Assembly: GCA_020851035.1 (NCBI GenBank)
Contig: JADZDM010000002.1
Location: forward strand, 3,995 to 67,994
Source: Gemmatimonadaceae bacterium
Lineage (GTDB): Bacteria; Gemmatimonadota; Gemmatimonadetes; Gemmatimonadales; Gemmatimonadaceae
Direction: 5' to 3'
DNA: 64,000 nucleotides
Of the stretch, positions 1 to 64,000 are shown one piece after another. Position 1 is the stretch's first letter. Every line of letters begins with the position of its first letter. Under the pieces are notes generated by a model. The model saw only the letters and a list, made by a program, of their open reading frames with translations, was not told the origin of the DNA and made no database searches. Both the position numbers and the translations under genes were made by a program.

Positions 1-716
1 ACCTCGATCCGGTCCACGGCACTCGACGGGAACGCGTTCAGGTCGACACCGCTGGACCCCGGCGCCGACCCGTTCGAGAAGACGTTGAGGATCGCGGTGG
101 TGTGCCGACGCTGGCCATTGATGAGCACCAGCGAATGGTCGGGTGACAGGCCGCGCAGCGTGAACGGCCGCACGATCTCCGTGGCATCGGTGACCGCCTG
201 CTTCGGGAAGTTCACCGAGGGGGAGAGGTTCGCGAGGATCTGCGTCGTCTCCGTGGACCCCGAGCGCTTCAGCTCCTCCACCGTGAACACGTCCACCGGC
301 ACCGCCAGCTCCTCGGCCGCAGTGTGCTTCGCGCGTGAGCCGACCACGGTGCGCACCGGCGCGAGCTGCTGCGCGGATTGCTTCAGCACCACGTCCGCCA
401 CCGTCACCTGCGACGCGGTGACCGTGACCTGCAACGTCTCAGGCGCGAACCCGAGGGCGCGCACCCGCAGCGTCCGGCGTCCGGCGGCGATGCCACTGAG
501 GGAGTACAGGCCGCGCACCGACGACGTCGTGCGCGCACCACTCTGGTCCACCGTGACCTGCGCACCGACGACCAGTCCGCCCTGCACGTCCCTGATCCTG
601 CCCTGGATGGACCCGCTCTGCGCCTGCAGCGGCATCGCCGCGCCGAAGATGATGGCCAGCACCATCACCACGCGCGCACCAGGACCCGTCCCGTCCGTAC
701 CAACCCGCTTTCGCAT
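1..716 (-). CDS. TonB-dependent receptor, N-terminal part (gene continues beyond window start)
   Basis: Absent from the ORF track because it runs off the edge. My reverse-strand translation from ATG (complement of 714-716) reads MRKRVGTDGTGPGARVVMVLAIIFGAAMPLQAQSGSIQGRIRDVQGG..LRVRALGF. That is a signal peptide plus a carboxypeptidase-regulatory-like fold. It continues ..FTVEELKRSGSTETTQILANLSPSVNF..TLRGLSPDHSLVLINGQRRH..VDLNAFPSSAVDRIE, which are TonB plug motifs. Confidence 0.8.
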   Translation of the reverse strand, partial: MRKRVGTDGTGPGARVVMVLAIIFGAAMPLQAQSGSIQGRIRDVQGGLVVGAQVTVDQSGARTTSSVRGLYSLSGIAAGRRTLRVRALGFAPETLQVTVTASQVTVADVVLKQSAQQLAPVRTVVGSRAKHTAAEELAVPVDVFTVEELKRSGSTETTQILANLSPSVNFPKQAVTDATEIVRPFTLRGLSPDHSLVLINGQRRHTTAILNVFSNGSAPGSSGVDLNAFPSSAVDRIE

Positions 717-1079
717 GACTCCCCCGTGTGGAAGCGAGTGTCGCATGGCGGCTGACGGCGCCGACGATTCCAACATGTGCGTCACAGGAATGCAGTGGAA
801 GCGTCACGGCGATGACCGGGAGAAGATTGGAATCATCTCGTCTCATCTCGGCACGCATCCACACTTGCGCTCGTTTGACTTCGATTTCCGCGGCGTGGTA
901 CGTTCGGATTCTGGAGGCGGACAGTGGCACGGGCGCCTGCGTGCACGTCAGCCCTCTGGCTGCGCGGACGAGGTCGATGCCCACACCCGGATCGCGAGAC
1001 GGCAACCGCAGCCCTCCTGCCGATCCCGGCCGTGACGGTTGGTCAAGCGCGCGCGCGACGCATCCGAAACTCGCGCCAT

Positions 1080-2186
1080 ATGCGTCCCCTCGCGCCACTT
1101 CTCTGCCTCAGCCTGCTGCTGGCACGGCCCGTCACCGCGGCCGCGCAGGATCGCGCCCCGCTCGTCGGTGGTCGACCCGAGGCCGACTGGCGCGAGGACC
1201 TGCGCAACCCGCAACCGATCGTCCGGCAGGCGGCACTCGAGGCACTCGCGCAGTTCGCCGACGTCACCGAATCGACGATCCTCCACCTGACGCCGCTGAT
1301 CGGCGATCCCGACGTTGCCGTGCGGCGGACGGCGATCCGTGCGATCGGGCATGGCGGACGCGCCGCGCGCCGTGCCTCATCCGCGCTCTGGCGTGCCTGG
1401 CGCGATGACGATCCCCTCGTTGCCGCCGATGCCGGCATCGCGCTGGTACAGATCGGCGAGCCGAACATCCGCCTGTTCCGCGAGCGGCTCCCGACCGGTG
1501 AGCCACGCGATCGCGCACGCGCCGCTGCGGCGCTCGCCAACGCCGGCCCGGCCGCGAGGGGTGCGATCCATGCCCTGCGCGACCAGCTCGGCGATGACGA
1601 TGCCCGCGTGCGTGGCGCGAGCCTCGCCGCCATCGCCGCGCTCGACGAGAAGCCCGGACGGACGACCGCCACGCTGGTGGCGCGCAGCCTGGCACGCGAC
1701 CTGGGCGACTCACCACAGCTCGATGCGCCTGACGCGATCGTCCGTGCACGCACCGCGCTGACGATCCTCGCCCGCGCCGCGCGCGACGCAAAGCAGACCA
1801 CCCCGACGCTGCAACTCATCCTCTGGGATGGCCCTGCACCGCTCCGCGCGCATGCCGCGCAGGTGCTCGGGCGGATTCCGGGCGACGGCGACCGTGCGCT
1901 CGGCATGGCCATGGCGGCCGGCGATGCGAGCGTGCGTGAGGCGGCGCTCCGTGGCTTCGTGGCCGAGCGGTCGCGGCGGCGTGCACTGCCTGCCGTGCTC
2001 GACTCGCTGCGCCGCATCGATCCGGCACTCGACACGGCGCGCACCAGGGCCATGGTGGAGGCGATCGGGTACGTGGCCCAGCGGCACCGGGACGTGGATC
2101 GTGCCCTCGCCCGCGTGCTCGACAAGGCGCCGGCGCTCGCTCCGCAGGTGACCCTCGCCCGCCGCCGGCTGACGATCGGGTTCTGA
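1080..2186 (+). CDS. HEAT/PBS-lyase repeat protein, secreted
   Basis: ORF 924..2186 trimmed to ATG 1080, where a signal peptide begins (MRPLAPLLCLSLLLARPVTAAAQ). The body is made of HEAT-like repeats (..DVAVRRTAIRAIGHGG.., ..DARVRGASLAAIAAL.., ..DASVREAALRGF..). Confidence 0.7.
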   Translation: MRPLAPLLCLSLLLARPVTAAAQDRAPLVGGRPEADWREDLRNPQPIVRQAALEALAQFADVTESTILHLTPLIGDPDVAVRRTAIRAIGHGGRAARRASSALWRAWRDDDPLVAADAGIALVQIGEPNIRLFRERLPTGEPRDRARAAAALANAGPAARGAIHALRDQLGDDDARVRGASLAAIAALDEKPGRTTATLVARSLARDLGDSPQLDAPDAIVRARTALTILARAARDAKQTTPTLQLILWDGPAPLRAHAAQVLGRIPGDGDRALGMAMAAGDASVREAALRGFVAERSRRRALPAVLDSLRRIDPALDTARTRAMVEAIGYVAQRHRDVDRALARVLDKAPALAPQVTLARRRLTIGF

Positions 2187-2240
2187 GCGGCGGCGGTGCG
2201 AAGCGTTGCCGCCGCGGTGGCAGCCGCGTAGCATCGCCGC

Positions 2241-3026
2241 ATGGACCGACCGCACACCGACGACGCGCTGGCCCGTTTCCGCGCCCAGGACCTGGACGCA
2301 GCGATGGCCGATGCCGCGCGCAAGCAGGGCGTGGTGACACCGATGTTCGACGTCATCGCCCCACGCTACGATGCCTTCACGCGGCTCTTCTCCTTCGGCA
2401 TGGATGCGGGGTGGAAACGCGACCTCGTCGATGCCGTCACGCAGCGCGCGGCCGGCGCGACGCGCGCCGTCGACGCCGCCTGCGGCACCGGTGACATCGG
2501 CTTCTCGCTGGCCGAAAGGCTGCCCGCCCTGCACGTGACCGGCGTCGACCCCTCGGCGGAGATGCTCGCGATCGCGCGCACGCGCGTCCCGGCGGAACGG
2601 CGCACACGTGTCACGTTCGAGTCCGGCGAGCTGGCGCACCTGCCGGTCGCTGGCGCCACGCTGGACATCGTGACGGCCGGCTACGGCTTCCGGAACGTTC
2701 CCGATCTCGAGGCCGCGGTGCGCGAGTGTGCCCGCGCCCTGCGTCCCGGCGGCGTGCTCGGGTCGCTGGACTTCTTCGTCCCGCGCAACGCCATCTGGCG
2801 TGTGCTGTTCCTCGGGTACCTCCGACTCGCGGGCGACGTCGTGGGATGGTGGTGGCACCGCACGCCGGCGATCTACGGGTACATCGCGCGCTCGATCGCC
2901 TCGTTCGTGACGGCGGAGGAGTTCGCGGCGATGCTGCGCGCGCACGGCTTCACGGTGGTCGAGCAGCGACGCATGCTCTTCGGCGGCATTGCGTTGCACC
3001 TCGCCGTGCGGGACGGTGCCGCATGA
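2241..3026 (+). CDS. ubiE: UbiE/MenG-family SAM-dependent C-methyltransferase
   Basis: 261 aa. ..VTPMFDVIAPRYDAFTRLFSFGMDAGWKRDL.., SAM motif I VDAACGTGDIG and ..GYGFRNVPDLEAAVRECARALRPGGVL.. match the UbiE/MenG family. Confidence 0.7.
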   Translation: MDRPHTDDALARFRAQDLDAAMADAARKQGVVTPMFDVIAPRYDAFTRLFSFGMDAGWKRDLVDAVTQRAAGATRAVDAACGTGDIGFSLAERLPALHVTGVDPSAEMLAIARTRVPAERRTRVTFESGELAHLPVAGATLDIVTAGYGFRNVPDLEAAVRECARALRPGGVLGSLDFFVPRNAIWRVLFLGYLRLAGDVVGWWWHRTPAIYGYIARSIASFVTAEEFAAMLRAHGFTVVEQRRMLFGGIALHLAVRDGAA

Positions 3027-3703
3027 CGACACTGGTGCTCGGCGCGCAGCGGCCGCTGGGCCTGGCCCTCGTGCGCGCCGTGCTCGACATGGGTGCACCC
3101 GTCGTCGCTGCGGTGCAGGCACCGGCGCGCCTCCCCCCTGCCCTGCATGACCTGCGGGACGAGTTCCCCGGGCTGCTCACCCCCGTGGCGTGGCAGCCGG
3201 GTAGCTGGGCGCATGCCGCTGCGGTGCGTCGCGCGATCATCGCCGAGCTGCCGATCCCGCCGGCGCAGTCCGACGAGCCGGATGACGCGGTGTCCGACCT
3301 CGTCGCAGTCACGTCCGCCGCGCTGCAACAGGAGCTCGCCCAGCTCCTTCCGGCAACGCTGGCCGCGCTGCAACTCGTCGCTGCGCTCCAGCCGGCCCGC
3401 GCGCTGATCCAGGCGAGCTGGCTGGGCAGCATCGGCGAGAAGATCCGTGGCGGCGGCTACGCCGTGGCCACCGCGTATGCGGCACACCTGATGCTCGTCC
3501 GCACCGCCGCGATGGACCTGCAGCGCGCGGGCATCTGCACCGTCGTCGGGAACGCCGGGCGCTACCGGCTGGACCTGGCTGGCCCCGGCTTCCACGCCGA
3601 CATCGACGACGTCGCACGCGGCCTCCTCGCCGCCCTCGACGCCGCCGACGGCAGCGGCGAACCGGCCTTCGTCGACTGGCGCGGCACGCCACGCTCCTGG
3701 TAA
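3023..3703 (+). CDS. Atypical NAD(P)-binding SDR-like protein
   Basis: ATG 3023 overlaps the upstream stop (ATGA). Rossmann-like N-terminus TLVLGAQRPLGLALVRAVL. No clean YxxxK motif. The upstream part of track ORF 2726..3703 looks non-coding. Confidence 0.45.
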   Translation: MTTLVLGAQRPLGLALVRAVLDMGAPVVAAVQAPARLPPALHDLRDEFPGLLTPVAWQPGSWAHAAAVRRAIIAELPIPPAQSDEPDDAVSDLVAVTSAALQQELAQLLPATLAALQLVAALQPARALIQASWLGSIGEKIRGGGYAVATAYAAHLMLVRTAAMDLQRAGICTVVGNAGRYRLDLAGPGFHADIDDVARGLLAALDAADGSGEPAFVDWRGTPRSW

Positions 3704-3781
3704 GCGCGCCGGTCAACCCGGCCCGCCGGGCTGCCGATCCTCAGGGAGGATGTCCTGCCCTCCCCTCGCACTGCACGTCCG

Positions 3782-4864
3782 ATGACGATCCCGCCGGTCC
3801 ATGCGGCGGGCGGCGGCATGCCGCCGGTCCGGTTGCCGCTGCTCACGGCTCCGGTGCTGACGGGCATTCCGCCGACGGTGGGCGATCCGGCACTGCTGCC
3901 GCACCGGGAGCCTCGCTCCCTGCCGCCGGACGGCAGCGGCGGCCCGCAGCGCGCCGATCCACCCATCTCGCTGGCCGGCCGGCTGGACGAGGGCGGCCAG
4001 CTCCCCGACACGACGTCGCTCGCCGTCGCCCTCGAATCCGCGACCCGCGCCCTGCAGACCGGGCGCGCCGACCTCGTGCTCGCGGCGCTCGATGCGATCT
4101 GGTCGCCGCAGCTCGGGACCGACTCACCGTGGTACCTGCGCGCCGCCGCGCTGCAGCTCCTCGGCCGCACCTCGGATGCCGAGCAGGTGCTGCGCGATGC
4201 CGTCGCGCGCCTGCCCCGTTCCGCCGCCGTGCTGTACCTGCTCGGCCTCCACACCGCGGACCGCGGCGAGTTCGAGGCAGCCCGCATCGCGAGTGAGCAT
4301 GCGCTGGCGCTGCATCCCGCCGAGCCCCTGCTGCTGCTGCAGCGCGCGGCGCTGGCGGAGCGGAGCGGCGACATGGCGCTCGCCTCGTCACTGCTGCAGC
4401 AGGTGGCCGCACACGATCCGGGCTGTCCGGCCGCGCAGTGGCTGCACACGCTCACCGGGATCGGTGGAGGTGCATCTCTTCCGGGGACAGGCGCTGCGCC
4501 GGGCATGCGCCGCACGCCGGTGCTGCCTGCGACGGTGGCACCCGACGGAGCCGACATGCTGCCGCCTGCGTTCACGGCGCTCGAGGGTGCACTGCGTCTC
4601 GGGCTCTCGTTGCTGGCCTCGCCGCTGCAGAGTGCACGCTCCGCCACCCGCGTCTCCGGAAGCCTGGAGGCCGTCACGGCACGCGCCGGGCAGTACGCTG
4701 CGCCGGTGTCGCCACCGCTGGCACCGATCGCGCTCCCGTCGTGGCACGGCATGGCCATCGCCTGCTCGCTGCTGGTGATGGCAGGCGTGCCGCCGCTGCG
4801 GCTTCCGGCGGTGATCGTGTGCGGTGTTTCCGTGCTGCTGTCTGTCGCGCGCCGGACGCGCTAA
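3782..4864 (+). CDS. TPR-repeat protein with C-terminal membrane anchor
   Basis: TPR-like helices (..AALQLLGRTSDAEQVLRDAVARLP..LLGLHTADRGEFEAARIASEHALALHPAEP..) and a hydrophobic C-terminus (MAIACSLLVMAGVPPLRLPAVIVCGVSVLL). Start uncertain. Confidence 0.55.
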   Translation: MTIPPVHAAGGGMPPVRLPLLTAPVLTGIPPTVGDPALLPHREPRSLPPDGSGGPQRADPPISLAGRLDEGGQLPDTTSLAVALESATRALQTGRADLVLAALDAIWSPQLGTDSPWYLRAAALQLLGRTSDAEQVLRDAVARLPRSAAVLYLLGLHTADRGEFEAARIASEHALALHPAEPLLLLQRAALAERSGDMALASSLLQQVAAHDPGCPAAQWLHTLTGIGGGASLPGTGAAPGMRRTPVLPATVAPDGADMLPPAFTALEGALRLGLSLLASPLQSARSATRVSGSLEAVTARAGQYAAPVSPPLAPIALPSWHGMAIACSLLVMAGVPPLRLPAVIVCGVSVLLSVARRTR

Positions 4865-6099
4865 CGTGACGGTGCGATGCGCCGCGCCATGACCTTCACG
4901 TGGGCGCGCTGCAGGTGGTACAACATCGCACCGTAGGCCGCGGCGCCGAGTGCCAGCACCACGCGCAGGAGGCTCGCGCCTTCGAAGCCGAAGAAGCTGC
5001 GCGCGACCTCCACCAGCACCAGCGCCACGCACGCCTGCGCGAGCACCCGTGCGAGGATGTCGCGCAGCGCCGATTCCGACCGCCCATTGAACTCGGCGAC
5101 CACGTAGCCCAGGACGGTGGCCGCGATGCCCATCTCGAGCAGCGGCAATGCCAGCGCGAGGCCGGCCTCACTCACCGGCATGCCCAGGTGGACGAGCGGG
5201 TTGCTGCGGAAGCTGTGGCCCGGCCAGATGCCGGCACCCACGAAGTAGAGCGCCATGAACGGTGCCGCCGACAGCAGCGCGGGGGTCTCGTAGCGCCGCT
5301 CCTGGAACGGCGGTGCCGACCAGCGCCCGCGCCACGACGCGAAGGCTGTGATGAGGGCCATGCCGCCAAGGGTGATGCGCCAGTCCACCAGCAGCGACGG
5401 GAGCATCCCGATCGCGCTCCAGAGCAGGGCCACGGCGGGCACCATCCATGGGGCGCGATCCGGGGTGTAGCCGCGGATCGCGCGGGCCACGGATCCCAGG
5501 ATCGAGGCGCCCATCAACCCGATGCTCACCGTGAGGGCGAGCCGCGCCGGATCGCCCTGCGCGGCAGCCCCACTGGCCCACAGCAACGGCAGCAGCAGGT
5601 ACGTGAGCCCCATCAGCGGCAGCTGTAGGAGCATGGCGTGTACGGCGTTGCTGGTCCCGTATTCATCCTCGTGGGCGCGCGCGCAGAGCCAGGCCCCCAG
5701 TCCGGCGCCGGCCATCGCCGCCAGCAGGTGCCACGGCGACGCCTCGCACGACGGCTCGAAGAGCTGGGCCGTCTCGAGCGCCAGCGCCAGCAGGCCACCC
5801 GACGCCACGATCGAGAGGACATGTTGTCCGGCCCGCCCGGTCCTCGCACGCCGCGAGAGGAAACCATAGGGCACGAACATCGCCAGCGTGGCGAGCGTGC
5901 CGAGCGGCGTGAAGGCATACGCCGGCGCCAGGCGCTCGGGCACGACGAACCCGAAGGGCAGGAGCAGGAGCGAGGCGATCAGCACTACCAGGTAGCTCAG
6001 CAGCGCGCGAGAGAGGCGGGCACCGCTGTCCAGGGAAACACGACGCACGGCCACCCGGCCGTCAGCGGCGTGCAGTTCATGGACCTGGGTGGCGGACAT
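4861..6099 (-). CDS. Polytopic membrane protein with VanZ-like N-terminal region
   Basis: ORF 4861..6585 trimmed to ATG at 6097-6099 (MSATQVHEL..). The 161 upstream codons are R/P-rich junk. ..FVPYGFLSRR..ALETAQLFEPSCEASPWHLLAAMAGAGLGAW.. resembles VanZ. Many TM helices follow. Confidence 0.6.
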   Translation of the reverse strand: MSATQVHELHAADGRVAVRRVSLDSGARLSRALLSYLVVLIASLLLLPFGFVVPERLAPAYAFTPLGTLATLAMFVPYGFLSRRARTGRAGQHVLSIVASGGLLALALETAQLFEPSCEASPWHLLAAMAGAGLGAWLCARAHEDEYGTSNAVHAMLLQLPLMGLTYLLLPLLWASGAAAQGDPARLALTVSIGLMGASILGSVARAIRGYTPDRAPWMVPAVALLWSAIGMLPSLLVDWRITLGGMALITAFASWRGRWSAPPFQERRYETPALLSAAPFMALYFVGAGIWPGHSFRSNPLVHLGMPVSEAGLALALPLLEMGIAATVLGYVVAEFNGRSESALRDILARVLAQACVALVLVEVARSFFGFEGASLLRVVLALGAAAYGAMLYHLQRAHVKVMARRIAPSR

Positions 6100-6194
6100 C
6101 GCACGGATCCTGCGAAAGGGCGGGTTTCCGGGGCGGCGCCGGAGGCGCGCCGTCCGGCAACTTCTGTTTTCCTGCCGGCTCCACATCTTTCGGC

Positions 6195-6689
6195 ATGTCC
6201 AACCCGACAGTGGTGCTCCGCACCGCCACCGAGACCGACGTTCCCGCGATCCTGGAGCTGATCCAGGGGCTGGCGGAGTACGAACGCATGCGCGACGACT
6301 GCGTGGCCACCGAGGCACGCCTGCGTGACACGCTGTTCGGTGCCGCGCCGAAGGCCGAGGTCGTGCTGGCCGTGTCGCAGGGAGAGGTCGCCGGATTCGC
6401 CCTCTTCTGCGGGAACTACTCCACCTTCCTCGCGCAGCCGGGACTCTGGCTCGAGGACCTGTTCGTGCGTCCCGGGTTCCGTGGCCAGGGCATCGGCCGC
6501 GCGCTCCTCGCCCACCTCGCGAAGCTGGCCGTGGAGCGGGGCTGCGGACGCGTGGAGTGGTCGGTGCTCGACTGGAACGAGCCATCGATCGGCTTCTACC
6601 AGTCGCTCGGGGCGCAGGGCCTCACCGAATGGACGACGTTCCGGCTGACCGGCAACGCCATCAGCGATCTCGCCGCGAGCGCCCCATGA
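6195..6689 (+). CDS. GNAT family N-acetyltransferase (diamine acetyltransferase-like)
   Basis: 164 aa. GNAT motif A: ..LFVRPGFRGQGIGRALLAHLAKLAVERGCGRVEWSVLDWNEPSIGFYQSLGA.. Confidence 0.85.
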   Translation: MSNPTVVLRTATETDVPAILELIQGLAEYERMRDDCVATEARLRDTLFGAAPKAEVVLAVSQGEVAGFALFCGNYSTFLAQPGLWLEDLFVRPGFRGQGIGRALLAHLAKLAVERGCGRVEWSVLDWNEPSIGFYQSLGAQGLTEWTTFRLTGNAISDLAASAP

Positions 6690-7255
6690 CCCCGCCCGTC
6701 AGGCCCGTGAAGGAGCGGATCCCGCTGCCGCCCGCCGTGCCGGCCACCGAGGCCGACGTGCAGGCCATCGTCGCCCTCAACAACCAGTTCTCGGCCGACG
6801 GCCTCACCCTGCCCCGCACCGAGGATTTCGTCGCCCAGCACCTCAGCGACTACCGCGTCGTGCGCAGCCCCGATGGGGGGCTCTGGGGGCAGGTGGCGCT
6901 GGACGAGTATTCCCCGTCGCTCTGCGAGCTGGTCTCGCTGGCGGTCGCGCCAGCGGCGCAGGGCAAGGGCCTCGGCCGGCACCTCATCACCGCGGCGGTG
7001 GACCTCGCCAACCGACGCGGCTTTCCCCAGCTCTTCGCCGTCTCGCTCGCCGACACGCTCTTCCTGGGCGCCGGCTTCATGCAATCGTCGATCGACGAGT
7101 TCCCGGAGAAGATCTGGCGCTACCGGGCGATCTCGCGCTCGGAGCTCTCGATCGGGAAGAAGTTCCTGTTCGTGCGTGACCTGCCGCCCCGTCCGCCGAA
7201 GAAGCCCGGCAAGACCCGCTCGCGCCGCCCCAGCGTGCGCGGCACGCGGAAGTGA
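6686..7255 (+). CDS. GNAT family N-acetyltransferase
   Basis: ATG 6686 overlaps the upstream stop (ATGA). ..ELVSLAVAPAAQGKGLGRHLITAAVDLANRRGFPQLFAVS.. Basic K/R/P-rich C-terminal tail. Confidence 0.75.
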   Translation: MTPPVRPVKERIPLPPAVPATEADVQAIVALNNQFSADGLTLPRTEDFVAQHLSDYRVVRSPDGGLWGQVALDEYSPSLCELVSLAVAPAAQGKGLGRHLITAAVDLANRRGFPQLFAVSLADTLFLGAGFMQSSIDEFPEKIWRYRAISRSELSIGKKFLFVRDLPPRPPKKPGKTRSRRPSVRGTRK

Positions 7256-7274
7256 GCCACTCCGATCCCCCGAC

Positions 7275-7303
7275 TTGACACCCCGGCCGGGGCTCCGTAG
7301 CCT
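7275..7303 (+). promoter_or_regulatory. Candidate sigma70-type promoter for the metX-like gene
   Basis: TTGACA (7275-7280), a 17-bp spacer, then TAGCCT (7298-7303). Lies about 110 nt upstream of the CDS start. Sequence match only. Confidence 0.3.
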
Positions 7304-7409
7304 CTCAGCACAACCGTACACGTGGTGATTTGCCGCCTTATTGCAGCCACGTTAAACAACTCGCTAAAATGGACGCGCCTGGCGGCTCCCACGTTCGCAC
7401 AGGCGCGCT

Positions 7410-8411
7410 GTGTTCATGCCATCCTTGCCGCACGCCCGCCACACGCCGGCCCTCCCGCAGCAGTCCATCGGCGCCTTCACCTTCGAGGACGGCACGACGG
7501 TCGCGGATGCCGCGATGCGCTACGCCCTCGTGCCGCCGGACGGTCCCAGCGACGGGATCGTCGTGATCTGCCCCTCGCTCACCGGCACGCCGGCGATCCT
7601 GCAGGAATGGTGGGGCGAGGTCGGTCCGGCGGTGGCGCGCGAGCGCTATGCCACCCTGTATCCACACGCGTTCACGCCGGGCACCCTCGCGGCCTTTCCG
7701 CGCGAGCGTCCGCCCACGATCCGCGACTTCGCACGCGGCATCGTCGCACTCGTCCGCGCCCTCGGCCTGCCGCAGGCGACCTTCGTGACGGGCGGCTCAC
7801 TCGGCGGCATGATTGCACTCGAGACGGCGATCGAGAGTGGCGCGCCCACGCATGCGCTCGTGCTCGCCGCACCCGCCGTGCAGACTGCCTGGGGCGCCGG
7901 CTGGAACATGGTGCAGCTGAAGGCACTGGCCATCGGCGATGGCGCGGCGGGGTTCGAGCTGGCGCGAGCCGTGGGGATGATGACCTATCGCACCGAGCGC
8001 GAGTTCGAGGCGCGCTTCGGCGGCGATGCACCGTCGGCCGAAGGCCGCACCATGGCCACCTACCTCGAGCACCAGGGCCGCAAGCTCGTGGCACGATTCG
8101 ACCCGGTCGAGTACGAGCAGCGCGTGCGCGCGATGGACACGCACGATGTGGGCAGGGGCCGCGGCGGCTGGCGCGACGTGCTGGCACCACTCGCCCACCG
8201 CATCGCTGCGGCGGGCGTGGCCGGCGATGCGCTGTACAGTGCGGAGATCGTCGAGGCGTGGGCGCGTGCGACGGGGGTGGCGTTCCACACGGTGACATCC
8301 ATCCACGGGCACGACGCGTTCCTGCTGGAGCGCGCGCAGGTGCGCAGCATCATCGCGTCGGCGTTCGAGCGGGCCACGCTCGACGCCGCGGAATCGACCG
8401 CGCTCCGCTGA
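7410..8411 (+). CDS. metX: Homoserine O-acetyltransferase-like alpha/beta hydrolase
   Basis: 333 aa. Nucleophile elbow GGSLGGMIALETA and ..SIHGHDAFLLE.. are typical of MetX. Start is GTG 7410 or ATG 7416. Confidence 0.7.
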   Translation: MFMPSLPHARHTPALPQQSIGAFTFEDGTTVADAAMRYALVPPDGPSDGIVVICPSLTGTPAILQEWWGEVGPAVARERYATLYPHAFTPGTLAAFPRERPPTIRDFARGIVALVRALGLPQATFVTGGSLGGMIALETAIESGAPTHALVLAAPAVQTAWGAGWNMVQLKALAIGDGAAGFELARAVGMMTYRTEREFEARFGGDAPSAEGRTMATYLEHQGRKLVARFDPVEYEQRVRAMDTHDVGRGRGGWRDVLAPLAHRIAAAGVAGDALYSAEIVEAWARATGVAFHTVTSIHGHDAFLLERAQVRSIIASAFERATLDAAESTALR

Positions 8412-8415
8412 CGCG

Positions 8416-10059
8416 TCACTCCCCGCCGGCGGGCTCCGCGACGGTTCCGCCGGCCGGCAGCCCACGCGAGAGCGACACCCACCCGTTCCGGAACGGGTGT
8501 CGTTCGACACTGCCCTCCGGCACCGGCGCATCGCGCCCGCGGTCGTAGCGTAGCAGCAGGCCGTCGCGATGTGCGGCCAGCCACGTCGCCGCGGCTGGCG
8601 GCGGCAGCACCTCGATGCGGACGTCACGCAGCCGCGCCGGGAAATGATACTCGCCGTGATAGCTGCCGAGCATCGCGACGGGACGCCCTGCTCGCAGTGC
8701 GGTGCGCACCGCGGCTGCCATCGGCGCCGTGTCGTACGGCACCGTCGCCTGCCGCGCGATCGCGAGCTGCAGCGCAGCGAGCAGCACCGTGGTGCTGACG
8801 GCCAGGGTGTGCACCGCCGCATTGCGCGTGATGCGCCCGCGGACCCAGAGCACCAGCATCACGGCGGCCGCCATCGGCACCAGCGCCCAACCCCAGGCCA
8901 CCGTGGCGTGCGGCCACCAGAGCACCCGATCGCCAAGAGGCGTCACGCCGACGGCGATGACGGCTGCCCCGAGGAGCAGCAGCACCAGCGCCACCAGCCA
9001 GGGCCGGCCGAAGCTGGCCGCCTCACGCTGGCTCAGCCCGCGCGCAAGGAGCAGTGCCACCGCGGGCACGATCGGCACCAGGTAGTGCACCTGCTTCCCG
9101 CTGACGAGCGAGAAGAGCACCAGTGCGGCCCCCGCCCAGGCGACGCAGAAACGGACACCGGCATCCCGTGGTGCCTGGCGAAGTGCCGACAGCGCGCGCC
9201 ACGACTCGGGCCAGAGAAACCAGGGGAACAGGAGCGCGGGGAGGAGCGGCAGGTACCACCAGATGCCGCGCCGGTGCGCGAAGCTGTTGGCGATCCGCCC
9301 GGTCGTCTGCCCGAGGAAGATCGCGCGCTGGTACTCCGCCCCTCCGGCAACGCCGGCCGGGATGGCCCAGAGCAGCGCACCGCACACCCCGAGCAGCAGG
9401 CCGCCGAGCAGCGAGACGTACCAGGTGGCCCAGCGCCGGTCCGCGCGCGGGGTGGCCCACCACGGTGCCGCGAGGGCCACCGGCAGCACGTGGAGCAGGA
9501 TCACCGGGCCCTTCGAGAGCACGCCGAGTGTGATGCCGGCGGCGAGGTAGAACACGCCGCGGCGATTCCCATGTTCGACGGCGTGCACGATGCCCAGCAG
9601 CGCCAGCAGCGCACAACACGCAAGCAGCGTGTCGAACATGAAGAGCGTGCCGAAGGCGGCCCAGAGCAGCGCCCCGACCGTGATCACCGGCGCCCAGCCG
9701 CGGGTGCGCGCGTCGTGCGGCCAGAGTGCGCGGGCGAGTGCCGTGAGCAGCGCGAGCGCCACCACGCCGGCCAGCGGGCCCACCAGGCGGGCCCAGGCTT
9801 CGCTCACCCCGAACACCTTCCACCCTGCGGCCACCAGCCAGAAGAGCAGCGGCGGCTTGTGGCTGTACGTCGCCCCGTTCAGGTGCGGCACCAGCCAGTC
9901 GTTGCGCTGCAGCATCTCGAGCGCCACGGCGGCGTACCGGGTCTCGTCGATGGCGAGCAGCGGTCGCGTGAAGAGGCCCGTCACGGTCACGACGGCGACC
10001 AGCACAGCCGCCACGGTCACGCCGCCACCGCGTGGCGCCGTGGATTCGTACACGCTCAT
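8416..10059 (-). CDS. ArnT/PMT-like glycosyltransferase (GT83/GT39), polytopic
   Basis: 547 aa with many TM helices. ..LFTRPLLAIDETRYAAVALEMLQRNDWLVPHLNGATYSHKPPLLFWL.. is the ArnT/PMT N-terminal signature. Confidence 0.85.
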   Translation of the reverse strand: MSVYESTAPRGGGVTVAAVLVAVVTVTGLFTRPLLAIDETRYAAVALEMLQRNDWLVPHLNGATYSHKPPLLFWLVAAGWKVFGVSEAWARLVGPLAGVVALALLTALARALWPHDARTRGWAPVITVGALLWAAFGTLFMFDTLLACCALLALLGIVHAVEHGNRRGVFYLAAGITLGVLSKGPVILLHVLPVALAAPWWATPRADRRWATWYVSLLGGLLLGVCGALLWAIPAGVAGGAEYQRAIFLGQTTGRIANSFAHRRGIWWYLPLLPALLFPWFLWPESWRALSALRQAPRDAGVRFCVAWAGAALVLFSLVSGKQVHYLVPIVPAVALLLARGLSQREAASFGRPWLVALVLLLLGAAVIAVGVTPLGDRVLWWPHATVAWGWALVPMAAAVMLVLWVRGRITRNAAVHTLAVSTTVLLAALQLAIARQATVPYDTAPMAAAVRTALRAGRPVAMLGSYHGEYHFPARLRDVRIEVLPPPAAATWLAAHRDGLLLRYDRGRDAPVPEGSVERHPFRNGWVSLSRGLPAGGTVAEPAGGE

Positions 10060-10066
10060 CGCGTGC

Positions 10067-10390
10067 TCAACGGTCGGCGCTGTCGGACGTCGGGGTCGGC
10101 ACGGCGGAGGCGTCGGCGGAAGCGTCGGACCGCGGGCGCAGGATCAGCATCAGGTTCCGCGCGTACACCAGCAGGCCGGTGGCCTGTCCCACCATGAACA
10201 CGGTGTCGCGCTTGTGCACGGCGTACGCGAGCAGGATGATGCCGCCGGCGAGGCTGAAGTACCAGAAGGCCACCGGGGTGACGCTCTTCCGACGCTTCTC
10301 GCTGACCAGCCACTGGACGATGAACCGGGCCGAGAACAGCGACTGCCCGAGGAAGCCGACGGCGAGCCAGATGCTCGAGCTCTCCATCAT
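10067..10390 (-). CDS. LAB_N (lipid-A-disaccharide synthase N-terminal) domain membrane protein
   Basis: 107 aa, 3 TM helices. ..LGQSLFSARFIVQWLVSEKRRKSVTPVAFWYFSLAGGIILLAYAVHKRD.. The start overlaps the upstream stop (ATGA, 10387-10390). Confidence 0.8.
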   Translation of the reverse strand: MMESSSIWLAVGFLGQSLFSARFIVQWLVSEKRRKSVTPVAFWYFSLAGGIILLAYAVHKRDTVFMVGQATGLLVYARNLMLILRPRSDASADASAVPTPTSDSADR

Positions 10391-11208
10391 GACACCCGCT
10401 CACGGAGTGGCCCATGCTCGAGGCGCTGCACGACGCGCGCCCGCCGCGCCAGCCACATCACACCCGCCATGTCGACCACCCCCGTCCAGAGTCGGTTCAT
10501 CACGCCGTAGTGAGACGCCCCGCGCGTGCGCGGTCGATGGTTCACCGGCACCGAGAGGACTTCGCCACCTTCCCGGCGCACGAGGGCGGGCATGAAGCGG
10601 TGCATGTGGTCGAAGTACGGCAGGGCAAGGAAAGTGGCGCGGGCGTACACCTTGAGCCCGCAGCCGGTGTCGGGGGTGCCGTCGCGCAGCAGCCGCGAAC
10701 GGACGGCGTTCGCAACCTTTGACTGCCAGCGCGTGAAGGCCGTGTCGCGTCGCGCCGTGCGCCAGCCGGCCACGAGCAGCCGGTCATCGCCACGCTGCGC
10801 CGCCAGCGAGCAGGCCTGCGTGAGCAGTGCCGGGATGTCGGCCGGATCGTTCTGGCCGTCGCCATCGAGGGTCGCAATCCACCGCCCCCGTGCGGCCAGC
10901 ACGCCGGTGCGGATCGCGGTGCTCTGGCCGGCGCTCCGTGCATGGCGCACCACCCGCAGCATGGGTGCGCCCTGCTGGGCGAGCTGGAGCGCCTGGGCGG
11001 TGCCATCGGAGCTGCCGTCGTCCACGTACACGATCTCGAATGGCACGACACCTGACAGCGAGGCGACGATCTCGGCCACGAGCGGGCCGATGTTCTCCCG
11101 CTCGTTGTGGACCGGCACGACCACCGACAGTTCAAACGGCTCGCACCCCGAAGGCTGCACCGGGAGTGGGCGCTGCGCGGGGGCGTACGATGTGTTGGGA
11201 TTCGACAT
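10387..11208 (-). CDS. GT2 polyprenyl-phosphate glycosyltransferase (ArnC/DPM1-like)
   Basis: 273 aa. ..LSVVVPVHNERENI..VYVDDGSSDGT..ATLDGDGQNDP.. are GT2 signature motifs. Confidence 0.85.
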   Translation of the reverse strand: MSNPNTSYAPAQRPLPVQPSGCEPFELSVVVPVHNERENIGPLVAEIVASLSGVVPFEIVYVDDGSSDGTAQALQLAQQGAPMLRVVRHARSAGQSTAIRTGVLAARGRWIATLDGDGQNDPADIPALLTQACSLAAQRGDDRLLVAGWRTARRDTAFTRWQSKVANAVRSRLLRDGTPDTGCGLKVYARATFLALPYFDHMHRFMPALVRREGGEVLSVPVNHRPRTRGASHYGVMNRLWTGVVDMAGVMWLARRARVVQRLEHGPLRERVS

Positions 11209-11299
11209 GGCTGAGGCGTCATGGCGGAGGAAAACTCCGCCCTGAGAATTCTAAGGGAGTCAGGCGCGGTGGGCGACCGGCCGATCGGGCAGGCGGAGG

Positions 11300-13261
11300 G
11301 TGGCGCCGCACCGTCCGGCGGGCCATCCTCATGCCACACCGTTCGTACACTTCAACGCGCAACTTGTGACAGCCCGACTGACGTTCCGGCTCTGCCTCCT
11401 GTCGCTGGTGCTTGCCGGCAGGGTACCCGCCCAGCCCTCCACCGCAGCCACGGGCTACCGGAAGCTCGAAGCGCGGATCCCGATGCGTGACGGCGCCCTG
11501 CTCTTCACGCACATCTACGTCCCGACAGATACATCACGCACGTTTCCGTTCCTGATGCAGCGCACGCCGTATTCGGTGGCGCCCTACGGAGCTGAGAAGC
11601 TTCCAACCCGGCTCGGCCCGTCCGCTGCATTCCAGCGTGAAGGGTTCATCTTCGTCCACCAGGACGTGCGCGGGCGGTACCAGAGCACCGGCACCTGGCG
11701 CGAGATGACGCCGCACCAGCCTGCCGGGTCGGGTGCGGCCGACGTCAACGAAAGCACCGACACGTACGACACCATCACCTGGCTGCTGGAGCATGTGCCG
11801 CGCCACAACGGCAAGGTCGGGCTTTGGGGCATCAGCTACCCGGGCTTCTACGTCACCGCCAGCAGCCTCGACGCGCATCCGGCGCTCGTCGCCGTGTCAC
11901 CGCAGGCACCGGCCACCGATCTCTACGACGGCGACGACCTGTTCCACAACGGCGCATTCATGCTCGCCGCGAATGCCGGTTTCTACCGGTCGTTCCGCCC
12001 GCACCGTGCGCCAGTGCTCCCGGACAGCGAACCGCGTCCGTCCATCGATCCCGCCGCGCGCGACGGCTATGCCTGGTTCCTCGGCGCGGGCCAGCTGCAG
12101 CGCGCCGCCGACACGCCGCTCGGCGCCAATCCCTACTGGGCCGAGATCCTCCAGCATCCCACCTACGACGACCACTGGCGCGCCCGCGCGATCCAGCGCC
12201 AGATCATCGCCGGCGTGCAATTCCCGCCGGCCTCGCTCACGGTCGGCGGCTGGTATGACGCAGAGGACCCCAACGGGCCGCTGCTGACGTACCGTGCCAT
12301 CGCCGGCGCGCTCGGGGTGGGCGATCCCCGTGGCACGACGGTCGTGTCCCACCACCTCGTGATGGGTCCGTGGGCGCATGGCCAGTTCGCCCGCGACAGC
12401 GGCACCGCTCTCGGACCGCTGCGGTTCGGATCGGCCACCGGCGTGTTCTACCGCGACTCGATCGAGTTCCCCTTCTTCATGCAGCACCTGAAGGGTGCCG
12501 CTCCGGCGGAGCTGGCGGCAGCGACGTTGTACGACACCGGGCGTGATGCCTGGCGGACGTTCGCGCGATGGCCGGCCGTCGACCAGCGGGTGCAGCCCTG
12601 GTTCCTCCAGGCGAACGCGTCGCTCGACACGCTGGCGCCCGCGGCGGGCAGTGCGGCGGCGGCGGACCGCTACCCTAGCGATCCGGCCAGGCCGGTGCCG
12701 TACACGGAGCGCATCGTCGCGGGCATGGCGCGCGACTACATCACCGACGACCAGCGATTCGCGTCGCGCCGGCCGGACGTGCTCACCTACCGCTCCGCGC
12801 CACTCACGGGCGACCTCACCGTCGGCGGGGGCGTGAACGTGGTGCTGCATGTCGCCACCACCGGCACCGACGCCGACTTCGTCGTGCGGCTCATCGACGA
12901 ATACCCCGACGGCACGCCGGGCGACACCGCCTCGGTGCGCATGGCGGGGTTCCAGCGACTGGTGCGCGGCGAGCCATTCCGGGCACGCTACCGTCGGGGC
13001 TTCGACCGCGCGATTCCCTTCGTCGCCAACCGCCCCGACTCGCTCCGGTTCACGCTCCCCGACGTGCTGCACACGTTTCGCGCGGGGAATCGCGTCATGG
13101 TGCAGGTGAGCAGCAGCTGGTTCCCGCTGGTCGATCGCAATCCGCAGGTGTTCGTGCCGAACATCTTCACGGCACGGCCGGGCGATTTCCGACGGGCGGA
13201 GATGACACTGTTCCACACGGCGGCCCAGGCCTCACGCATCGAACTCCCCGTGCTGCCGTGA
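11300..13261 (+). CDS. CocE/NonD family hydrolase (X-Pro dipeptidyl-peptidase S15)
   Basis: ..PFLMQRTPYS..FIFVHQDVRGRYQSTG..WGISYPGFY.. GTG 11366 would give a cleaner signal peptide (VTARLTFRLCLLSLVLAGRVPAQP). Confidence 0.85.
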   Translation: MAPHRPAGHPHATPFVHFNAQLVTARLTFRLCLLSLVLAGRVPAQPSTAATGYRKLEARIPMRDGALLFTHIYVPTDTSRTFPFLMQRTPYSVAPYGAEKLPTRLGPSAAFQREGFIFVHQDVRGRYQSTGTWREMTPHQPAGSGAADVNESTDTYDTITWLLEHVPRHNGKVGLWGISYPGFYVTASSLDAHPALVAVSPQAPATDLYDGDDLFHNGAFMLAANAGFYRSFRPHRAPVLPDSEPRPSIDPAARDGYAWFLGAGQLQRAADTPLGANPYWAEILQHPTYDDHWRARAIQRQIIAGVQFPPASLTVGGWYDAEDPNGPLLTYRAIAGALGVGDPRGTTVVSHHLVMGPWAHGQFARDSGTALGPLRFGSATGVFYRDSIEFPFFMQHLKGAAPAELAAATLYDTGRDAWRTFARWPAVDQRVQPWFLQANASLDTLAPAAGSAAAADRYPSDPARPVPYTERIVAGMARDYITDDQRFASRRPDVLTYRSAPLTGDLTVGGGVNVVLHVATTGTDADFVVRLIDEYPDGTPGDTASVRMAGFQRLVRGEPFRARYRRGFDRAIPFVANRPDSLRFTLPDVLHTFRAGNRVMVQVSSSWFPLVDRNPQVFVPNIFTARPGDFRRAEMTLFHTAAQASRIELPVLP

Positions 13262-13268
13262 CCGGCGC

Positions 13269-14243
13269 GTGATTCCCACGGACGTGCTGCGCGCGGCGCG
13301 CGCGGGGTTCGGTCTGCCGCGGGGGCACGTGCGCGTGCTCAGCACCCGGTTCGCGAAGACCTGCCTCGCGCATCGCACGGCTGACGGCGGTCGCTCGCAG
13401 CTGCGGCTGGTGCAGGCGGGGGCCGACACGCTGCCACGGCTGCACTCGGAGATGCAGTGGCTGCAGCACCTCGCCCGCACACACGGCATTGCCGTGCCGG
13501 CGCCGCATTCATGGCGGGACGGCGCGCTGGTGTCTCCACTGCTCACCGATCGCCACGGAGGAACGTGGCACGCCGTGCAGTGCGCGTGGGTGACAGGTCG
13601 CCACCTGGACCGCGGCTTCAGGCCGGCGGACTTTGCGCGTGCCGGCGCACTGCTGGCACGGCTCCACCGCGCCAATGCGGACGCACCGGCGGGCATCGCC
13701 GCGGCACGACCGACCTGGTGGATCCCGCGCCTCTTCGAGCTGGCGACATCGCTGCGGCACATCGTGCTGGACGAGATGGCCCCGCTGCCTCCGTCCGTCT
13801 CACCGGCACTCGCGCAGGCGTATCGCCGCGCCCATGCGGCGCTCGTCCAGGCGGCGGCGGCGCTGCCACGGGGGGCGCACCACGAGGGACTCGTGCACAC
13901 CGATGCCCACTGGCAGAACCTGCGCTTCACGCGCGAACGCGTGGGCCTGGTGGACTTCGAGGACTTCGCCAGCGGGCGATACATGCTGGACGTGGCGTGC
14001 CTCTGGGGTCGCGTGCAGGAGCGGACCGGCAGCGCGCGGATGCTGGATGCGATCCTCGAGGGCTACGACCGTGTGCGGCCCCTGCCACCGTCGCATCACC
14101 GGGACCTGCGCGTCATGCTCGCGTTTCGCCGCTTCGACTACGCGGGCTGGGTGCTGAGCTGGCCGGACCCCAGCCAGCGTGACTGGGGCCCCGCCCTGCT
14201 GGCCGGAGCGCCGGCATACATCGAGCGCATGCTCGGCGGCTGA
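13269..14243 (+). CDS. Phosphotransferase (APH/choline-kinase fold)
   Basis: 324 aa, GTG start. Catalytic loop ..GLVHTDAHWQNLRF.. and metal site ..VGLVDFEDF.. Confidence 0.8.
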   Translation: MIPTDVLRAARAGFGLPRGHVRVLSTRFAKTCLAHRTADGGRSQLRLVQAGADTLPRLHSEMQWLQHLARTHGIAVPAPHSWRDGALVSPLLTDRHGGTWHAVQCAWVTGRHLDRGFRPADFARAGALLARLHRANADAPAGIAAARPTWWIPRLFELATSLRHIVLDEMAPLPPSVSPALAQAYRRAHAALVQAAAALPRGAHHEGLVHTDAHWQNLRFTRERVGLVDFEDFASGRYMLDVACLWGRVQERTGSARMLDAILEGYDRVRPLPPSHHRDLRVMLAFRRFDYAGWVLSWPDPSQRDWGPALLAGAPAYIERMLGG

Positions 14244-14253
14244 CAGCGGCGCG

Positions 14254-15024
14254 TCAGCGCGGGCCGCGCGGCACCACCAGCAGCGACAGCGTGTCGATCG
14301 AGGCGATGCTGAGCGTGTCGACGCGCAGCGGCGTGCGACGGTCTCCCACCACCACCGGCTCCTCGCCGTCGCCATAGCCGGCCACGAGGATCCGGTCGCC
14401 CTGCACGCGGCCCAGCGCGTTCAGCGCGCGAAACACCTGCCCCCGCTTCGGGTCCACCACCGTGACATGCAGGCTCCCCTGCCCGCCGTCGCGCATCCGC
14501 ACGAGGAGGGCGTCCCGTCCCGCGGCGCTGAGCAGCTCCACGCCGAGGATGGGGAAGTAGTCGGCCACGACGCGTCGCCGCGTGCCGGCCTGCACGTCGA
14601 TGACGGTGAGCGACTGGCCCTCGTTCTCGAAGCCGCCGGCGCCGTCCAGGCCCGAGACGGCCACGAGCCGGCCAGTGCCGAGTTTCCAGACCCTGACCGC
14701 GCTGTCGGCAACGACCAGCGTGTCGCCGGTGGACAGGGTGACGACCGCCGGTCCGATGCCGAAGGTGGTGGTGTCGCGCCGGACGTCGATGCGGGTGGCG
14801 ACCGCACCCGGCTGCGGCCGGAGCGCGCCCAGGTCCTGCGGCAGCACCGGCACCGGTGCGGGCCGCTCGATCGCGGCGGCTCTGGCCGAGTCGCCGGCGA
14901 CGCTGTCCCCCGCGGCGCGGTCGTCGGCACGGGCGCCGCAGCCGGTCAGGACGAGGGTCGCGACGAGCAGGCGCGTGCAGGCCGGCGGGCAATGATGGAA
15001 GCGGCGGGTGCGTTCAGCAGGCAT
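14254..15024 (-). CDS. Hypothetical lipoprotein
   Basis: 256 aa. Lipobox LVLTGC near the N-terminus. Protein-like composition. No domain recognised. Confidence 0.6.
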   Translation of the reverse strand: MPAERTRRFHHCPPACTRLLVATLVLTGCGARADDRAAGDSVAGDSARAAAIERPAPVPVLPQDLGALRPQPGAVATRIDVRRDTTTFGIGPAVVTLSTGDTLVVADSAVRVWKLGTGRLVAVSGLDGAGGFENEGQSLTVIDVQAGTRRRVVADYFPILGVELLSAAGRDALLVRMRDGGQGSLHVTVVDPKRGQVFRALNALGRVQGDRILVAGYGDGEEPVVVGDRRTPLRVDTLSIASIDTLSLLVVPRGPR

Positions 15025-15104
15025 GCGAGGGGGAGGCGGGGGCGGGTCGGCCGCGGCGCCGGGCCGGCGCGCATTGACAGAAAGCTGCCACGATCGTGCA
15101 GATT

Positions 15105-15314
15105 ATGGCACGACCCCATCCGGAGGCAGGAACCGTGAAGGACAGCCAGTTGCAGAAGCTGCTCAAGAAGACGCAGGCGAAGGCGACGGAGAAGGCCTCC
15201 AAGCCGCGGCCGTCGTTCGACGCCACGCTCGAGGCGACCAAGAAGCCCGGCGGGGAGGAAGGGTCGGGCGAGGCGGAGGAGATCTTCAAGGAGATGAAGC
15301 GGCGCGAATTCTGA
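15105..15314 (+). CDS. Small K/E-rich hypothetical protein
   Basis: Track ORF 15096..15314 (GTG); ATG at 15105. ..SQLQKLLKKTQAKATEKASKPRPSF..EEIFKEMKRREF. Locally lower GC. Lies 65 nt upstream of the GGDEF-EAL gene. Confidence 0.4.
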   Translation: MARPHPEAGTVKDSQLQKLLKKTQAKATEKASKPRPSFDATLEATKKPGGEEGSGEAEEIFKEMKRREF

Positions 15315-15379
15315 CGCGCTGACCGGGGGCGGCGGCACGGCGCAACTCGTCGTGCGGCATCGAGTTCCGCCCCGGCTGC

Positions 15380-18136
15380 TTGACCTGCCCTCCGCAACGG
15401 TCGATACCACCGAGGGCGATGCTCCACTCCTCCCCCGCCCCGCGGCTCGACCGAGGCTCCGTGCTCACGCTCAGTCGCGTGCGACTGATCTGCGTCTCGG
15501 TGATCCTCGTGCTGTGCGTGGCCGCTGCGGCGTGGCTCCGGCTGCCGGTGATCGCCATCGGCGTGACGTCCGGCTGGCTCCTGGTGGCGGTCGTCCACCA
15601 CCGGATGCTCGGCCCGACACGCGACCCGGTGCGGCTCGAGCGGCTCGTCTACTGCTCGCTGCCGCTCGACTCGCTCGCCGTCTCGGGACTGGTCGCGGCC
15701 ACCGGCGGTGTGTGGTGGTGCGGTGCCGTGACCTTCGCGATGATCACCGTCGCCACGGCATCGATGCTGCCGCCGCAGAAGGTGATCCGGGTCGGACTCG
15801 TGAGCGCGGTCACCCTCGCGCTGGTGCTCGGCCTGCAGGTGGCCGGCATCGTCCCGGAGAGTCACTTCCTGGGTGTCCCCCCGGTGCGTGGCGAGTGGCG
15901 CGCATGGGGCACGGGGGTGTTCGTGATCGTCTCCGAGATGGCCGTGCTGGGCTGGACCCAGTTCCGCCTCACGATCATGCTCCGCGAGCGGGCCACGCGG
16001 TATCGCGCGCTGATGGACACGGCGTCGGACCTGTTCGTGGTGCTGGCGCACGACGGTGGCGTGACCCACGTGAACCGCGCGACGCTGGCCATGGCCCAGT
16101 GCGCGCGGCGCGAGATCCTGCAGGACGGCATCGCGCGGTTGCTGGTGCCCGAGGACGTGGCGTTCTTCCGCGCCCGCTTCGCGCGCGCGCTGGGCGGCGA
16201 GCAGCAGGTGATGATGCTGCGCGCGAATGCGTACCACGGCATCCGCTGGCTGTCCTGCACGCTGGCACCGATGGTGCCGGGCCTGGCGACGACCAGCGTG
16301 CTCGCGATCCTGCGTGACGTGACCGACGACCGGCTTGCCGCCGACAGCGTGCGGCACAGCGAGGCCCGCCTGCGCGCGGTGTTCAACCAGGCCGCGATCG
16401 CGATCGCGCTGCTGGACCTCGACGGCTACTTCACCGAGGTGAACCCGGCGGTGGAGCGGCTGCTGGGGTACGACAGCGTGGGTCTCGTGGGACGGCGCTG
16501 GAACGCCTTCGCGCCGCCGGAGGACCAGGAGGAGACGCAGCGGGTGATCGGCACGCTGCAACGGAACGAGCGGGAGAGCGTGACCCTCGAGCAGCGGTTC
16601 GTGCGTGACGACGGGCGCGTGCTCTGGACCCACATGACCATCTCGCGGGTGGACAACCCGGCCGGCTCGGCCGGCCTGATCGCGATGCTGCAGGACGTGA
16701 CGGAGCGGCGGGCGCTCGAGGCGCAGCTCACCTGGCAGGCGTTCCACGACCCGCTCACGAACCTCGCCAACCGCGCCCTGTTCCGGGAGCGGGTCGAGAA
16801 GCGCCTGGCTGAGCGGCAGGAGGTCAGCGGCAGCGTGGCCGTGCTCTTCCTCGACCTCGACAACTTCAAGACCATCAACGACTCGATGGGCCATGCCGCC
16901 GGCGACCAGCTGCTGTTCGAGGTGGGGCGGCGCCTGCTGAATGCCACCCGCGGTTGCGACACCGTGGCGCGGCTTGGCGGCGACGAGTTCGCGATCCTGC
17001 TCGACCACGTGCGCGTGGCGCAGGATTGCATCCGCGTCGCCGACCGCGTGCTGGAGTCGATGCGCGCGCCGGTGCGGCTCGATGGCACGGACGTGATCGT
17101 GAGCACCAGCATCGGCATCGTCCGTGACGCCGGCGACGAGAGCGCCGACGACATCCTGCGCAACGCCGACGTGGCGATGTACAACGCCAAGCAGCGCGGC
17201 AAGGGCCGGCACTCGCTGTTCGAGCCGGGCATGCACGACAAGGCGGTGGAGCGGCTGCGGCTGCAGAACGACCTGCGCACGGCCGTCGAGAACGACGAGA
17301 TCACGCTCGCCTACCAGCCGATCGTGACGCTGGCCGACGGGCGTCCGTGTGGCTTCGAGGCGCTCGCGCGCTGGACGCACCCGGAGTTCGGCACCGTCTC
17401 GCCGGCGACCTTCGTGCCCCTGGCCGAGGAGACCGGGATGATCGTGCCGCTGGGGTGCACCATCCTCCGGCGCGCCTGCCGCGACGCCAGCGCATGGAAC
17501 GCGCTGGACGGGCTGCATGCCCCGATCGGCGTGTCGGTGAACCTCTCCGGGCGCCAGCTCGAGGTGCCGGGCGTGGTGGGCCACGTGCGCGATGCGCTGC
17601 GCGACAGCGGCCTGGATCCCGCCTGCCTGACCCTCGAGATCACCGAGAGTGCGCTGGTGCACAACAGCGAGACGATGCGCGAGCGGCTGCTGCAGCTCAA
17701 GGCGCTGGGGATCTCGCTGGCGATCGACGACTTCGGCACCGGCTACAGCTCGCTGAGCTACATCCAGCAGTTCCCGGCCGACGTGCTGAAAATCGACCGC
17801 AGCTTCGTGGAGGGGCTCGGCCGCACGAACGGCGCCGACGCAGCGCTCGCGCGCACCATCATCGCCCTCGGCGCCTCGCTGCACCTCCGGACCGTGGCGG
17901 AGGGGATCGAGGTCGACGCCCAGCGCGCGATCCTGCGGGAACTGGGGTGCGAGTTCGGGCAGGGCTACCTGTACGCGCGGCCGATGACGGCGTGCGAGGT
18001 CCCGGACTGGCTGACCCGGACGCTGGGCCTCACGACGCTCGTGACCGGCGGCGAGCACCACGGGCCCGCAGCAGCGGCGATCAGACGTCCAGCGACCCGA
18101 CCGCCGCGCAGTACCGGGGAAATGGCGACCGTCTAG
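15380..18136 (+). CDS. Membrane-anchored PAS/GGDEF/EAL cyclic-di-GMP signalling protein
   Basis: 918 aa. N-terminal TM helices and two PAS-like segments. GGDEF domain (..RLGGDEFAILL..) and EAL domain (..FEALARW.., ..EITES.., ..DDFGTGYSSL..) both have intact motifs. Confidence 0.9.
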   Translation: MTCPPQRSIPPRAMLHSSPAPRLDRGSVLTLSRVRLICVSVILVLCVAAAAWLRLPVIAIGVTSGWLLVAVVHHRMLGPTRDPVRLERLVYCSLPLDSLAVSGLVAATGGVWWCGAVTFAMITVATASMLPPQKVIRVGLVSAVTLALVLGLQVAGIVPESHFLGVPPVRGEWRAWGTGVFVIVSEMAVLGWTQFRLTIMLRERATRYRALMDTASDLFVVLAHDGGVTHVNRATLAMAQCARREILQDGIARLLVPEDVAFFRARFARALGGEQQVMMLRANAYHGIRWLSCTLAPMVPGLATTSVLAILRDVTDDRLAADSVRHSEARLRAVFNQAAIAIALLDLDGYFTEVNPAVERLLGYDSVGLVGRRWNAFAPPEDQEETQRVIGTLQRNERESVTLEQRFVRDDGRVLWTHMTISRVDNPAGSAGLIAMLQDVTERRALEAQLTWQAFHDPLTNLANRALFRERVEKRLAERQEVSGSVAVLFLDLDNFKTINDSMGHAAGDQLLFEVGRRLLNATRGCDTVARLGGDEFAILLDHVRVAQDCIRVADRVLESMRAPVRLDGTDVIVSTSIGIVRDAGDESADDILRNADVAMYNAKQRGKGRHSLFEPGMHDKAVERLRLQNDLRTAVENDEITLAYQPIVTLADGRPCGFEALARWTHPEFGTVSPATFVPLAEETGMIVPLGCTILRRACRDASAWNALDGLHAPIGVSVNLSGRQLEVPGVVGHVRDALRDSGLDPACLTLEITESALVHNSETMRERLLQLKALGISLAIDDFGTGYSSLSYIQQFPADVLKIDRSFVEGLGRTNGADAALARTIIALGASLHLRTVAEGIEVDAQRAILRELGCEFGQGYLYARPMTACEVPDWLTRTLGLTTLVTGGEHHGPAAAAIRRPATRPPRSTGEMATV

Positions 18137-18588
18137 CGCTTGCGGGTAGCGGCCTTGCGCGGCGGCACGAGGCGCGTGCGCCCCTTCCGGGCCTTCGTGG
18201 CGAGTTCCCCGATCGTCTGGTTCTCGAGCAGGGTGGCCACCTTGGCGCGCAGCGGCATCCACTTCTCGTGCAGCGGGCAGGCGTGGTGGTCGGTGCACTT
18301 CGGCATGCCGATGATGCAGCCCACGAACGGATCGTTGCCATCGGCGACGGTGACCACCTCGCGCACCGGCGCCTCGATCGCGCGCTTGCGGATGCGGTAC
18401 CCACCCCCCCGTCCCTTGGCGCTGTCGAGGTAGCCGAGCTGGGCGAAACGCTTCAGCACCTTCGCGAGGTACGGCCCCGGCACTTCGAGCTGCTCCGCCA
18501 CGTCGCGGTTGAGCCGGAACTCATCCGGCGTCATGGCGAGGTGAATGAGTGCCTGGAGGGCGTACTCCTGTGTCTTACTGAATAGCAC
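18133..18588 (-). CDS. Rrf2 family transcriptional regulator (probable Fe-S sensing)
   Basis: 151 aa. The N-terminus MLFSKTQEYALQALIHLA.. is a winged helix. The Cys triad GCIIGMPKCTDHHAC resembles IscR/NsrR ligands. Its stop overlaps the stop of the convergent gene (CTAG, 18133-18136). Confidence 0.9.
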   Translation of the reverse strand: MLFSKTQEYALQALIHLAMTPDEFRLNRDVAEQLEVPGPYLAKVLKRFAQLGYLDSAKGRGGGYRIRKRAIEAPVREVVTVADGNDPFVGCIIGMPKCTDHHACPLHEKWMPLRAKVATLLENQTIGELATKARKGRTRLVPPRKAATRKR

Positions 18589-18627
18589 GCAGGTCTGAGC
18601 GAAAGTGGAGACGAATACGTGAGCCAG

Positions 18628-18641
18628 CTGCGACGTCGCAG
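18628..18641. promoter_or_regulatory. Perfect 14-bp palindrome upstream of rrf2 (candidate operator)
   Basis: CTGCGACGTCGCAG lies 40-53 bp upstream of the Rrf2 start codon. Many Rrf2 regulators autoregulate through inverted repeats. Confidence 0.3.
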
Positions 18642-19280
18642 GGCGGGATGCGGGCGGGGCAGGACAGCGTGGGACCGGTCGAGCAGACGCCGGCGGGTGA
18701 ACCCGTCGACATCATCACTGCCGGGGGGACGCCGAGCCGCGTCCCGTCTCCCGTCTCGTGCCTGTCCTGCCGGTGTCAGCGGCACGCGCAGTCTCCCGGC
18801 GCGGAGCTGATCGATACAGTATCATACCAGAACGAATGCCGGCGGGAAAGCCAGTGCCGCCCTCAGCGTCAGCGCAGCGTCACACCTGAAATCGTCCTTT
18901 TCTGCATCGATCGGACACCGTGCTGACATATTTCGTGCATCACGGCTCGTTGCGCGCGAAATGACTCTCCACCACCTGCACTCCAAGTACTGCAGAGCCT
19001 GCCACCATTCCCCATCGGCTCGCACCTCGTCCCAGGCGGCACTCACCGACCCCCTCCGTCCCCGCCTGCCTGACGCGCGGTCCTGCTCCGCGGCTGGGCT
19101 CGGTGCCGATCGAGTCGCAACGGACGTGGAGCCGCTCCCGCTTCCCAGCGGACCGGCGGCGTCGCCGCGCGAGCCGCTGGCATGAACGGGAGGCGCCTGA
19201 GGCGCCCCACGCCAAGATTGGAAAAACTCAATCTATATATCACCTGCCTTCGACCGGATGCGCAAGCCCTGCCGGGCAGG

Positions 19281-19697
19281 TCAATACGCGAGCCGCACGA
19301 CCAGCGTCGTGTCGCGCTGCACGGTCACCTGGGCCTCGGTGAAGCGGGGTGCGCGAAACCGCGCCCGGACATCCCGGCTCACCCCATACCCTTCCTTCGG
19401 GATGCCAAGAAAGTTCGCGTCGAGCTTGCCGTTGGCGTTGGCGTCGTGGTGCACGGCGATGGCGTAGGTGCCGGCCGTGGTCTCGAAGGTCAGGGTGGCC
19501 TCCGGCTCCCGCACGGGCACGTCCTGGTTGGCCGAGGGAGCCGGTCCGGGGAAGCCGGTGCCAGGGGCCTGGTGCAGCGCCACGTGCATCACGCCGCCAC
19601 GGTCAGCGCGGATTCCGACCAGCCGCACGGTGACCCGAACCGGGTGTGGCTGGGTTGCGGAAAGGCCCAGGAGGGCGAGACCGAGGAAGAATCGCAT
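19281..19697 (-). CDS. DUF2141 domain protein, secreted
   Basis: ORF 19281..19790 trimmed to ATG 19695-19697 (signal peptide MRFFLGLALLGLSA). ..AIAVHHDANANGKLDANFLGIPKEGYGVS.. Confidence 0.75.
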   Translation of the reverse strand: MRFFLGLALLGLSATQPHPVRVTVRLVGIRADRGGVMHVALHQAPGTGFPGPAPSANQDVPVREPEATLTFETTAGTYAIAVHHDANANGKLDANFLGIPKEGYGVSRDVRARFRAPRFTEAQVTVQRDTTLVVRLAY

Positions 19698-19861
19698 GCC
19701 GGACACCTGTCTCGAAAGTCGGAGGTCGGACCGCAGCAGCGCATCCCGGGGCTCAATGCGCGGGGCGCCGCAGAGGGTCCACGATGCCACCCGGCCACTC
19801 CTGACGCCGCAAGGCAGACCCCGACGGCTCTCGGACGGGCGGACGGGGTGATATTCCCGGG

Positions 19862-20404
19862 ATGTCTCCCTCCGCTCCCCCGCCCCCCGTCACGATCCGC
19901 GCCGCGCACCCCGGTGATGCCGCCGCCCTCACCGAGCTGGGACGGCGCACCTTCACCGAGACGTTCGGTGCCGACAATACCGCCGAGGACCTGTCGGCGT
20001 TCCTCGACGCCGCCTACACCGAGGCGATCCAGGAGCGGGAACTGCGGGAGCCGACGCTGCAGTACCTCGTCGCGGAGCGGGATGCGTCGCTGGTGGGCTT
20101 CTCCCTGCTGCGCCGCGGCAAGCCCTGTTCGTTCGTGGCTGACCCGGCAGCGCTGGAGATCCAGCGCTTCTACGTGGACGCGACCTGCCACGGCACGGGC
20201 CTGGCGCAGCGCCTGATGGATGCCACGGTGGCCGAGGCGCGCCGCGCCGGTGCACGCACGCTCTTCCTCGGCGTGTGGGAGCGCAACGCGCGTGCGATCC
20301 GCTTCTATGCGGCGCAGGGCTTCGCGCAGGTCGGCACGCAGGTCTTCACGGTCGGCAGCGATGACCAGACCGACGCGGTGATGGTCCGACACCTCGATCC
20401 CTGA
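19862..20404 (+). CDS. GNAT family N-acetyltransferase
   Basis: 180 aa. ..IQRFYVDATCHGTGLAQRLMDATVAEARRAGARTLFLGVWERNARAIRFYAAQGF.. Confidence 0.85.
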   Translation: MSPSAPPPPVTIRAAHPGDAAALTELGRRTFTETFGADNTAEDLSAFLDAAYTEAIQERELREPTLQYLVAERDASLVGFSLLRRGKPCSFVADPAALEIQRFYVDATCHGTGLAQRLMDATVAEARRAGARTLFLGVWERNARAIRFYAAQGFAQVGTQVFTVGSDDQTDAVMVRHLDP

Positions 20405-20411
20405 CGCCGGC

Positions 20412-20440
20412 CGCGTGGCGCGACGATCGTGCGCCACGCG
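20412..20440. terminator. Hairpin between convergent genes
   Basis: CGCGTGGCGC (20412-20421), a 9-nt loop, then GCGCCACGCG (20431-20440). No U-tract. Confidence 0.45.
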
Positions 20441-20449
20441 ACCTGCGGA

Positions 20450-21406
20450 TCAGGGCTTGATGCGCTGCGGCAGGATGATGAACTGTCCGCGGTCGAGGTA
20501 CTCCGCCGCGTTGGCGGTGGCGGGTGCCGGCACCGGCACCGCACTGACCACGACCGTCCGCACTGACGGCAGTCGGCGGCGCACCCGCGCCGCCGTGCCG
20601 AGGCCGAAGTCGCTGTGGAACGCGCCGTTGAAGTGCACGACGATCGCGGTACCACCGGCCTTCGTGAAGGCCGTCGCAATCGCCTCCGCCATCGTCTCGT
20701 CCTTCACGCACTGCGATTCGTAGAACAGGTCGGCCATCGGGCGCGCGCCCGCTGCGGGAGGCGGGCCGCCATGGCCGGCCCCCATCACCTCCACGAAGTT
20801 CGCGTAGTACTTGTCCTTCGGGCAGGCGAGGTCACGCGCCACGAGCCCACGATCCGCTGCCGGCAGCGAGTCCACCGCCGGCAGCCCGCGCCGGCTGACG
20901 GTGCTCGCCAGCCGTCGTGGCACATTGGACGCAACCACCGGCCAGCCGCGCGCCTTCGCCAGCTCGACGAGCGGGCGGTAGTCGGCGCCGTAGTTGGGCC
21001 AGGGGCGCGACTGCGCCCGGAAGTCCGCCTCGCTGAGCGTGCCGGCGAGGTACGCGTCCACCAGGGACTGCACGTCGCGCTCGAACATCTCCAGCGAGAG
21101 CACCACGGCACGGCGCCGCTCACCGATGGCGGTGAGCAGTGCGAGCTCGGCGCGGTGCGTCTCCTCGTCGTCATGCTGCTCACCGAAGAACACCACGTCA
21201 GCCCTGGACACCTCGTCGGCGAGGCGGCTGAAGGGAATGGTCTGTCCGCCACCCGCCTCCACCACGCGCGGGGCGGCCGCCCCCGCACCGGCCGGCACCG
21301 GCGCGATGTTCGTCGCCGCACCGCCGGCGCGGGTACCGGTGCATCCGGTGAAGGCGAGGACCGCGGCGAGGAGCGGTGCCACACGTGCGAAGGACTGCGT
21401 CGTCAT
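20450..21406 (-). CDS. ChaN/Tiki (DUF399) family lipoprotein
   Basis: Lipobox LAFTGC. ..VVFFGEQHDDEETHRAELALL..LSLEMFERDVQ.. Start is ATG 21406, or 21436 as in the track ORF. Confidence 0.8.
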   Translation of the reverse strand: MTTQSFARVAPLLAAVLAFTGCTGTRAGGAATNIAPVPAGAGAAAPRVVEAGGGQTIPFSRLADEVSRADVVFFGEQHDDEETHRAELALLTAIGERRRAVVLSLEMFERDVQSLVDAYLAGTLSEADFRAQSRPWPNYGADYRPLVELAKARGWPVVASNVPRRLASTVSRRGLPAVDSLPAADRGLVARDLACPKDKYYANFVEVMGAGHGGPPPAAGARPMADLFYESQCVKDETMAEAIATAFTKAGGTAIVVHFNGAFHSDFGLGTAARVRRRLPSVRTVVVSAVPVPAPATANAAEYLDRGQFIILPQRIKP

Positions 21407-21446
21407 GCGGAATGTCGGAAAGAGGGAAGCAGGCACGGGCCGCCGG

Positions 21447-24400
21447 TCAGCTGATCGGCGGCGCCGTCTTCACGACCTTGCGCACCGTCACGCCGGGCAC
21501 CTGGCCGTCCTGCAGCAGCTTGTTGAAGGCGGGGACGTCCACCTGCTCGATGGTGTCGATCTCGCCACGGATCGCGGCCCATTGCTGGTCGAGTTCCGCG
21601 AGACGTTCGCGCGCGGCGCGGGTGAGCACCGGGTTGCCCTCGACCTGGCCCATGAGGAAGCCGAACTGGCCGTTGATGCCGTTGGCGTAGTTGATGATGT
21701 CCTGGCCGTTGGCCGCGCGCGTGGTGAGGCGCGGATCCATCGTCTCGAGCTTCGTCACGAGCCCCTTGCCGGCGGCGGCGATGGCAGCGGCGTTGGAGGC
21801 ATCACGGCCGCGCACCAGAGCGCCCTGCACCTGGCCGCGCGTGTCGCGGAGGCGCAGCACGGCGTCGTGGATCTCGCGGATGCGCTCGGCGATGACGGCC
21901 GACACCGAGTCACGCTCGGCGACCTGCGCCACCGGCACGGTCAGTCGGGGGTCCTGCAGGACGGTGAGCGGCTGTGTCCTGACGGTGGCGCCCATGGTCA
22001 TCCGCACGCTGTAGGTGCCCGGCGAGACACGCGCGCCCCCGCTGCCCGGTGCGCCGAAGAGGACCACGCCCGCCAGGCGCGTCGGCGCGGTGCGCCGCAG
22101 GTCCCAGTTGACGACGTTCAGGCCGGCGCGTGGCCGGAGGCGCGCAGGGACCACCGAGTCCTTCGATGAGTAAGTGCGCAGCACGGTGCCCTTCGCATCG
22201 AGGAACTCGAACGTGATGGCGGTGGCGCTGTCCGGCGCGCTGGCCAGGCGGTAGTAGACCGCGGCACCGGGCACCGGGTTGCGGCCGGCGTTGCGCGCCG
22301 GTGCGGGAGGGCCACCGGCGAGCACCGCAGCGCGCGGTGCATACAGGTGCGCCGCGGCGGCCACGACGTCGGCGCCGTGCTGGCGAAGTGGCGAGAGGTC
22401 GTCCAGGATCCAGAAGGCGCGGCCCTCGGTGGCTGCGACGAGGTCGCCGTCGTGCACCTCGAGATCGGTGACCGGCACCACCGGGAACTTCACCGGGAAC
22501 GGCGTCCACTGCGCGCCGCCGTCATACGACAGGTAGAGCCCCGTCTCGGTGCCGGCGTAGAGCAGCCCCCTCCGCGCCGGGTCCTCGCGCACCACGCGCA
22601 CCGGCTCGCCGTCGCGGAGGCCGGACACCAGTCGCGTCCAGGTGGCGCCGTAGTCGGTGGACTTGAAGACGTGCGGCGTGTTGTCGCCGATGCGGTCGGT
22701 GCGGAACGCCACGTAGACGGTGGCCGGGTCGTGCGGGGAGACCTCGATCTCGTTGGTGAGCCCGTCGGCCAGGCCCTTCGGCGTGACGTTCGTCCAGGTG
22801 GCACCGCCGTCGCGCGTGAGCTGCACCAGGCCGTCGTCGGTGCCGACGTACACCACCTTCGCGTCGTGCGGCGACTCGTGGATGACGACGATGGTCCCGT
22901 AGACCTCACCACCGGCGCCCTCGTTCGTGATCGGGCCACCGCCCTTCCCCTGGCGCGACTTGTCGTTCTTCGTCAGGTCGCCGCCGAGCGGGGTCCAGCT
23001 CTGGCCGCGGTCGGAGGACTTGAACAGCACGTTCCCACCGTGGTAGACCACGTTCCCGTCGTGCTGCGAGACGCGGATCGGGGCGGTCCAGTTGAAGCGG
23101 TACCGCGTCCGGTCGGTGGGCTCGGTGAGGTTCATCGCCGGCCACGGCATGATGTCACGCGACAGGCCGGTCTCCTGATCGAGCTCGTCGATGAGCCCCT
23201 GGTAGCAGCCGCCATAGACGTAGCGCGAGTCCTTCGGCCCGACACCGATGTTGGCGCTCTCGCACCCCGGGCCGTTCCACCAGTCGCGCACATCGATCGC
23301 GAAGCCGTCGCTGCGGCTGCGGATGATCACGCTGGAGTTGTCCTGCTGGCCGGAGTACAGCTTGTACGGGTAGTCGTGGTCGGTGGTGACGTGGTAGAAC
23401 TGGGCGGTGGGCTGGTTGTCCTGGGTGCTCCAGCTGGTGCCGCCATCGAGCGACACGGACACGCCGCCATCGTTGGCGTTCGCCATGTAGCGGCTGTCGG
23501 TCGGGTTGATCCAGAGGTGGTGGTTGTCGCCATGGGTCGCCTCGACCACGCGGAAGGTGCGGCCGCCGTCGATCGACTTGAGCACCGGCGCGTTGGTGAC
23601 CCAGACGATGTCGGGGTTCTTCGGGTCGGCGGTGACCTTCATGTAGTACCAGCTGCGCGTCTGGATGAGGCGATCCTCGGACTGCCGCGACCAGGTCCGA
23701 CCGGCGTCATCGGAGCGATAGAGCCCGCCGCGTTCGGCCTCGACGATCGCGAACACGCGATCGGGATTGGCCGGCGAGACGCTGATGCCGATCTTGCCCA
23801 TCAGCGACGGCAGCCCCTCGGTGAGGCGCGTCCAGGTGTCGCCGCCGTCGACCGACTTCCAGATGCCGCTGCCCTCCCCGCCGCTGCGCACCATCCACGG
23901 CGTGCGCTGGTGATCCCAGAACGTGGCGTAGAGGATGCGCGGGTTGGTCGCATCCATCGAGAGGTCGCTGGCGCCGCTGAAGGCGTTGACACCCTTGAGC
24001 ACCTGCGTCCAGGTGACGCCGCCGTCCCTCGAGCGGTAGATGCCGCGATCAGCGGACGCCTTCCAGCGATCCCCCTGCGCCGCGACGTACACCACGTTCG
24101 GGTCGGTCGGGTGGACCCGCACGGCGGAGATCTGTCGCGTGCTGCGCAGGCCGATGTTGCTCCAGGTGCGTCCCTGGTCGGTGCTGCGGTACACGCCGTC
24201 GCCATAGCTCGACGACTGTCCGCGGATCGCCTCCTCGCCGGTGCCGACGTAGAGCACGTTCGCATCCGACGGTGCCACGGCAATGGCACCGATGGAGCCC
24301 GTCCGGAACCAGCCGTCGGAGATGTTGCGCCAGTTGAGCCCCGCATCGTCGGTGCGCCAGAGCCCACCGCCGGTGTAGCCGGCGAAGTAGGTCAGGGGCT

Positions 24401-24608
24401 GCGCCGGGATGCCGGCCGCCGCATTGGCTCGCCCGCCGCGGAACGGGCCGACGTTGCGCCACTGCAGGGCGCGGAAGGCGGCCGTGTCCGGCGCGGCGAC
24501 GGTGGCGGCGGCCGGCATGGCGGCGGGCCGGCGCTGGGCCCCGACGGGCAGGGTCGTCGCCGCGAGCATCACTGCCGCGAGGCCTGGGGAGAAAAGTCGG
24601 CGGTGCAT
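21447..24608 (-). CDS. Sortilin/VPS10-type BNR-repeat protein, secreted
   Basis: ORF 21447..24728 trimmed to ATG 24606-24608 (MHRRLFSPGLAAVMLAATTLPVGAQ). Repeated Asp-box motifs: YRSTDQGRTWS, YRSRDGGVTWT, WKSVDGGDTWT, YRSDDAGRTWS, SLDGGTSWS, KSSDRGQSWT. Confidence 0.85.
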   Translation of the reverse strand: MHRRLFSPGLAAVMLAATTLPVGAQRRPAAMPAAATVAAPDTAAFRALQWRNVGPFRGGRANAAAGIPAQPLTYFAGYTGGGLWRTDDAGLNWRNISDGWFRTGSIGAIAVAPSDANVLYVGTGEEAIRGQSSSYGDGVYRSTDQGRTWSNIGLRSTRQISAVRVHPTDPNVVYVAAQGDRWKASADRGIYRSRDGGVTWTQVLKGVNAFSGASDLSMDATNPRILYATFWDHQRTPWMVRSGGEGSGIWKSVDGGDTWTRLTEGLPSLMGKIGISVSPANPDRVFAIVEAERGGLYRSDDAGRTWSRQSEDRLIQTRSWYYMKVTADPKNPDIVWVTNAPVLKSIDGGRTFRVVEATHGDNHHLWINPTDSRYMANANDGGVSVSLDGGTSWSTQDNQPTAQFYHVTTDHDYPYKLYSGQQDNSSVIIRSRSDGFAIDVRDWWNGPGCESANIGVGPKDSRYVYGGCYQGLIDELDQETGLSRDIMPWPAMNLTEPTDRTRYRFNWTAPIRVSQHDGNVVYHGGNVLFKSSDRGQSWTPLGGDLTKNDKSRQGKGGGPITNEGAGGEVYGTIVVIHESPHDAKVVYVGTDDGLVQLTRDGGATWTNVTPKGLADGLTNEIEVSPHDPATVYVAFRTDRIGDNTPHVFKSTDYGATWTRLVSGLRDGEPVRVVREDPARRGLLYAGTETGLYLSYDGGAQWTPFPVKFPVVPVTDLEVHDGDLVAATEGRAFWILDDLSPLRQHGADVVAAAAHLYAPRAAVLAGGPPAPARNAGRNPVPGAAVYYRLASAPDSATAITFEFLDAKGTVLRTYSSKDSVVPARLRPRAGLNVVNWDLRRTAPTRLAGVVLFGAPGSGGARVSPGTYSVRMTMGATVRTQPLTVLQDPRLTVPVAQVAERDSVSAVIAERIREIHDAVLRLRDTRGQVQGALVRGRDASNAAAIAAAGKGLVTKLETMDPRLTTRAANGQDIINYANGINGQFGFLMGQVEGNPVLTRAARERLAELDQQWAAIRGEIDTIEQVDVPAFNKLLQDGQVPGVTVRKVVKTAPPIS

Positions 24609-24782
24609 CACTGATCCGGGCGGGGGGAAGGTCAGGAGCAGCACGGCCACGCAGCGGCCGCGGTGCGACAGCGGAAATAAAGCGACCTGACAGGCCGGTG
24701 AGGACCGGTGAGGACCGTTGAGGGCCACCGGGGGCAGGCCGGTGCGCCGGGCGTGTCCCTCCCCCGTCGCGCGGCGCCGGCG

Positions 24783-26699
24783 TCAGCGTGTCAGGTAGTC
24801 GGCGAACGACGCCTGGAGCAGCGCACTGCCGTTCCGCTGGTGCACGGCGGCGCTGCGGGGCGAACGGTCGGTCATGCGACGCGCACGCTCGTCGTAGACC
24901 ACCCAGCCGCGCCGGTCGACATACGAGAAGCCGTCGCCATGTGAGAACCATGCGAAGCCATCGTCGCCCGGCCGGAACAGGGACTGGCCCCAGCGGAAGC
25001 CAACCGGCGCCACACCCAGCGCGCCGAGCAGCGTGGGCGCGAGATCCACCGACGAGCCGATGCGGTGCACGACGGTGTCGCGGACGCGCAGCGCGCCGCC
25101 AAGCCAGAGCATCGGGATGTGGTGGCGCGCCACCAGGGATTCCTGCTCCGCGCCGGGCTGCTGTGGCAGGGGGCTGCCGTGATCGGCGATGAGCACGACC
25201 AGCGTGCTGTCCCACCAAGGCCGGCGCGATGCGCTGTCGAGGAAGGCGCCCACGCTGGCGTCGGTGTAGTGGTGCGCGTTGCGGAACTGGGTGGACTCAT
25301 CATCCCCGGGGAAGACCGGTGGCACCGGGGTCTCGAACGGCTCATGGCTGCTCAGCGTGAAGACCGTGGAGAAGAAGGGTCGCGGTTCGGACGCCAGCTC
25401 GCGCAGTGCGCGCCCGAGTACCACGTGGTCGTGCGCCCCCCACTTGGAGTTCCGCTCCTGCGCGGTGAAGGCGTCGATGCCGGTGAGCCGGTCGAACCCG
25501 CCATGCAGCAGGTAGGCCTTCATGTTGGCGAAGGCGAGCTCCCCGCCGTAGTAGTACGACGTTCGATAGCCGGCGCCGCGCAGGGTCCGCCCGAGCTGCG
25601 GCAGCGCCGCCGCCTTCTGCGGCCGCGTCATGATCGCCTCGTTCGGCACCGAGGGAAAGCCGCTGAGGATCGACACCAGGCCCTGCGCACTGCGGTCACC
25701 GGAGGCGAACACCGAGTCGAAGAGGATGCCGGCGTGACTCCACCGATCGAACTGCGGCGTGACGTCGGCGCGCCCCCCGAGCCGGCCCACGACCTTGGCG
25801 GTGAAGCTCTCCCACACGATCAGGATGACGTTCGGGCGGGGGACGCGCAGCAGTGCCGTGCCCATGCCCGCCACCGGCGGCGGGTACAGGCTGTCCACGA
25901 CCCACCGCGCATCGGCCTCCGGGAGCGCGGCGTACGGATTCGTGGTCGGAACCTTGCTGTCGGCGATCGTGGTCGACAGCAGCGTCCAGCCGGCGTTCTG
26001 CGCCGCCATGTTCGCGATCTCGGAGTGAGAGAACGCCACGGTGCTCTCGTTCAGCGGCGTCCACTGCCACCCGCCACGGATGGGCAGGACGAGCAGCAGG
26101 CCGGTCACGATCACCCCCAGGGTCACCGGCACGACCCGCAGGCCGCGCACAGGCGCCAGCCGGCGCACGGCGCCACGCGTGACCCGCAGGTGCAGCCAGA
26201 GCGTGAGCGGAAGCAGCATGGCGAGCAGCCACGCCAGTGGGCCGACGGCGGTGCTCGATGCCGAGGCATAGGCCTCGCGAGGTGAACCGAGGAAGGTCCA
26301 CAGGCTGGCATCGATGCGGTGACGCCAGGCACCGAAGGTCCCGATGTCACTCAGCGTGATGATCGTCACGAACGCGGTCGAGAGCGTCGTGACCGCAGCC
26401 AGCAGCCACCGCGTGACCGCCGCAGGTGCCGCGACCGTCAACGAGAGCACCAGCCAGTGCAGCGCGGTGAGGTATGCGGCCGCAGAGAGGTCCATGCGCG
26501 CCCCGTGCAGGAAGCTCGCCGTCACCTGACCCTGCTCCGACGCGGGCACCAGCTGCCAGTGCCATGCCACGAAGAGCGCCCGCGCCAGCGTGAACCAGAC
26601 CAGCCAGAAGAGTAGCGTGCGCAACAGTATCGACGTCCGCGTGCGCCATGCGGGCCCTGCCATGGCATCCGGGACTGCATCTGGGGTCATCGCGTTCAA
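24783..26699 (-). CDS. LTA-synthase/phosphoglycerol-transferase family sulfatase-fold membrane protein
   Basis: 638 aa. N-terminal TM helices followed by an alkaline-phosphatase-superfamily domain (..NVILIVWESFTAK.., ..VVLIADHGSPL..). Confidence 0.85.
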   Translation of the reverse strand: MNAMTPDAVPDAMAGPAWRTRTSILLRTLLFWLVWFTLARALFVAWHWQLVPASEQGQVTASFLHGARMDLSAAAYLTALHWLVLSLTVAAPAAVTRWLLAAVTTLSTAFVTIITLSDIGTFGAWRHRIDASLWTFLGSPREAYASASSTAVGPLAWLLAMLLPLTLWLHLRVTRGAVRRLAPVRGLRVVPVTLGVIVTGLLLVLPIRGGWQWTPLNESTVAFSHSEIANMAAQNAGWTLLSTTIADSKVPTTNPYAALPEADARWVVDSLYPPPVAGMGTALLRVPRPNVILIVWESFTAKVVGRLGGRADVTPQFDRWSHAGILFDSVFASGDRSAQGLVSILSGFPSVPNEAIMTRPQKAAALPQLGRTLRGAGYRTSYYYGGELAFANMKAYLLHGGFDRLTGIDAFTAQERNSKWGAHDHVVLGRALRELASEPRPFFSTVFTLSSHEPFETPVPPVFPGDDESTQFRNAHHYTDASVGAFLDSASRRPWWDSTLVVLIADHGSPLPQQPGAEQESLVARHHIPMLWLGGALRVRDTVVHRIGSSVDLAPTLLGALGVAPVGFRWGQSLFRPGDDGFAWFSHGDGFSYVDRRGWVVYDERARRMTDRSPRSAAVHQRNGSALLQASFADYLTR

Positions 26700-26896
26700 G
26701 CACGCTGCAGGGTCAACACGTCAGCAATCGTCACCGTCGTGACGCGCTGGAGACACGATCAATACTCACGGTTCAGGCCGTGTTCCGCCACCATCGGACC
26801 CGTCGGAAACCGGCGTTCCGCAGCGCGCGATAGTCATCAGCGATCCGACCCGCGACATTCCCCCGGCCCGTTGCACCTGCCCTTTCCCGACCGCCG

Positions 26897-28135
26897 ATGA
26901 CTTCCCGCTCACCGCACCTGCCACGATCCACTCCCGCCGCCCCGCGCCCGCGCCCGGCGTGGCCCCGGATCCTCGCGCTGGGTGCCGTCCTGAGCGGATG
27001 CGCCGCCGTGCACCGCCCCGCCACCACGGTCCCGGCGCTGCTGCGCGATGCGGACGTCGCCCGCACCGCCGAGCACACGCTGCGCGACACGGTGGTCGCG
27101 CGGCTGGCGCGGCGCGCGGTCGCGAGCCCGGACCACTCCCTCGACATCCTGCTGCTGTCGGGCGGCGGGCAGAACGGCGCGTACGGCATCGGCTTCCTCC
27201 GCGGGTGGCGTGAGCGCACCGACACGCCGATGCCGAAGTTCGACCTGATCACGGCGATCAGCACCGGTGCCCTGCAGGCGCCGTTCGTGTTGATGGGCAC
27301 GCCGGCGGCACTGGACACGATCACGATGTTGTACCGCCGCTCCGCCGACCGCATCGCCCCGTCCCTCGACTGGCTGTTCTGGCTCCGCAGGACCGGGGGC
27401 GTGGTGAACACGAAGCGCTACGATGCCAGCCTGCGCACCATCATCGACGGGGCGTTCCGTGACTCGTTGCGCGCGGCCTTCGCCGAGGACCGGCAGGTGG
27501 TGTTCGGCACGACGGACCTGGACCTCGGCATCGGGCGCGCGTGGGACCTGTCGGGCGCGCTGGCCGGTGATGCCGACACGGGGCTGGTGCGCACCCGGGC
27601 GCTGCTGAAGGCCGCATCGGCCATCCCGGGAATCTTCCCGCCGGTGGTGCACGACGGGCACGTGCACTCCGACGGCGGGATCGTGACCAACATCCTCCAG
27701 CTGCTCACGCTCGATGACTACGCCGCGATGGTGGCGCGCGTGCGCGCGGCCGGCGTGGCCGCGCCGGTGTCGGTCCGGCTCTGGGTGATCGTGAACGGCT
27801 GGACGCATGCTGCGCCGGTGGTGATGAACCCGGCCAGCCGCAGGCAGATCAACGGCCGGTGGGGTGGCGTGATGTTCTTCACGCACCAGCCGCAGGCCAT
27901 CGAGGGGCTGGACAACCTCGCGCGCGCGGCATCGGCGGCGGTGCCGGGGCTGTCGATGCAGATGCGCTTCACGGCGATCCCCTCCGAGGTGGCGATCGAC
28001 CCGCTCGCGAGCACACTGTTCAATGCATCGTTCATGGCGCAGCTCGAGGCCCTCGGCACGAGCCGCGCCCGCAGCACCAAGCCGTGGGACGTGATCGTCT
28101 CACCCTACACCCGCCCCGTTCCGGCCCTTCCGTGA
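26897..28135 (+). CDS. Patatin-like phospholipase lipoprotein
   Basis: Lipobox LSGC. Oxyanion hole GGGQNGAYG, nucleophile segment AISTGA, catalytic HSDGGIV. Confidence 0.85.
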   Translation: MTSRSPHLPRSTPAAPRPRPAWPRILALGAVLSGCAAVHRPATTVPALLRDADVARTAEHTLRDTVVARLARRAVASPDHSLDILLLSGGGQNGAYGIGFLRGWRERTDTPMPKFDLITAISTGALQAPFVLMGTPAALDTITMLYRRSADRIAPSLDWLFWLRRTGGVVNTKRYDASLRTIIDGAFRDSLRAAFAEDRQVVFGTTDLDLGIGRAWDLSGALAGDADTGLVRTRALLKAASAIPGIFPPVVHDGHVHSDGGIVTNILQLLTLDDYAAMVARVRAAGVAAPVSVRLWVIVNGWTHAAPVVMNPASRRQINGRWGGVMFFTHQPQAIEGLDNLARAASAAVPGLSMQMRFTAIPSEVAIDPLASTLFNASFMAQLEALGTSRARSTKPWDVIVSPYTRPVPALP

Positions 28136-29088
28136 TCGTCCCGGCACTGCCCTCGACACGCCGCGTCGCGATCATCGCGACCGTGCTCCTCGCATTGCAC
28201 CTCGGTGCGCCCGCTGCCGTCGCCGTGGCGCAGCGCGCCGCGCCGCCCCAGCGCATCACCGTCACCTCCGACGGGCACGCGCTCACCGTCTGGGCGCGCC
28301 AGGCGCCGCGGGCACGCGGCGTGGTGGTGCTGCTCCACGGCCGCACCTGGTCTGCCCTGCCCGACTTCGACCTCGCGGTCCCCGGTGAGGACCTGTCGGT
28401 GATGCGCGCGTTCGTGCGGCGTGGCTACACCGTATATGCGCTGGATGCGCGCGGCTACGGCGGCACGCCGCGCGATGCCAGCGGATGGCTGACGCCGAAC
28501 CAGGCCGCACGGGACGTGGCGGCCGTGCTGCGCGCGGTGGCCGCGCGACACCCGGCGCTGCCGAGACCCACGCTGGTCGGCTGGTCGTACGGCTCGATGG
28601 TCGCCCACCTGACGCTGCAGCAGGAACCGGCGCTGGCTTCGGGCGTGGTGCTGTTCGGCTACCCGCGTGACCCCGACATGCGGCTCGCCTCGACCGGTGA
28701 CACGGTGACCCCGCCGCGCGCGGCCAACACGGCCGCGAATGCCGCCAGTGACTTCATCATCCCGGGTTCGATCACGCCGGCCGCCGTGCAGGCGTATGTC
28801 ACGGCGGCGCTGCAGGCAGATCCGGTCCGGTCGGACTGGCGCGGGCTCGAGGAGTGGAACGCCCTGTCGCCGGAACGCCTCACGCTGCCGGTGCTCCTGT
28901 TGCACGGGGAGAAGGACCCCTTCACGCCGGTGGCATCACAGGCGAAGACCTTCACGCGCCTCGGGTCGCCGGACCGGCAGTGGGTGATCCTCGCCGGCGG
29001 CGACCATGCCGCGCTTCTGGAAGCGACCGCGCCGGCATTCATCGCCGCCATCACGGCGTTCATCGAGCGCCCGCCGCTGCGGCGCTGA
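28132..29088 (+). CDS. Alpha/beta hydrolase, secreted
   Basis: GTG 28132 overlaps the patatin stop (GTGA). ..VVVLLHGRTWS.., nucleophile GWSYGS, ..LLLHGEKDPF..GGDHAALLE.. Confidence 0.8.
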   Translation: MIVPALPSTRRVAIIATVLLALHLGAPAAVAVAQRAAPPQRITVTSDGHALTVWARQAPRARGVVVLLHGRTWSALPDFDLAVPGEDLSVMRAFVRRGYTVYALDARGYGGTPRDASGWLTPNQAARDVAAVLRAVAARHPALPRPTLVGWSYGSMVAHLTLQQEPALASGVVLFGYPRDPDMRLASTGDTVTPPRAANTAANAASDFIIPGSITPAAVQAYVTAALQADPVRSDWRGLEEWNALSPERLTLPVLLLHGEKDPFTPVASQAKTFTRLGSPDRQWVILAGGDHAALLEATAPAFIAAITAFIERPPLRR

Positions 29089-29217
29089 TCGCCCCTCACC
29101 CGGACAGGCGATCCACGCGCGCGTGCACGGGGCATAGGTTCTCCGCCGTTGCCACCCGGTGTCCGCGATCGAGCCGCGGCGCCGGGACCGGAGTCCGTCC
29201 GACACAAGGGGTTGCGC

Positions 29218-29556
29218 GTGGACCAGGATCAGCGGGTGCGGCTGGGAGGCGTGTTCTTCGTCGTCATGGGCGGTGTGCTGGGCTGGCTCTCCATCTGGCG
29301 GCCGTACCAGGAGGCGCTTGGCGGCAGCCCGACCGTGCAGCTCAACCGGACCGGGATCGGGCTGGCGATCCTGCTGCCACTGATGGGTGTGCTCCTTGCT
29401 GCCGGCGGCGACACGGTGGTGCAGCACCTCAAGGCGAACACCGCTGGCAGAAAGACGCCGCGCGGCTGGCTCTACATCGGTGTCATCGCGGCCATCGCAC
29501 TCGGAGCGTTCCTGCTCGTCCAGGCGCAGTTCGAGTCGATGGGCTACACGATCTGA
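29218..29556 (+). CDS. Small membrane protein
   Basis: Track ORF 29149..29556. GTG 29218 is preceded by AAGGGG. TM helices LGGVFFVVMGGVLGWLSIW, IGLAILLPLMGVLLAAGG and WLYIGVIAAIALGAFLLV. Confidence 0.5.
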   Translation: MDQDQRVRLGGVFFVVMGGVLGWLSIWRPYQEALGGSPTVQLNRTGIGLAILLPLMGVLLAAGGDTVVQHLKANTAGRKTPRGWLYIGVIAAIALGAFLLVQAQFESMGYTI

Positions 29557-29593
29557 CACCGTCGCGCCTGCGTCACACGACACGATGCACATG

Positions 29594-29633
29594 CACACGG
29601 GGCCCCGCAGCCGATGCCGCGGGGCCCCGTGTG
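29594..29633. terminator. Strong bidirectional hairpin
   Basis: Perfect 15-bp inverted repeat CACACGGGGCCCCGC / GCGGGGCCCCGTGTG with a 10-nt loop, between convergent genes. No U-tract. Confidence 0.6.
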
Positions 29634-29656
29634 CCGCGTGCGATGCCGGCGCTGGC

Positions 29657-30805
29657 TCAGGCCGACGCCTGTCGCGGCTGCCCGTCGCTCGCCGGGACGT
29701 CCATGACACCTTCCGCCGTCTCCTGGATGAGCTGGTCGACCACGGCGTTCAGGTCGTTGGTGCGCGCGAACGTCGCGAGCTGGCGGTCGGCGCTCGAACC
29801 CTCGCTCAGGATCCGGTAGGCGTACTCGACCTCCTTGCGCGTGCCCAGTTCGTCGACGATGTCGCCGAGGAACCAGTCGAGGAACTCGCGGATGAGCTGC
29901 GGCGCCGGCAGTTCCACCTGCTTGCCGAAGTCGATCAGCTTGCCGCCCAGCCCGTAGCGGACCGCGCGCCACTTGTTCTCCTCGATCAGCGCCGAGGAGT
30001 ACACGCGGAAGGTGGTGTTGTCGCGGCGCATCTTGTAGAGCTTCGCGATCAGGGCCTGCAGGATGGCGGCGATGCACACCGCCTCGTCGACGCGGGTGCA
30101 GACGTCGCAGACGCGGAACTCGAGCGTGGGATACTTCCCGTGCGGGCGGATGTCCCACCAGATCTTGTGCGGCCCCGGGATCGACCCCGTCTCGACCAGC
30201 GTGTCGATGTACGACGTGTAGTCGTAGTACGAGTTGAGCAGCGGCGGCACGCCCGAGCGCGGGAAGGCGCGGAAAACCACGCTCCGGTAGGAGCGCAGGC
30301 CGGTCTCGCGACCATACCAGAACGGCGAGCTGCTGGTGAGGCAGAGGATGTGCGGCAGGAAGTAGCGCGCCACGTTGCAGGCATCGACGAGGAAGTCCTT
30401 GTCCTCGATGCCGATGTGCACGTGCGTGCCGAAGATGAGCAGGCGCTGGGCAAGGTCGCCCATGTCGTTGCGCGTGCCGAGGTAGTGGTCGTACGGGGTG
30501 ATCTCCTGCGTCTGCCAGTTCGCGAACGGGTGCGTTCCGGCGGCGGCGATGCGATACCCCTTCTTGGCGGCCAGCTCCATCACGCCCTTGCGCAGCATGA
30601 CGAGCTCCTTGCGCACCTCCGCCGGCGTCTGGCAGACGTTCGTCCCCACCTCGATGATCGACTGGTGCAGCTCCGGCTTCACCTGCGTGAGCACGCGGTG
30701 GTCCTCGGCGAGGAGCTGCGTCACGTACGAGACCAGGTCGCGCGAGACCGGATCGATGATCTGGTACTCTTCCTCGACGCCCAACGTCAGTGACGGTGCC
30801 TTCAT
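29657..30805 (-). CDS. Carboxylate-amine ligase, glutamate-cysteine ligase family 2 (YbdK-like)
   Basis: 382 aa. MKAPSLTLGVEEEYQIID.., ..GTHVHIGIED.., ..WWDIRPHGKYPTLEFRVCD.. Confidence 0.9.
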   Translation of the reverse strand: MKAPSLTLGVEEEYQIIDPVSRDLVSYVTQLLAEDHRVLTQVKPELHQSIIEVGTNVCQTPAEVRKELVMLRKGVMELAAKKGYRIAAAGTHPFANWQTQEITPYDHYLGTRNDMGDLAQRLLIFGTHVHIGIEDKDFLVDACNVARYFLPHILCLTSSSPFWYGRETGLRSYRSVVFRAFPRSGVPPLLNSYYDYTSYIDTLVETGSIPGPHKIWWDIRPHGKYPTLEFRVCDVCTRVDEAVCIAAILQALIAKLYKMRRDNTTFRVYSSALIEENKWRAVRYGLGGKLIDFGKQVELPAPQLIREFLDWFLGDIVDELGTRKEVEYAYRILSEGSSADRQLATFARTNDLNAVVDQLIQETAEGVMDVPASDGQPRQASA

Positions 30806-30874
30806 GGGGACGATGCGGGCTGGGGGATCGGGGGGGCTGCGGCGCGCCGGCGGCGCTCCCGCAGTCTAGCGGGT

Positions 30875-32233
30875 CTAGCGGGGCTGCACGAGGAAGGTCG
30901 GGACGGTGGACCCGCCGCCGGCCGAGACGTTGAGCAGGGCGGCGGTCGACAGCCGGCAGAGCCAGCCGTCGGCGTAGGCGCCGTCGCAGAGGAAGGGCGC
31001 CGTGTCGTACATCCGGTCCACCACCTGTGACCTGCCGTCGACGAGGGACGGATAGCCCTGCGAGGGGATGCCGACCCGCTCCTGGATCACGTAGGGGTGC
31101 TCGAGCGCCGTGCGCAGCGCGGCCGACCAGCCGTCGGCATCCACCGTCCACCCGAGGACGATGCCGGCGCCGCCGTAGTCGTCGTTGGGCTTGAGCACGA
31201 ACCGGTCACGGTTGGCGGCGGCGTGGGCGAGCAGGTCGACATGCTCGCCGTGGAAGATCGTGTTCCGCTCCTCCACCACGCGCGTCCACGGGATGCACTC
31301 GGCCACGGCGGCGTGCTGCGCCGGCGTGAGCAGGTGCGCGTTGCGCTCGTCGGTGAGTGCGGCCAGCGACGCCTTCTTGTGCAGGATCTTGCAGCGCGGC
31401 GGGTTCACCATGCAGACCTTCCGGTCGCGTACGGCACGGAACACCGGGTGGTCAACGCCACCGCGCTCGGCCAGCTCGTGCAGCAGGACACGCTTGTAGA
31501 GCAGCGTGACCGGCGTGCCGTTGAAGCGGAGCGTCTCGCCGTCGTACACGGCGTCGCGGGGGTCGACGATCGAGCACGGGATGCCCAGCTCGCGGAAGAA
31601 GCGCTGGAAGATCTCGAACTCGCTGAAGGTCGGCACCTCCTTCCAGTCGATGATGCCGACCTGCGGCACCTCGCGCACGCCGCGCCATTCCGCCCAGGCG
31701 CCGAGCACGGCGCGGAGCACGCCGTGGCGCGTGGGCACCGGCAGCAGGGCCCAGTCGCGCGCGAACTTCCGCGTCACGGGGAGGTCGCTGAACATGTCGG
31801 CGAGCGCGTCGTTGTAGCCGGCACCGGCGGGGGTCTCGGCGTTGTACTCGGTGAGCGAGATGACGCCGCTGTCGTCGTCCACGAAGTAGTCGAGTCGCGA
31901 CGTGGGGCTGCCGGCGCGGAACCCCGGGTCCACGCCCACCAGCGACTCCTCCCAGTCGGCGAGGCGGAACTGGTGCCGGACTTCGGGATCCGCCAGCGCG
32001 GCGGCGAGCACGGCGTCGAAGGCCGGCATCAGCCGCCTGGTGAGGTCCTGCACCCGGTCATACTGTGCCGGCGAGACCAGGCGCGGTCGGAGCACGGTGC
32101 ACAGCGGCCGGCCACCGAAGACCAGGCCGCGGCCAGCGAGCTGCGACGTCATCGCCGATGCCGACTCCTGCGCCAGCGCGTCGTCGGTGAGGAGGCCGTG
32201 CCAGGCGTCGATGGCGGGCAGCGCGGACGGCAT
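30875..32233 (-). CDS. Circularly permuted type-2 ATP-grasp protein (glutathionylspermidine-synthase-like)
   Basis: ORF 30875..33307 trimmed to ATG 32231-32233, a TGATG overlap with the upstream stop. ..SRLDYFVDDDSGVISLTEYNAETPAGAGY.., ..FVLKPNDDYGGAGIVLG.., ..YVIQERV.. Confidence 0.8.
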   Translation of the reverse strand: MPSALPAIDAWHGLLTDDALAQESASAMTSQLAGRGLVFGGRPLCTVLRPRLVSPAQYDRVQDLTRRLMPAFDAVLAAALADPEVRHQFRLADWEESLVGVDPGFRAGSPTSRLDYFVDDDSGVISLTEYNAETPAGAGYNDALADMFSDLPVTRKFARDWALLPVPTRHGVLRAVLGAWAEWRGVREVPQVGIIDWKEVPTFSEFEIFQRFFRELGIPCSIVDPRDAVYDGETLRFNGTPVTLLYKRVLLHELAERGGVDHPVFRAVRDRKVCMVNPPRCKILHKKASLAALTDERNAHLLTPAQHAAVAECIPWTRVVEERNTIFHGEHVDLLAHAAANRDRFVLKPNDDYGGAGIVLGWTVDADGWSAALRTALEHPYVIQERVGIPSQGYPSLVDGRSQVVDRMYDTAPFLCDGAYADGWLCRLSTAALLNVSAGGGSTVPTFLVQPR

Positions 32234-33195
32234 CAGCGGGTGCGTGAGGCGGTGAACATCGCGTCCCAGCCGAGGGCCTTCACCGACTCCCGCGGGTTCT
32301 TCGCGAGCCGGATCACGAGGTTGCTCATCTGCTCCACCGCCCAGTTGAAGTAGGTCGGCGTGAGGGAGTTGATGTCGAAGTCGGGCGCCGGGTTCATGAA
32401 GTCGATGGCGTACGGCACGCCATCCTTGATCGCGAACTCGATCGAGTTCATGTCGTAGCCGAACGCCTTCACGATGGTGCGGGCATCCTTGATGATGCGG
32501 GGCTCGAGGGTGCCGAGGAAGCCCGGCTCGACGCGGTACTTCCGCTCGCGCGGGTCGTACTTGATCGGCAGGACCTCCTCCTGGCCGACGCAGATGCAGC
32601 GCACGAATTCGTCCCACTTGATGAACTCCTGCACGATCATCGTGAGCAGGCCGGAGTTGTCGTAGTGGTGGATGAGCTCTGCCTTGCTCTCGCAGACGTA
32701 GACCTTCTTCCAGCCGCCGCCGTGGGCGTCCTTGAGGATGCAGGGCAGGCCGACCCAGCGCAGGATCTCGTCCCAGTCGAGTGGATACTTCAGGTTCCGC
32801 AGCGACTCGTCGGGGACGATGCCGGGGATGTACTCCTTGTTCGGAAGCACCACCGTCTTCGGGCTGACCACGCCGAGCTTCGTGATCAGCGCGGCCCCGA
32901 AGAACTTGTCGTCGGCCGACCACATGAACGGGTTGTTGATCACCGACGTGCCGTTGAGCACCGCCTGCTTGAGCACGGTGCGATACATCGGCACCTCGTG
33001 CGAGATGCGGTCGACGAGGACGTCGTACACCCGGTCGGCGTCCATGTGCTCGCCGCCGAACTTCGCGAGCGAGGCGGTGACGCCGGCATCCTTGGCGTTG
33101 ACGGCCTCGATGAAGGCGGGCGGGAAGGACCACTCGCGCCCCACCACCAGCCCAACGTGCTTCACCTGCGCAGGACCTTTCGCCATCGGTGGCAC
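32233..33195 (-). CDS. ATP-grasp ligase (RimK/glutathione-synthetase-like)
   Basis: 320 aa. ..LPCILKDAHGGGWKKVYVCES.., ..MIVQEFI.., ..MNSIEFAIKDGVPYAIDFMNPAPD.. Confidence 0.75.
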   Translation of the reverse strand: MPPMAKGPAQVKHVGLVVGREWSFPPAFIEAVNAKDAGVTASLAKFGGEHMDADRVYDVLVDRISHEVPMYRTVLKQAVLNGTSVINNPFMWSADDKFFGAALITKLGVVSPKTVVLPNKEYIPGIVPDESLRNLKYPLDWDEILRWVGLPCILKDAHGGGWKKVYVCESKAELIHHYDNSGLLTMIVQEFIKWDEFVRCICVGQEEVLPIKYDPRERKYRVEPGFLGTLEPRIIKDARTIVKAFGYDMNSIEFAIKDGVPYAIDFMNPAPDFDINSLTPTYFNWAVEQMSNLVIRLAKNPRESVKALGWDAMFTASRTR

Positions 33196-33201
33196 CCCTG
33201 G

Positions 33202-33924
33202 TTAGTCGTGACCGCCCACGTACATCCGGATCATCTTCTCCCAGTACGGCCAGTCGTGCGACCAGCCGTCCCAGAGCCGCAAGGCGTTGCCCACGCCCTT
33301 GTTCCACAGCATCGACGAGAACTCCTCGTTGTTCCGGCAGCTCGGGTCGTCACGGCCGATGGCCATGATGATGTCGATGCGCCGCATGGCCTCGAGGCGG
33401 CCGTGGTCGGCCTCGTGCGCCATGAACGCCATCGGGTTGGCGGCGTACACGTTCGCGTCCATGTGGCCCGACGCCTGCCGGCTGATGTCGTACAGGCCGC
33501 TGAGGCCGATGATGCGGTTGACGAGGTGCGGGAAGCGCAGCCCGAACGACATCGCGTGGTAGGCCCCGAAGCTGGCGCCGGCGAGGATCACGAAGGGCGT
33601 GCCATTCCGGTGGTGCATGAACGGCAACACCTCGTCCCGGATGTAGTCGTGGTACTGGAGGTGGCGCCAGGCGCGGGCGCCCGGGTGCCGCGCGCGGTCG
33701 TACCAGCTCTCATGGTGCACGTGGTCCACGGTGAACATCTGGAGCCAGCCGCGCTCGAGGTGGTCCCGCAGCACGAGGTGCATGCGGCGGTCGGTCCACT
33801 CGCGGTGGCTGCCGAGCGACGTCGGGAAGACCAGCATCTTGGCGCCGGCGTGTCCCCAGACGTGCATGGCCATCTCGCGGCCGTCCAGCGCCGGGCTCCG
33901 CCAGGCCTGGTATTCATGGTGCAT
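33202..33924 (-). CDS. Esterase-fold protein (PF00756-like)
   Basis: 240 aa. Nucleophile elbow ..VILAGASFGAYHAMSFGLRFP.. The ATG shares 1 nt with the upstream stop at 33924. Confidence 0.8.
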   Translation of the reverse strand: MHHEYQAWRSPALDGREMAMHVWGHAGAKMLVFPTSLGSHREWTDRRMHLVLRDHLERGWLQMFTVDHVHHESWYDRARHPGARAWRHLQYHDYIRDEVLPFMHHRNGTPFVILAGASFGAYHAMSFGLRFPHLVNRIIGLSGLYDISRQASGHMDANVYAANPMAFMAHEADHGRLEAMRRIDIIMAIGRDDPSCRNNEEFSSMLWNKGVGNALRLWDGWSHDWPYWEKMIRMYVGGHD

Positions 33925-34745
33925 CAGTGTCTCCGGTCGGAGCGGGTGACGGACAGCAGCGCGGGCAGCGCCTTGCGGAAGCGGCGGCCCCAGGCGCTCT
34001 CATGGTGCACGCCGATGGCGTCCTCCACCCAGCGGAGGCGCTCGCCCGGCACGTAGCCCTTGTTCACGAGCATGTCGCGCAGCCGGCGCGCGTTCGCCAG
34101 CGTGCGCTCGCCCTCGCGGGCCCCGACATCGAGGTAGATGCGGGCGTCGCTGAACGGCTGGTGCCTCACCCAGTCGAAGATCGCCCCCTGCGCGAACCAG
34201 AGTGACGGGCTCATGACGGCCGCGAAGCCGAAGACGTCGCGGCGCGCGAAGACGGCGTAGAGCGAGAAGAGTCCGCCCATCGACGACCCGCCGACGCCGG
34301 TGTGCTCGCGCGCCGGCAGGGTGCGGTACCGGTCGTTGATCACGGGCCGGAGCACGTCGGACAGCCAGGTGAGGTACGGCGCCGCGTCCCCACCGCCCAC
34401 CCGCTCGTCCATGAACGGGCTGTACTCCGCGATCCGGTGCTGCGACGCGTGATAGACGCCGACGATGATCGCGTTGGCCCCCAGCCGCGACGCCGACACC
34501 AGCTCCTCGGAGAGTCCCCAGGAGCCGGCGTACGAGGTGCCATCGTCGAACAGGTTCTGGCCATCCTGCATGTAGATCACCGGATACCGGCGCACCTCCT
34601 CGAAGTACTCGCCGGGGAGGTAGACGGCCACCGTGCGCGTCTCCCCCTCGGTCGGTCCCGGGATGTCGGTGACCACCTCGAGCGTTCCCGCCTGTGTGCG
34701 TGTCCGGAACAGGCGCCGCAGGGAGCGGCGCAGGCGCAGGGGCAT
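33924..34745 (-). CDS. Esterase-fold protein (PF00756-like)
   Basis: 273 aa. ..YPVIYMQDGQNLFD.., ..GVGGSSMGGLFSLY.. Confidence 0.8.
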   Translation of the reverse strand: MPLRLRRSLRRLFRTRTQAGTLEVVTDIPGPTEGETRTVAVYLPGEYFEEVRRYPVIYMQDGQNLFDDGTSYAGSWGLSEELVSASRLGANAIIVGVYHASQHRIAEYSPFMDERVGGGDAAPYLTWLSDVLRPVINDRYRTLPAREHTGVGGSSMGGLFSLYAVFARRDVFGFAAVMSPSLWFAQGAIFDWVRHQPFSDARIYLDVGAREGERTLANARRLRDMLVNKGYVPGERLRWVEDAIGVHHESAWGRRFRKALPALLSVTRSDRRH

Positions 34746-34748
34746 GTA

Positions 34749-35972
34749 TTACGACGCGTAGAGTTGGAGGTCGGTTCCGACCGCATCGGCGATCTGGCAC
34801 GCCTGCGCGAAGTCCGGGTGCCGGATGGTGAGGTAGCCGTCGGAGAGCAGGGTCAGCACCCAGTCGCGCCGCGGCTGGCCCACCGGCAGCAGGTCGATGT
34901 TCACGATGTGCTCACCGAAGCGCTGCACGAGCTGCTCGAGCCCCGTCACGCGACTGATCGCGCCATGGCCCTGCGCCCGCTTGAAGATGTTGACGGCGTT
35001 GTACTTCCGGGTGACCTCGAGCGAGAAGGTGCCCTGCAGCTCGGCCTCGGCGTAGCCCATGTAGAGGTCCACGTCCGAGACGTAGTTCATCAGGTCCACC
35101 GTGCGGGCGCCGGGCGGACGGGCGGCGATCTCACCGAAGACCACCTCGCCGTCCGACTTCCGGTACCACTCCATGTGCGTGAACGCGTTGCCGGGGTTCA
35201 TCGCGCGGAGGACGTCGGCGCCCATCTGCCGGCCGCCGGCCACCCAGTCGCTGTCGACGTCACGCAGGCAGAGGGTCTGGGGGCTGATCCACTCCACGCT
35301 GCGCGCCACCAGCGGGCGGGGGCGGTAGTAGCCGATGTTGAAGAACTGCATCGCGCCGTCGATGCAGATCGTGTCGAACGTGAACTCCTCGGCCTCGATG
35401 AACTCCTCGACGTTCACGTGCTCGATGTGCGTGAGGCGCTTCAGCGCGGCGTCCAGCTCGCGGGCGTCATCCACGCGGAAGGTGTCCATCGAGCCGGCGC
35501 CGTCGATCGGCTTGATGATCAGCGGGTAGCCGATGTACTCCGCCGCCTCGCGCACTTCGGCCGCCGATGTCGCACCGCGGTGGCGCGGCGTGCGGATGCC
35601 CGCCGCGGCGACACGCGCCTTCATGATGTCCTTGTTGCGGAACGCGATCGCGTCCTCGACGCCCATCCCCGGCACCCCGAGCGCCGCGCGCAGCTTCGCC
35701 GCCAGCACCACGCCGGGCTCCCAGAGGCAGACCACCCGGTCGAAGGTGCGGCCCACCCACTGTGCCGTCACCGCCGCGACCACCGCGTCCTCCTGGTTGA
35801 TCTGCGGCGTCTGCAGGTAGCCCGAGAGGTGGCGGCGCGTCAGCTCCGGCAGGTTGCCGGCCGGCACGTCACTGATCCCATACACCTTCGCCCCGAACGT
35901 CGAGAGCGCGCGGCAGAACAGCGGCATCTCGTCGGGATAGCCCGGCGCGATCATCAACACGTTCATGTGCAT
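34749..35972 (-). CDS. ATP-grasp ligase B (L-amino-acid-ligase-like)
   Basis: ORF 34749..36128 trimmed to ATG 35970-35972 (MHMNVLMIAPGYP..). ..YPLIIKPIDGAGSMDTF.., ..VEEFIEAEEFTFD.., ..THMEWYRKSDGEVVFGEIAARPPGA.. Confidence 0.85.
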   Translation of the reverse strand: MHMNVLMIAPGYPDEMPLFCRALSTFGAKVYGISDVPAGNLPELTRRHLSGYLQTPQINQEDAVVAAVTAQWVGRTFDRVVCLWEPGVVLAAKLRAALGVPGMGVEDAIAFRNKDIMKARVAAAGIRTPRHRGATSAAEVREAAEYIGYPLIIKPIDGAGSMDTFRVDDARELDAALKRLTHIEHVNVEEFIEAEEFTFDTICIDGAMQFFNIGYYRPRPLVARSVEWISPQTLCLRDVDSDWVAGGRQMGADVLRAMNPGNAFTHMEWYRKSDGEVVFGEIAARPPGARTVDLMNYVSDVDLYMGYAEAELQGTFSLEVTRKYNAVNIFKRAQGHGAISRVTGLEQLVQRFGEHIVNIDLLPVGQPRRDWVLTLLSDGYLTIRHPDFAQACQIADAVGTDLQLYAS

Positions 35973-36009
35973 CCCCTGGCGTGAGCGTCCAACCGCGAGT
36001 CCCGTGTGA

Positions 36010-37230
36010 TCACCCCAGATCCACCTGCACCAGCTCCACCACGCGGCGGATCGCCCGTTCCACCACCACCGTCTCGGGATGGCGGAGGATGACGTAGCCG
36101 TCGCCCTCGTACGTGGCGGCCGGTGCATGCCCCACCACCGGCAGCTTCACGTCACACACCAGGTGCCCGAACTCGGCCTGCACCTGTTCCAGCCCGCGCA
36201 CCCGGCGCACCACCCCGCTCCCCTGCCCGCGCAGGAATGCGGCGGCCACGGCGTACTTGCGCTGCGGCGGCGTGAACTCGCCGTGCACCATCAAGTTCGC
36301 CCAGGCCCCGACGAAGTCCACGTCGTTCGCGCGGCTGATCAGCGTCGTGATCTGCGCACCCGGCGGCCGCGCCGCCACCTCGGAGATCGCCACCGTGCCG
36401 TCGGCGCGCCGGAACCATTCCATGTGGGTCAGCCCGGTGGTCTGGCCAAGGGCATCCAGCGCCTCGACCGCCGCATCGCGGATGTCGTCGAACCTCGGGT
36501 GGTCGACCTCGCGCGGCAGCACCACCACCCACTGGATCCACGGGTTGCGCAGGACCTCCAGCGGCGTGGGGTGGTAGTGCGTGAGCGAGTGCCAGACCGC
36601 ACGGCCGTCGATCGAGATGGTCTCGAAGGAGTGCTCGGTGCCGGTGATGAACTCCTCCAGCATCACCGGCGCCAGCACCGACGGCTGCGCGAGCTCGAGC
36701 GCCTCGCCAAGCGCGCGCGCGTCATCCACGCGGTAGGTGGACAGCGCGCCGGCACCGGCCTGCGGCTTGACCACCAGCGGGAAGCCGACCCGCTCCGCGA
36801 ACGCGATCGCGTCGACGTACCGCTCCACGAGGGCGTGGCGCGCGCAGGGCAGCCGGTGGGCGCGCAGCACGTCCTTCATGCGCGACTTGTCCCGGAAGTT
36901 CAGCGCCGCACGCACCGGCAGCCCGCTCACGCCGAGCGACTCCCGCACCACCGCCAGCGGCACCTGCAGCTGCTCGTAGGCGCCGAAGAGCCGCTCGACG
37001 CCGCCGATCCGGGCCGCCACCTCGCCCACCGCCTGCCGGAGCTGCAACACGTCCAGCACGTCGTCCACGCGCCAGTGCTGCACGATCACGTCCCGCGTCT
37101 GGCGCGGCGCCTGGTCGACGTCGTCTTCCGTGATCACGCCAAGCTGCACGCCGGGCAGCGCCCCGAGCGCCTCGACCATCCTCGCCGCGTTGTCGGACAG
37201 ACGCGGTGCGACGAAGATGACCGGGATCAT
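36010..37230 (-). CDS. ATP-grasp ligase A (L-amino-acid-ligase-like), paralog of 34749..35972
   Basis: ORF 36010..37755 trimmed to ATG 37228-37230, an ATGA overlap with the GH57 stop. ..FPLVVKPQAGAGALSTY.., ..LEEFITGTEHSFE.., ..THMEWFRRADGTVAISEVAARPPGA.. Confidence 0.85.
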   Translation of the reverse strand: MIPVIFVAPRLSDNAARMVEALGALPGVQLGVITEDDVDQAPRQTRDVIVQHWRVDDVLDVLQLRQAVGEVAARIGGVERLFGAYEQLQVPLAVVRESLGVSGLPVRAALNFRDKSRMKDVLRAHRLPCARHALVERYVDAIAFAERVGFPLVVKPQAGAGALSTYRVDDARALGEALELAQPSVLAPVMLEEFITGTEHSFETISIDGRAVWHSLTHYHPTPLEVLRNPWIQWVVVLPREVDHPRFDDIRDAAVEALDALGQTTGLTHMEWFRRADGTVAISEVAARPPGAQITTLISRANDVDFVGAWANLMVHGEFTPPQRKYAVAAAFLRGQGSGVVRRVRGLEQVQAEFGHLVCDVKLPVVGHAPAATYEGDGYVILRHPETVVVERAIRRVVELVQVDLG

Positions 37231-38822
37231 GCCAGGGCCGCGCGCAACGCGGGGAAGATGTCCGGGAAACAGTCGTCGCGCACCTTCAGCTCCGCCGCAT
37301 AGTTGTGCGCCGTGGTGAAGTCCCCGCTCTCGAAGCCCTGGTGCATCAGCCCGAGGATCTGCTCCAGGTCGGCGCAGTGCGAATGGAAGCGGTGATCGCC
37401 GTAGTCGGCCGCCTCGCCCATCGTGACGATGAACGGCCAGTCGCTGCTCTGTGCCAGCAGCAGCGTGCGCGCGGCCTGCTCGAGCGCGGTGTGCGCGAGC
37501 GGTTCGCCGAGCGCGCGGCCGGCGATCTCCCAGAAGGCGTTCTCCAGCGGCCAGAGCCGCCGCCACATGTACGCCACCTTCGGCCCCACCCAGGTGGACC
37601 AGTCGGCGTGTGCGCCCCACGACCCCGGCTCCACCGGGATGCCCGGCGCATTCGGGTTGTCCCGCAGGTGCTCGCCTGCCGTGGCCGGCCGCAGCAGCGG
37701 CACGTGCTGCAGCTCGCGATAGAGCTTGTTCAGGAACTCCGGCCCCTCCGCCCACCAGTGCCCGTACAGCTCCGTGTCGAACGGCGCCATGATGAGCGAG
37801 GTCCCGAACGGGTGCTGCTCACGGGCGATCGCGCCCAGCAAGGTGGCGAAGTGCCGGGCGTGCTCCTCGACCTTGTTCTGCGCGACCTCGGGCCAGTACG
37901 GGTGCTTCTCGCCGAGATCCACCTTGCGGCCGGTGATGCGCCAGAGCTTCAGCCCCCCTTCCTGGTGCGTCTTGTGGAACTCCAGGTAGGCGCCGTCGCC
38001 CGGGTAGCCGCCGTCGGCACTCCAGATCTGCGCGGCGGTGCGCTGGTCGCGCGCCAGCGCATACACATGCGCCTCGCCATTCTCCTGCTTGATCCGGTAG
38101 GCGCGGTAGGCGGTCCGCTCCTTGTGCCGGCCCTGCACCAGCGGCGCATCGAGCGTCACGTACTGGAAGCCCGCGGCGCGCACCTCGTGCTCGATGCCGT
38201 GCCGCACGCCGCGATTGGGGGCGTGCTTGAGCGGCTCCCACCAGCCGCCGGGCCGGTACGCACACTCCGGCAGCCAGCACCCCGCCGGCCGGCGCCCGAA
38301 CAGGCGCTCATGCTCGCGGCGGCCCAGCTGGAGCTGGAACTTGATGCTCTCGTCGCGACCCAGCAGGGGAAGGAAGCCATGCGTGGCCGCCGAGCCGGTG
38401 ATCTCGATCCGTCCGTCGTCGGCGAAGCGCCGGAACTCGCCGAGGATGTCGCCATCGAGAGCGCGGTAGAGCTCGAGGTACTTCCGCATGTTGCCGGCGG
38501 TCCAGCCGCACACGTGGCTCAGGCCATCGTCGCCCCGCGCAGCGAACCGGGCGCCCTCCTCCTCCAGGCACTTCAGCTTGTTCGCAGCCCACTTCTCGAA
38601 GATCGCCGGGAAGGTCGGGTGCGCCAGCTGGTTGGCCAGGATCGGTGTGATCCCGAGCGTGACCGGCGCGTGCACGTTGTCCATCTGCAGCCAGCGCATC
38701 TTCTCGATCAGCGGCAGGTACGTCTCCATCGTGGCCTCGGAGAGCCAGTCGGAGCCGTGTGGCCAGTCGCCGTGATTCAGCACCCACGGCAGGTGCGAGT
38801 GCAGCTGGAGGACGAAGTCCAT
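37227..38822 (-). CDS. GH57 family 1,4-alpha-glucan branching enzyme-like protein
   Basis: 531 aa. MDFVLQLHSHLPWV.., ..TGSAATHGFLPLL.., ..MAPFDTELYGHWWAEG.. A GH57 catalytic region with a DUF1957-like C-terminus. Confidence 0.85.
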   Translation of the reverse strand: MDFVLQLHSHLPWVLNHGDWPHGSDWLSEATMETYLPLIEKMRWLQMDNVHAPVTLGITPILANQLAHPTFPAIFEKWAANKLKCLEEEGARFAARGDDGLSHVCGWTAGNMRKYLELYRALDGDILGEFRRFADDGRIEITGSAATHGFLPLLGRDESIKFQLQLGRREHERLFGRRPAGCWLPECAYRPGGWWEPLKHAPNRGVRHGIEHEVRAAGFQYVTLDAPLVQGRHKERTAYRAYRIKQENGEAHVYALARDQRTAAQIWSADGGYPGDGAYLEFHKTHQEGGLKLWRITGRKVDLGEKHPYWPEVAQNKVEEHARHFATLLGAIAREQHPFGTSLIMAPFDTELYGHWWAEGPEFLNKLYRELQHVPLLRPATAGEHLRDNPNAPGIPVEPGSWGAHADWSTWVGPKVAYMWRRLWPLENAFWEIAGRALGEPLAHTALEQAARTLLLAQSSDWPFIVTMGEAADYGDHRFHSHCADLEQILGLMHQGFESGDFTTAHNYAAELKVRDDCFPDIFPALRAALA

Positions 38823-38828
38823 GGAAGG

Positions 38829-40478
38829 TCAGCGGGCAGAGAGGACGGAGCGGTAGACATCGCGATAGCGCTCTTCCGAGCGCTCCCAGCCGAAGTCACG
38901 GGCCATGCCATCGCGCATCATGCGGAACCACTGGTCGCGGTCCCGGTAGGCGATGACGGCCCGCGCCACCGCCTCGGCGAAGCCCGTGGCCGTGAACTCG
39001 TCGAACACGAACCCGGTGACGCCGTCGTGCACGGTGTCGGCCAGGCCACCGACCCGGCGGACCAGCGGCACTGTACCGTAGCGCTGTGCGCGCATCTGCG
39101 TGAGGCCGCACGGTTCGTAGAGGCAGGGCATGAGGAGCACGTCGCCGCCGGCCATCAGGCGGTGCTCCTTGTCGTCGGAGAAGTCCGTGTCGACGACGAT
39201 GCGATCGCGGTGGCGCGCGGCGAGGGCGCGCAGGCCGTTGACGAAGCGCGGATCCCCGTTGCCGAGGAAGACCCATTGCGCATCGGCATTGAAGATCCAC
39301 GGGTTGTCGAGGATCAGCTCCAGCCCCTTCTGCTGGACGAGGCGGGCGGTCATCACGAAGATCGGGACATCGGCGCGATCGGCGAGGCCCAGCTCTCGCT
39401 GCAGCGCCTGGCGGCAGGCGGCCTTGCCGCCGATGTCCTCGCGCGAGAACGGGGCCGCGATCGCGGGGTCGTTCTGCGGATCCCAGCGGGTCTGGTCGAT
39501 GCCGTTGAGGATGCCGCTGAACTGCGCCCCCTTGAGCAGGAACGTGTCGTGAAGGCCGAAGCCTCCCTCGGCGGTCCGCAGCTCGTCGGCGTGGGTCATG
39601 CTCACCGTCGTGACGGCGTCGGCGAAGGCCATGCCACCCTTGAGCAGGTTCATCCGGCCGTACCACTCGAACTGGTGGTGGTTGTACAGCGACATCGGGA
39701 GCCCGACCTCGGCCATGGTGCCGGCGTCGTAGTGGCCCTGGTAGCCCGCGTTGTGGACGGTGAGGACCGTGGCGACCTCGCGATGCCAGGGGCTGTCGGC
39801 GTACCAGGTGCGCAGGTAGGCGAGGGCCAGGCCGGTGTGCCAGTCGTGGGCGTGGAGGATGGCCGGGGCCGACGTGATCCGGGGGAGGATGCGGAGGGCG
39901 GCGGCGCAGAAGAAGGCGTAGCGACGGGCACTGTCGCCATAGGAGCCGCTGGCGTCGCCGTAGATCCCCGGGCGGTCGAACAGCTCGCGGTTGTCGATGA
40001 ACCAGACGGTCGGGAGTGCGGTGGCGCCGCGCATGCCGACGACCTCGGCCGTCCGGTCCGCGGGAAGGCGGTAGAGCTGGGTGCCGTATCCGCGAAAGGC
40101 GACGTCGGTGATGAACGGCGCGTCCACCGGCTCCAGGTCGGGGAACTGGTCGCGGACCTGTCGGTAGAGCGGAATGACGATCGACACATCCATGCCCGCG
40201 GCGGCCTGGTACGCGGCCAGGCTGCTGACGACCTCGCCGAGGCCCCCGGTTCGGGCGATCGGAGCGAGCTCGACCGACAAGTGGACCACCGAGACCGGTC
40301 GCTGGTCGCTGGCGGCGAGCGGGGTGGCGGGCTTCCGCTTGAGGAAGCGGCCATCAGCACCGCGCACCGCCGGTGCGGTCTTGGGCTTGGGGGTCCGCTT
40401 GGGGGTCCGCTTCGGCGCGGGCGCAGCGGCGGGCTTCGCCGCGGGCTTCGCTGCCTGCCGGGGAGTCCGTGGAGCCAT
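38829..40478 (-). CDS. glgA: Glycogen synthase (GT5) with an A/K/P-rich N-terminal extension
   Basis: ORF 38829..40976 trimmed to ATG 40476-40478. ..VVHLSVELAPIARTGGLGEVV.., ..HAHDWHT.., ..EPCGLTQM.. Confidence 0.9.
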   Translation of the reverse strand: MAPRTPRQAAKPAAKPAAAPAPKRTPKRTPKPKTAPAVRGADGRFLKRKPATPLAASDQRPVSVVHLSVELAPIARTGGLGEVVSSLAAYQAAAGMDVSIVIPLYRQVRDQFPDLEPVDAPFITDVAFRGYGTQLYRLPADRTAEVVGMRGATALPTVWFIDNRELFDRPGIYGDASGSYGDSARRYAFFCAAALRILPRITSAPAILHAHDWHTGLALAYLRTWYADSPWHREVATVLTVHNAGYQGHYDAGTMAEVGLPMSLYNHHQFEWYGRMNLLKGGMAFADAVTTVSMTHADELRTAEGGFGLHDTFLLKGAQFSGILNGIDQTRWDPQNDPAIAAPFSREDIGGKAACRQALQRELGLADRADVPIFVMTARLVQQKGLELILDNPWIFNADAQWVFLGNGDPRFVNGLRALAARHRDRIVVDTDFSDDKEHRLMAGGDVLLMPCLYEPCGLTQMRAQRYGTVPLVRRVGGLADTVHDGVTGFVFDEFTATGFAEAVARAVIAYRDRDQWFRMMRDGMARDFGWERSEERYRDVYRSVLSAR

Positions 40479-40737
40479 GAAGGGCTTCCTGCGAGAGGGG
40501 CAGACGACACCCCGCCGAGCATCGCAGGATGTACTGGTGAGTTCGGCAGGCGCGAGGGGTGACGCGCCGGTCCACTGGCCGCGGCACGCCGCTGGCAGGC
40601 GCCGCCGACCGACACTCGCAAGGTGCGCAGCCCGGAGCCGTATTTCCAGTAGGCGCCGCCCGGTTCGGGACGGTTCTCCGGCCCGCGCGTCTGCAGACAA
40701 CTGCCCGACTCCACCAGATGTCCCTAGTTTGCTGACC

Positions 40738-42876
40738 GTGACCAACATCATTCCGAGCCGGATCGCCGGCCTGCAAGAGCTCGCGAGTAATCTCTCGTGG
40801 AGCTGGAACCGCGAGGCGCGCGCCCTGTTCGCCGCCATCGACGACCGCCTCTGGCTGTCCACGCGCCACAACCCTGTCACCTTCCTCCAGCGGGTCGCGC
40901 CGGAGCGCCTGCAGGCCTGCGCCGACAACCCGGCCTTCCGGGCGATGTACGACGAGGCCATGCACTGGTCCCGCACCGAGGCCCAGTCGGACTCGACCTG
41001 GTTCGCGAAGACCTACCCAGAGCTGACGAAGTCGAAGATCGCCTATTTCTGCGCCGAGTTCGGGCTCCATTCCTCGGTCCCGATCTACTCGGGCGGCCTC
41101 GGCGTCCTGGCGGGTGACCACTGCAAGACCGCCTCGGACCTGGGCGTGCCGCTGGTCGGCGTCGGCCTGCTCTACCGGAACGGCTACTTCGACCAGCGCA
41201 TCAACGTGGATGGCTGGCAGGAGAACATGGATGACACCTTCGACCTGGCCAGCACGCCGATCACCCCGGTCCTGAACGCCGACGGCAGCGACCTGACCGT
41301 CTCGGTGATGGTGGCGGGTGCCGAGGTGCTGGTGCGGGCGTGGCGGCTGATGGTGGGCCGCGTGCCGCTGATCCTGCTGGACACCGACCTCCCGGCGAAC
41401 CGTCCCGAGGACCGGGAATTGCTGAGCCGGCTGTACGCTGGCGGCGTGGACCTGCGCCTCCGCCAGGAGTGGCTGCTCGGCGTGGGCGGCGTGCGGATCC
41501 TGCGCGCGCTCGGCATGGAGCCCGATGTGTGGCACGCCAACGAGGGGCACGCGAGCTTCATGTTCATCGAGCGGCTGCGAGAGCTGCGTTCGACCGGCAT
41601 GGCGATGGCGGCGGCGGTCACGGCCGTGCGGCGCGCCTCGGTGTTCACCACCCACACCCCCGTGCCCGCCGGCCACGACGTCTTCCAGCGGTCGGCCGTC
41701 GAGACGGTGCTCGGGCCGGTCTGGACGGACCTGGGCATCGACGCCGACGCTTTCGCGAACTTCGGGTTCCACCCGCACTACGGGAAGGACCAGTTCCACA
41801 TGACGGCATGCGCCGTCCGCTTCGCCTCGAAGGTGACCGGCGTGGCCAAGCTGCACGGCGAGGTGTCGCGCGAGCTGCTCCACCCCATGTGGCCGAACCG
41901 CGGCGTGAACCAGGTGCCGGTGGGGCACGTGACGAACGGCGTGCACCTGGCCACCTGGATGGCCAGCCCGATCATGAGCACGCTCGACAAGCACCTCGGG
42001 CGCGGCTGGGGCTTCCAGCTCGACAACCCGGACACGTGGAACCGCATCATGAAGGTGCCGGACGCCGATCTCTGGGCGGCCCACCTCGAGCTGAAGAACG
42101 TGCTGATGGACCGCGTGATCGAGCGCGCGCGCCGCAGCTTCGCCCGCGGCCACAAGGAGGCCACGCAGACGGTGAGCGCCGGCGTGCTGCTCGACCGGTC
42201 GAGCCTGATGATCGGCTTCGCGCGCCGGTTCGCGACCTACAAGCGCGCCGACCTGCTGTTCCACGATCCGGAGCGGCTCCGCAAGATCCTGACGAACCCC
42301 GTCGCGCCGGTGCAGCTGGTGTTCGCCGGCAAGGCGCACCCTGCCGACGGGCCGGGCAAGACCGTGCTGCAGCGCGTGTACCAGTTCACGCGCGACCCGC
42401 GGTTCGAGGGCCGCGTGGCCTTCATCGAGGACTATGACATGCACGTGGCCCACCTGCTGGTGCAGGGCGTGGACATGTGGATGAACCTTCCCCGCCCCCC
42501 TCTCGAGGCCTCCGGCACCAGCGGCATGAAGGCGGCGCTCAACGGTGTGCCCCAGCTCAGCACGATCGACGGCTGGTGGGCCGAGGGGTGCGACGGCACC
42601 AACGGCTGGTCGGTCACGGCGCCGAACGACCCGTCGCAGGACGCGGCTGCCGCGAACAACGTGTACGAGCTCCTCGAGCGCGAGGTGGTGCCGCGGTTCT
42701 ACGACCGCACGCACCGCGACGCGATCCCGGCCAAGTGGCTGGCGACGATGAAGCACAGCATCCGGCAGGCGGGGCGCTTCTTCACCGCCGCCCGCATGGT
42801 GCAGCAGTACACCACCGAGTACTACGCACCGGCCATCATCGGCGGCGACTTCCCCGACGATCCACCGACGGCGTGA
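40738..42876 (+). CDS. glgP: Alpha-glucan phosphorylase (GT35, DUF3417 N-terminus)
   Basis: ORF 40174..42876 trimmed to GTG 40738; TTG 40729 is also possible. ..LASNLSWSWNREARALF.., ..YFCAEFGLHSSVPIYSGGLGVLAGDHCKTASDLGVPLVGVGLLY.., ..EASGTSGMKAALNG.. Confidence 0.9.
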   Translation: MTNIIPSRIAGLQELASNLSWSWNREARALFAAIDDRLWLSTRHNPVTFLQRVAPERLQACADNPAFRAMYDEAMHWSRTEAQSDSTWFAKTYPELTKSKIAYFCAEFGLHSSVPIYSGGLGVLAGDHCKTASDLGVPLVGVGLLYRNGYFDQRINVDGWQENMDDTFDLASTPITPVLNADGSDLTVSVMVAGAEVLVRAWRLMVGRVPLILLDTDLPANRPEDRELLSRLYAGGVDLRLRQEWLLGVGGVRILRALGMEPDVWHANEGHASFMFIERLRELRSTGMAMAAAVTAVRRASVFTTHTPVPAGHDVFQRSAVETVLGPVWTDLGIDADAFANFGFHPHYGKDQFHMTACAVRFASKVTGVAKLHGEVSRELLHPMWPNRGVNQVPVGHVTNGVHLATWMASPIMSTLDKHLGRGWGFQLDNPDTWNRIMKVPDADLWAAHLELKNVLMDRVIERARRSFARGHKEATQTVSAGVLLDRSSLMIGFARRFATYKRADLLFHDPERLRKILTNPVAPVQLVFAGKAHPADGPGKTVLQRVYQFTRDPRFEGRVAFIEDYDMHVAHLLVQGVDMWMNLPRPPLEASGTSGMKAALNGVPQLSTIDGWWAEGCDGTNGWSVTAPNDPSQDAAAANNVYELLEREVVPRFYDRTHRDAIPAKWLATMKHSIRQAGRFFTAARMVQQYTTEYYAPAIIGGDFPDDPPTA

Positions 42877-44162
42877 GTTCCGTCGTACTCCACGCGCACT
42901 GCTACCAGCCACCGCGCGAGGACCCGTTCACGGGCCTCGTGCCGGTGGAGCGCACTGCGGCGCCGTTCCACGACTGGAACGCGCGCATCACCGACGAGTC
43001 GTACCTCCCGCTCACCACCGCCCGTGACATCGCGGCGCGGAACCGCGTGAACCTGTTCGAGTGGATCAGCTTCAACGTCGGGCCGACGCTGGCGAGCTGG
43101 CTGGACCGCGAGGCGCCCGCCGTGCTCGAGTCGATGCGGCACGGCGACGCGCGGTCGGCGCAGCGCGTCGGCGCGGGCAACGCGATCGCGAGCGCCTACA
43201 ACCACGTGATCCTGCCGCTGGCGTCGCCGCACGAGCGGCAGCGCGAGATAGCGTGGGGGCTGCACGACTTCCGCACCCGGTTCGGGCGCGAGGCGCGCGG
43301 ATTCTGGTGTCCGGAGACGGCGATCGACGACGACACCGCACAGGCGCTGGCCGAGGCCGGCGTGCAGTTCGTGATCGTGGCCCCGTACCAGATCCGCCAT
43401 GGCGGCAGCGACGGCCAGCCGCGGCGCTGGCGGGGAGCCAACGGGCGATCGCTGTTCCTGGCGCCGTACCACGGGGAGCTGAGCGGCTCGATCGGCTTCG
43501 GCGACCTGGCGCAGCAGGGCGAACGGCTGGCGGATGCGCTGGCCGCCGTGAGCAGCGCGCAGGGCATCGCGAGCATCGCCACCGACGGCGAGACGTTCGG
43601 CCACCACAAGCGGCATGGCGAGATGGCGCTCGCCACCGCGGTCGGCTCGCTGCGGCGCACGCACCGCGCCACGGTGACGAACTTCGCCGCCATCATCGAC
43701 AGCCGGGACGACTGGGCGGACGGGGCGCTCGTCTCGCCCAGTGCCTGGAGCTGCGCGCACGGGGTGGAGCGCTGGCGCTCGAACTGCGGCTGCGGCGCGA
43801 CGCACGAGACCGGGCGTGCCCAGGAATGGCGCGGGCCGTTGCGGGCCGCGCTCCGCTGGCTGGCCGAGGCACTGGACGCGGCCGACGGTGACGACCCGGC
43901 CCTCACGCCGCAGCGGCGGGCGCGCTACGGGATGTTCACGAGCTGCGGCTGGTTCTTCGACCGGTTCGAAGGGCACGAGACGCGCCTGCTGCTGCGGATG
44001 GCGGCCTTCGCGATCGCGGGCCGGCCTGACGCCGACGCGCTGGAGGCTGGCCTCGTGGCACGCCTGATCCACGCGAACTGCAATGACCGCTCGCTCGGCA
44101 ACGGCGCCGACCTCTGGTACCGCGACTTCCACCCGCTGGTCGCCGCGGTGGCGCAGGCCTGA
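42873..44162 (+). CDS. Second GH57 family protein (DUF3536-like C-terminus)
   Basis: GTG 42873 overlaps the glgP stop (GTGA). ..VVLHAHCYQPPRED.., ..ATDGETFGHH.., ..FTSCGWFFD.. Confidence 0.8.
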   Translation: MSSVVLHAHCYQPPREDPFTGLVPVERTAAPFHDWNARITDESYLPLTTARDIAARNRVNLFEWISFNVGPTLASWLDREAPAVLESMRHGDARSAQRVGAGNAIASAYNHVILPLASPHERQREIAWGLHDFRTRFGREARGFWCPETAIDDDTAQALAEAGVQFVIVAPYQIRHGGSDGQPRRWRGANGRSLFLAPYHGELSGSIGFGDLAQQGERLADALAAVSSAQGIASIATDGETFGHHKRHGEMALATAVGSLRRTHRATVTNFAAIIDSRDDWADGALVSPSAWSCAHGVERWRSNCGCGATHETGRAQEWRGPLRAALRWLAEALDAADGDDPALTPQRRARYGMFTSCGWFFDRFEGHETRLLLRMAAFAIAGRPDADALEAGLVARLIHANCNDRSLGNGADLWYRDFHPLVAAVAQA

Positions 44163-44189
44163 CTGCCAGTCCCCGCAATTCCGTTGCAG

Positions 44190-44426
44190 AGATTCGGTGA
44201 CACGAAATTCGGTGACAGTGCACTCAGGAATTCGGTGACAGTGCACTCTGGAAATTCGGTGACAGTGCACTCAGAGATTCGGTGCAGTGCACTGTCACCG
44301 GATTTTCAGTGCACTGTCACCAGATTTTCGTGGATTTTCAGTGCACTGTCACCAGATTTTCGTGTCACCGGATTTTCGACAGTGCGCTGTCACCGAATAT
44401 TCCCACCGAATATTCTGTCACCGAAT
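44190..44426. repeat. Palindromic repeat array A (core GGTGACAGTGCAC / GTGCACTGTCACC)
   Basis: Forward cores at 44211-44223, 44234-44246 and 44258-44270, with a truncated copy at 44196-44203. Hinge GGTGCAGTGCACTGTCACC at 44281-44299. Reverse cores at 44309-44321 and 44341-44353, with degenerate copies at 44362-44369, 44382-44394 and 44415-44422. Lies between convergent genes. Confidence 0.85.
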
Positions 44427-44436
44427 CGCTCCGGAG

Positions 44437-44919
44437 CTAGGGCAACGGCGCCGGCCGGCTGCTGCCGGTGAACAGCAGCGTCCGGCGTGACCGACCGCTG
44501 GCGACCTGCACGATGTTCACCTGGTCGGCATGCAGCTCCGTGAGCATCTGGTTCCGGATCACCAGCGGGAGTGCAGCCGGACGCTCGATTCGGAAGCAGA
44601 GCCAGTACAGCTCCGCGGCCCGTCGCATGCCGCACGGCTGCAGCACCACGGGCGCGCCGCCCATCGTCACGGAGAACCGGGCGCGTACGTAGCGGACGAC
44701 ATCCGGCACCGGTGCCGAGCTGTCGCGTGGCGCCGCGCGACCGGCATGGCGCGCCACCGACACCGCGAAGTCGTCGGCGAAGGCGCGGATGCGAAGGGTC
44801 ACGCCCCCGTCATCGACGGTCCACTCGGTCAGCGTGGTGTGGATGGCATGCGCACCGGCGGGCTGCGCTGCCACCAGCGCCAGCGCCGCCAGCAGCACGC
44901 CACGTCGCAGCGGCGGCAT
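44437..44919 (-). CDS. DUF6702-like secreted protein
   Basis: ORF 44437..45399 trimmed to ATG 44917-44919, a TGATG overlap with the hupE-like stop. MPPLRRGVLLAALALVAAQPAGAHAIHTTLTEWTV..IRAFADDF.. Confidence 0.55.
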   Translation of the reverse strand: MPPLRRGVLLAALALVAAQPAGAHAIHTTLTEWTVDDGGVTLRIRAFADDFAVSVARHAGRAAPRDSSAPVPDVVRYVRARFSVTMGGAPVVLQPCGMRRAAELYWLCFRIERPAALPLVIRNQMLTELHADQVNIVQVASGRSRRTLLFTGSSRPAPLP

Positions 44920-45530
44920 CACGCCGGATACCGCGCGACGGCCCACGCGGTCGCGACCACCGTGACCAGCGCCGAGACGCCGACCACGCGCAGCTGGAAC
45001 GCGTCGGGCAGTCCCCGTCCTGCCGCCGGCACGTGCGCCAGCAGGCGATCGGCCGCCGCAAAGCCCACGGCAGCCACCGCGAGCACCACCACCTGCCCTG
45101 CCTCGATGCCGAGGTTGAATCCGAGGAGCGGAACCGCAAGGTGATCCATGAAGAGGCCCTGCAGGTACCCGGCGAACCCGGCGCCATGCACGATGCCGAA
45201 CAGTCCCGCGAACAGCGGTCGGTGGCGCGCCGACCGTCCGCTGGCGGCCCGCTCCCGCAGGATGAGGTTCTCGACGCCCGTGGCCACGATCGTGACCGGG
45301 ATCAGGAACTCCACCACGCCTGACGGCAGCACCAGCGCACCGGTGACGGCCAGCAGCAGCGAGATCGAGTGCCCGACGGTGAAGGCGCTGATCACCCACA
45401 GTGCCGCGCGCCAGTCAGGCACCCGGTAGATGGCGGCCAGCACCAGCAGGAACAGGATGTGATCGGCGGCGTCCCAGGCGACGATGTGCCGGAAGCCGAG
45501 CTCCAGGAACGCCAGCCACTCGGAGATCAC
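44919..45530 (-). CDS. HupE/UreJ family membrane protein
   Basis: ORF 44919..45779 trimmed to GTG 45528-45530, a GTGA overlap with the upstream stop. ..GFRHIVAWDAADHILFLLVL..FTVGHSISL..GIVHGAGFA..GFNLGIEAGQ.. Confidence 0.8.
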   Translation of the reverse strand: MISEWLAFLELGFRHIVAWDAADHILFLLVLAAIYRVPDWRAALWVISAFTVGHSISLLLAVTGALVLPSGVVEFLIPVTIVATGVENLILRERAASGRSARHRPLFAGLFGIVHGAGFAGYLQGLFMDHLAVPLLGFNLGIEAGQVVVLAVAAVGFAAADRLLAHVPAAGRGLPDAFQLRVVGVSALVTVVATAWAVARYPA

Positions 45531-46756
45531 TCCCCTGCCCCCGCGACCGGTGCGCGCAGGCCGATGGCAGCGGCGTGGCGCGCCAGGAGGGGATCGCGCG
45601 TGTGCAGCCGCAGCGCATGACCCATAGCGACCTTCGCCTCGGCGGACCGGCCGGCCTTGTGCAACGCCCATGCATAGACATCCCAGCCGTAGATGTCGCG
45701 GCGCTGGCGCAGCTCTTCGGCGGCCTTCGTGAGCACCAGCGGCACCTGCCGTCCCTGATCCAGCAGATGCAGGCTCCACGCGCGATGATACGCACCAGGC
45801 TGTGACGACACGGCCGTCTCCAGCGCGATCCCGTATTCCTCGGCACGCGCACTGTCACCGAGCGCGGCGAACGCGCTGCTCACGAGGCCGAGCGTGCCCG
45901 GGTCGAGCTGCAATCCCACCGCCGCCTCGCCCCACTCGATCACGCCGCGCGGGTCGCCGGCTGCATCCGCCAGCCGGGCCATCGCGCCGAGCAGCCGCGG
46001 ATCACCAGGCTCGATGGCGAGTCCCGAGCGATACGCGGCCCCGGCTGCGGTCCGTCGGTCGCTGCGCAGCTCGAGATCACCGAGCCTGAGGTTGAACCAG
46101 GCCTGCGTCTCGCGCGAGATGTCCCGGCGGCTGACGGCATCGTCACGGGCCGCGGTGAGGAGCTGGCGTGCCTGGGTGACATGCCCGTGCAGCTCGAGCC
46201 AGCGTGCCAGGCGCGCGGCGATCGTGAGCGTGCCACGGTGCGGCCACAGCGCGCCGAAGAGGGTGTCGGCCTGCGTGTCGTCGCCGAGTTCCATCGCCAC
46301 CTCGGCGAGCGTCGCACGGTACTCCGGCACCTCCGGATCGTGGCGCACCAGGTCGCGGGCCACCTCGCGGGCCTCGGTGAACCGGTGCTGCGCGAGCAGG
46401 ATGCCGGTGAGCGTCGAGGCCGTGGAGGCGTTGCGAAAGGTGCGGCGTGCCAGCGACGCACGCGCGAACGCCTCGGCGCGCACGATATCGTCCCAGCCGC
46501 CGCCCTCGCGGGACCGTTGCAGGTGGAGCGCGGCGAGCTGGCCGAGCACCAGCGCGCTGCCGGTATCCGCGGCCAGCGCCTGGTGCCAGACCGCGATCTG
46601 CCGGTCACGGCTGGAGCGTTCGGCGAATCCCGCATCCGCCACGGGCGCAGCGATGCCCGCTGCGCGCGTGGCGTGTGCTGCGCGCACGAGCACCGTCCCG
46701 CCCCCTGCCGCGGCAAGGACGGACACGATGACGAGACGCAGCGTGCGGGCCCGCAT
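45527..46756 (-). CDS. TPR-like repeat protein, secreted
   Basis: 409 aa. Signal peptide MRARTLRLVIVSVLAAAGG, then A/L/R-rich helical repeats. Confidence 0.65.
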   Translation of the reverse strand: MRARTLRLVIVSVLAAAGGGTVLVRAAHATRAAGIAAPVADAGFAERSSRDRQIAVWHQALAADTGSALVLGQLAALHLQRSREGGGWDDIVRAEAFARASLARRTFRNASTASTLTGILLAQHRFTEAREVARDLVRHDPEVPEYRATLAEVAMELGDDTQADTLFGALWPHRGTLTIAARLARWLELHGHVTQARQLLTAARDDAVSRRDISRETQAWFNLRLGDLELRSDRRTAAGAAYRSGLAIEPGDPRLLGAMARLADAAGDPRGVIEWGEAAVGLQLDPGTLGLVSSAFAALGDSARAEEYGIALETAVSSQPGAYHRAWSLHLLDQGRQVPLVLTKAAEELRQRRDIYGWDVYAWALHKAGRSAEAKVAMGHALRLHTRDPLLARHAAAIGLRAPVAGAGE

Positions 46757-47352
46757 CAGCGCGCCGCCTCGAGGTAGGGGAAGGCCGTGCCGTAGGTGCG
46801 CGTGCTGGTGCTGATGTTGTCAGAGGTGAGGCCGGTGACGACCGCTGCCGACGGATCGAGCAGCCTGCCGAAGACGGCGGTGAGGCCCGCATCGACCACG
46901 TCGTCCTGGAGCTTGCGGCCACCATAGCCGCTGGCCAGCGCCCAACTCAACCAGCCCGCGGTGGCACCGTCACGGTTCGGGTAGACCAGCAGCACATCCG
47001 GGACCAGCACCGCAGCGAGGGTGTTGGCGATCGTGGGGCCGCGGTTGAACGCATTGGTGAACCCCTTGATCTTGTCGCCGAATCCGTTGGCGACGTCGGT
47101 GGCCGGCGCAGTGCTGTTGTGGAGTCCGTGATCCCGCTTCGCGAAGAAGACCTCGCTGACGAGGGGATTGCCGAGGCGCTCCACCTGGTTGTAGGTGCGC
47201 GTGACGTCGGGTGAGGTGGACCCACCGTCGTTGTCGTCGGAGCAGGCGGCGACGGTGAGCAGCAGGAGGGCTGCGGCGGAGAGGCGTGCGAAAAGGCGAG
47301 TCGACATGGTGGAGGTCCCGGTGCGGGGTGGTGTCGCGAGCGGCGTGGTCAT
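46756..47352 (-). CDS. DUF4331-related lipoprotein
   Basis: Lipobox LTVAAC. ..VERLGNPLVSEVFF.. ATG 47350-47352 shares 1 nt with the upstream stop. ATG 47305-47307 is an alternative start. Confidence 0.65.
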   Translation of the reverse strand: MTTPLATPPRTGTSTMSTRLFARLSAAALLLLTVAACSDDNDGGSTSPDVTRTYNQVERLGNPLVSEVFFAKRDHGLHNSTAPATDVANGFGDKIKGFTNAFNRGPTIANTLAAVLVPDVLLVYPNRDGATAGWLSWALASGYGGRKLQDDVVDAGLTAVFGRLLDPSAAVVTGLTSDNISTSTRTYGTAFPYLEAAR

Positions 47353-48074
47353 CAGCGGCTGATGGTGGCCCAGAGACCGAACTTCGCGTCGGCGGCGGTG
47401 CTGGACTGCAGGGCGGACTTCGGCAGCTCGATCGCGATGGCGAGGGTGTTGAACGGCTTCAGGAAGTCCACGCCGGGCGTGCGGAAGGCGGTGGCGGGGG
47501 GACCGCTCTGCACCGACAGCGGGCCGGTGGACGGCCGGCGATCGGGGATGATGCTGAAGAACTGTTCGAGGTCGATCACGAAGGGATCCGCGCGCACACC
47601 GGCGAACGCCTGCAGGCCAGTGGATGCGCCGGCCGTGCCGCCCACGGTGCCGGTGACGACGGGCCCGGTGGTCGCGAGCATCGTCTTCGTGCCGGCCATC
47701 GGCGGGGCGACGGGGCCGCGCACGGTGTAGCGCTGGCTGGCGCCGGTGCCGCGGTCGAAGGTGACCTGGAACACCAGGTCCTCGATGGCGTCGCCGGTGT
47801 TGTCGACCTTCAACTGATAGAGGAGGTTGGGGTCGAATGACGCATCGGTGCCGGCAATCGGGCTCGAGGTGGTGAGCACGAGCGCAATGCGCTCCGGCGT
47901 CGCGCCGGGGAAGGCATAGACATCGTTGATGTCCATGCGTGGATTCAGTTCGACCTCAGGCGTGTCCTGGTGGTCGGAGGCCTGCACGTTGCGGGCGATG
48001 GTCAGCGCGACGGCGCCGGCCGCGAGCACGAGCGCGGCGCGCAGCGGGCGACGGGCGAGGAACCTGTGTGACAT
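47352..48074 (-). CDS. DUF4331 family protein, secreted
   Basis: ORF 47352..48146 trimmed to ATG 48072-48074 (MSHRFLARRPLRAALVLAAGAVAL). ..ASDHQDTPEVELNPRMDINDVYAF.. Confidence 0.75.
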   Translation of the reverse strand: MSHRFLARRPLRAALVLAAGAVALTIARNVQASDHQDTPEVELNPRMDINDVYAFPGATPERIALVLTTSSPIAGTDASFDPNLLYQLKVDNTGDAIEDLVFQVTFDRGTGASQRYTVRGPVAPPMAGTKTMLATTGPVVTGTVGGTAGASTGLQAFAGVRADPFVIDLEQFFSIIPDRRPSTGPLSVQSGPPATAFRTPGVDFLKPFNTLAIAIELPKSALQSSTAADAKFGLWATISR

Positions 48075-48453
48075 GTGTTGCTCCCTGAGCGGGTGATCGA
48101 CGGGTGTGGGCGCGGCCGCAGCGGTGTGGGGCGACCGGATCGGCACGGACGGCCGTCTGGGGCAGCTACGACGCCTGCCGACGATCGGATCTCACGGGTT
48201 CCGACCTGGCCAGCCGCATCCGCCTGCGGCATCCGCCGGGCGCGGCCGTGACGTCGCTCCGACGACACGCGCAAGCTGTCGCGTCGCCGCGACAGGGCCG
48301 GCCGTGCACGGGTGCAACACTCGCACGCAGCGTGTCGCGCCATTCGTTGCAGGATTGTCACGCACGCGCCCGGCGCAGTCCGTACTTTTCGCGACGCGGA
48401 TCACCGGCCGGCGCGCGCCGGCCTGCGCCGTCACCCCTCACCCAGGCACCACC

Positions 48454-50955
48454 ATGCGATTTCCCACCCGCTGCCGGTCGCTGCTGACCGGCGCGCTCGC
48501 CGCCGCGCTGCTGACGGCGTGCGGTGGCACCACCACCGACGCTCCATCCGCCCCGAGCCCGCTGCCGGCGTCACCGAGTGCCGCCGTGGCCAGCGGCAGC
48601 GCGACCACGCTCGTGATCTCGGAGATCATGGCTGATCCGACGACGATCTCGGATGCCAACGGCGAGTGGTTCGAGCTGCACAATCCTGGCGCCACCGCCG
48701 TCAGTCTCACCGGCTTCCAGGTGGTGTCGAACAACGATCCGCTCGTCGTGACGATCACCGGCGACGTGAGCATCCCCGCGGGCGGGTACGTGGTGCTCGC
48801 CAAGAACACGAACAACGCGGTGAACGGCGGGCTGAACGCCGTGTTCGGACTCGGCGCGATGAACCTGGCGAACAACCTGAACGACTGGCTGCTGGTGCGG
48901 GATGCCGGCGGTGCGACGGTGGACAGCGTGGCCTGGGGTGCCGCGCCGCCGGCGGCGGCGTCACGGGCCAAGCGTGCGATGGTGATCGACTGCAGCCCGA
49001 TGAACGATGCGCGGGCGTGGGGAAATGCCACCACGGTCTACGCCTCCGGCAACCGCGGCACACCGAACGCAGCGAACGACGTGTCGGGCTACACCGGCGT
49101 CGATCTCTGCGGCGGTGGCGGCGTGCCGGGCGGTCCGGTGGCCAGTGTCGCGGTCACGCCGAACCCGTCCACCGTCGCCATCGGGGCAACGCGCGCCTTC
49201 ACCGGCACGGCGAAGGATGCCGCCGGCGTGACCGTCACGACGACGTTCACCTGGGCGAGCAGCGATCCCGCGGTCGCCTCCATCGACGCCGCGAGCGGCG
49301 TGGCGACGGGGCTCCGCGCCGGCACGACGACGATCACGGCGACCGCGGCGAACGGCGTGAGCGGGACCAGCGTGCTCACCGTGGCGGCCGCGGGTGAGAT
49401 CGCGACGGTCACGGTCGGCGCGGCCACGATCCCCGTCGGGTTCCAGACGCAGGTGTTCGGCACGGCGCGCGACGGCACGGGCGCGACGGTGCTCACCACG
49501 TTCACCTGGTCGGTCGACCCGGCGGACGCGGCGCGGCTCTCGGTCGATGCGAACGGCGTGATCACCGGCCTCGCGGCCGGCACCGCACGCGTGATCGCGA
49601 CGGCCCCCAACGGCGTCAGCGGCGGGGCCACGGTCACCATCGACGTACCGGTGGTCGCAGACCCGGCGATCTACGGCAACAACACCGAGTTCGGCACGCC
49701 CACCGACGCCAGCGGCGCCGACGACTTCCTCATCCGGCGCGCGCAGTCCACGGTGAGCTACAACCGGAACAACGGCGGCCCGAACTGGGTGTCGTACAAC
49801 CTGGACAACGGCCAGTTCGGTGCCGAGGACCGCTGCAACTGCTTCACCAACGACCCGGCCGTGATCGCCGCCGGCTTCCCGGTGATCAAGACCTCCGACT
49901 ACACCAACGGCGGCTTCGATCGTGGCCACATGATGCGCTCGGCGGACCGCACGGTCACCAACTTCGAGAACGCGACCACGTTCTACCTGTCGAACGTCGT
50001 GCCGCAGCAGGCCGACCTGAACCAGGGCGTGTGGGCGACGCAGGAAATTTTCATCGCCGACCTCGCACGCGTCAGCAACAAGGAGCTCTACATCATCACC
50101 GGCCCCGCCTTCACCGGGCCGGCGCGCTACATCAAGGACGAGGGCAAGATCCGCATCCCCGACTTCACCTGGAAGATCGTGGTCGCGATGGACCGCGGGA
50201 AGGGCGTGGCTGACGTGCGGAACTGGGACGACGTCGCCGCAATGCAGGTGATCGTTGTGAACATGCCGAACATCGCCGGCATCCGGACCGCGAACTGGCG
50301 CGACTACCAGGTGACGGTGGACAGCCTCGAGCGCCTCACGGGGTACGACTTCCTCTCGGCGCTCCCGGACAACTTCGAGGCCGCCATCGAGGCCGGAGAT
50401 CGCCCGCCAGTCGCGAACATCAGCGGGCCGACCAGCGGCGTCGAGGGTGAGGTGCTGGCGTTCAACGGGCTCAGCTCCACCGATCCCGATGCCGGCGACG
50501 TGCTCACCTACCGCTGGACGTTCAGCGACGGCACCACCGCCACCGGTGCCAGCGTATCGAAGGTCTTCGGTGACAACGGCAGCGTGACCGCGCGGCTCAC
50601 GGTGACCGACCGGATGGGATACGAGGCCTCCTCGGTGCAGACAGTGAGCATCTCGAATGCCGCCCCGGTGGCGACCTTCGGATCGACCACCGGCACCACC
50701 GTGGCCGTGAACGCGGGCTGGCTCTCGCAGCTCCGCTTCACCGACGCCGGCCTGCGTGACGGGCCGTGGCGTGTCCGCTACGACTGGGGCGACGGCACGG
50801 CGTTCAACGCGACCCTCACCACGCCGCCTGCCACCACCCCGCTGCAGCGCGGCAAGATGTGGACGAAGGCCGGCACCTACACCGTGCTCGTCACGGTGAC
50901 CGACAAGGATGGCGGCATCGCCACCCGTACCCAGACCGTGACGGTGACCCCATGA
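48454..50955 (+). CDS. Secreted multidomain non-specific DNA/RNA endonuclease lipoprotein (LTD + Big_2 repeats + Endonuclease_NS + PKD repeats)
   Basis: ORF 48106..50955 trimmed to ATG 48454 (MRFPTRCRSLLTGALAAALLTACGG). The lamin-tail-like segment is ..LVISEIMADPTTISDANGEWFELHN.. Three Ig-like repeats follow (..VTPNPSTVAIGATRAFTGTAKD..). The nuclease motif is FDRGHMMRS..NVVPQQADLNQGVW, with DRGH at 49918-49929. PKD-like repeats sit at the C-terminus. Confidence 0.85.
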   Translation: MRFPTRCRSLLTGALAAALLTACGGTTTDAPSAPSPLPASPSAAVASGSATTLVISEIMADPTTISDANGEWFELHNPGATAVSLTGFQVVSNNDPLVVTITGDVSIPAGGYVVLAKNTNNAVNGGLNAVFGLGAMNLANNLNDWLLVRDAGGATVDSVAWGAAPPAAASRAKRAMVIDCSPMNDARAWGNATTVYASGNRGTPNAANDVSGYTGVDLCGGGGVPGGPVASVAVTPNPSTVAIGATRAFTGTAKDAAGVTVTTTFTWASSDPAVASIDAASGVATGLRAGTTTITATAANGVSGTSVLTVAAAGEIATVTVGAATIPVGFQTQVFGTARDGTGATVLTTFTWSVDPADAARLSVDANGVITGLAAGTARVIATAPNGVSGGATVTIDVPVVADPAIYGNNTEFGTPTDASGADDFLIRRAQSTVSYNRNNGGPNWVSYNLDNGQFGAEDRCNCFTNDPAVIAAGFPVIKTSDYTNGGFDRGHMMRSADRTVTNFENATTFYLSNVVPQQADLNQGVWATQEIFIADLARVSNKELYIITGPAFTGPARYIKDEGKIRIPDFTWKIVVAMDRGKGVADVRNWDDVAAMQVIVVNMPNIAGIRTANWRDYQVTVDSLERLTGYDFLSALPDNFEAAIEAGDRPPVANISGPTSGVEGEVLAFNGLSSTDPDAGDVLTYRWTFSDGTTATGASVSKVFGDNGSVTARLTVTDRMGYEASSVQTVSISNAAPVATFGSTTGTTVAVNAGWLSQLRFTDAGLRDGPWRVRYDWGDGTAFNATLTTPPATTPLQRGKMWTKAGTYTVLVTVTDKDGGIATRTQTVTVTP

Positions 50956-51653
50956 TGCAGGCAGCCCCTTCCCTCCTCCGCCGCACGCTCGGTCTCGCGG
51001 CCACCGCATGCACCCTCGCGCTGCCACTCGGCGCGCAGGGCAGCATCGGCGCGGCGCTCACCACCAGCGTCGGGCCACTGACCCGCGACCCAGCGGGCTT
51101 CCAGTCGTTCGGGCAGTCGTTCACGGCGCCGACGTTCGCATCACGACTGACGTCGTTCAGCCTCTCGTTCTCCAGCTTCTTCAACGGCGGCGCCCTCACG
51201 TTCGACGCCTACGTCTACGGCTTCAGCACCGCGACGCAGAGCATCACCGGCCCGGCGCTCTGGAGCCAGCTCGATGTGGCGGGCTCGGCGAACGAATTCG
51301 ACTTCGACACGCGCACCTTCAACACCGGCGACCTGCAGCTCGGCTCGGGCGGGACGTACCTCTTCCTGATCACCACGTCGAACCAGGGCGCGGTGCCGAT
51401 GGACGCGGCGAACCTCGTCGGCGCGAACGACACCGACGACTACAGCGGCGGCGCGTTCTGGATCGCCGGCAATGGCGACGATGCCGGCGCGCTGGCGTCG
51501 CCGGGCGCATTCATGTCGGTGGCCGGGATCACCGACGCGGCGTTTGCCGCCACGCTCGTCACCCCCGAGCCGGCGAGCATCGTGCTCATGGGCACGGGGC
51601 TGCTGGTGCTCGGCGCCGTCAGCCGCCGCCGTTCAAGGGGACGGAGATCTTGA
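50952..51653 (+). CDS. PEP-CTERM sorting-domain protein
   Basis: ATG 50952 overlaps the nuclease stop (ATGA). Signal peptide present. C-terminus ..TPEPASIVLMGTGLLVLGAVSRRRSRGRRS, with TPEP at 51561-51572. Confidence 0.85.
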   Translation: MMQAAPSLLRRTLGLAATACTLALPLGAQGSIGAALTTSVGPLTRDPAGFQSFGQSFTAPTFASRLTSFSLSFSSFFNGGALTFDAYVYGFSTATQSITGPALWSQLDVAGSANEFDFDTRTFNTGDLQLGSGGTYLFLITTSNQGAVPMDAANLVGANDTDDYSGGAFWIAGNGDDAGALASPGAFMSVAGITDAAFAATLVTPEPASIVLMGTGLLVLGAVSRRRSRGRRS

Positions 51654-51686
51654 ACTGAAAATCGGTGACAGTGCACACATTTCCCA
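51603..51686 (+). repeat. 84-bp direct repeat, copy 1 (last 16 codons, the stop and 33 nt downstream of the PEP-CTERM gene)
   Basis: By eye identical to 51835-51918: CTGGTGCTCGGCGCCGTCAGCCGCCGCCGTTCAAGGGGACGGAGATCTTGAACTGAAAATCGGTGACAGTGCACACATTTCCCA. Confidence 0.9.
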
Positions 51687-52040
51687 CGTCATGGAATACG
51701 TGCACTGGAAAATCGGTGACAGTGCACACATTTCCCAGGGAAAATCGGTGACAGTGCACACATTTCCCATGTCGTGGAATTCATGCACTGTCACCGGTTT
51801 TCGTGGAATTCATGCACTGTCACCGGTTTGCCACCTGGTGCTCGGCGCCGTCAGCCGCCGCCGTTCAAGGGGACGGAGATCTTGAACTGAAAATCGGTGA
51901 CAGTGCACACATTTCCCATGTCGTGGAATGCGTGCACTGTCACCGATTTTCGCACCGATTAGCGTGGAATTCGTGCACTGTCACCGATTTGCAGGTGCAC
52001 TGTCACCGAATTGCGCACCGAATTGCGGGTGTCACCGATT
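51657..52040. repeat. Palindromic repeat array B (same core family as array A)
   Basis: Forward cores GGTGACAGTGCAC at 51664-51676, 51715-51727, 51747-51759 and 51896-51908. Reverse cores (G)TGCACTGTCACC at 51784-51795, 51813-51824, 51932-51944, 51973-51985 and 51995-52007, with a degenerate copy at 52029-52036. Lies between convergent genes. Confidence 0.85.
51835..51918 (+). repeat. 84-bp direct repeat, copy 2 (orphan copy of the PEP-CTERM 3' end)
   Basis: Lies 232 bp downstream of copy 1. Similarity continues imperfectly for about 20 more nt. Confidence 0.9.
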
Positions 52041-52045
52041 CGCGG

Positions 52046-52894
52046 TCAGGCGGGCCGCAGCACCTGCCGCTGGGTGCCGAGGCCCTCGACACTCAGTTCG
52101 ACCACGTCGCCGGCCGAGAGAAACCGGGGCGGCTTCGCGGCCATCCCGACCCCCGCCGGTGTGCCGGTGGCGACCAGGTCGCCCGCCTCGAGCGTCATGA
52201 ACTGCGACAGGTAGTGCACCACCACGAACGGATCGAAGATCATCTGCGCCGTGGTGCCGGACTGCCGCCGCTCCCCGTTCACGTCACAGGTCAACGCGAG
52301 GGCTCGCGCGTCGGGAACCTCGTCCGGCGTGGCGAGCCAGGGACCAGTCGGGGCGAAGGTGTCGCACGACTTGCCCTTCGTCCACTGCCCGCCGCGCTCC
52401 ACCTGGAACTCCCGCTCCGACACGTCGTGCACGATGCACCAGCCGGCGATGTGGGCCGGCGCATCGGCGGGTGACGCGAGGTAGCGCACGTCACGCCCGA
52501 TCACGATGCCGAGTTCCACCTCGTAGTCGGTCTTCACCGACAGGCGCGGGATCAGCACGTCGTCGTACGGTCCCACCACGCAATTCGACGCCTTCAGGAA
52601 GATGATCGGCTCCCGCGGCTCCTTCGCGCCGATCTCGCTCGCGTGGTCGCGGTAGTTCAACCCGATGCAGACCACCTTGCCGGGCCGGGGGATGCACGCC
52701 GCCCAGCGCGCGTCGGCTGGCACCTCCGGCAGCGCCGCGCCGGCTGCGATGGCGTCACGCAGCCGGCCGGGCCCGTCCTCGCGAAAGAACTGCGGCGTGA
52801 AGTCGGCGATGAGCGCCGAGCAATCGCGGCGGACGCCGTCGACGAGCACGCCGGGCCGTTCGGCGCCGGGCGCGCCCCATCGGATGAGTCGCAT
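52046..52894 (-). CDS. Fumarylacetoacetate hydrolase (FAH) family protein
   Basis: ORF 52046..53056 trimmed to ATG 52892-52894 (MRLIRWGAPG..). ..KVVCIGLNYRDHA..DYEVELGIVIG..GDLVATGTPAGVG.. Confidence 0.9.
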   Translation of the reverse strand: MRLIRWGAPGAERPGVLVDGVRRDCSALIADFTPQFFREDGPGRLRDAIAAGAALPEVPADARWAACIPRPGKVVCIGLNYRDHASEIGAKEPREPIIFLKASNCVVGPYDDVLIPRLSVKTDYEVELGIVIGRDVRYLASPADAPAHIAGWCIVHDVSEREFQVERGGQWTKGKSCDTFAPTGPWLATPDEVPDARALALTCDVNGERRQSGTTAQMIFDPFVVVHYLSQFMTLEAGDLVATGTPAGVGMAAKPPRFLSAGDVVELSVEGLGTQRQVLRPA

Positions 52895-53058
52895 GATGGG
52901 CGAGTGAGGGGACGGGAGCGAAGTGGTGCGGCGCACAGTATCCGCCCAGCGGGGGCACGTAAAGCGCGGTGGCCGGGACTTGGCGCAGGCCGGTGCGTGG
53001 TGGAAGTTCCTGCTGCTGGTGCACCGTGCCGCCGGCGCGACCCTCCCCGGAGCCATGC

Positions 53059-54315
53059 ATGCCGTCTCGATCCGCCCGCATCACCCTCGTCGTTGCGGCA
53101 CTCGCCAGCGGCGTGGCCACTGTCGCCGCCACCGCCGGCGCCCAGTCGGCTCCCGCGCGCCGCCTCGTCCTGCTCCACGCGAACGTCATCGACGGCACGG
53201 GCACGGCACCCCTGCGCGATGCCACGATCGTGATCTCGGGCGGTCGCATCGCCAGCATCGGGAGTGCGCCCGTCAGTGTCGCGGGCGCCGCCGACACGAT
53301 CGACATCGGCGGGCGCTGGGTCGTGCCCGGGCTCATCGATGCGCACACGCACATCGCGACCACCGCCGGGATGAAGCGCGCGCTCGAATCGGGCGTCACC
53401 ACCGTGCGGAGCGCGAACACCCCGCACTTCGAGGACGTGGGGCTGCGCGCCCTGGTGCGGCAGGGCGCGATCGCCGGGCCGGAGATGCTGGCGGCCGGGG
53501 TGTTCGTCACCCCGGACCTGGGGGAGACCATCCTCGCCGACCCGCGGCTGGCCTCATTCGCCGGCGGCGTGACGACGCCGGCGCAGCTGGCCGCGCTGGT
53601 GAACATCGACATCGACCGCGGCGCCGACTGGATCAAGACACGCGCCACCGAGCGCGCCGGCCTCGCCGACCAGGATCCGCGGAAGCAGGTCTACACCGTC
53701 GCGCAGCTCACCGCCATCGTCGATGCGGCACGTGCGCGCGGCGTCGGTGTCCTGGTCCATGCGCACGGCGACGAGGGGGCACGGGCCGCGGTCCTCGCCG
53801 GCGCACGCACGATCGAGCACGGCACCTACCTGAGCGACTCGACGCTCCGCCTGATGAAGGCGCGCGGCACCTGCTTCACGCCCACCTACACGACCCTCGT
53901 GGACCTGTCGGAGCCCGGTGGCGACTACGACAGCGCGCCACTCGCCCTGCGCGGCACGCACATGATCCCGCGCGCGGCCGAGGCCATCCGGATGGCACAT
54001 GCGATGGGGGTGCCCGTGATCACCGGCGTCGACACCGAGTACGGCCCGCAGAGCACCTCGCGCGTGTCGCTCGAGGTCGCACACTTCGCATCATTGGGCA
54101 TGACGCCGATGGAGGCGATCCGCGCCGCCACCGCCGTTGCCGCCCGGTGCCTGGGCATCGACACGCGCGTCGGGACGCTGCGGGTGGGGATGGAGGCCGA
54201 CCTGGCGGTGTTCGAGCGCAATCCGCTCGACGACATCCGCGCGCTGCAGGATGCGGTGATCGTGATCGCCGACGGCCGTGTCGCGCTGAAGCGGATCCCG
54301 TTCGGCCTGCCGTGA
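53059..54315 (+). CDS. Amidohydrolase family protein, secreted
   Basis: ORF 52969..54315 trimmed to ATG 53059 (signal peptide MPSRSARITLVVAALASGVATVAATAGAQ). ..VVPGLIDAHTHI.., ..VLVHAHGDEG.., ..GVDTEYG.. Confidence 0.85.
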   Translation: MPSRSARITLVVAALASGVATVAATAGAQSAPARRLVLLHANVIDGTGTAPLRDATIVISGGRIASIGSAPVSVAGAADTIDIGGRWVVPGLIDAHTHIATTAGMKRALESGVTTVRSANTPHFEDVGLRALVRQGAIAGPEMLAAGVFVTPDLGETILADPRLASFAGGVTTPAQLAALVNIDIDRGADWIKTRATERAGLADQDPRKQVYTVAQLTAIVDAARARGVGVLVHAHGDEGARAAVLAGARTIEHGTYLSDSTLRLMKARGTCFTPTYTTLVDLSEPGGDYDSAPLALRGTHMIPRAAEAIRMAHAMGVPVITGVDTEYGPQSTSRVSLEVAHFASLGMTPMEAIRAATAVAARCLGIDTRVGTLRVGMEADLAVFERNPLDDIRALQDAVIVIADGRVALKRIPFGLP

Positions 54316-54319
54316 CCCG

Positions 54320-54769
54320 TCACTTCACCGGGTGCGCCTTCTCCATGAGCCGGATCAGCTCCGGAACCGGCGTCGCCGCCACGATCTGCCCGACCACGTC
54401 GAGCGGGATGTCCTCGAGGCGCTTGAAGCGCAGGCAGCTCTTCCCCATGTCGAGGCGCTTGCCCCGCGCGGCATACCAGTCCTGCAGCTGGCCGAGCAGT
54501 GCCGGGTTGCCGTAGACGTTCATGAGGTAGATCGCGTAGTTGTTCTTCTGCGCGGCCAGCGCCACGTATGTCAGCGGCTGCTTGTTGTACGTCACCGGAT
54601 AGGTGCTGAGCGGCACTTCATAGGACAGCATCCCCCAGTTCATGGTCTCCACGTATCCCTTCGGCAGGTGCTTCCGGATCATCGCACGGACCTTGGCGAT
54701 GACCTTGGCGCGCTCGGGCGGCAGGCTCGCGAGGTATGCAGCCGGCGTCGTTTCCTTGCTCGAGACCAT
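54320..54769 (-). CDS. DUF1801 domain protein
   Basis: ORF 54320..55432 trimmed to ATG 54767-54769. MVSSKETTPAAYLASLPPERAKVIAKVRAMIRKHLPKGYVETMNWGMLSYEV.. Confidence 0.8.
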   Translation of the reverse strand: MVSSKETTPAAYLASLPPERAKVIAKVRAMIRKHLPKGYVETMNWGMLSYEVPLSTYPVTYNKQPLTYVALAAQKNNYAIYLMNVYGNPALLGQLQDWYAARGKRLDMGKSCLRFKRLEDIPLDVVGQIVAATPVPELIRLMEKAHPVK

Positions 54770-54826
54770 TGACACTCCTGTCACGGGGGCTTGGGAGACC
54801 GCTCGGCCCCTACGATCAGTCGCGGC

Positions 54827-55534
54827 ATGTCGCTGATCAAGTACCTGTCGCGCCTGGGCTACGGCTCCCGTCGCGAGGTGACATCGCTGGTGGCGGCGCG
54901 TCGGGCGACCGACCTGACCGGGGCCGTGCTCCGCGACGACAGTGCGTGGAGCCATGCCGGCGTGCTGGTGGATGGCGTGCCACTCGACCCGCCACCGGGG
55001 TCGCTGGTCCTGCTGCACAAGCCGGTGGGGTACACCTGCTCGTCCAGTGACCTGCCGCCGCTGGTGTACGACCTCCTGCCACCCCGATTCCGGGAGCGCA
55101 CTCCCGTGCTCGCGCCCGTCGGCCGACTCGACCGTGAGACGAGCGGGCTGCTGCTGCTGACGGACGATGGTGCGCTGAACCATCGCCTGGCGTCGCCGAA
55201 GCGGCACGTGCCGCGCACCTACCGCGCCGCGCTGGCGGAGGACGTGGGCGAGGATGTGCCGGCGCGGTTCGCGAGCGGAACGCTGCGGCTCAAGGGTGAG
55301 GAGCAGCCGTTGCGTCCGGCGGTGCTGACGCGGCTCGGGCCGCGCGAGGTGGAGGTCACGCTGACGGAGGGACGGTATCACCAGGTTCGCCGCATGTTCG
55401 CGGCCACGGGCAACCACGTCATCACGCTGCACCGCACCGCGATCGGTGGGCTGCGGCTCGGGGCGTTGCCGGTCGGCCAGTGGCGGCTCGTCACCACCGA
55501 CGAGCGCGCGTTGCTCACGGGCACACCCGCCTGA
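54827..55534 (+). CDS. rsuA: Pseudouridine synthase, RsuA family (S4 domain + catalytic GRLD)
   Basis: ORF 54791..55534 trimmed to ATG 54827 (MSLIKYLSRLGYGSRREV..). ..APVGRLDRETSGLLLLTDDG.., ..EGRYHQVRRMF.. Confidence 0.8.
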   Translation: MSLIKYLSRLGYGSRREVTSLVAARRATDLTGAVLRDDSAWSHAGVLVDGVPLDPPPGSLVLLHKPVGYTCSSSDLPPLVYDLLPPRFRERTPVLAPVGRLDRETSGLLLLTDDGALNHRLASPKRHVPRTYRAALAEDVGEDVPARFASGTLRLKGEEQPLRPAVLTRLGPREVEVTLTEGRYHQVRRMFAATGNHVITLHRTAIGGLRLGALPVGQWRLVTTDERALLTGTPA

Positions 55535-56731
55535 CTACCGCGTGGCCGCCAGCACCTTGAACCGCGGCCCATCGTGCACGGTGCGCAGGTTCCCGAAGCG
55601 CTCCAGCACGAGGCGCTCGTAGGGCAGCGTGCGGTTGGCGACGAGTTCCAACCGCCCCCCCGGCTTCAGCACCGCCCACGCGTCACGGATGAACTGCGCC
55701 GGCACGTCGAGGTCCGTGGCCTTGCCGACGTGAAAGGGCGGGTTGGTGACCACGAGGTCGAAGCGGCGGTCGAGCACGGCGCCCGCCACGTCACTCCCGA
55801 GCGCTTCGCACCGCGTGACGCCCTGCGCCGCGATCGTATGCCGCACGCAGCGCACGGCTTCGAGGTCGGCATCCACGAGGGTCACGCGACCCGTCTGTGA
55901 CAGGTGCGCGGCGAGCAGGCCCAGCACCCCGATGCCGCAGCCGAGATCGAGCACGTCGTCGCCGGGACGCACCGACATCGCGTCGGCCAGGATCGAGGTG
56001 GCCTCGTCGAGGTGTTCCCACGAGAACACGCCGGGTCGCGACGCGACGGACATCGGGATGCCGCGGAGGGTGATGGTGAGCTCCCGGAACCGGTCGCGAT
56101 CGAGCCAGTCGCCCGCGAGCACGAGCGGATCCGCGGGTGCGGCCGCGCGCTTCACTGCCGACACCACACGATTGCCGCTGTCGGTGGCGAGCACGGTGCA
56201 GTTGCCGAACACCTTCTCCAGCAGCGTGGCCGCCGACTTGATCCCTTCGTTGGTGGCACCGGACAGGGTGCAGCTGCCACCGGGACGCAGGAGGAAGAAG
56301 GCGTCGCGCAGCAGCTCGAGCAACGCCGCCTTCTCGGTGGGGATCCGGATCGCCACGACGTCTGCGACCAGTCCGGCCGGGAGCGGGGCGCCGCCCTGCC
56401 CCGCGCGCACCTGTACCGTCGCTGCGCCGTTGAGTTCGACACTCCGTATGGCGGCCTCGACCGAGATGGCGTTCCGGTCGGTGAGCCAGACCTCCGACGC
56501 CCCGTGGCCAAGGGCAGCCGAAATACCGAAGAGTCCGCTTCCGCACTGCATCTGCACCACCACCGAACCCACCGGCACCCTGACGCGCTCCGCCAGGAGA
56601 CGGGCAGCCGGGTCGTCGGAACCATGTCCGAGGAGTCCTGGCTTCGTGGCCAGCGACCAGGTCCTCGGGCCGACGGCCACGGACCGGGTGCGCCAGGTGT
56701 GGTAGCCGTCGGCGATGGGAGTTGAACGCAT
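55535..56731 (-). CDS. RsmC-like two-domain class I SAM-dependent methyltransferase
   Basis: ORF 55535..58159 trimmed to ATG 56729-56731. ..VLDLGCGIGVLG.., ..DLVVTNPPFHVG.. Confidence 0.8.
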   Translation of the reverse strand: MRSTPIADGYHTWRTRSVAVGPRTWSLATKPGLLGHGSDDPAARLLAERVRVPVGSVVVQMQCGSGLFGISAALGHGASEVWLTDRNAISVEAAIRSVELNGAATVQVRAGQGGAPLPAGLVADVVAIRIPTEKAALLELLRDAFFLLRPGGSCTLSGATNEGIKSAATLLEKVFGNCTVLATDSGNRVVSAVKRAAAPADPLVLAGDWLDRDRFRELTITLRGIPMSVASRPGVFSWEHLDEATSILADAMSVRPGDDVLDLGCGIGVLGLLAAHLSQTGRVTLVDADLEAVRCVRHTIAAQGVTRCEALGSDVAGAVLDRRFDLVVTNPPFHVGKATDLDVPAQFIRDAWAVLKPGGRLELVANRTLPYERLVLERFGNLRTVHDGPRFKVLAATR

Positions 56732-56884
56732 CAATGGCTGGGACGTTGCGAAGACGGCGGCGAGCCCGTGCAGGATAACGCAGACGGGCCAGTGCAAGCT
56801 CTCAGGGACGGTGCGGAATGAATTCCCGTTGCCACCGGTCCGCCCGATGGGCAGTTTCGATTTGCATCTCCACCCTCCGTCCTG

Positions 56885-58036
56885 ATGCTCTTGCGCCGTC
56901 CCGGCACGCCGCGTTTCCGCCTGAGCTCGCTCATGCTGCCGTGGGCCGTGCTCGCGGCGTGTGCGCTGGAGCCTGCACCGGGGCGTGCCTCGCTGCAGGC
57001 CCAGGAGATTCGCGGACTGGCCAAGCTGGATTCGCGCGGCGATGCGGTCTGGGGAGCGAATGTCACGCTGATGGACTCGCTCGGTCGCGAGACGGCGGCC
57101 ACCCGGACCAACCGGCGAGGGGAGTTCGTCGTGAAGGCGCCGGCGGCAGGGACGTACTGGCTCCAGCTCTCGGCGCGCACGGTGGGGCGGAACGCCTCGC
57201 CGGTGTTCGTGCTCGACAGCGGCATGACGCTCAACTACGAGCACGTGTTCCGCCAGTCGCTTTCGGCGCGGGTGCGGGGCGAGGACTTCAGCGCCCAGTC
57301 GGTGCTGACCGGCCCCTTCCTCGACAGCACGTCTGGCCGCATCACGCGGGGCGTGAGCACCACGCCGGTGCGCCAGGTACGCGTGACGGTGCTCGACGCA
57401 CGGAACGAGGCGCCGATCGCGCGGGCCGAGGTGGCGCTGGTGGCGATCGATCCGCGCTTCTCGCAGGTCGTGGGGGGCGGCACCGACACGAACGGCACCG
57501 GCGGCTGGCGCGACGTGCAGCAGACCTGGTACCGCGTGGTGGCGCGGCGCATCGGCTTCGAGCCCGGGGGCACGCTCTCGTTCCCGATCGTCGGCGAGGC
57601 CGACAGCGTCGACGTCGTGCTCCGCCTGCAGATGGTGACCGTGCTCGACCCGATCACCGTGATGGAGCAGCGGATCACGGCGTTCGGCTTCAACCTCGAC
57701 CTGATGAGCCGCTTCTACCTCGGCGGCATGGACCTGCTGGAGCGGAATCCCTCGGCGCGGAGCGTGGACGACCTCATCACGTCGCTGCGCATCCCGGGAC
57801 TGAGCATCGCCACCGGCGACATGACGTCGGTGCTGCGCTACCGCGGCCAGCGGGTGCGGGTGTTCATCCTCGACGGCACGCGCACCTCGGGTGAGCTGCC
57901 GCTGGTCGAGCCGGGCGCGGTGGAATCGCTGATGTTCGTGCCACCGCAGGAGGCGGGTGCGATCTTCGGCCCCGATGCCAGCGGCGGGGTGCTGATCATC
58001 AACACCCGCGCCAGCCGGCAGCCCGGCCGGCGCTGA
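56885..58036 (+). CDS. Carboxypeptidase-regulatory-like + TonB plug-like protein without a barrel
   Basis: 383 aa. Signal peptide present. ..TRTNRRGEFVVKAPAAGTYWL.. and a second ..VLDARNEAPIARAEV.. fold. Plug-like C-terminus ..LRYRGQRVRVFILDG..GGVLIINTRA. Confidence 0.6.
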   Translation: MLLRRPGTPRFRLSSLMLPWAVLAACALEPAPGRASLQAQEIRGLAKLDSRGDAVWGANVTLMDSLGRETAATRTNRRGEFVVKAPAAGTYWLQLSARTVGRNASPVFVLDSGMTLNYEHVFRQSLSARVRGEDFSAQSVLTGPFLDSTSGRITRGVSTTPVRQVRVTVLDARNEAPIARAEVALVAIDPRFSQVVGGGTDTNGTGGWRDVQQTWYRVVARRIGFEPGGTLSFPIVGEADSVDVVLRLQMVTVLDPITVMEQRITAFGFNLDLMSRFYLGGMDLLERNPSARSVDDLITSLRIPGLSIATGDMTSVLRYRGQRVRVFILDGTRTSGELPLVEPGAVESLMFVPPQEAGAIFGPDASGGVLIINTRASRQPGRR

Positions 58037-58187
58037 GGGAAAGGCTGGTAGACACTGGCACTTCGTGAAGGCGCGGACACATGTCGCGCGCATGCTGCAG
58101 CGCGCCGCCAGAGCGGCCGAGACATGGGCGCCTGGCGCCGTCCGCGACGCGATTGTCACATGACGGTGCGCTCACCACCCGCAGCAC

Positions 58188-58740
58188 TTGAACCGGAACG
58201 GGGCGGTCACACAGACAACGATGCTCGAGCATGGAAGTCCGCAACGGGACGGTACGCTGGGCTGGCTGCTCCTCGCACGCTTCCCGGTGGCTCTGGCCCT
58301 CGCGTCGTGGCACGACACGTGGGCTGCGTCGGTCGCCATCGGCGGCCCGTCGGCATCGGCACATGCCGGCTCACACGAGTGATGCCGGGGGCGATGATCA
58401 CACGCTTCGTGGTCGCCACCGCGTTCATGACCTTTTCGGCACTCCTCATTCACCAGTCTTACGGGATGATCGAGCTGCACTTCCACATCTTCACCTGACT
58501 GACGGTCCTCGTCACCGATCGTGACTGGCGCGCGCCGATCGTGGCGGCGGTGGTGGTCGCCGTGCACCGCGTGTTGTTCATGTTCATCCGGAATGTGGGG
58601 GCGCCGGTGCATGCCTTTCCCGCCGGCCGCCGCACGCAGCTCTGGCTGGTGGCTGTGCATGCCGGGTTCGTGGTGATGGAAACCGGTGTGCCGGTGTGGA
58701 TGATCCTCGCACTCGCCCGCGAGGTGGGTGACGCGGAGGG
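58188..58740 (+). pseudogene. Decayed His-rich polytopic membrane (sensor-like) module: one frameshift and one in-frame TGA
   Basis: TM-like reading continues across three pieces. Frame 0 gives ..TLGWLLLARFPVALALASWHDTWAASVAIGG.. and stops at 58380-58382. The next frame gives ..AMITRFVVATAFMTFSALLIHQSYGMIELHFHIFT and hits TGA at 58496-58498. The same frame then resumes ..LTVLVTDRDWRAPIVAAVVVAVHRVLFMFIRN..LWLVAVHAGFVVMETGVPVWMILALA.. Confidence 0.35.
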
Positions 58741-59374
58741 GGTGTCGCAGATCGCCACGGCGCCCCGCCGTCGCGCGCCGCGCCGCACTTCCGGCTTCCG
58801 GCGAGTGCCTGCGCGGGGCGCATTCATCACTCAGATGTTTGCATTCAAGCGAACTGGATCATTGGTCGATTCTCATGGCATACCCCGCCGGCGGCTGAGG
58901 ATTTCGGCCGCGGGTGCCCGTGCCAGGCCCCGAGAAGGAAGCCCTCCGATGCCCACTGCGAGTCATTCGCGTGCACGTCACCGCCCCGCACTGAGCCTCC
59001 CCATCCTCACCGTGCTGGTCGCCCGTGCCCCGGTGCCCCGGTGCCCCGACCGGGGCTCGACCCGCTCGTCAAGCCACAAGGCGTGGCCCGGCCGCGCCTG
59101 CAGTACCTGAACGGCTGCCTGACGCTTGGCCTGACCGAAAACCTGCAGCTCGATGCCCGGGCCGGACCGGTCTGCGGATGGTCGGCGGTGCAGACGTCTT
59201 CCTTGGCGTCGGCGTGTCACGCCGCTGGTGAAGCCGACCCGCACGCGTCCCAGAGGTTGGACCACCCTAAAGATTGTCCGACCCACCGTCGAACCTCACC
59301 TGAATGACCGCGATCCGCGCCACCGGCACCGCCGCGTCCACTGTGACTTACCGCCTCCTGCCAGAGACTTCCGC

Positions 59375-61393
59375 ATGATGTCGAAGATGACCCTCCGCGC
59401 CAAGCTTCTCCTCATCGCCTTCCTCGGTGCCACCGGCACCGTCCTCGTGGGAGCGGCAGCGATCTGGATCCTTTCGCAGAGCACCAGCGGGAACGGCACG
59501 CTGGCGGTGGCCAACACGGCGCAACGCGCGCAGATGGACGCCGACATGATGCACGATGCGATCCGCGCTGACGTCTACCTCGCGCAACTCGCCGCCGCGG
59601 AGCAGGATTCCGTCCGGCTGCGCAGCGCACAGCGGCTCCTGGGTGAGCACGAGACGCGCATCACCGCGCGCCTGAACGAGATCCGCGCGCTCGCGACCAA
59701 CGCGGAGACGAGACAGCGCGTCGAGGCAGCCATCCCGGTCGTGGCGGCGTACGTTGCCGCAGCGACTCGCGCCGCAGACGCCTCGACGGCCACGCGCGCG
59801 ACGGCGCTCCAGGACTTCGACGCTGGATTCGGGAAGCTGGCCACTGAGCTCGAACGGCTCGGCAACGGCATCCAGGGCGAGTCGACGGCCGCATTCGCGC
59901 AAATGCACTCGGCACGCAACATCGTGCTCGTCGCAATGCTGATCACCGTCATGCTGTCGCTGTTCGCCTCGATCCTGATCGAGCGGCGCATCAGCCGGGA
60001 CCTGCACCAGCTCGTCGAGCGGGCGCAGCAGCTGCGCAACAACTGCATCACGCAGCTGCGGCATGGCCTCGAGTGCATGGCGAAGGGTGACCTCACGCAG
60101 CGTGTCACGCCCAGCACGAAGCCGCTGGCCGTGCTGGCGGACGACCAGGTGGGGGCCATGACCGCCACCGTCAACGACATCATCGGCCTGACGCAGGCGA
60201 TGGTCGCGGCCTACGACTCGGCGCGCGGCAACGTGCAGCAGCTGGTCGGTGAGACGGAGCACCTGACGGCCGCAGCCCGCGATGGCCGGCTGTCCGAGCG
60301 CGGTGACGTCGAGAAGTTCCACGGCAGCTACCAGGCGCTCGTCCGCGGCATCAACAGCACGCTCGACGCCGTCGTGGCGCCCATCACCGAGACCTCCGCC
60401 GCGCTGGAGCTGCTGGCCCGGCGTGACCTCACGGCGCGCGTGTCCGGCAACTACCGCGGCGACCATGCCGTGATCCAGCAGGCCTTCAACACCGCGATGG
60501 AGAGCCTCTCGGACGCCATGGCCGGCGTGACGCAGACGGCCGGCGGCGTGGCGGCGAGCGCGGCACAGATCGACGGCGGCGCGCAGGAACTGGCACAGTC
60601 GGCCTCTGACCAGGCCGCGGCGCTCGAGGAGGTCTCCGCCAGCGCCCGCGAGCTCTCGGCGATGACCAAGCGCAACGCCGAAAGTGCGGCGGAAGGGCGG
60701 CAGCTGGCCGAGGGCGCCCACCAGAGCACCAGTGCCGGCGCCGGCGAGGCCCGCCGCCTGGCCGAGGCGATGCAGCGCATGAAGGTCAGCGCCGAGTCCA
60801 CCGCACGCATCGTCCGCACGATCGACGACATCGCCTTCCAGACCAACCTGCTCGCGCTCAATGCCGCCGTGGAGGCGGCACGCGCCGGCGACAGCGGCCG
60901 CGGCTTCGCCGTGGTGGCCGACGAGGTGCGCAACCTCGCGCTGCGGTCCGCCGAGGCGGCACGCACGACCGCCGACCTGATCGAGGAGAGTGTGCGCAGC
61001 ACCGAGCTCGGTGTGACCCTGAACGAGCGCGTGCTCGCACAGCTCGGCGAAATCGAGTCACGCGTGAGCCGCGTCGGGCAGGTGGTGAGCGAGATCTCCG
61101 CCGCCAGCGACGAGCAGGCCCGCGGGGTGCAGCTGATCGACGGCGCGCTGGAGGAGATGGCGCGGCGCACGCAGGCGGTGGCCGCGAGCGCTGACGAGAG
61201 CAAGTCGGCATCGACCGGGCTCACGGAGCAGAGCCGCGCGATGCACGCGCTGGTGGCGAGCTTCGTGGTGGAGCAGCAGGGTGCCGGCTCATCGAGCGAG
61301 CGCACCGCGCCGACGTCGCGCGTGACGGTGGGGAGTGGCCGGCCGGCGCATGGCGTGCGCCCGCGGCGCCTGGTCCCGGTGATGCGCGGCTAG
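59375..61393 (+). CDS. Methyl-accepting chemotaxis protein (TM, 4-helix-bundle sensor, HAMP, MA domain)
   Basis: ORF 59153..61393 trimmed to ATG 59375 ([25 protein letters not shown]). ..[41 protein letters not shown].. Confidence 0.9.
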
Positions 61394-61479
61394 CCGGCGC
61401 GCCGGGTGTCGCGTGCTGGCCGTCTCACGACGCGCCAGCGGAGGTACCCGTATTCGCCGCACGCACCGGGGGTGGCATA

Positions 61480-62124
61480 TTGCCGCCACCCATGGCTGAC
61501 CCGCAGCGCTACCCGATTCCCGCCCAGCGCGTCCGCACCGAGGACGTGGTCGACCGCAGCCGCTTCATCTGCACGCTCGCTGCCGCCGACTCGCCCGAGG
61601 CGGCACACGCCCTGGTTCGTGACGTCTCGGCCGAGTTCCCGGACGCCACCCACCACTGCTGGGCGTTCGTCGCCGGCGCACCCGGGAGCACGGGCCGGAT
61701 CGGGATGAGCGACGACGGCGAGCCGCATGGCACCGCTGGGCGCCCGATGCTGACCGTGCTGCTGCATTCCGGCATCGGGGAGGTGGCCGCCGTGGTCACG
61801 CGCTACTACGGTGGCACCAAGCTTGGCACCGGCGGCCTCGCCCGGGCCTACTCGGGCGCCGTCCAGTCGGCGCTCGCCGCACTCACCACCCGCGAAAAGG
61901 TGGCGTACGCCCCCGTCTCGCTCACGGTCTCGTATGCCCACTTCTCGGCAGTCCAGCACCTCATGCCGGCCTTCGAGGCGGAGGTCACGGGTGAGGTGTT
62001 CGCCGAGGAGGTGACGCTCCACCTGCGAGTCCCGGTGGAGCTGGCCACGGCCCTGCGCGCCGCGATCGGCAATACCACGCACGGACAGGCGCACTTCTTC
62101 GACGAGGGCGAACCCGCGGCCTGA
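61480..62124 (+). CDS. yigZ: YigZ/IMPACT family protein
   Basis: 214 aa. ..SRFICTLAAADSPEAAHALV..ATHHCWAFV..DDGEPHGTAGRPML..VVTRYYGGTKLGTGGLARAY.. Confidence 0.85.
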   Translation: MPPPMADPQRYPIPAQRVRTEDVVDRSRFICTLAAADSPEAAHALVRDVSAEFPDATHHCWAFVAGAPGSTGRIGMSDDGEPHGTAGRPMLTVLLHSGIGEVAAVVTRYYGGTKLGTGGLARAYSGAVQSALAALTTREKVAYAPVSLTVSYAHFSAVQHLMPAFEAEVTGEVFAEEVTLHLRVPVELATALRAAIGNTTHGQAHFFDEGEPAA

Positions 62125-62164
62125 CGTGGCTGCGCCAGCCCCCGAGACGCGGTTGATTCCCACC

Positions 62165-64000
62165 ATGCCGATGCCCCTCCGACGCCTCGCCGGTACCCTC
62201 GCGGCACTGGCGGCAACCGTGTTCGCCCCCGCCGCTGCCGCCCAGCCGGCATCCCCGCCGCTCACGATCGAGCGCATCACCACCGGTCGATCGCTCATCG
62301 GCACGACCCCGGCGGCGCCGGTGTGGTCCCCCACGTCCGCACAGCTCGCCTTCCTCTGGAACGACCAGGGCCAGCCGCAGCGCACGCTCTGGATCGTCGC
62401 GCGCGGTGGCGGATCGCCGCGACGCCTGCTCCCCGACTCGCTCGACGGCCCGGTCACCGACTTCGCGTGGATGCCCGACGGTTCCGCGATCGTGTTCGTC
62501 CGGGGAGGTGACCTGTACCGGGCTGCGCCGGACGGCGGCACCGTCAGCCGGCTCACCGCAGGCGGTGGCGACAAGTCCGACGTGCGGATCGCCCCCGATG
62601 GACGCCAGGTGGCGTGGCTGTCCGACGGCGACGTGTTCGTGATGTCCTTTGCGACGGCGCGCGCCACGCGCCTCACCTCGCTGGCCGTACGCCCCCTCGG
62701 CACGGTGCCGCTGGGCACGTACTTCCGCGCCGACGTCGAGATCGGCAGCGCGACGTGGGGCGGCGATGCCCCGTCCTTCGCCTGGTCTCCCGACTCCCGC
62801 ACGATCGCCGTGCACTACGTGGACCGTCGCGGCGTGCCGGTGCTCGGCATTCCGTACTACCTGGGCAAGGCCCCGCTGGTGAACCAGGTGCGGCGGAGCG
62901 CGCCCGGTGACGCGAACGAGGTGCGCAAGGTCGGGCTGCTCGACGTGTCCTCGGCCACCCTGCGGTTCATCGAGCTGCCCGACTCCAGCGCCACGCGCAT
63001 CGTCAACGTCGCCTGGTCACCCACCGGTGCCCTGCTCATCGACCGCGAGAGCGACGATGCGGTCGACCGGGCGCTGTACGTGGTGCCGGCGGGCTCCACG
63101 ACGCCGCGGCGCATCTGGCACGACCACCGGGACACACGCATCTACAACGACGTGGCATCGGCGTGGAGCGGCGACGGCCGCACGGTGCTGATGACCGGTG
63201 ACCTCGACGACCGCTACCGCATCTACCGCCTCGTGCCGGGCGACACGATGCCGCGTGCGCTCACCACAGGCCCGTACGACGTGGCCGGCGCCGCCATCGC
63301 GAACCGCGCCACGCGCTCGATGTTCTGGCTGAGCACGGAGCCGCTGCCCTCGGAGCGCCATCTCTGGCGGATGCCGGAAGGCGGCGGGCGGCGGGAGCGC
63401 GTGACCACGATGGCCGGCGTGCACCTGCCGTTCGTCTCACCCGACGGCCGCACGGTCGCGCTGCTGACGTCGAACGACACCACGCCGTCGGAGCTCTACC
63501 TGCTGGACGTGAAGCCCGGCGCCACGGAGACACGCGTCACCCGATCCCAGGCGCCCGGGTTCGCGCAGGTGCGCTGGCAGCCGGCGCGCTACGTGACCTT
63601 CCGCAGCCGCACCGACACGCCACCGCTGCACGCGCGCATCATCCTGCCGCCGAACCTCGACTCCACGCGGAAATACCCGGTGCTCTTCGGCCCGGTGTAC
63701 TCCAACACCGTGCGCAACCGGTGGGCGGGCACCTATGGCACCCTGCAGCAGTACCTCGCGATCGAGAAGGGCTACATCGTCGTGCAGGTGGACGTGCGGG
63801 GCAGCACGGGGTATGGCCGCGACTTCCGCGAGAAGTTCCTGATGGACTGGGGCGGGCAGGACCTGGAGGACCTGGAGAGCGCCGTGGAGTACATGAAGTC
63901 CCTCCCCTTCGTCGATCCGTCACGCCTCGGCATCTGGGGCAGCAGCTACGGCGGCACCCTCACCGTGTACTCGTTGCTGCGGAAGCCGGGCCTCTTCCAG
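62165..64000 (+). CDS. S9 family peptidase (DPP-IV-like beta-propeller + prolyl oligopeptidase domain), 3' end beyond the window
   Basis: Absent from the ORF track because there is no stop in the window. My translation from ATG 62165 reads MPMPLRRLAGTLAALAATVFAPAAAAQ..WSPTSAQLAFLWND..FAWMPDGSAIVFV..IAPDGRQVAWLSDGDVFV..YPVLFGPVY..VQVDVRGSTGYGRDF..LGIWGSSYGGTLT.. Confidence 0.85.
   Translation, partial: MPMPLRRLAGTLAALAATVFAPAAAAQPASPPLTIERITTGRSLIGTTPAAPVWSPTSAQLAFLWNDQGQPQRTLWIVARGGGSPRRLLPDSLDGPVTDFAWMPDGSAIVFVRGGDLYRAAPDGGTVSRLTAGGGDKSDVRIAPDGRQVAWLSDGDVFVMSFATARATRLTSLAVRPLGTVPLGTYFRADVEIGSATWGGDAPSFAWSPDSRTIAVHYVDRRGVPVLGIPYYLGKAPLVNQVRRSAPGDANEVRKVGLLDVSSATLRFIELPDSSATRIVNVAWSPTGALLIDRESDDAVDRALYVVPAGSTTPRRIWHDHRDTRIYNDVASAWSGDGRTVLMTGDLDDRYRIYRLVPGDTMPRALTTGPYDVAGAAIANRATRSMFWLSTEPLPSERHLWRMPEGGGRRERVTTMAGVHLPFVSPDGRTVALLTSNDTTPSELYLLDVKPGATETRVTRSQAPGFAQVRWQPARYVTFRSRTDTPPLHARIILPPNLDSTRKYPVLFGPVYSNTVRNRWAGTYGTLQQYLAIEKGYIVVQVDVRGSTGYGRDFREKFLMDWGGQDLEDLESAVEYMKSLPFVDPSRLGIWGSSYGGTLTVYSLLRKPGLFQ

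Follow-up and report, generated by a model that had tools for sequence, protein, structure and literature searches.

We analysed a window of 64,000 nt from a soil Gemmatimonadaceae genome, in which nine co-directional open reading frames lie on the minus strand. In the order from glgA to the last gene, they encode GlgA, a GT5 ADP-glucose-type glycogen synthase (38829-40478), a GH57 1,4-alpha-glucan branching enzyme (37227-38822), the L-amino-acid-ligase-like ATP-grasp A (grA, 36010-37230) and its paralogue ATP-grasp B (grB, 34749-35972), the serine hydrolase esterase A (33924-34745), the divergent serine hydrolase esterase B (33202-33924), a RimK/LysX-like ATP-grasp (32233-33195), a circularly permuted ATP-grasp, an acid-amine ligase with a glutathione-synthetase/glutathionylspermidine-synthetase (GS/GspS) fold (30875-32233), and a YbdK-type GCS2 carboxylate-amine ligase (29657-30805). 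An earlier, sequence-only reading had described this string as one operon, and its gene ends and all eight junctions were reproduced exactly from the coordinates. From glgA to GCS2 the junctions are +6 nt, a 4-nt ATGA overlap of the grA start with the GH57 stop, +37, +3, a 1-nt overlap of the esterase B start with the esterase A stop, +6, a further 1-nt overlap and +69. If the alternative RimK-like start at ATG 33186, used in the 317-aa database model P0001, is real, the gap to esterase B may be 15 nt and not 6. GC3 is of the coding type in all nine genes (0.89-0.95).

The only strong hairpin was likewise recovered after the last gene. Located 23 nt past the GCS2 stop (29593-29634, minus strand), it is GC-rich, with a 19-bp stem of 18 Watson-Crick pairs and one G-U (-64.9 kcal/mol, z = -5.15), and no other inverted repeat in 29200-41000 comes near it in strength, the rest being imperfect and intragenic. 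The hairpin has no T-tract, a search for its conservation in relatives found none, and it probably represents a transcript end or stabiliser. A convergent ORF forms the downstream flank of the cluster. At the opposite end, about 250 bp of intergenic DNA (40479-40728), presumably the promoter region for both genes, lie between glgA and a divergent plus-strand glgP-like alpha-glucan phosphorylase gene (40729-42876; DUF3417 and Phosphorylase domains). The latter has in-frame TTG and GTG starts at 40729 and 40738, directly ahead of the DUF3417 match, and occupies the same divergent position in loci L001-L004, L038 and L086; a second GH57 enzyme, with DUF3536, lies beyond it on the plus strand (42850-44162, start approximate). 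Since neither a consensus sigma-70 promoter nor a T-tract terminator was found across the region, we infer co-transcription of the nine genes from their spacing. No riboswitch was detected in the module here or anywhere in seven related loci.

Profile matches, folds and the esterase triads bore out the ligase and esterase families that had been assigned from the sequence alone. GlgA matches PF08323 (E = 3.9e-67) and TIGR02095 (476 bits, cut-off 328) and carries a basic, Lys/Pro/Ala-rich N-terminal tail of about 60 aa, while the branching enzyme contains PF03065 and PF09210 (BE_C) and matches the Thermus-type model NF041566 (E = 1e-128), under the equivalog cut-off of that model. The grA and grB products are 33-35% identical and both hold ATP-grasp domains, PF02222 for grA and ATP-grasp Pfam and NCBIfam matches for grB. 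In the PDB, grA is matched best by the L-amino acid ligases 4wd3 (E = 1.7e-16) and 3vot; its homologues, 54-94% identical, occur on many contigs, and the grA-grB pairing is kept in nearly all grA-anchored loci. Esterase A (PF00756, E = 1.8e-25) is nearest to CE1 feruloyl esterases and IroE/Fes-type esterases and matches PDB entry 5cxu (E = 2.6e-10) as well as IroE-like esterases; esterase B is a weaker PF00756 match (E = 1.3e-7) and has the RimK-like gene as a neighbour in nearly every locus. The Ser-Asp-His catalytic triads are intact and conserved in both: G153-x-S155-x-G157, D206 and H247 in esterase A (at least 95% in 49 sequences) and S118 of the GxSxG motif, D193 and H223 in esterase B (at least 95% in 63 sequences).

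The RimK-like protein belongs to an unnamed family of very strong conservation: over 8000 relatives are in the database, identity across phyla is 65-70%, and no Pfam domain is on record. It scores 44.8 bits against the TIGR00768 cut-off of 143, and Foldseek matches RimK, ArgX/LysX and Ddl with a low-confidence model (pLDDT 65). For the circularly permuted ATP-grasp, PF14403 is carried by homologues and is weak in this copy (E = 0.007), and the profile search matches 3n6x, YgiC and YjfC. Its GS/GspS fold was confirmed by a confident AlphaFold2 prediction (pLDDT 89.8), for which Foldseek retrieved eukaryotic-type glutathione synthetases first (TM 0.65-0.72), followed by 3n6x, Cp1B and GspS. GCS2 is 67-97% identical across loci and matches PF04107 (E = 1.9e-56), NF010039 (508 bits, cut-off 371) and the YbdK structure 1r8g (E = 9e-42); it falls under every NCBIfam glutamate-cysteine-ligase cut-off, and it is named only "carboxylate-amine ligase". 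These cut-offs and the pLDDT of 65 for the RimK-like protein both count against the gamma-glutamyl reading that we favour below.

Comparison of loci showed that the cluster is composed of three units, each also found apart elsewhere: glgA with the GH57 branching enzyme; grA, grB and esterase A; and a core module of esterase B, the RimK-like gene, the GS-fold ligase and GCS2, joined in most genomes by Peptidase_C26. Conserved in four phyla, the core module has no glycogen genes closer than 10 kb in Chloroflexota, Acidobacteriota, Bacteroidota and Longimicrobiales, where it stands alone (glycogen genes near it in 0/5 well-flanked loci of these lineages). The grA/grB paralogues also occur by themselves or with esterase A only, and some neighbour unrelated genes of housekeeping function, metH and pyrB/pyrC among them; in Bacteroidota-type loci an M19 dipeptidase and one L-amino-acid-ligase-like ATP-grasp adjoin esterase A. 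The nine genes are not one indivisible pathway unit. The Peptidase_C26 gene, for a gamma-glutamyl hydrolase, directly follows GCS2 in 33 of the 47 loci with enough downstream DNA. It is absent from this window, whose lineage has lost it; the enzyme is central to the gamma-glutamyl argument, and its absence here counts against our best reading.

The sequence-only reading had named the neighbourhoods of relatives as a check on its proposal, and there the linkage of glgA to the ligases is present. Among 24 well-flanked Gemmatimonadales loci, glgA/GH57 and the ligase module are no more than 10 kb apart in 12, which show at least seven arrangements, and the other half have no nearby glycogen genes. 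Four Gemmatimonadales loci (L042, L051, L073, L074) carry the glycogen genes on the opposite strand, so that proximity is conserved and co-transcription is not. Of the 15 grA-anchored loci flanked by at least 5 kb on either side, 5 contain glgA, and all five also have esterases and a RimK-like gene. By a rough estimate, a single-copy gene falls within 10 kb of an anchor by chance in about 0.4% of cases in a genome of ~4.5 Mb. Furthermore, in a second, deeply diverged type of cluster (type II), glgA sits with RimK-like, esterase and S51-peptidase genes. This glgA is bona fide (TIGR02095 540 bits; NF001899 464, cut-off 459), its product is 34-40% identical to the GlgA described here, and it occurs alone, without glgC or glgB. 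A third ligase gene comes after it in the same orientation in 5 loci, and in L157 the two share an ATGA overlap. The S51 peptidase of the type II clusters is a divergent member of the cyanophycinase family; these clusters also hold a BesA/PGM1-like gamma-glutamyl-type ligase and a GCS2+CBS protein, and two PF00756 esterases are kept in both cluster types. The linkage of glgA is thus no accident of this genome.

We tentatively propose, with a probability of roughly 0.45, that the nine genes are a lineage-specific operon joining glycogen synthesis to a two-part, ATP-driven, non-ribosomal ligase/hydrolase system, which would build and degrade a gamma-glutamyl-type peptide or poly(amino acid) inside the cell and be expressed together with glycogen synthesis. 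By prediction, all nine proteins are soluble and cytoplasmic and lack membrane segments and signal peptides; their recurrent neighbours include no conserved gene for a transporter, a regulator, a carrier protein, a tailoring oxidoreductase or a precursor peptide. A set of nothing but ligases and hydrolases is what one would expect for a compound that the cell both makes and degrades. Transcription would begin in the divergent region of 250 bp ahead of glgA and continue to the hairpin near 29.6 kb, and GlgA and the branching enzyme would convert ADP-glucose into branched alpha-glucan. In parallel, GCS2 would form a gamma-glutamyl-X bond via an acyl-phosphate and the GS/GspS-fold ligase would join an amino acid or an amine to the free carboxylate, much as GshB acts after GshA, or as GspS does. 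The RimK/LysX-like enzyme might add alpha-linked residues, possibly repeatedly, and the two L-amino-acid-ligase paralogues might supply or extend di- or oligopeptides. The two serine esterases would degrade or recycle the product, a breakdown that C26 gamma-glutamyl hydrolase, M19 dipeptidase or S51 peptidase may share in other genomes. The product could serve as a reserve or stress metabolite made alongside glycogen. In four other lineages the core module has no glycogen genes close by, and co-expression with glycogen is thus not intrinsic to it.

PF00756 enzymes are esterases, not peptidases, so an all-amide product gives no obvious reason for two of them, kept in both cluster types. With their triads intact, they would fit a hybrid polymer, in which ATP-grasps would convert the carboxylates of amino acids or peptides into acyl-phosphates and link them as esters to hydroxyls of the alpha-glucan made by GlgA, CE1/Fes-like esterases would take the groups off, and the decorated glycogen would store carbon and nitrogen. 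ATP-grasps can form esters, as D-Ala-D-lactate ligases and the lactone-forming ligases of graspetides do, and the best solved relatives of esterase A are CE1 carbohydrate esterases, some of which bear CBM48. Moreover, glgA without glgC or glgB inside type II ligase clusters, overlapping a ligase gene, is more than a general storage regulon would obviously require. We nevertheless regard a decorated glucan as rather unlikely, given the core modules that have no glycogen gene within 10 kb in four other lineages; the N-terminal E-set domain of the type II esterase has weak CBM20/CBM48 similarity but is nearer to Enterochelin_N than to any carbohydrate-binding module. L-amino-acid-ligase-type enzymes are not known to use a sugar hydroxyl as nucleophile, and no report of amino-acylated glycogen was found in the literature searched.

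It is unlikely that the ligase/esterase product is unrelated to glycogen, with glgA adjacency reflecting inherited Gemmatimonadales gene order and operon packing. Such packing would account for the autonomy of the core module in the four other lineages, the half of Gemmatimonadales loci devoid of nearby glycogen genes, the four opposite-strand loci and the placement of grA-grB beside metH or pyrB/pyrC. However, it has to explain 12/24 loci in several arrangements where about 0.4% is expected, the renewed linkage around a distant GlgA in type II clusters with a conserved glgA-then-ligase pair, and grA-anchored loci in which glgA appears only alongside esterase and RimK-like genes.

More doubtful still is a low-molecular-weight thiol, glutathione- or glutathionylspermidine-like, made by GCS2, the GS-fold ligase and the RimK-like enzyme. 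The ligase beside GCS2 is closest in structure to glutathione and homoglutathione synthetases, C26 after GCS2 would be the gamma-glutamyl hydrolase, and the M19 enzyme of Bacteroidota loci would be the Cys-X dipeptidase, as M19 dipeptidase cleaves Cys-Gly in glutathione breakdown. The PF00756 proteins would be thioesterases related to esterase D/S-formylglutathione hydrolase, a member of that family, but they resemble CE1 and IroE/Fes enzymes and not S-formylglutathione hydrolases. GCS2 scores below the cut-offs of all glutamate-cysteine-ligase models, the GS-fold ligase is nearer in sequence to YgiC, YjfC and 3n6x than to glutathione synthetases, and a thiol leaves the glgA linkage and two or three L-amino-acid-ligase paralogues without reason. 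Least probable is that the RimK-like enzyme and GCS2 (a PafA-like fold) put glutamyl or peptide tails on proteins such as glycogen enzymes or ribosomal proteins, with hydrolases reversing this: RimK/LysX/ArgX, the closest relatives in structure, do work on protein C-termini, both enzymes are unusually conserved (65-74% identical across phyla) and GlgA here and many RimK-like homologues have basic disordered tails, but none of the loci has a conserved gene for a small LysW-, Pup- or S6-like carrier or target, the RimK-like protein is under its family cut-off, and L-amino-acid-ligase-type and GS-fold ligases are small-molecule enzymes.

The earlier statement that the gene combination matches no characterised pathway held in Pfam, NCBIfam, the PDB and the literature searched, where no description of this nine-gene set was found either. 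That the glgA-ligase pairing recurs in other uncultured bacteria suggests an undescribed product of peptide type, intracellular and either made with glycogen or attached to it.

The nine minus-strand open reading frames named in the sequence-only reading were all recovered with exact ends, each showing a GC3 excess of 0.89-0.95 in a window with a GC content of 70% throughout. In order, they are glgA for a glycogen synthase (38829-40478), the gene of a GH57 branching enzyme (37227-38822), the paralogous L-amino-acid-ligase-like ATP-grasp genes grA (36010-37230) and grB (34749-35972), esterase A (33924-34745), esterase B (33202-33924), a RimK-like ATP-grasp (32233-33195), a circularly permuted ATP-grasp (GS-fold) ligase (30875-32233) and a GCS2 carboxylate-amine ligase (29657-30805). 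The junctions described previously could be reproduced from the coordinates: +6 nt between glgA and the GH57 gene, a 4-nt ATGA overlap between the latter and grA, +37 and +3 nt, a 1-nt overlap at 33924, +6 nt, a 1-nt overlap at 32233 and finally +69 nt; the gap between esterase B and the RimK-like gene grows to +15 nt if the latter begins at the ATG of the 317-aa database model (P0001). Roughly 250 bp upstream of glgA begins a divergently oriented glucan-phosphorylase-like gene (DUF3417 and Phosphorylase domains), after which comes a second GH57 enzyme; a convergent ORF lies downstream of the string. None of the nine proteins carries a predicted membrane segment or signal peptide. GC3 is uniform throughout the cluster, and recent horizontal acquisition of the seven non-glycogen genes was rejected on this ground.

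The strong terminal hairpin postulated earlier is indeed present at 29593-29634, with a 19-bp stem of 18 Watson-Crick pairs and one G-U pair, a predicted energy of -64.9 kcal/mol and z = -5.15 against shuffled sequences. It is by far the strongest inverted repeat in 29200-41000, the others being imperfect and intragenic. Its conservation was sought in related loci and not found, so the hairpin is uninformative on function. A scan of 28500-41500 yielded neither a sigma-70 promoter consensus nor T-tract terminators, a result that carries little information in a genome of 70% GC; the case for co-transcription of the nine genes is therefore one of gene spacing. Rfam scans revealed no riboswitch pointing to a ligand, either at the module in the window or in seven related loci, the matches being limited to a tRNA in one locus (L054) and a SAM-II element elsewhere in the window, unrelated to the module. 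This element (SAM_alpha, RF00521; 7312-7388, plus strand; 61 bits versus a gathering score of 36) is situated directly upstream of an alpha/beta-hydrolase ORF (7368-8411, possibly MetX-like), whose start it overlaps; the family is named for Alphaproteobacteria, and the host here belongs to the Gemmatimonadaceae. Also unrelated to the cluster are a DNA/RNA non-specific endonuclease with Lamin-tail, Big_2 and PKD domains (48097-50955, plus strand) and a 1111-aa Sortilin/BNR-repeat protein (21447-24782, minus strand).

Pfam and NCBIfam models returned the same families for the glycogen synthase, the GH57 enzyme, the ligases and the esterases as had been proposed. GlgA contains a GT5 catalytic domain (PF08323, E = 3.9e-67), passes TIGR02095 (476.4 bits, cut-off 328.45) and falls narrowly under the equivalog-level models (433.7 versus 459). 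The GH57 enzyme matches PF03065 (E = 2e-32) and BE_C (PF09210, E = 2.7e-18) and, with 430 bits, is under the equivalog cut-off of 920 for NF041566. No glgC (NTP_transferase/GlgC-type) was present among the scanned ORFs of the 64-kb window; in one related locus (L082), a glgC-like gene is located 4 kb from the module. The GlgA N-terminus (approximately 40300-40478, minus strand) is a basic extension of 20-60 aa rich in Lys/Arg, Pro and Ala, also found in L001, L003, L047, L048, L058, L068, L094 and L104 and absent from the GlgA of the second cluster type described below (type II). Across Gemmatimonadales its sequence varies and its basic character is retained; such a tail could tether the enzyme to a polyanion, e.g. 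polyphosphate, nucleic acid or an acidic polypeptide.

The paralogues grA and grB are 33-35% identical, and their nearest relatives of solved structure are L-amino acid ligases (4wd3, E = 1.7e-16; 3vot, E = 2.3e-13; also BacD), although no cut-off of a curated equivalog model was passed. The GCS2 protein is of the YbdK type: it passes only NF010039, "carboxylate-amine ligase" (508 bits versus 371), resembles PDB 1r8g (E = 9e-42) and remains under the cut-offs of the best glutamate-cysteine ligase models (339 versus 409 and 277 versus 332). As PDB sequence searches with the RimK-like and GS-fold proteins gave no significant match, we turned to structure prediction. The GS-fold ligase (452 aa) yielded a confident AlphaFold2 model (pLDDT 89.8), for which the best Foldseek matches in the PDB were eukaryotic-type glutathione and homoglutathione synthetases (8fbz, 2hgs, 3kal, 5oes; TM 0.65-0.72, E down to 7e-19), a likeness at the level of fold with 13-17% identity. 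Next came 3n6x (a putative glutathionylspermidine synthase), Cp1B (identified from the literature as the E-64 ligase), E. coli GspS, YjfC and YgiC; by sequence profile, the nearest proteins are 3n6x, YgiC and YjfC within the PF14403 superfamily. Based on the predicted model and the profile matches, the circularly permuted ATP-grasp is assigned as an acid-amine ligase of the GS/GspS fold. Domain fusions were sought as further clues, and the only over-long GS-fold homologue (P0211, 609 aa) was rejected as a fusion, because its own N-terminal region recurs within it in nearly identical form and it looks like an assembly artefact.

For the RimK-like protein the AlphaFold2 model was poor (pLDDT 65), owing to a shallow alignment of sequences too much alike, and the Foldseek ranking, headed by RimK, ArgX/LysX and Ddl, is indicative only. 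The protein scores 44.8 bits against TIGR00768 (cut-off 143.4), is under the cut-off for PF08443 (E = 0.0011) and matches TIGR02144 weakly. An identical protein is encoded in a metagenome-assembled genome of the Gemmatimonadaceae, and more than 8000 database relatives share 65-70% identity with it, none with a Pfam domain on record. It is a member of a distinct, very highly conserved family for which Pfam has no model. A tblastn search of the PLSDB plasmids returned no match to it. Many homologues (P0047, P0066, P0069, P0083, P0085, P0086 and P0087) are extended at the N- or C-terminus by a long disordered tail in which Lys, Ala, Pro and Gly abound, and one of these homologues matches the histone-H1-like PF07382; the copy in the window has no such tail.

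Both esterases have the PF00756 fold with complete Ser-Asp-His triads (S155/D206/H247 in esterase A, S118/D193/H223 in esterase B), the serine lying in GxSxG and the triad residues being at least 95% conserved among homologues. Esterase A resembles CE1 feruloyl esterases and siderophore esterases of the IroE/Fes type. Identity with S-formylglutathione hydrolase was rejected, since among solved structures the esterases come closest to CE1 and IroE/Fes enzymes. The search for a siderophore-uptake or plant-cell-wall context revealed no associated TonB receptor, ABC importer or signal peptide, the neighbours being ATP-grasp ligases.

To place the string in a wider context, we used an alignment of the RimK-like protein to search genomes, one for each species, mapped the nine proteins on the resulting 80 loci by tblastn and clustered the other ORFs of those loci; where GC exceeded 70%, GC3-based ORF calling mis-assigned strands and the maps rest on tblastn. 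The analysis showed the nine-gene string to be composed of three units joined end to end, each also found separately: glgA with the GH57 branching enzyme gene, part of a larger divergent glycogen locus (unit U1); grA, grB and esterase A (U2); and esterase B, the RimK-like gene, the GS-fold ligase and GCS2 (U3), joined in most genomes by a Peptidase_C26 gene. The four genes of U3, in most cases with esterase A ahead of them, form a constant core that is shared by Gemmatimonadales, Longimicrobiales, Acidobacteriota, Bacteroidota and several orders of Chloroflexota. The C26 gene (Peptidase_C26/GATase, PuuD-like gamma-glutamyl hydrolase family) directly follows GCS2 in 33 of the 47 loci with enough downstream DNA (e.g. 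L006:13570-14373). It is absent from the window and its closest relatives, in which the string stops after GCS2; in the lineage of the window it has been lost or moved, and the strong hairpin occupies its place. In some Gemmatimonadales (L006:14390-15871 and five other loci) C26 is followed by a conserved protein of about 495 aa that has no Pfam match at E <= 0.001 and by eye resembled a long GCS-type ligase. In loci of the Bacteroidota type, an M19 dipeptidase and one L-amino-acid-ligase-like ATP-grasp adjoin esterase A. Among the neighbours of the mapped loci, we found no conserved transporter, regulator, carrier protein, precursor peptide, oxidoreductase or methyltransferase accompanying the units.

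The grA-grB pair is 54-94% identical across many lineages. Pyrinomonadaceae-like contigs carry grA-grB-esterase A alone, beside metH and lipid genes, and in eight metagenome contigs grA-grB stands alone beside pyrB (aspartate carbamoyltransferase) and pyrC (dihydroorotase-like), so the pair has a role that depends neither on glycogen nor on the other genes of the module. Its conservation, including that beside housekeeping genes, would suit primary rather than secondary metabolism. In some of the loci with grA-grB next to pyrB (L112, L119-L121, L131, L132, L155 and L156) an M28 peptidase is encoded upstream.

The sequence-only reading had asked whether linkage to glgA and the GH57 gene is conserved across genomes and had named its absence in related genomes as a refutation; the linkage proved to be present in relatives. 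Counting only loci with at least 8 kb on both sides of the RimK-like gene, glgA and/or GH57 was located within 10 kb in 12 of the 24 Gemmatimonadales loci and in none of the five from other lineages; we estimate that a single-copy gene would by chance fall within 10 kb of the anchor in about 0.4% of genomes of 4-5 Mb, and shared ancestry inflates these counts. The order of the window recurs in L001-L005, L012 and L038. Elsewhere in Gemmatimonadales, a long GH57 enzyme replaces the branching enzyme next to glgA in Gemmatimonas species, whose gene order is glgA-GH57-grA-grB-esterase A-esterase B-RimK-like-GS-fold ligase-GCS2-C26 (L006-L009), both GH57 genes are present (L048), an inverted esterase pair separates the glycogen genes from grA (L068) or abuts glgA without grA/grB (L047, L052, L066), or the entire glycogen block lies downstream on the opposite strand (L042, L051, L073, L074), with looser forms in L058, L015 and L077. 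Thus, of the proposal that glycogen genes and ligases constitute one operon, the proximity stands, retained despite rearrangements, but co-transcription is not universal, as shown by the four loci with the glycogen block on the opposite strand. With grA as the anchor and at least 5 kb on each side, glgA was present in 5 of 15 loci, all five of which also contained the esterase and RimK-like genes, and nine had none of these.

Besides numerous instances of the Gemmatimonadales arrangement, a scan of metagenomes with grA brought to light an unexpected second type of cluster that is deeply diverged from the first, here called type II (L122, L128, L130, L139, L144, L153, L157, L159 and partial ones; e.g. 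L157:9989-20813). These clusters encode three L-amino-acid-ligase-like ATP-grasps, grC joining grA and grB as the third paralogue, a RimK-like protein that shares 28-33% identity with that of the window, two esterases, one like esterase B and the other a Fes-like enzyme of 378 aa whose N-terminal domain is of the Enterochelin_N/E-set kind, and a divergent S51 peptidase, sometimes together with a PGM1/BesA-like ATP-grasp or a GCS2+CBS protein. The divergent S51-type PF03575 protein occurs solely in type II relatives (L157, L144, L149, L158, L160, L162 and L164). The type II glgA is bona fide (TIGR02095, 540 bits; NF001899 equivalog, 464 versus 459), stands without glgC or glgB and precedes grC on the same strand in five loci, with an ATGA overlap in L157. 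Several gene pairs overlap by ATGA in clusters of the L157 kind (also L128, L144, L122, L139 and L153). In L144 (11986-14544, plus strand), an 852-aa protein with a GCS2 domain and tandem CBS domains, which may be a ligand-regulated carboxylate-amine ligase, adjoins grB. Despite shared ancestry, the linkage recurs in more than ten arrangements and in two cluster types between which GlgA identity is no higher than 34-40%, and this argues for functional coupling rather than accident.

Folds, catalytic triads, gene linkage and modularity are what the analysis established; substrates, reaction order, polymer length and physiological role are inferred. The reading we favour, with a probability of roughly 45%, is that the five ligases assemble a gamma-glutamyl-type oligopeptide or poly(amino acid) within the cell, with recycling by the hydrolases and co-expression with glycogen. 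The set consists of ATP-dependent ligases and hydrolases only, all predicted to be cytoplasmic and without an exporter, so the compound would be made and unmade inside the cell, a build-and-break pattern also followed by glutathione and the gamma-glutamyl cycle, by cyanophycin with cphA/cphB and by glycogen. GCS2 next to a GS/GspS-fold ligase, followed by a gene of the gamma-glutamyl hydrolase family, would mirror the GshA-GshB/GspS logic, and peptide turnover would fit the M19 dipeptidase of Bacteroidota and the S51 peptidase and BesA-like ligase of type II.

The main rival, rather unlikely, is the first idea of the sequence-only reading, a hybrid polymer in which the glucan made by GlgA is loaded with amino acids or peptides. 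It would explain the conservation of true esterase-family hydrolases whose nearest relatives are carbohydrate esterases, and the occurrence of glgA alone, without glgC or glgB, inside type II clusters, but is weakened because U3 functions in four other lineages without nearby glycogen genes. In its fuller version, which we regard as unlikely, glycogen synthase and the ATP-grasp ligases would act on one and the same molecule: the ligases would attach amino acids or short peptides covalently to the alpha-glucan by ester bonds, the two CE1/Fes-like esterases would take them off again, and the product would be a hitherto unknown polymer storing both carbon and nitrogen in Gemmatimonadota and other uncultured soil and sediment bacteria. 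That the ligase and esterase genes have no functional link with glycogen is improbable: the grA-grB pair does occur apart from glycogen genes, but the linkage recurs in both cluster types.

The cluster shares the logic of glutathione/GspS, cyanophycin, L-amino-acid-ligase dipeptide and RimK systems and departs from each in its defining features. As in the glutathione and gamma-glutamyl cycle pathways, a GCS2-family ligase adjoins a GS/GspS-fold ligase in the window, C26 follows in most genomes, M19 dipeptidase appears in Bacteroidota loci, and acyl-phosphate-forming ATP-dependent ligases or matching hydrolases are found throughout. In contrast to them, GCS2 is below the glutamate-cysteine ligase cut-offs, the GS-fold ligase has the low identity to glutathione synthetases noted for its fold, and the cluster adds RimK-like and L-amino-acid-ligase-type ligases, two esterases and the glgA link; a glutathione-like thiol as the product is accordingly judged quite improbable. 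Cyanophycin is a dynamic poly(amino acid) reserve whose ATP-grasp-containing synthetase is encoded alongside an S51 serine peptidase. The cluster likewise encodes ligases and hydrolases together, predicted cytoplasmic and without an exporter, includes a divergent S51 peptidase in type II relatives and is tied to a carbon reserve, which fits reserve-polymer logic. However, the window lacks a CphA-type multidomain synthetase, a Mur-ligase-like domain and an S51 gene, its hydrolases are PF00756 esterases, and grA and grB match the CphA model TIGR02068 only over about 90 residues (36 and 31 bits versus 850).

With the L-amino-acid-ligase dipeptide pathways (BacD, RizA, BL00235, TabS, RhiM/RhiC) the cluster has in common the nearest solved relatives of grA/grB and, with rhizocticin biosynthesis, tandem ligase paralogues, but it is devoid of warhead-biosynthesis, export or resistance genes. 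RimK, the poly-glutamylase of ribosomal protein S6, and the LysX/ArgX amino-group-carrier ligases are the nearest structural relatives of the 320-aa ATP-grasp; it is nevertheless far below the family cut-off, no S6 (rpsF), LysW or other target gene is conserved nearby, and protein modification is a very improbable role. The GT5 GlgA, GH57 branching enzyme, divergent glucan phosphorylase and second GH57 enzyme recall glgBXCAP operons and Thermus-type GH57 loci, from which the window differs in having no glgC, a string of seven non-carbohydrate genes and a GlgA with a basic N-terminal tail. The 452-aa ligase shares the PF14403 superfamily with the CP_ATPgrasp_2/alpha-E/transglutaminase (Anbu-associated) operons; membership in that system was rejected, as neither alpha-E protein nor transglutaminase occurs in the window or in any of 85 loci that were annotated or mapped, and Anbu peptidase is likewise missing from all loci examined. 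An acylated-glucan pathway like that of mycobacterial methylglucose lipopolysaccharide was dismissed because the cluster has no methyltransferase or acyltransferase genes.

In the literature searched we found no description of this cluster, an earlier in silico mention in the 2009 Iyer/Aravind amidoligase survey being possible, and we rate it as an NRPS-independent ATP-grasp ligase pathway or reserve-compound operon with an unusual, recurrent genetic tie to glycogen synthase. Few experimental studies have addressed Gemmatimonadota, Acidobacteriota and Chloroflexota, which abound in soil, and few of the unnamed proteins in these phyla are as conserved as the RimK-like and GCS2 proteins of the module. 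Ligases and hydrolases appear to make up a separable system here, repeatedly joined to glycogen synthase, and the module offers a testable entry to a new intracellular metabolite or reserve. Candidate products are a gamma-glutamyl peptide akin to glutathione, a poly(amino acid) of the cyanophycin kind and a glucan loaded with amino acids. Any such product, if true, would add to the knowledge of carbon and nitrogen storage or buffering in oligotrophic bacteria, and would give a function to several large families whose present annotation goes no further than "hypothetical" or "ATP-grasp domain protein".
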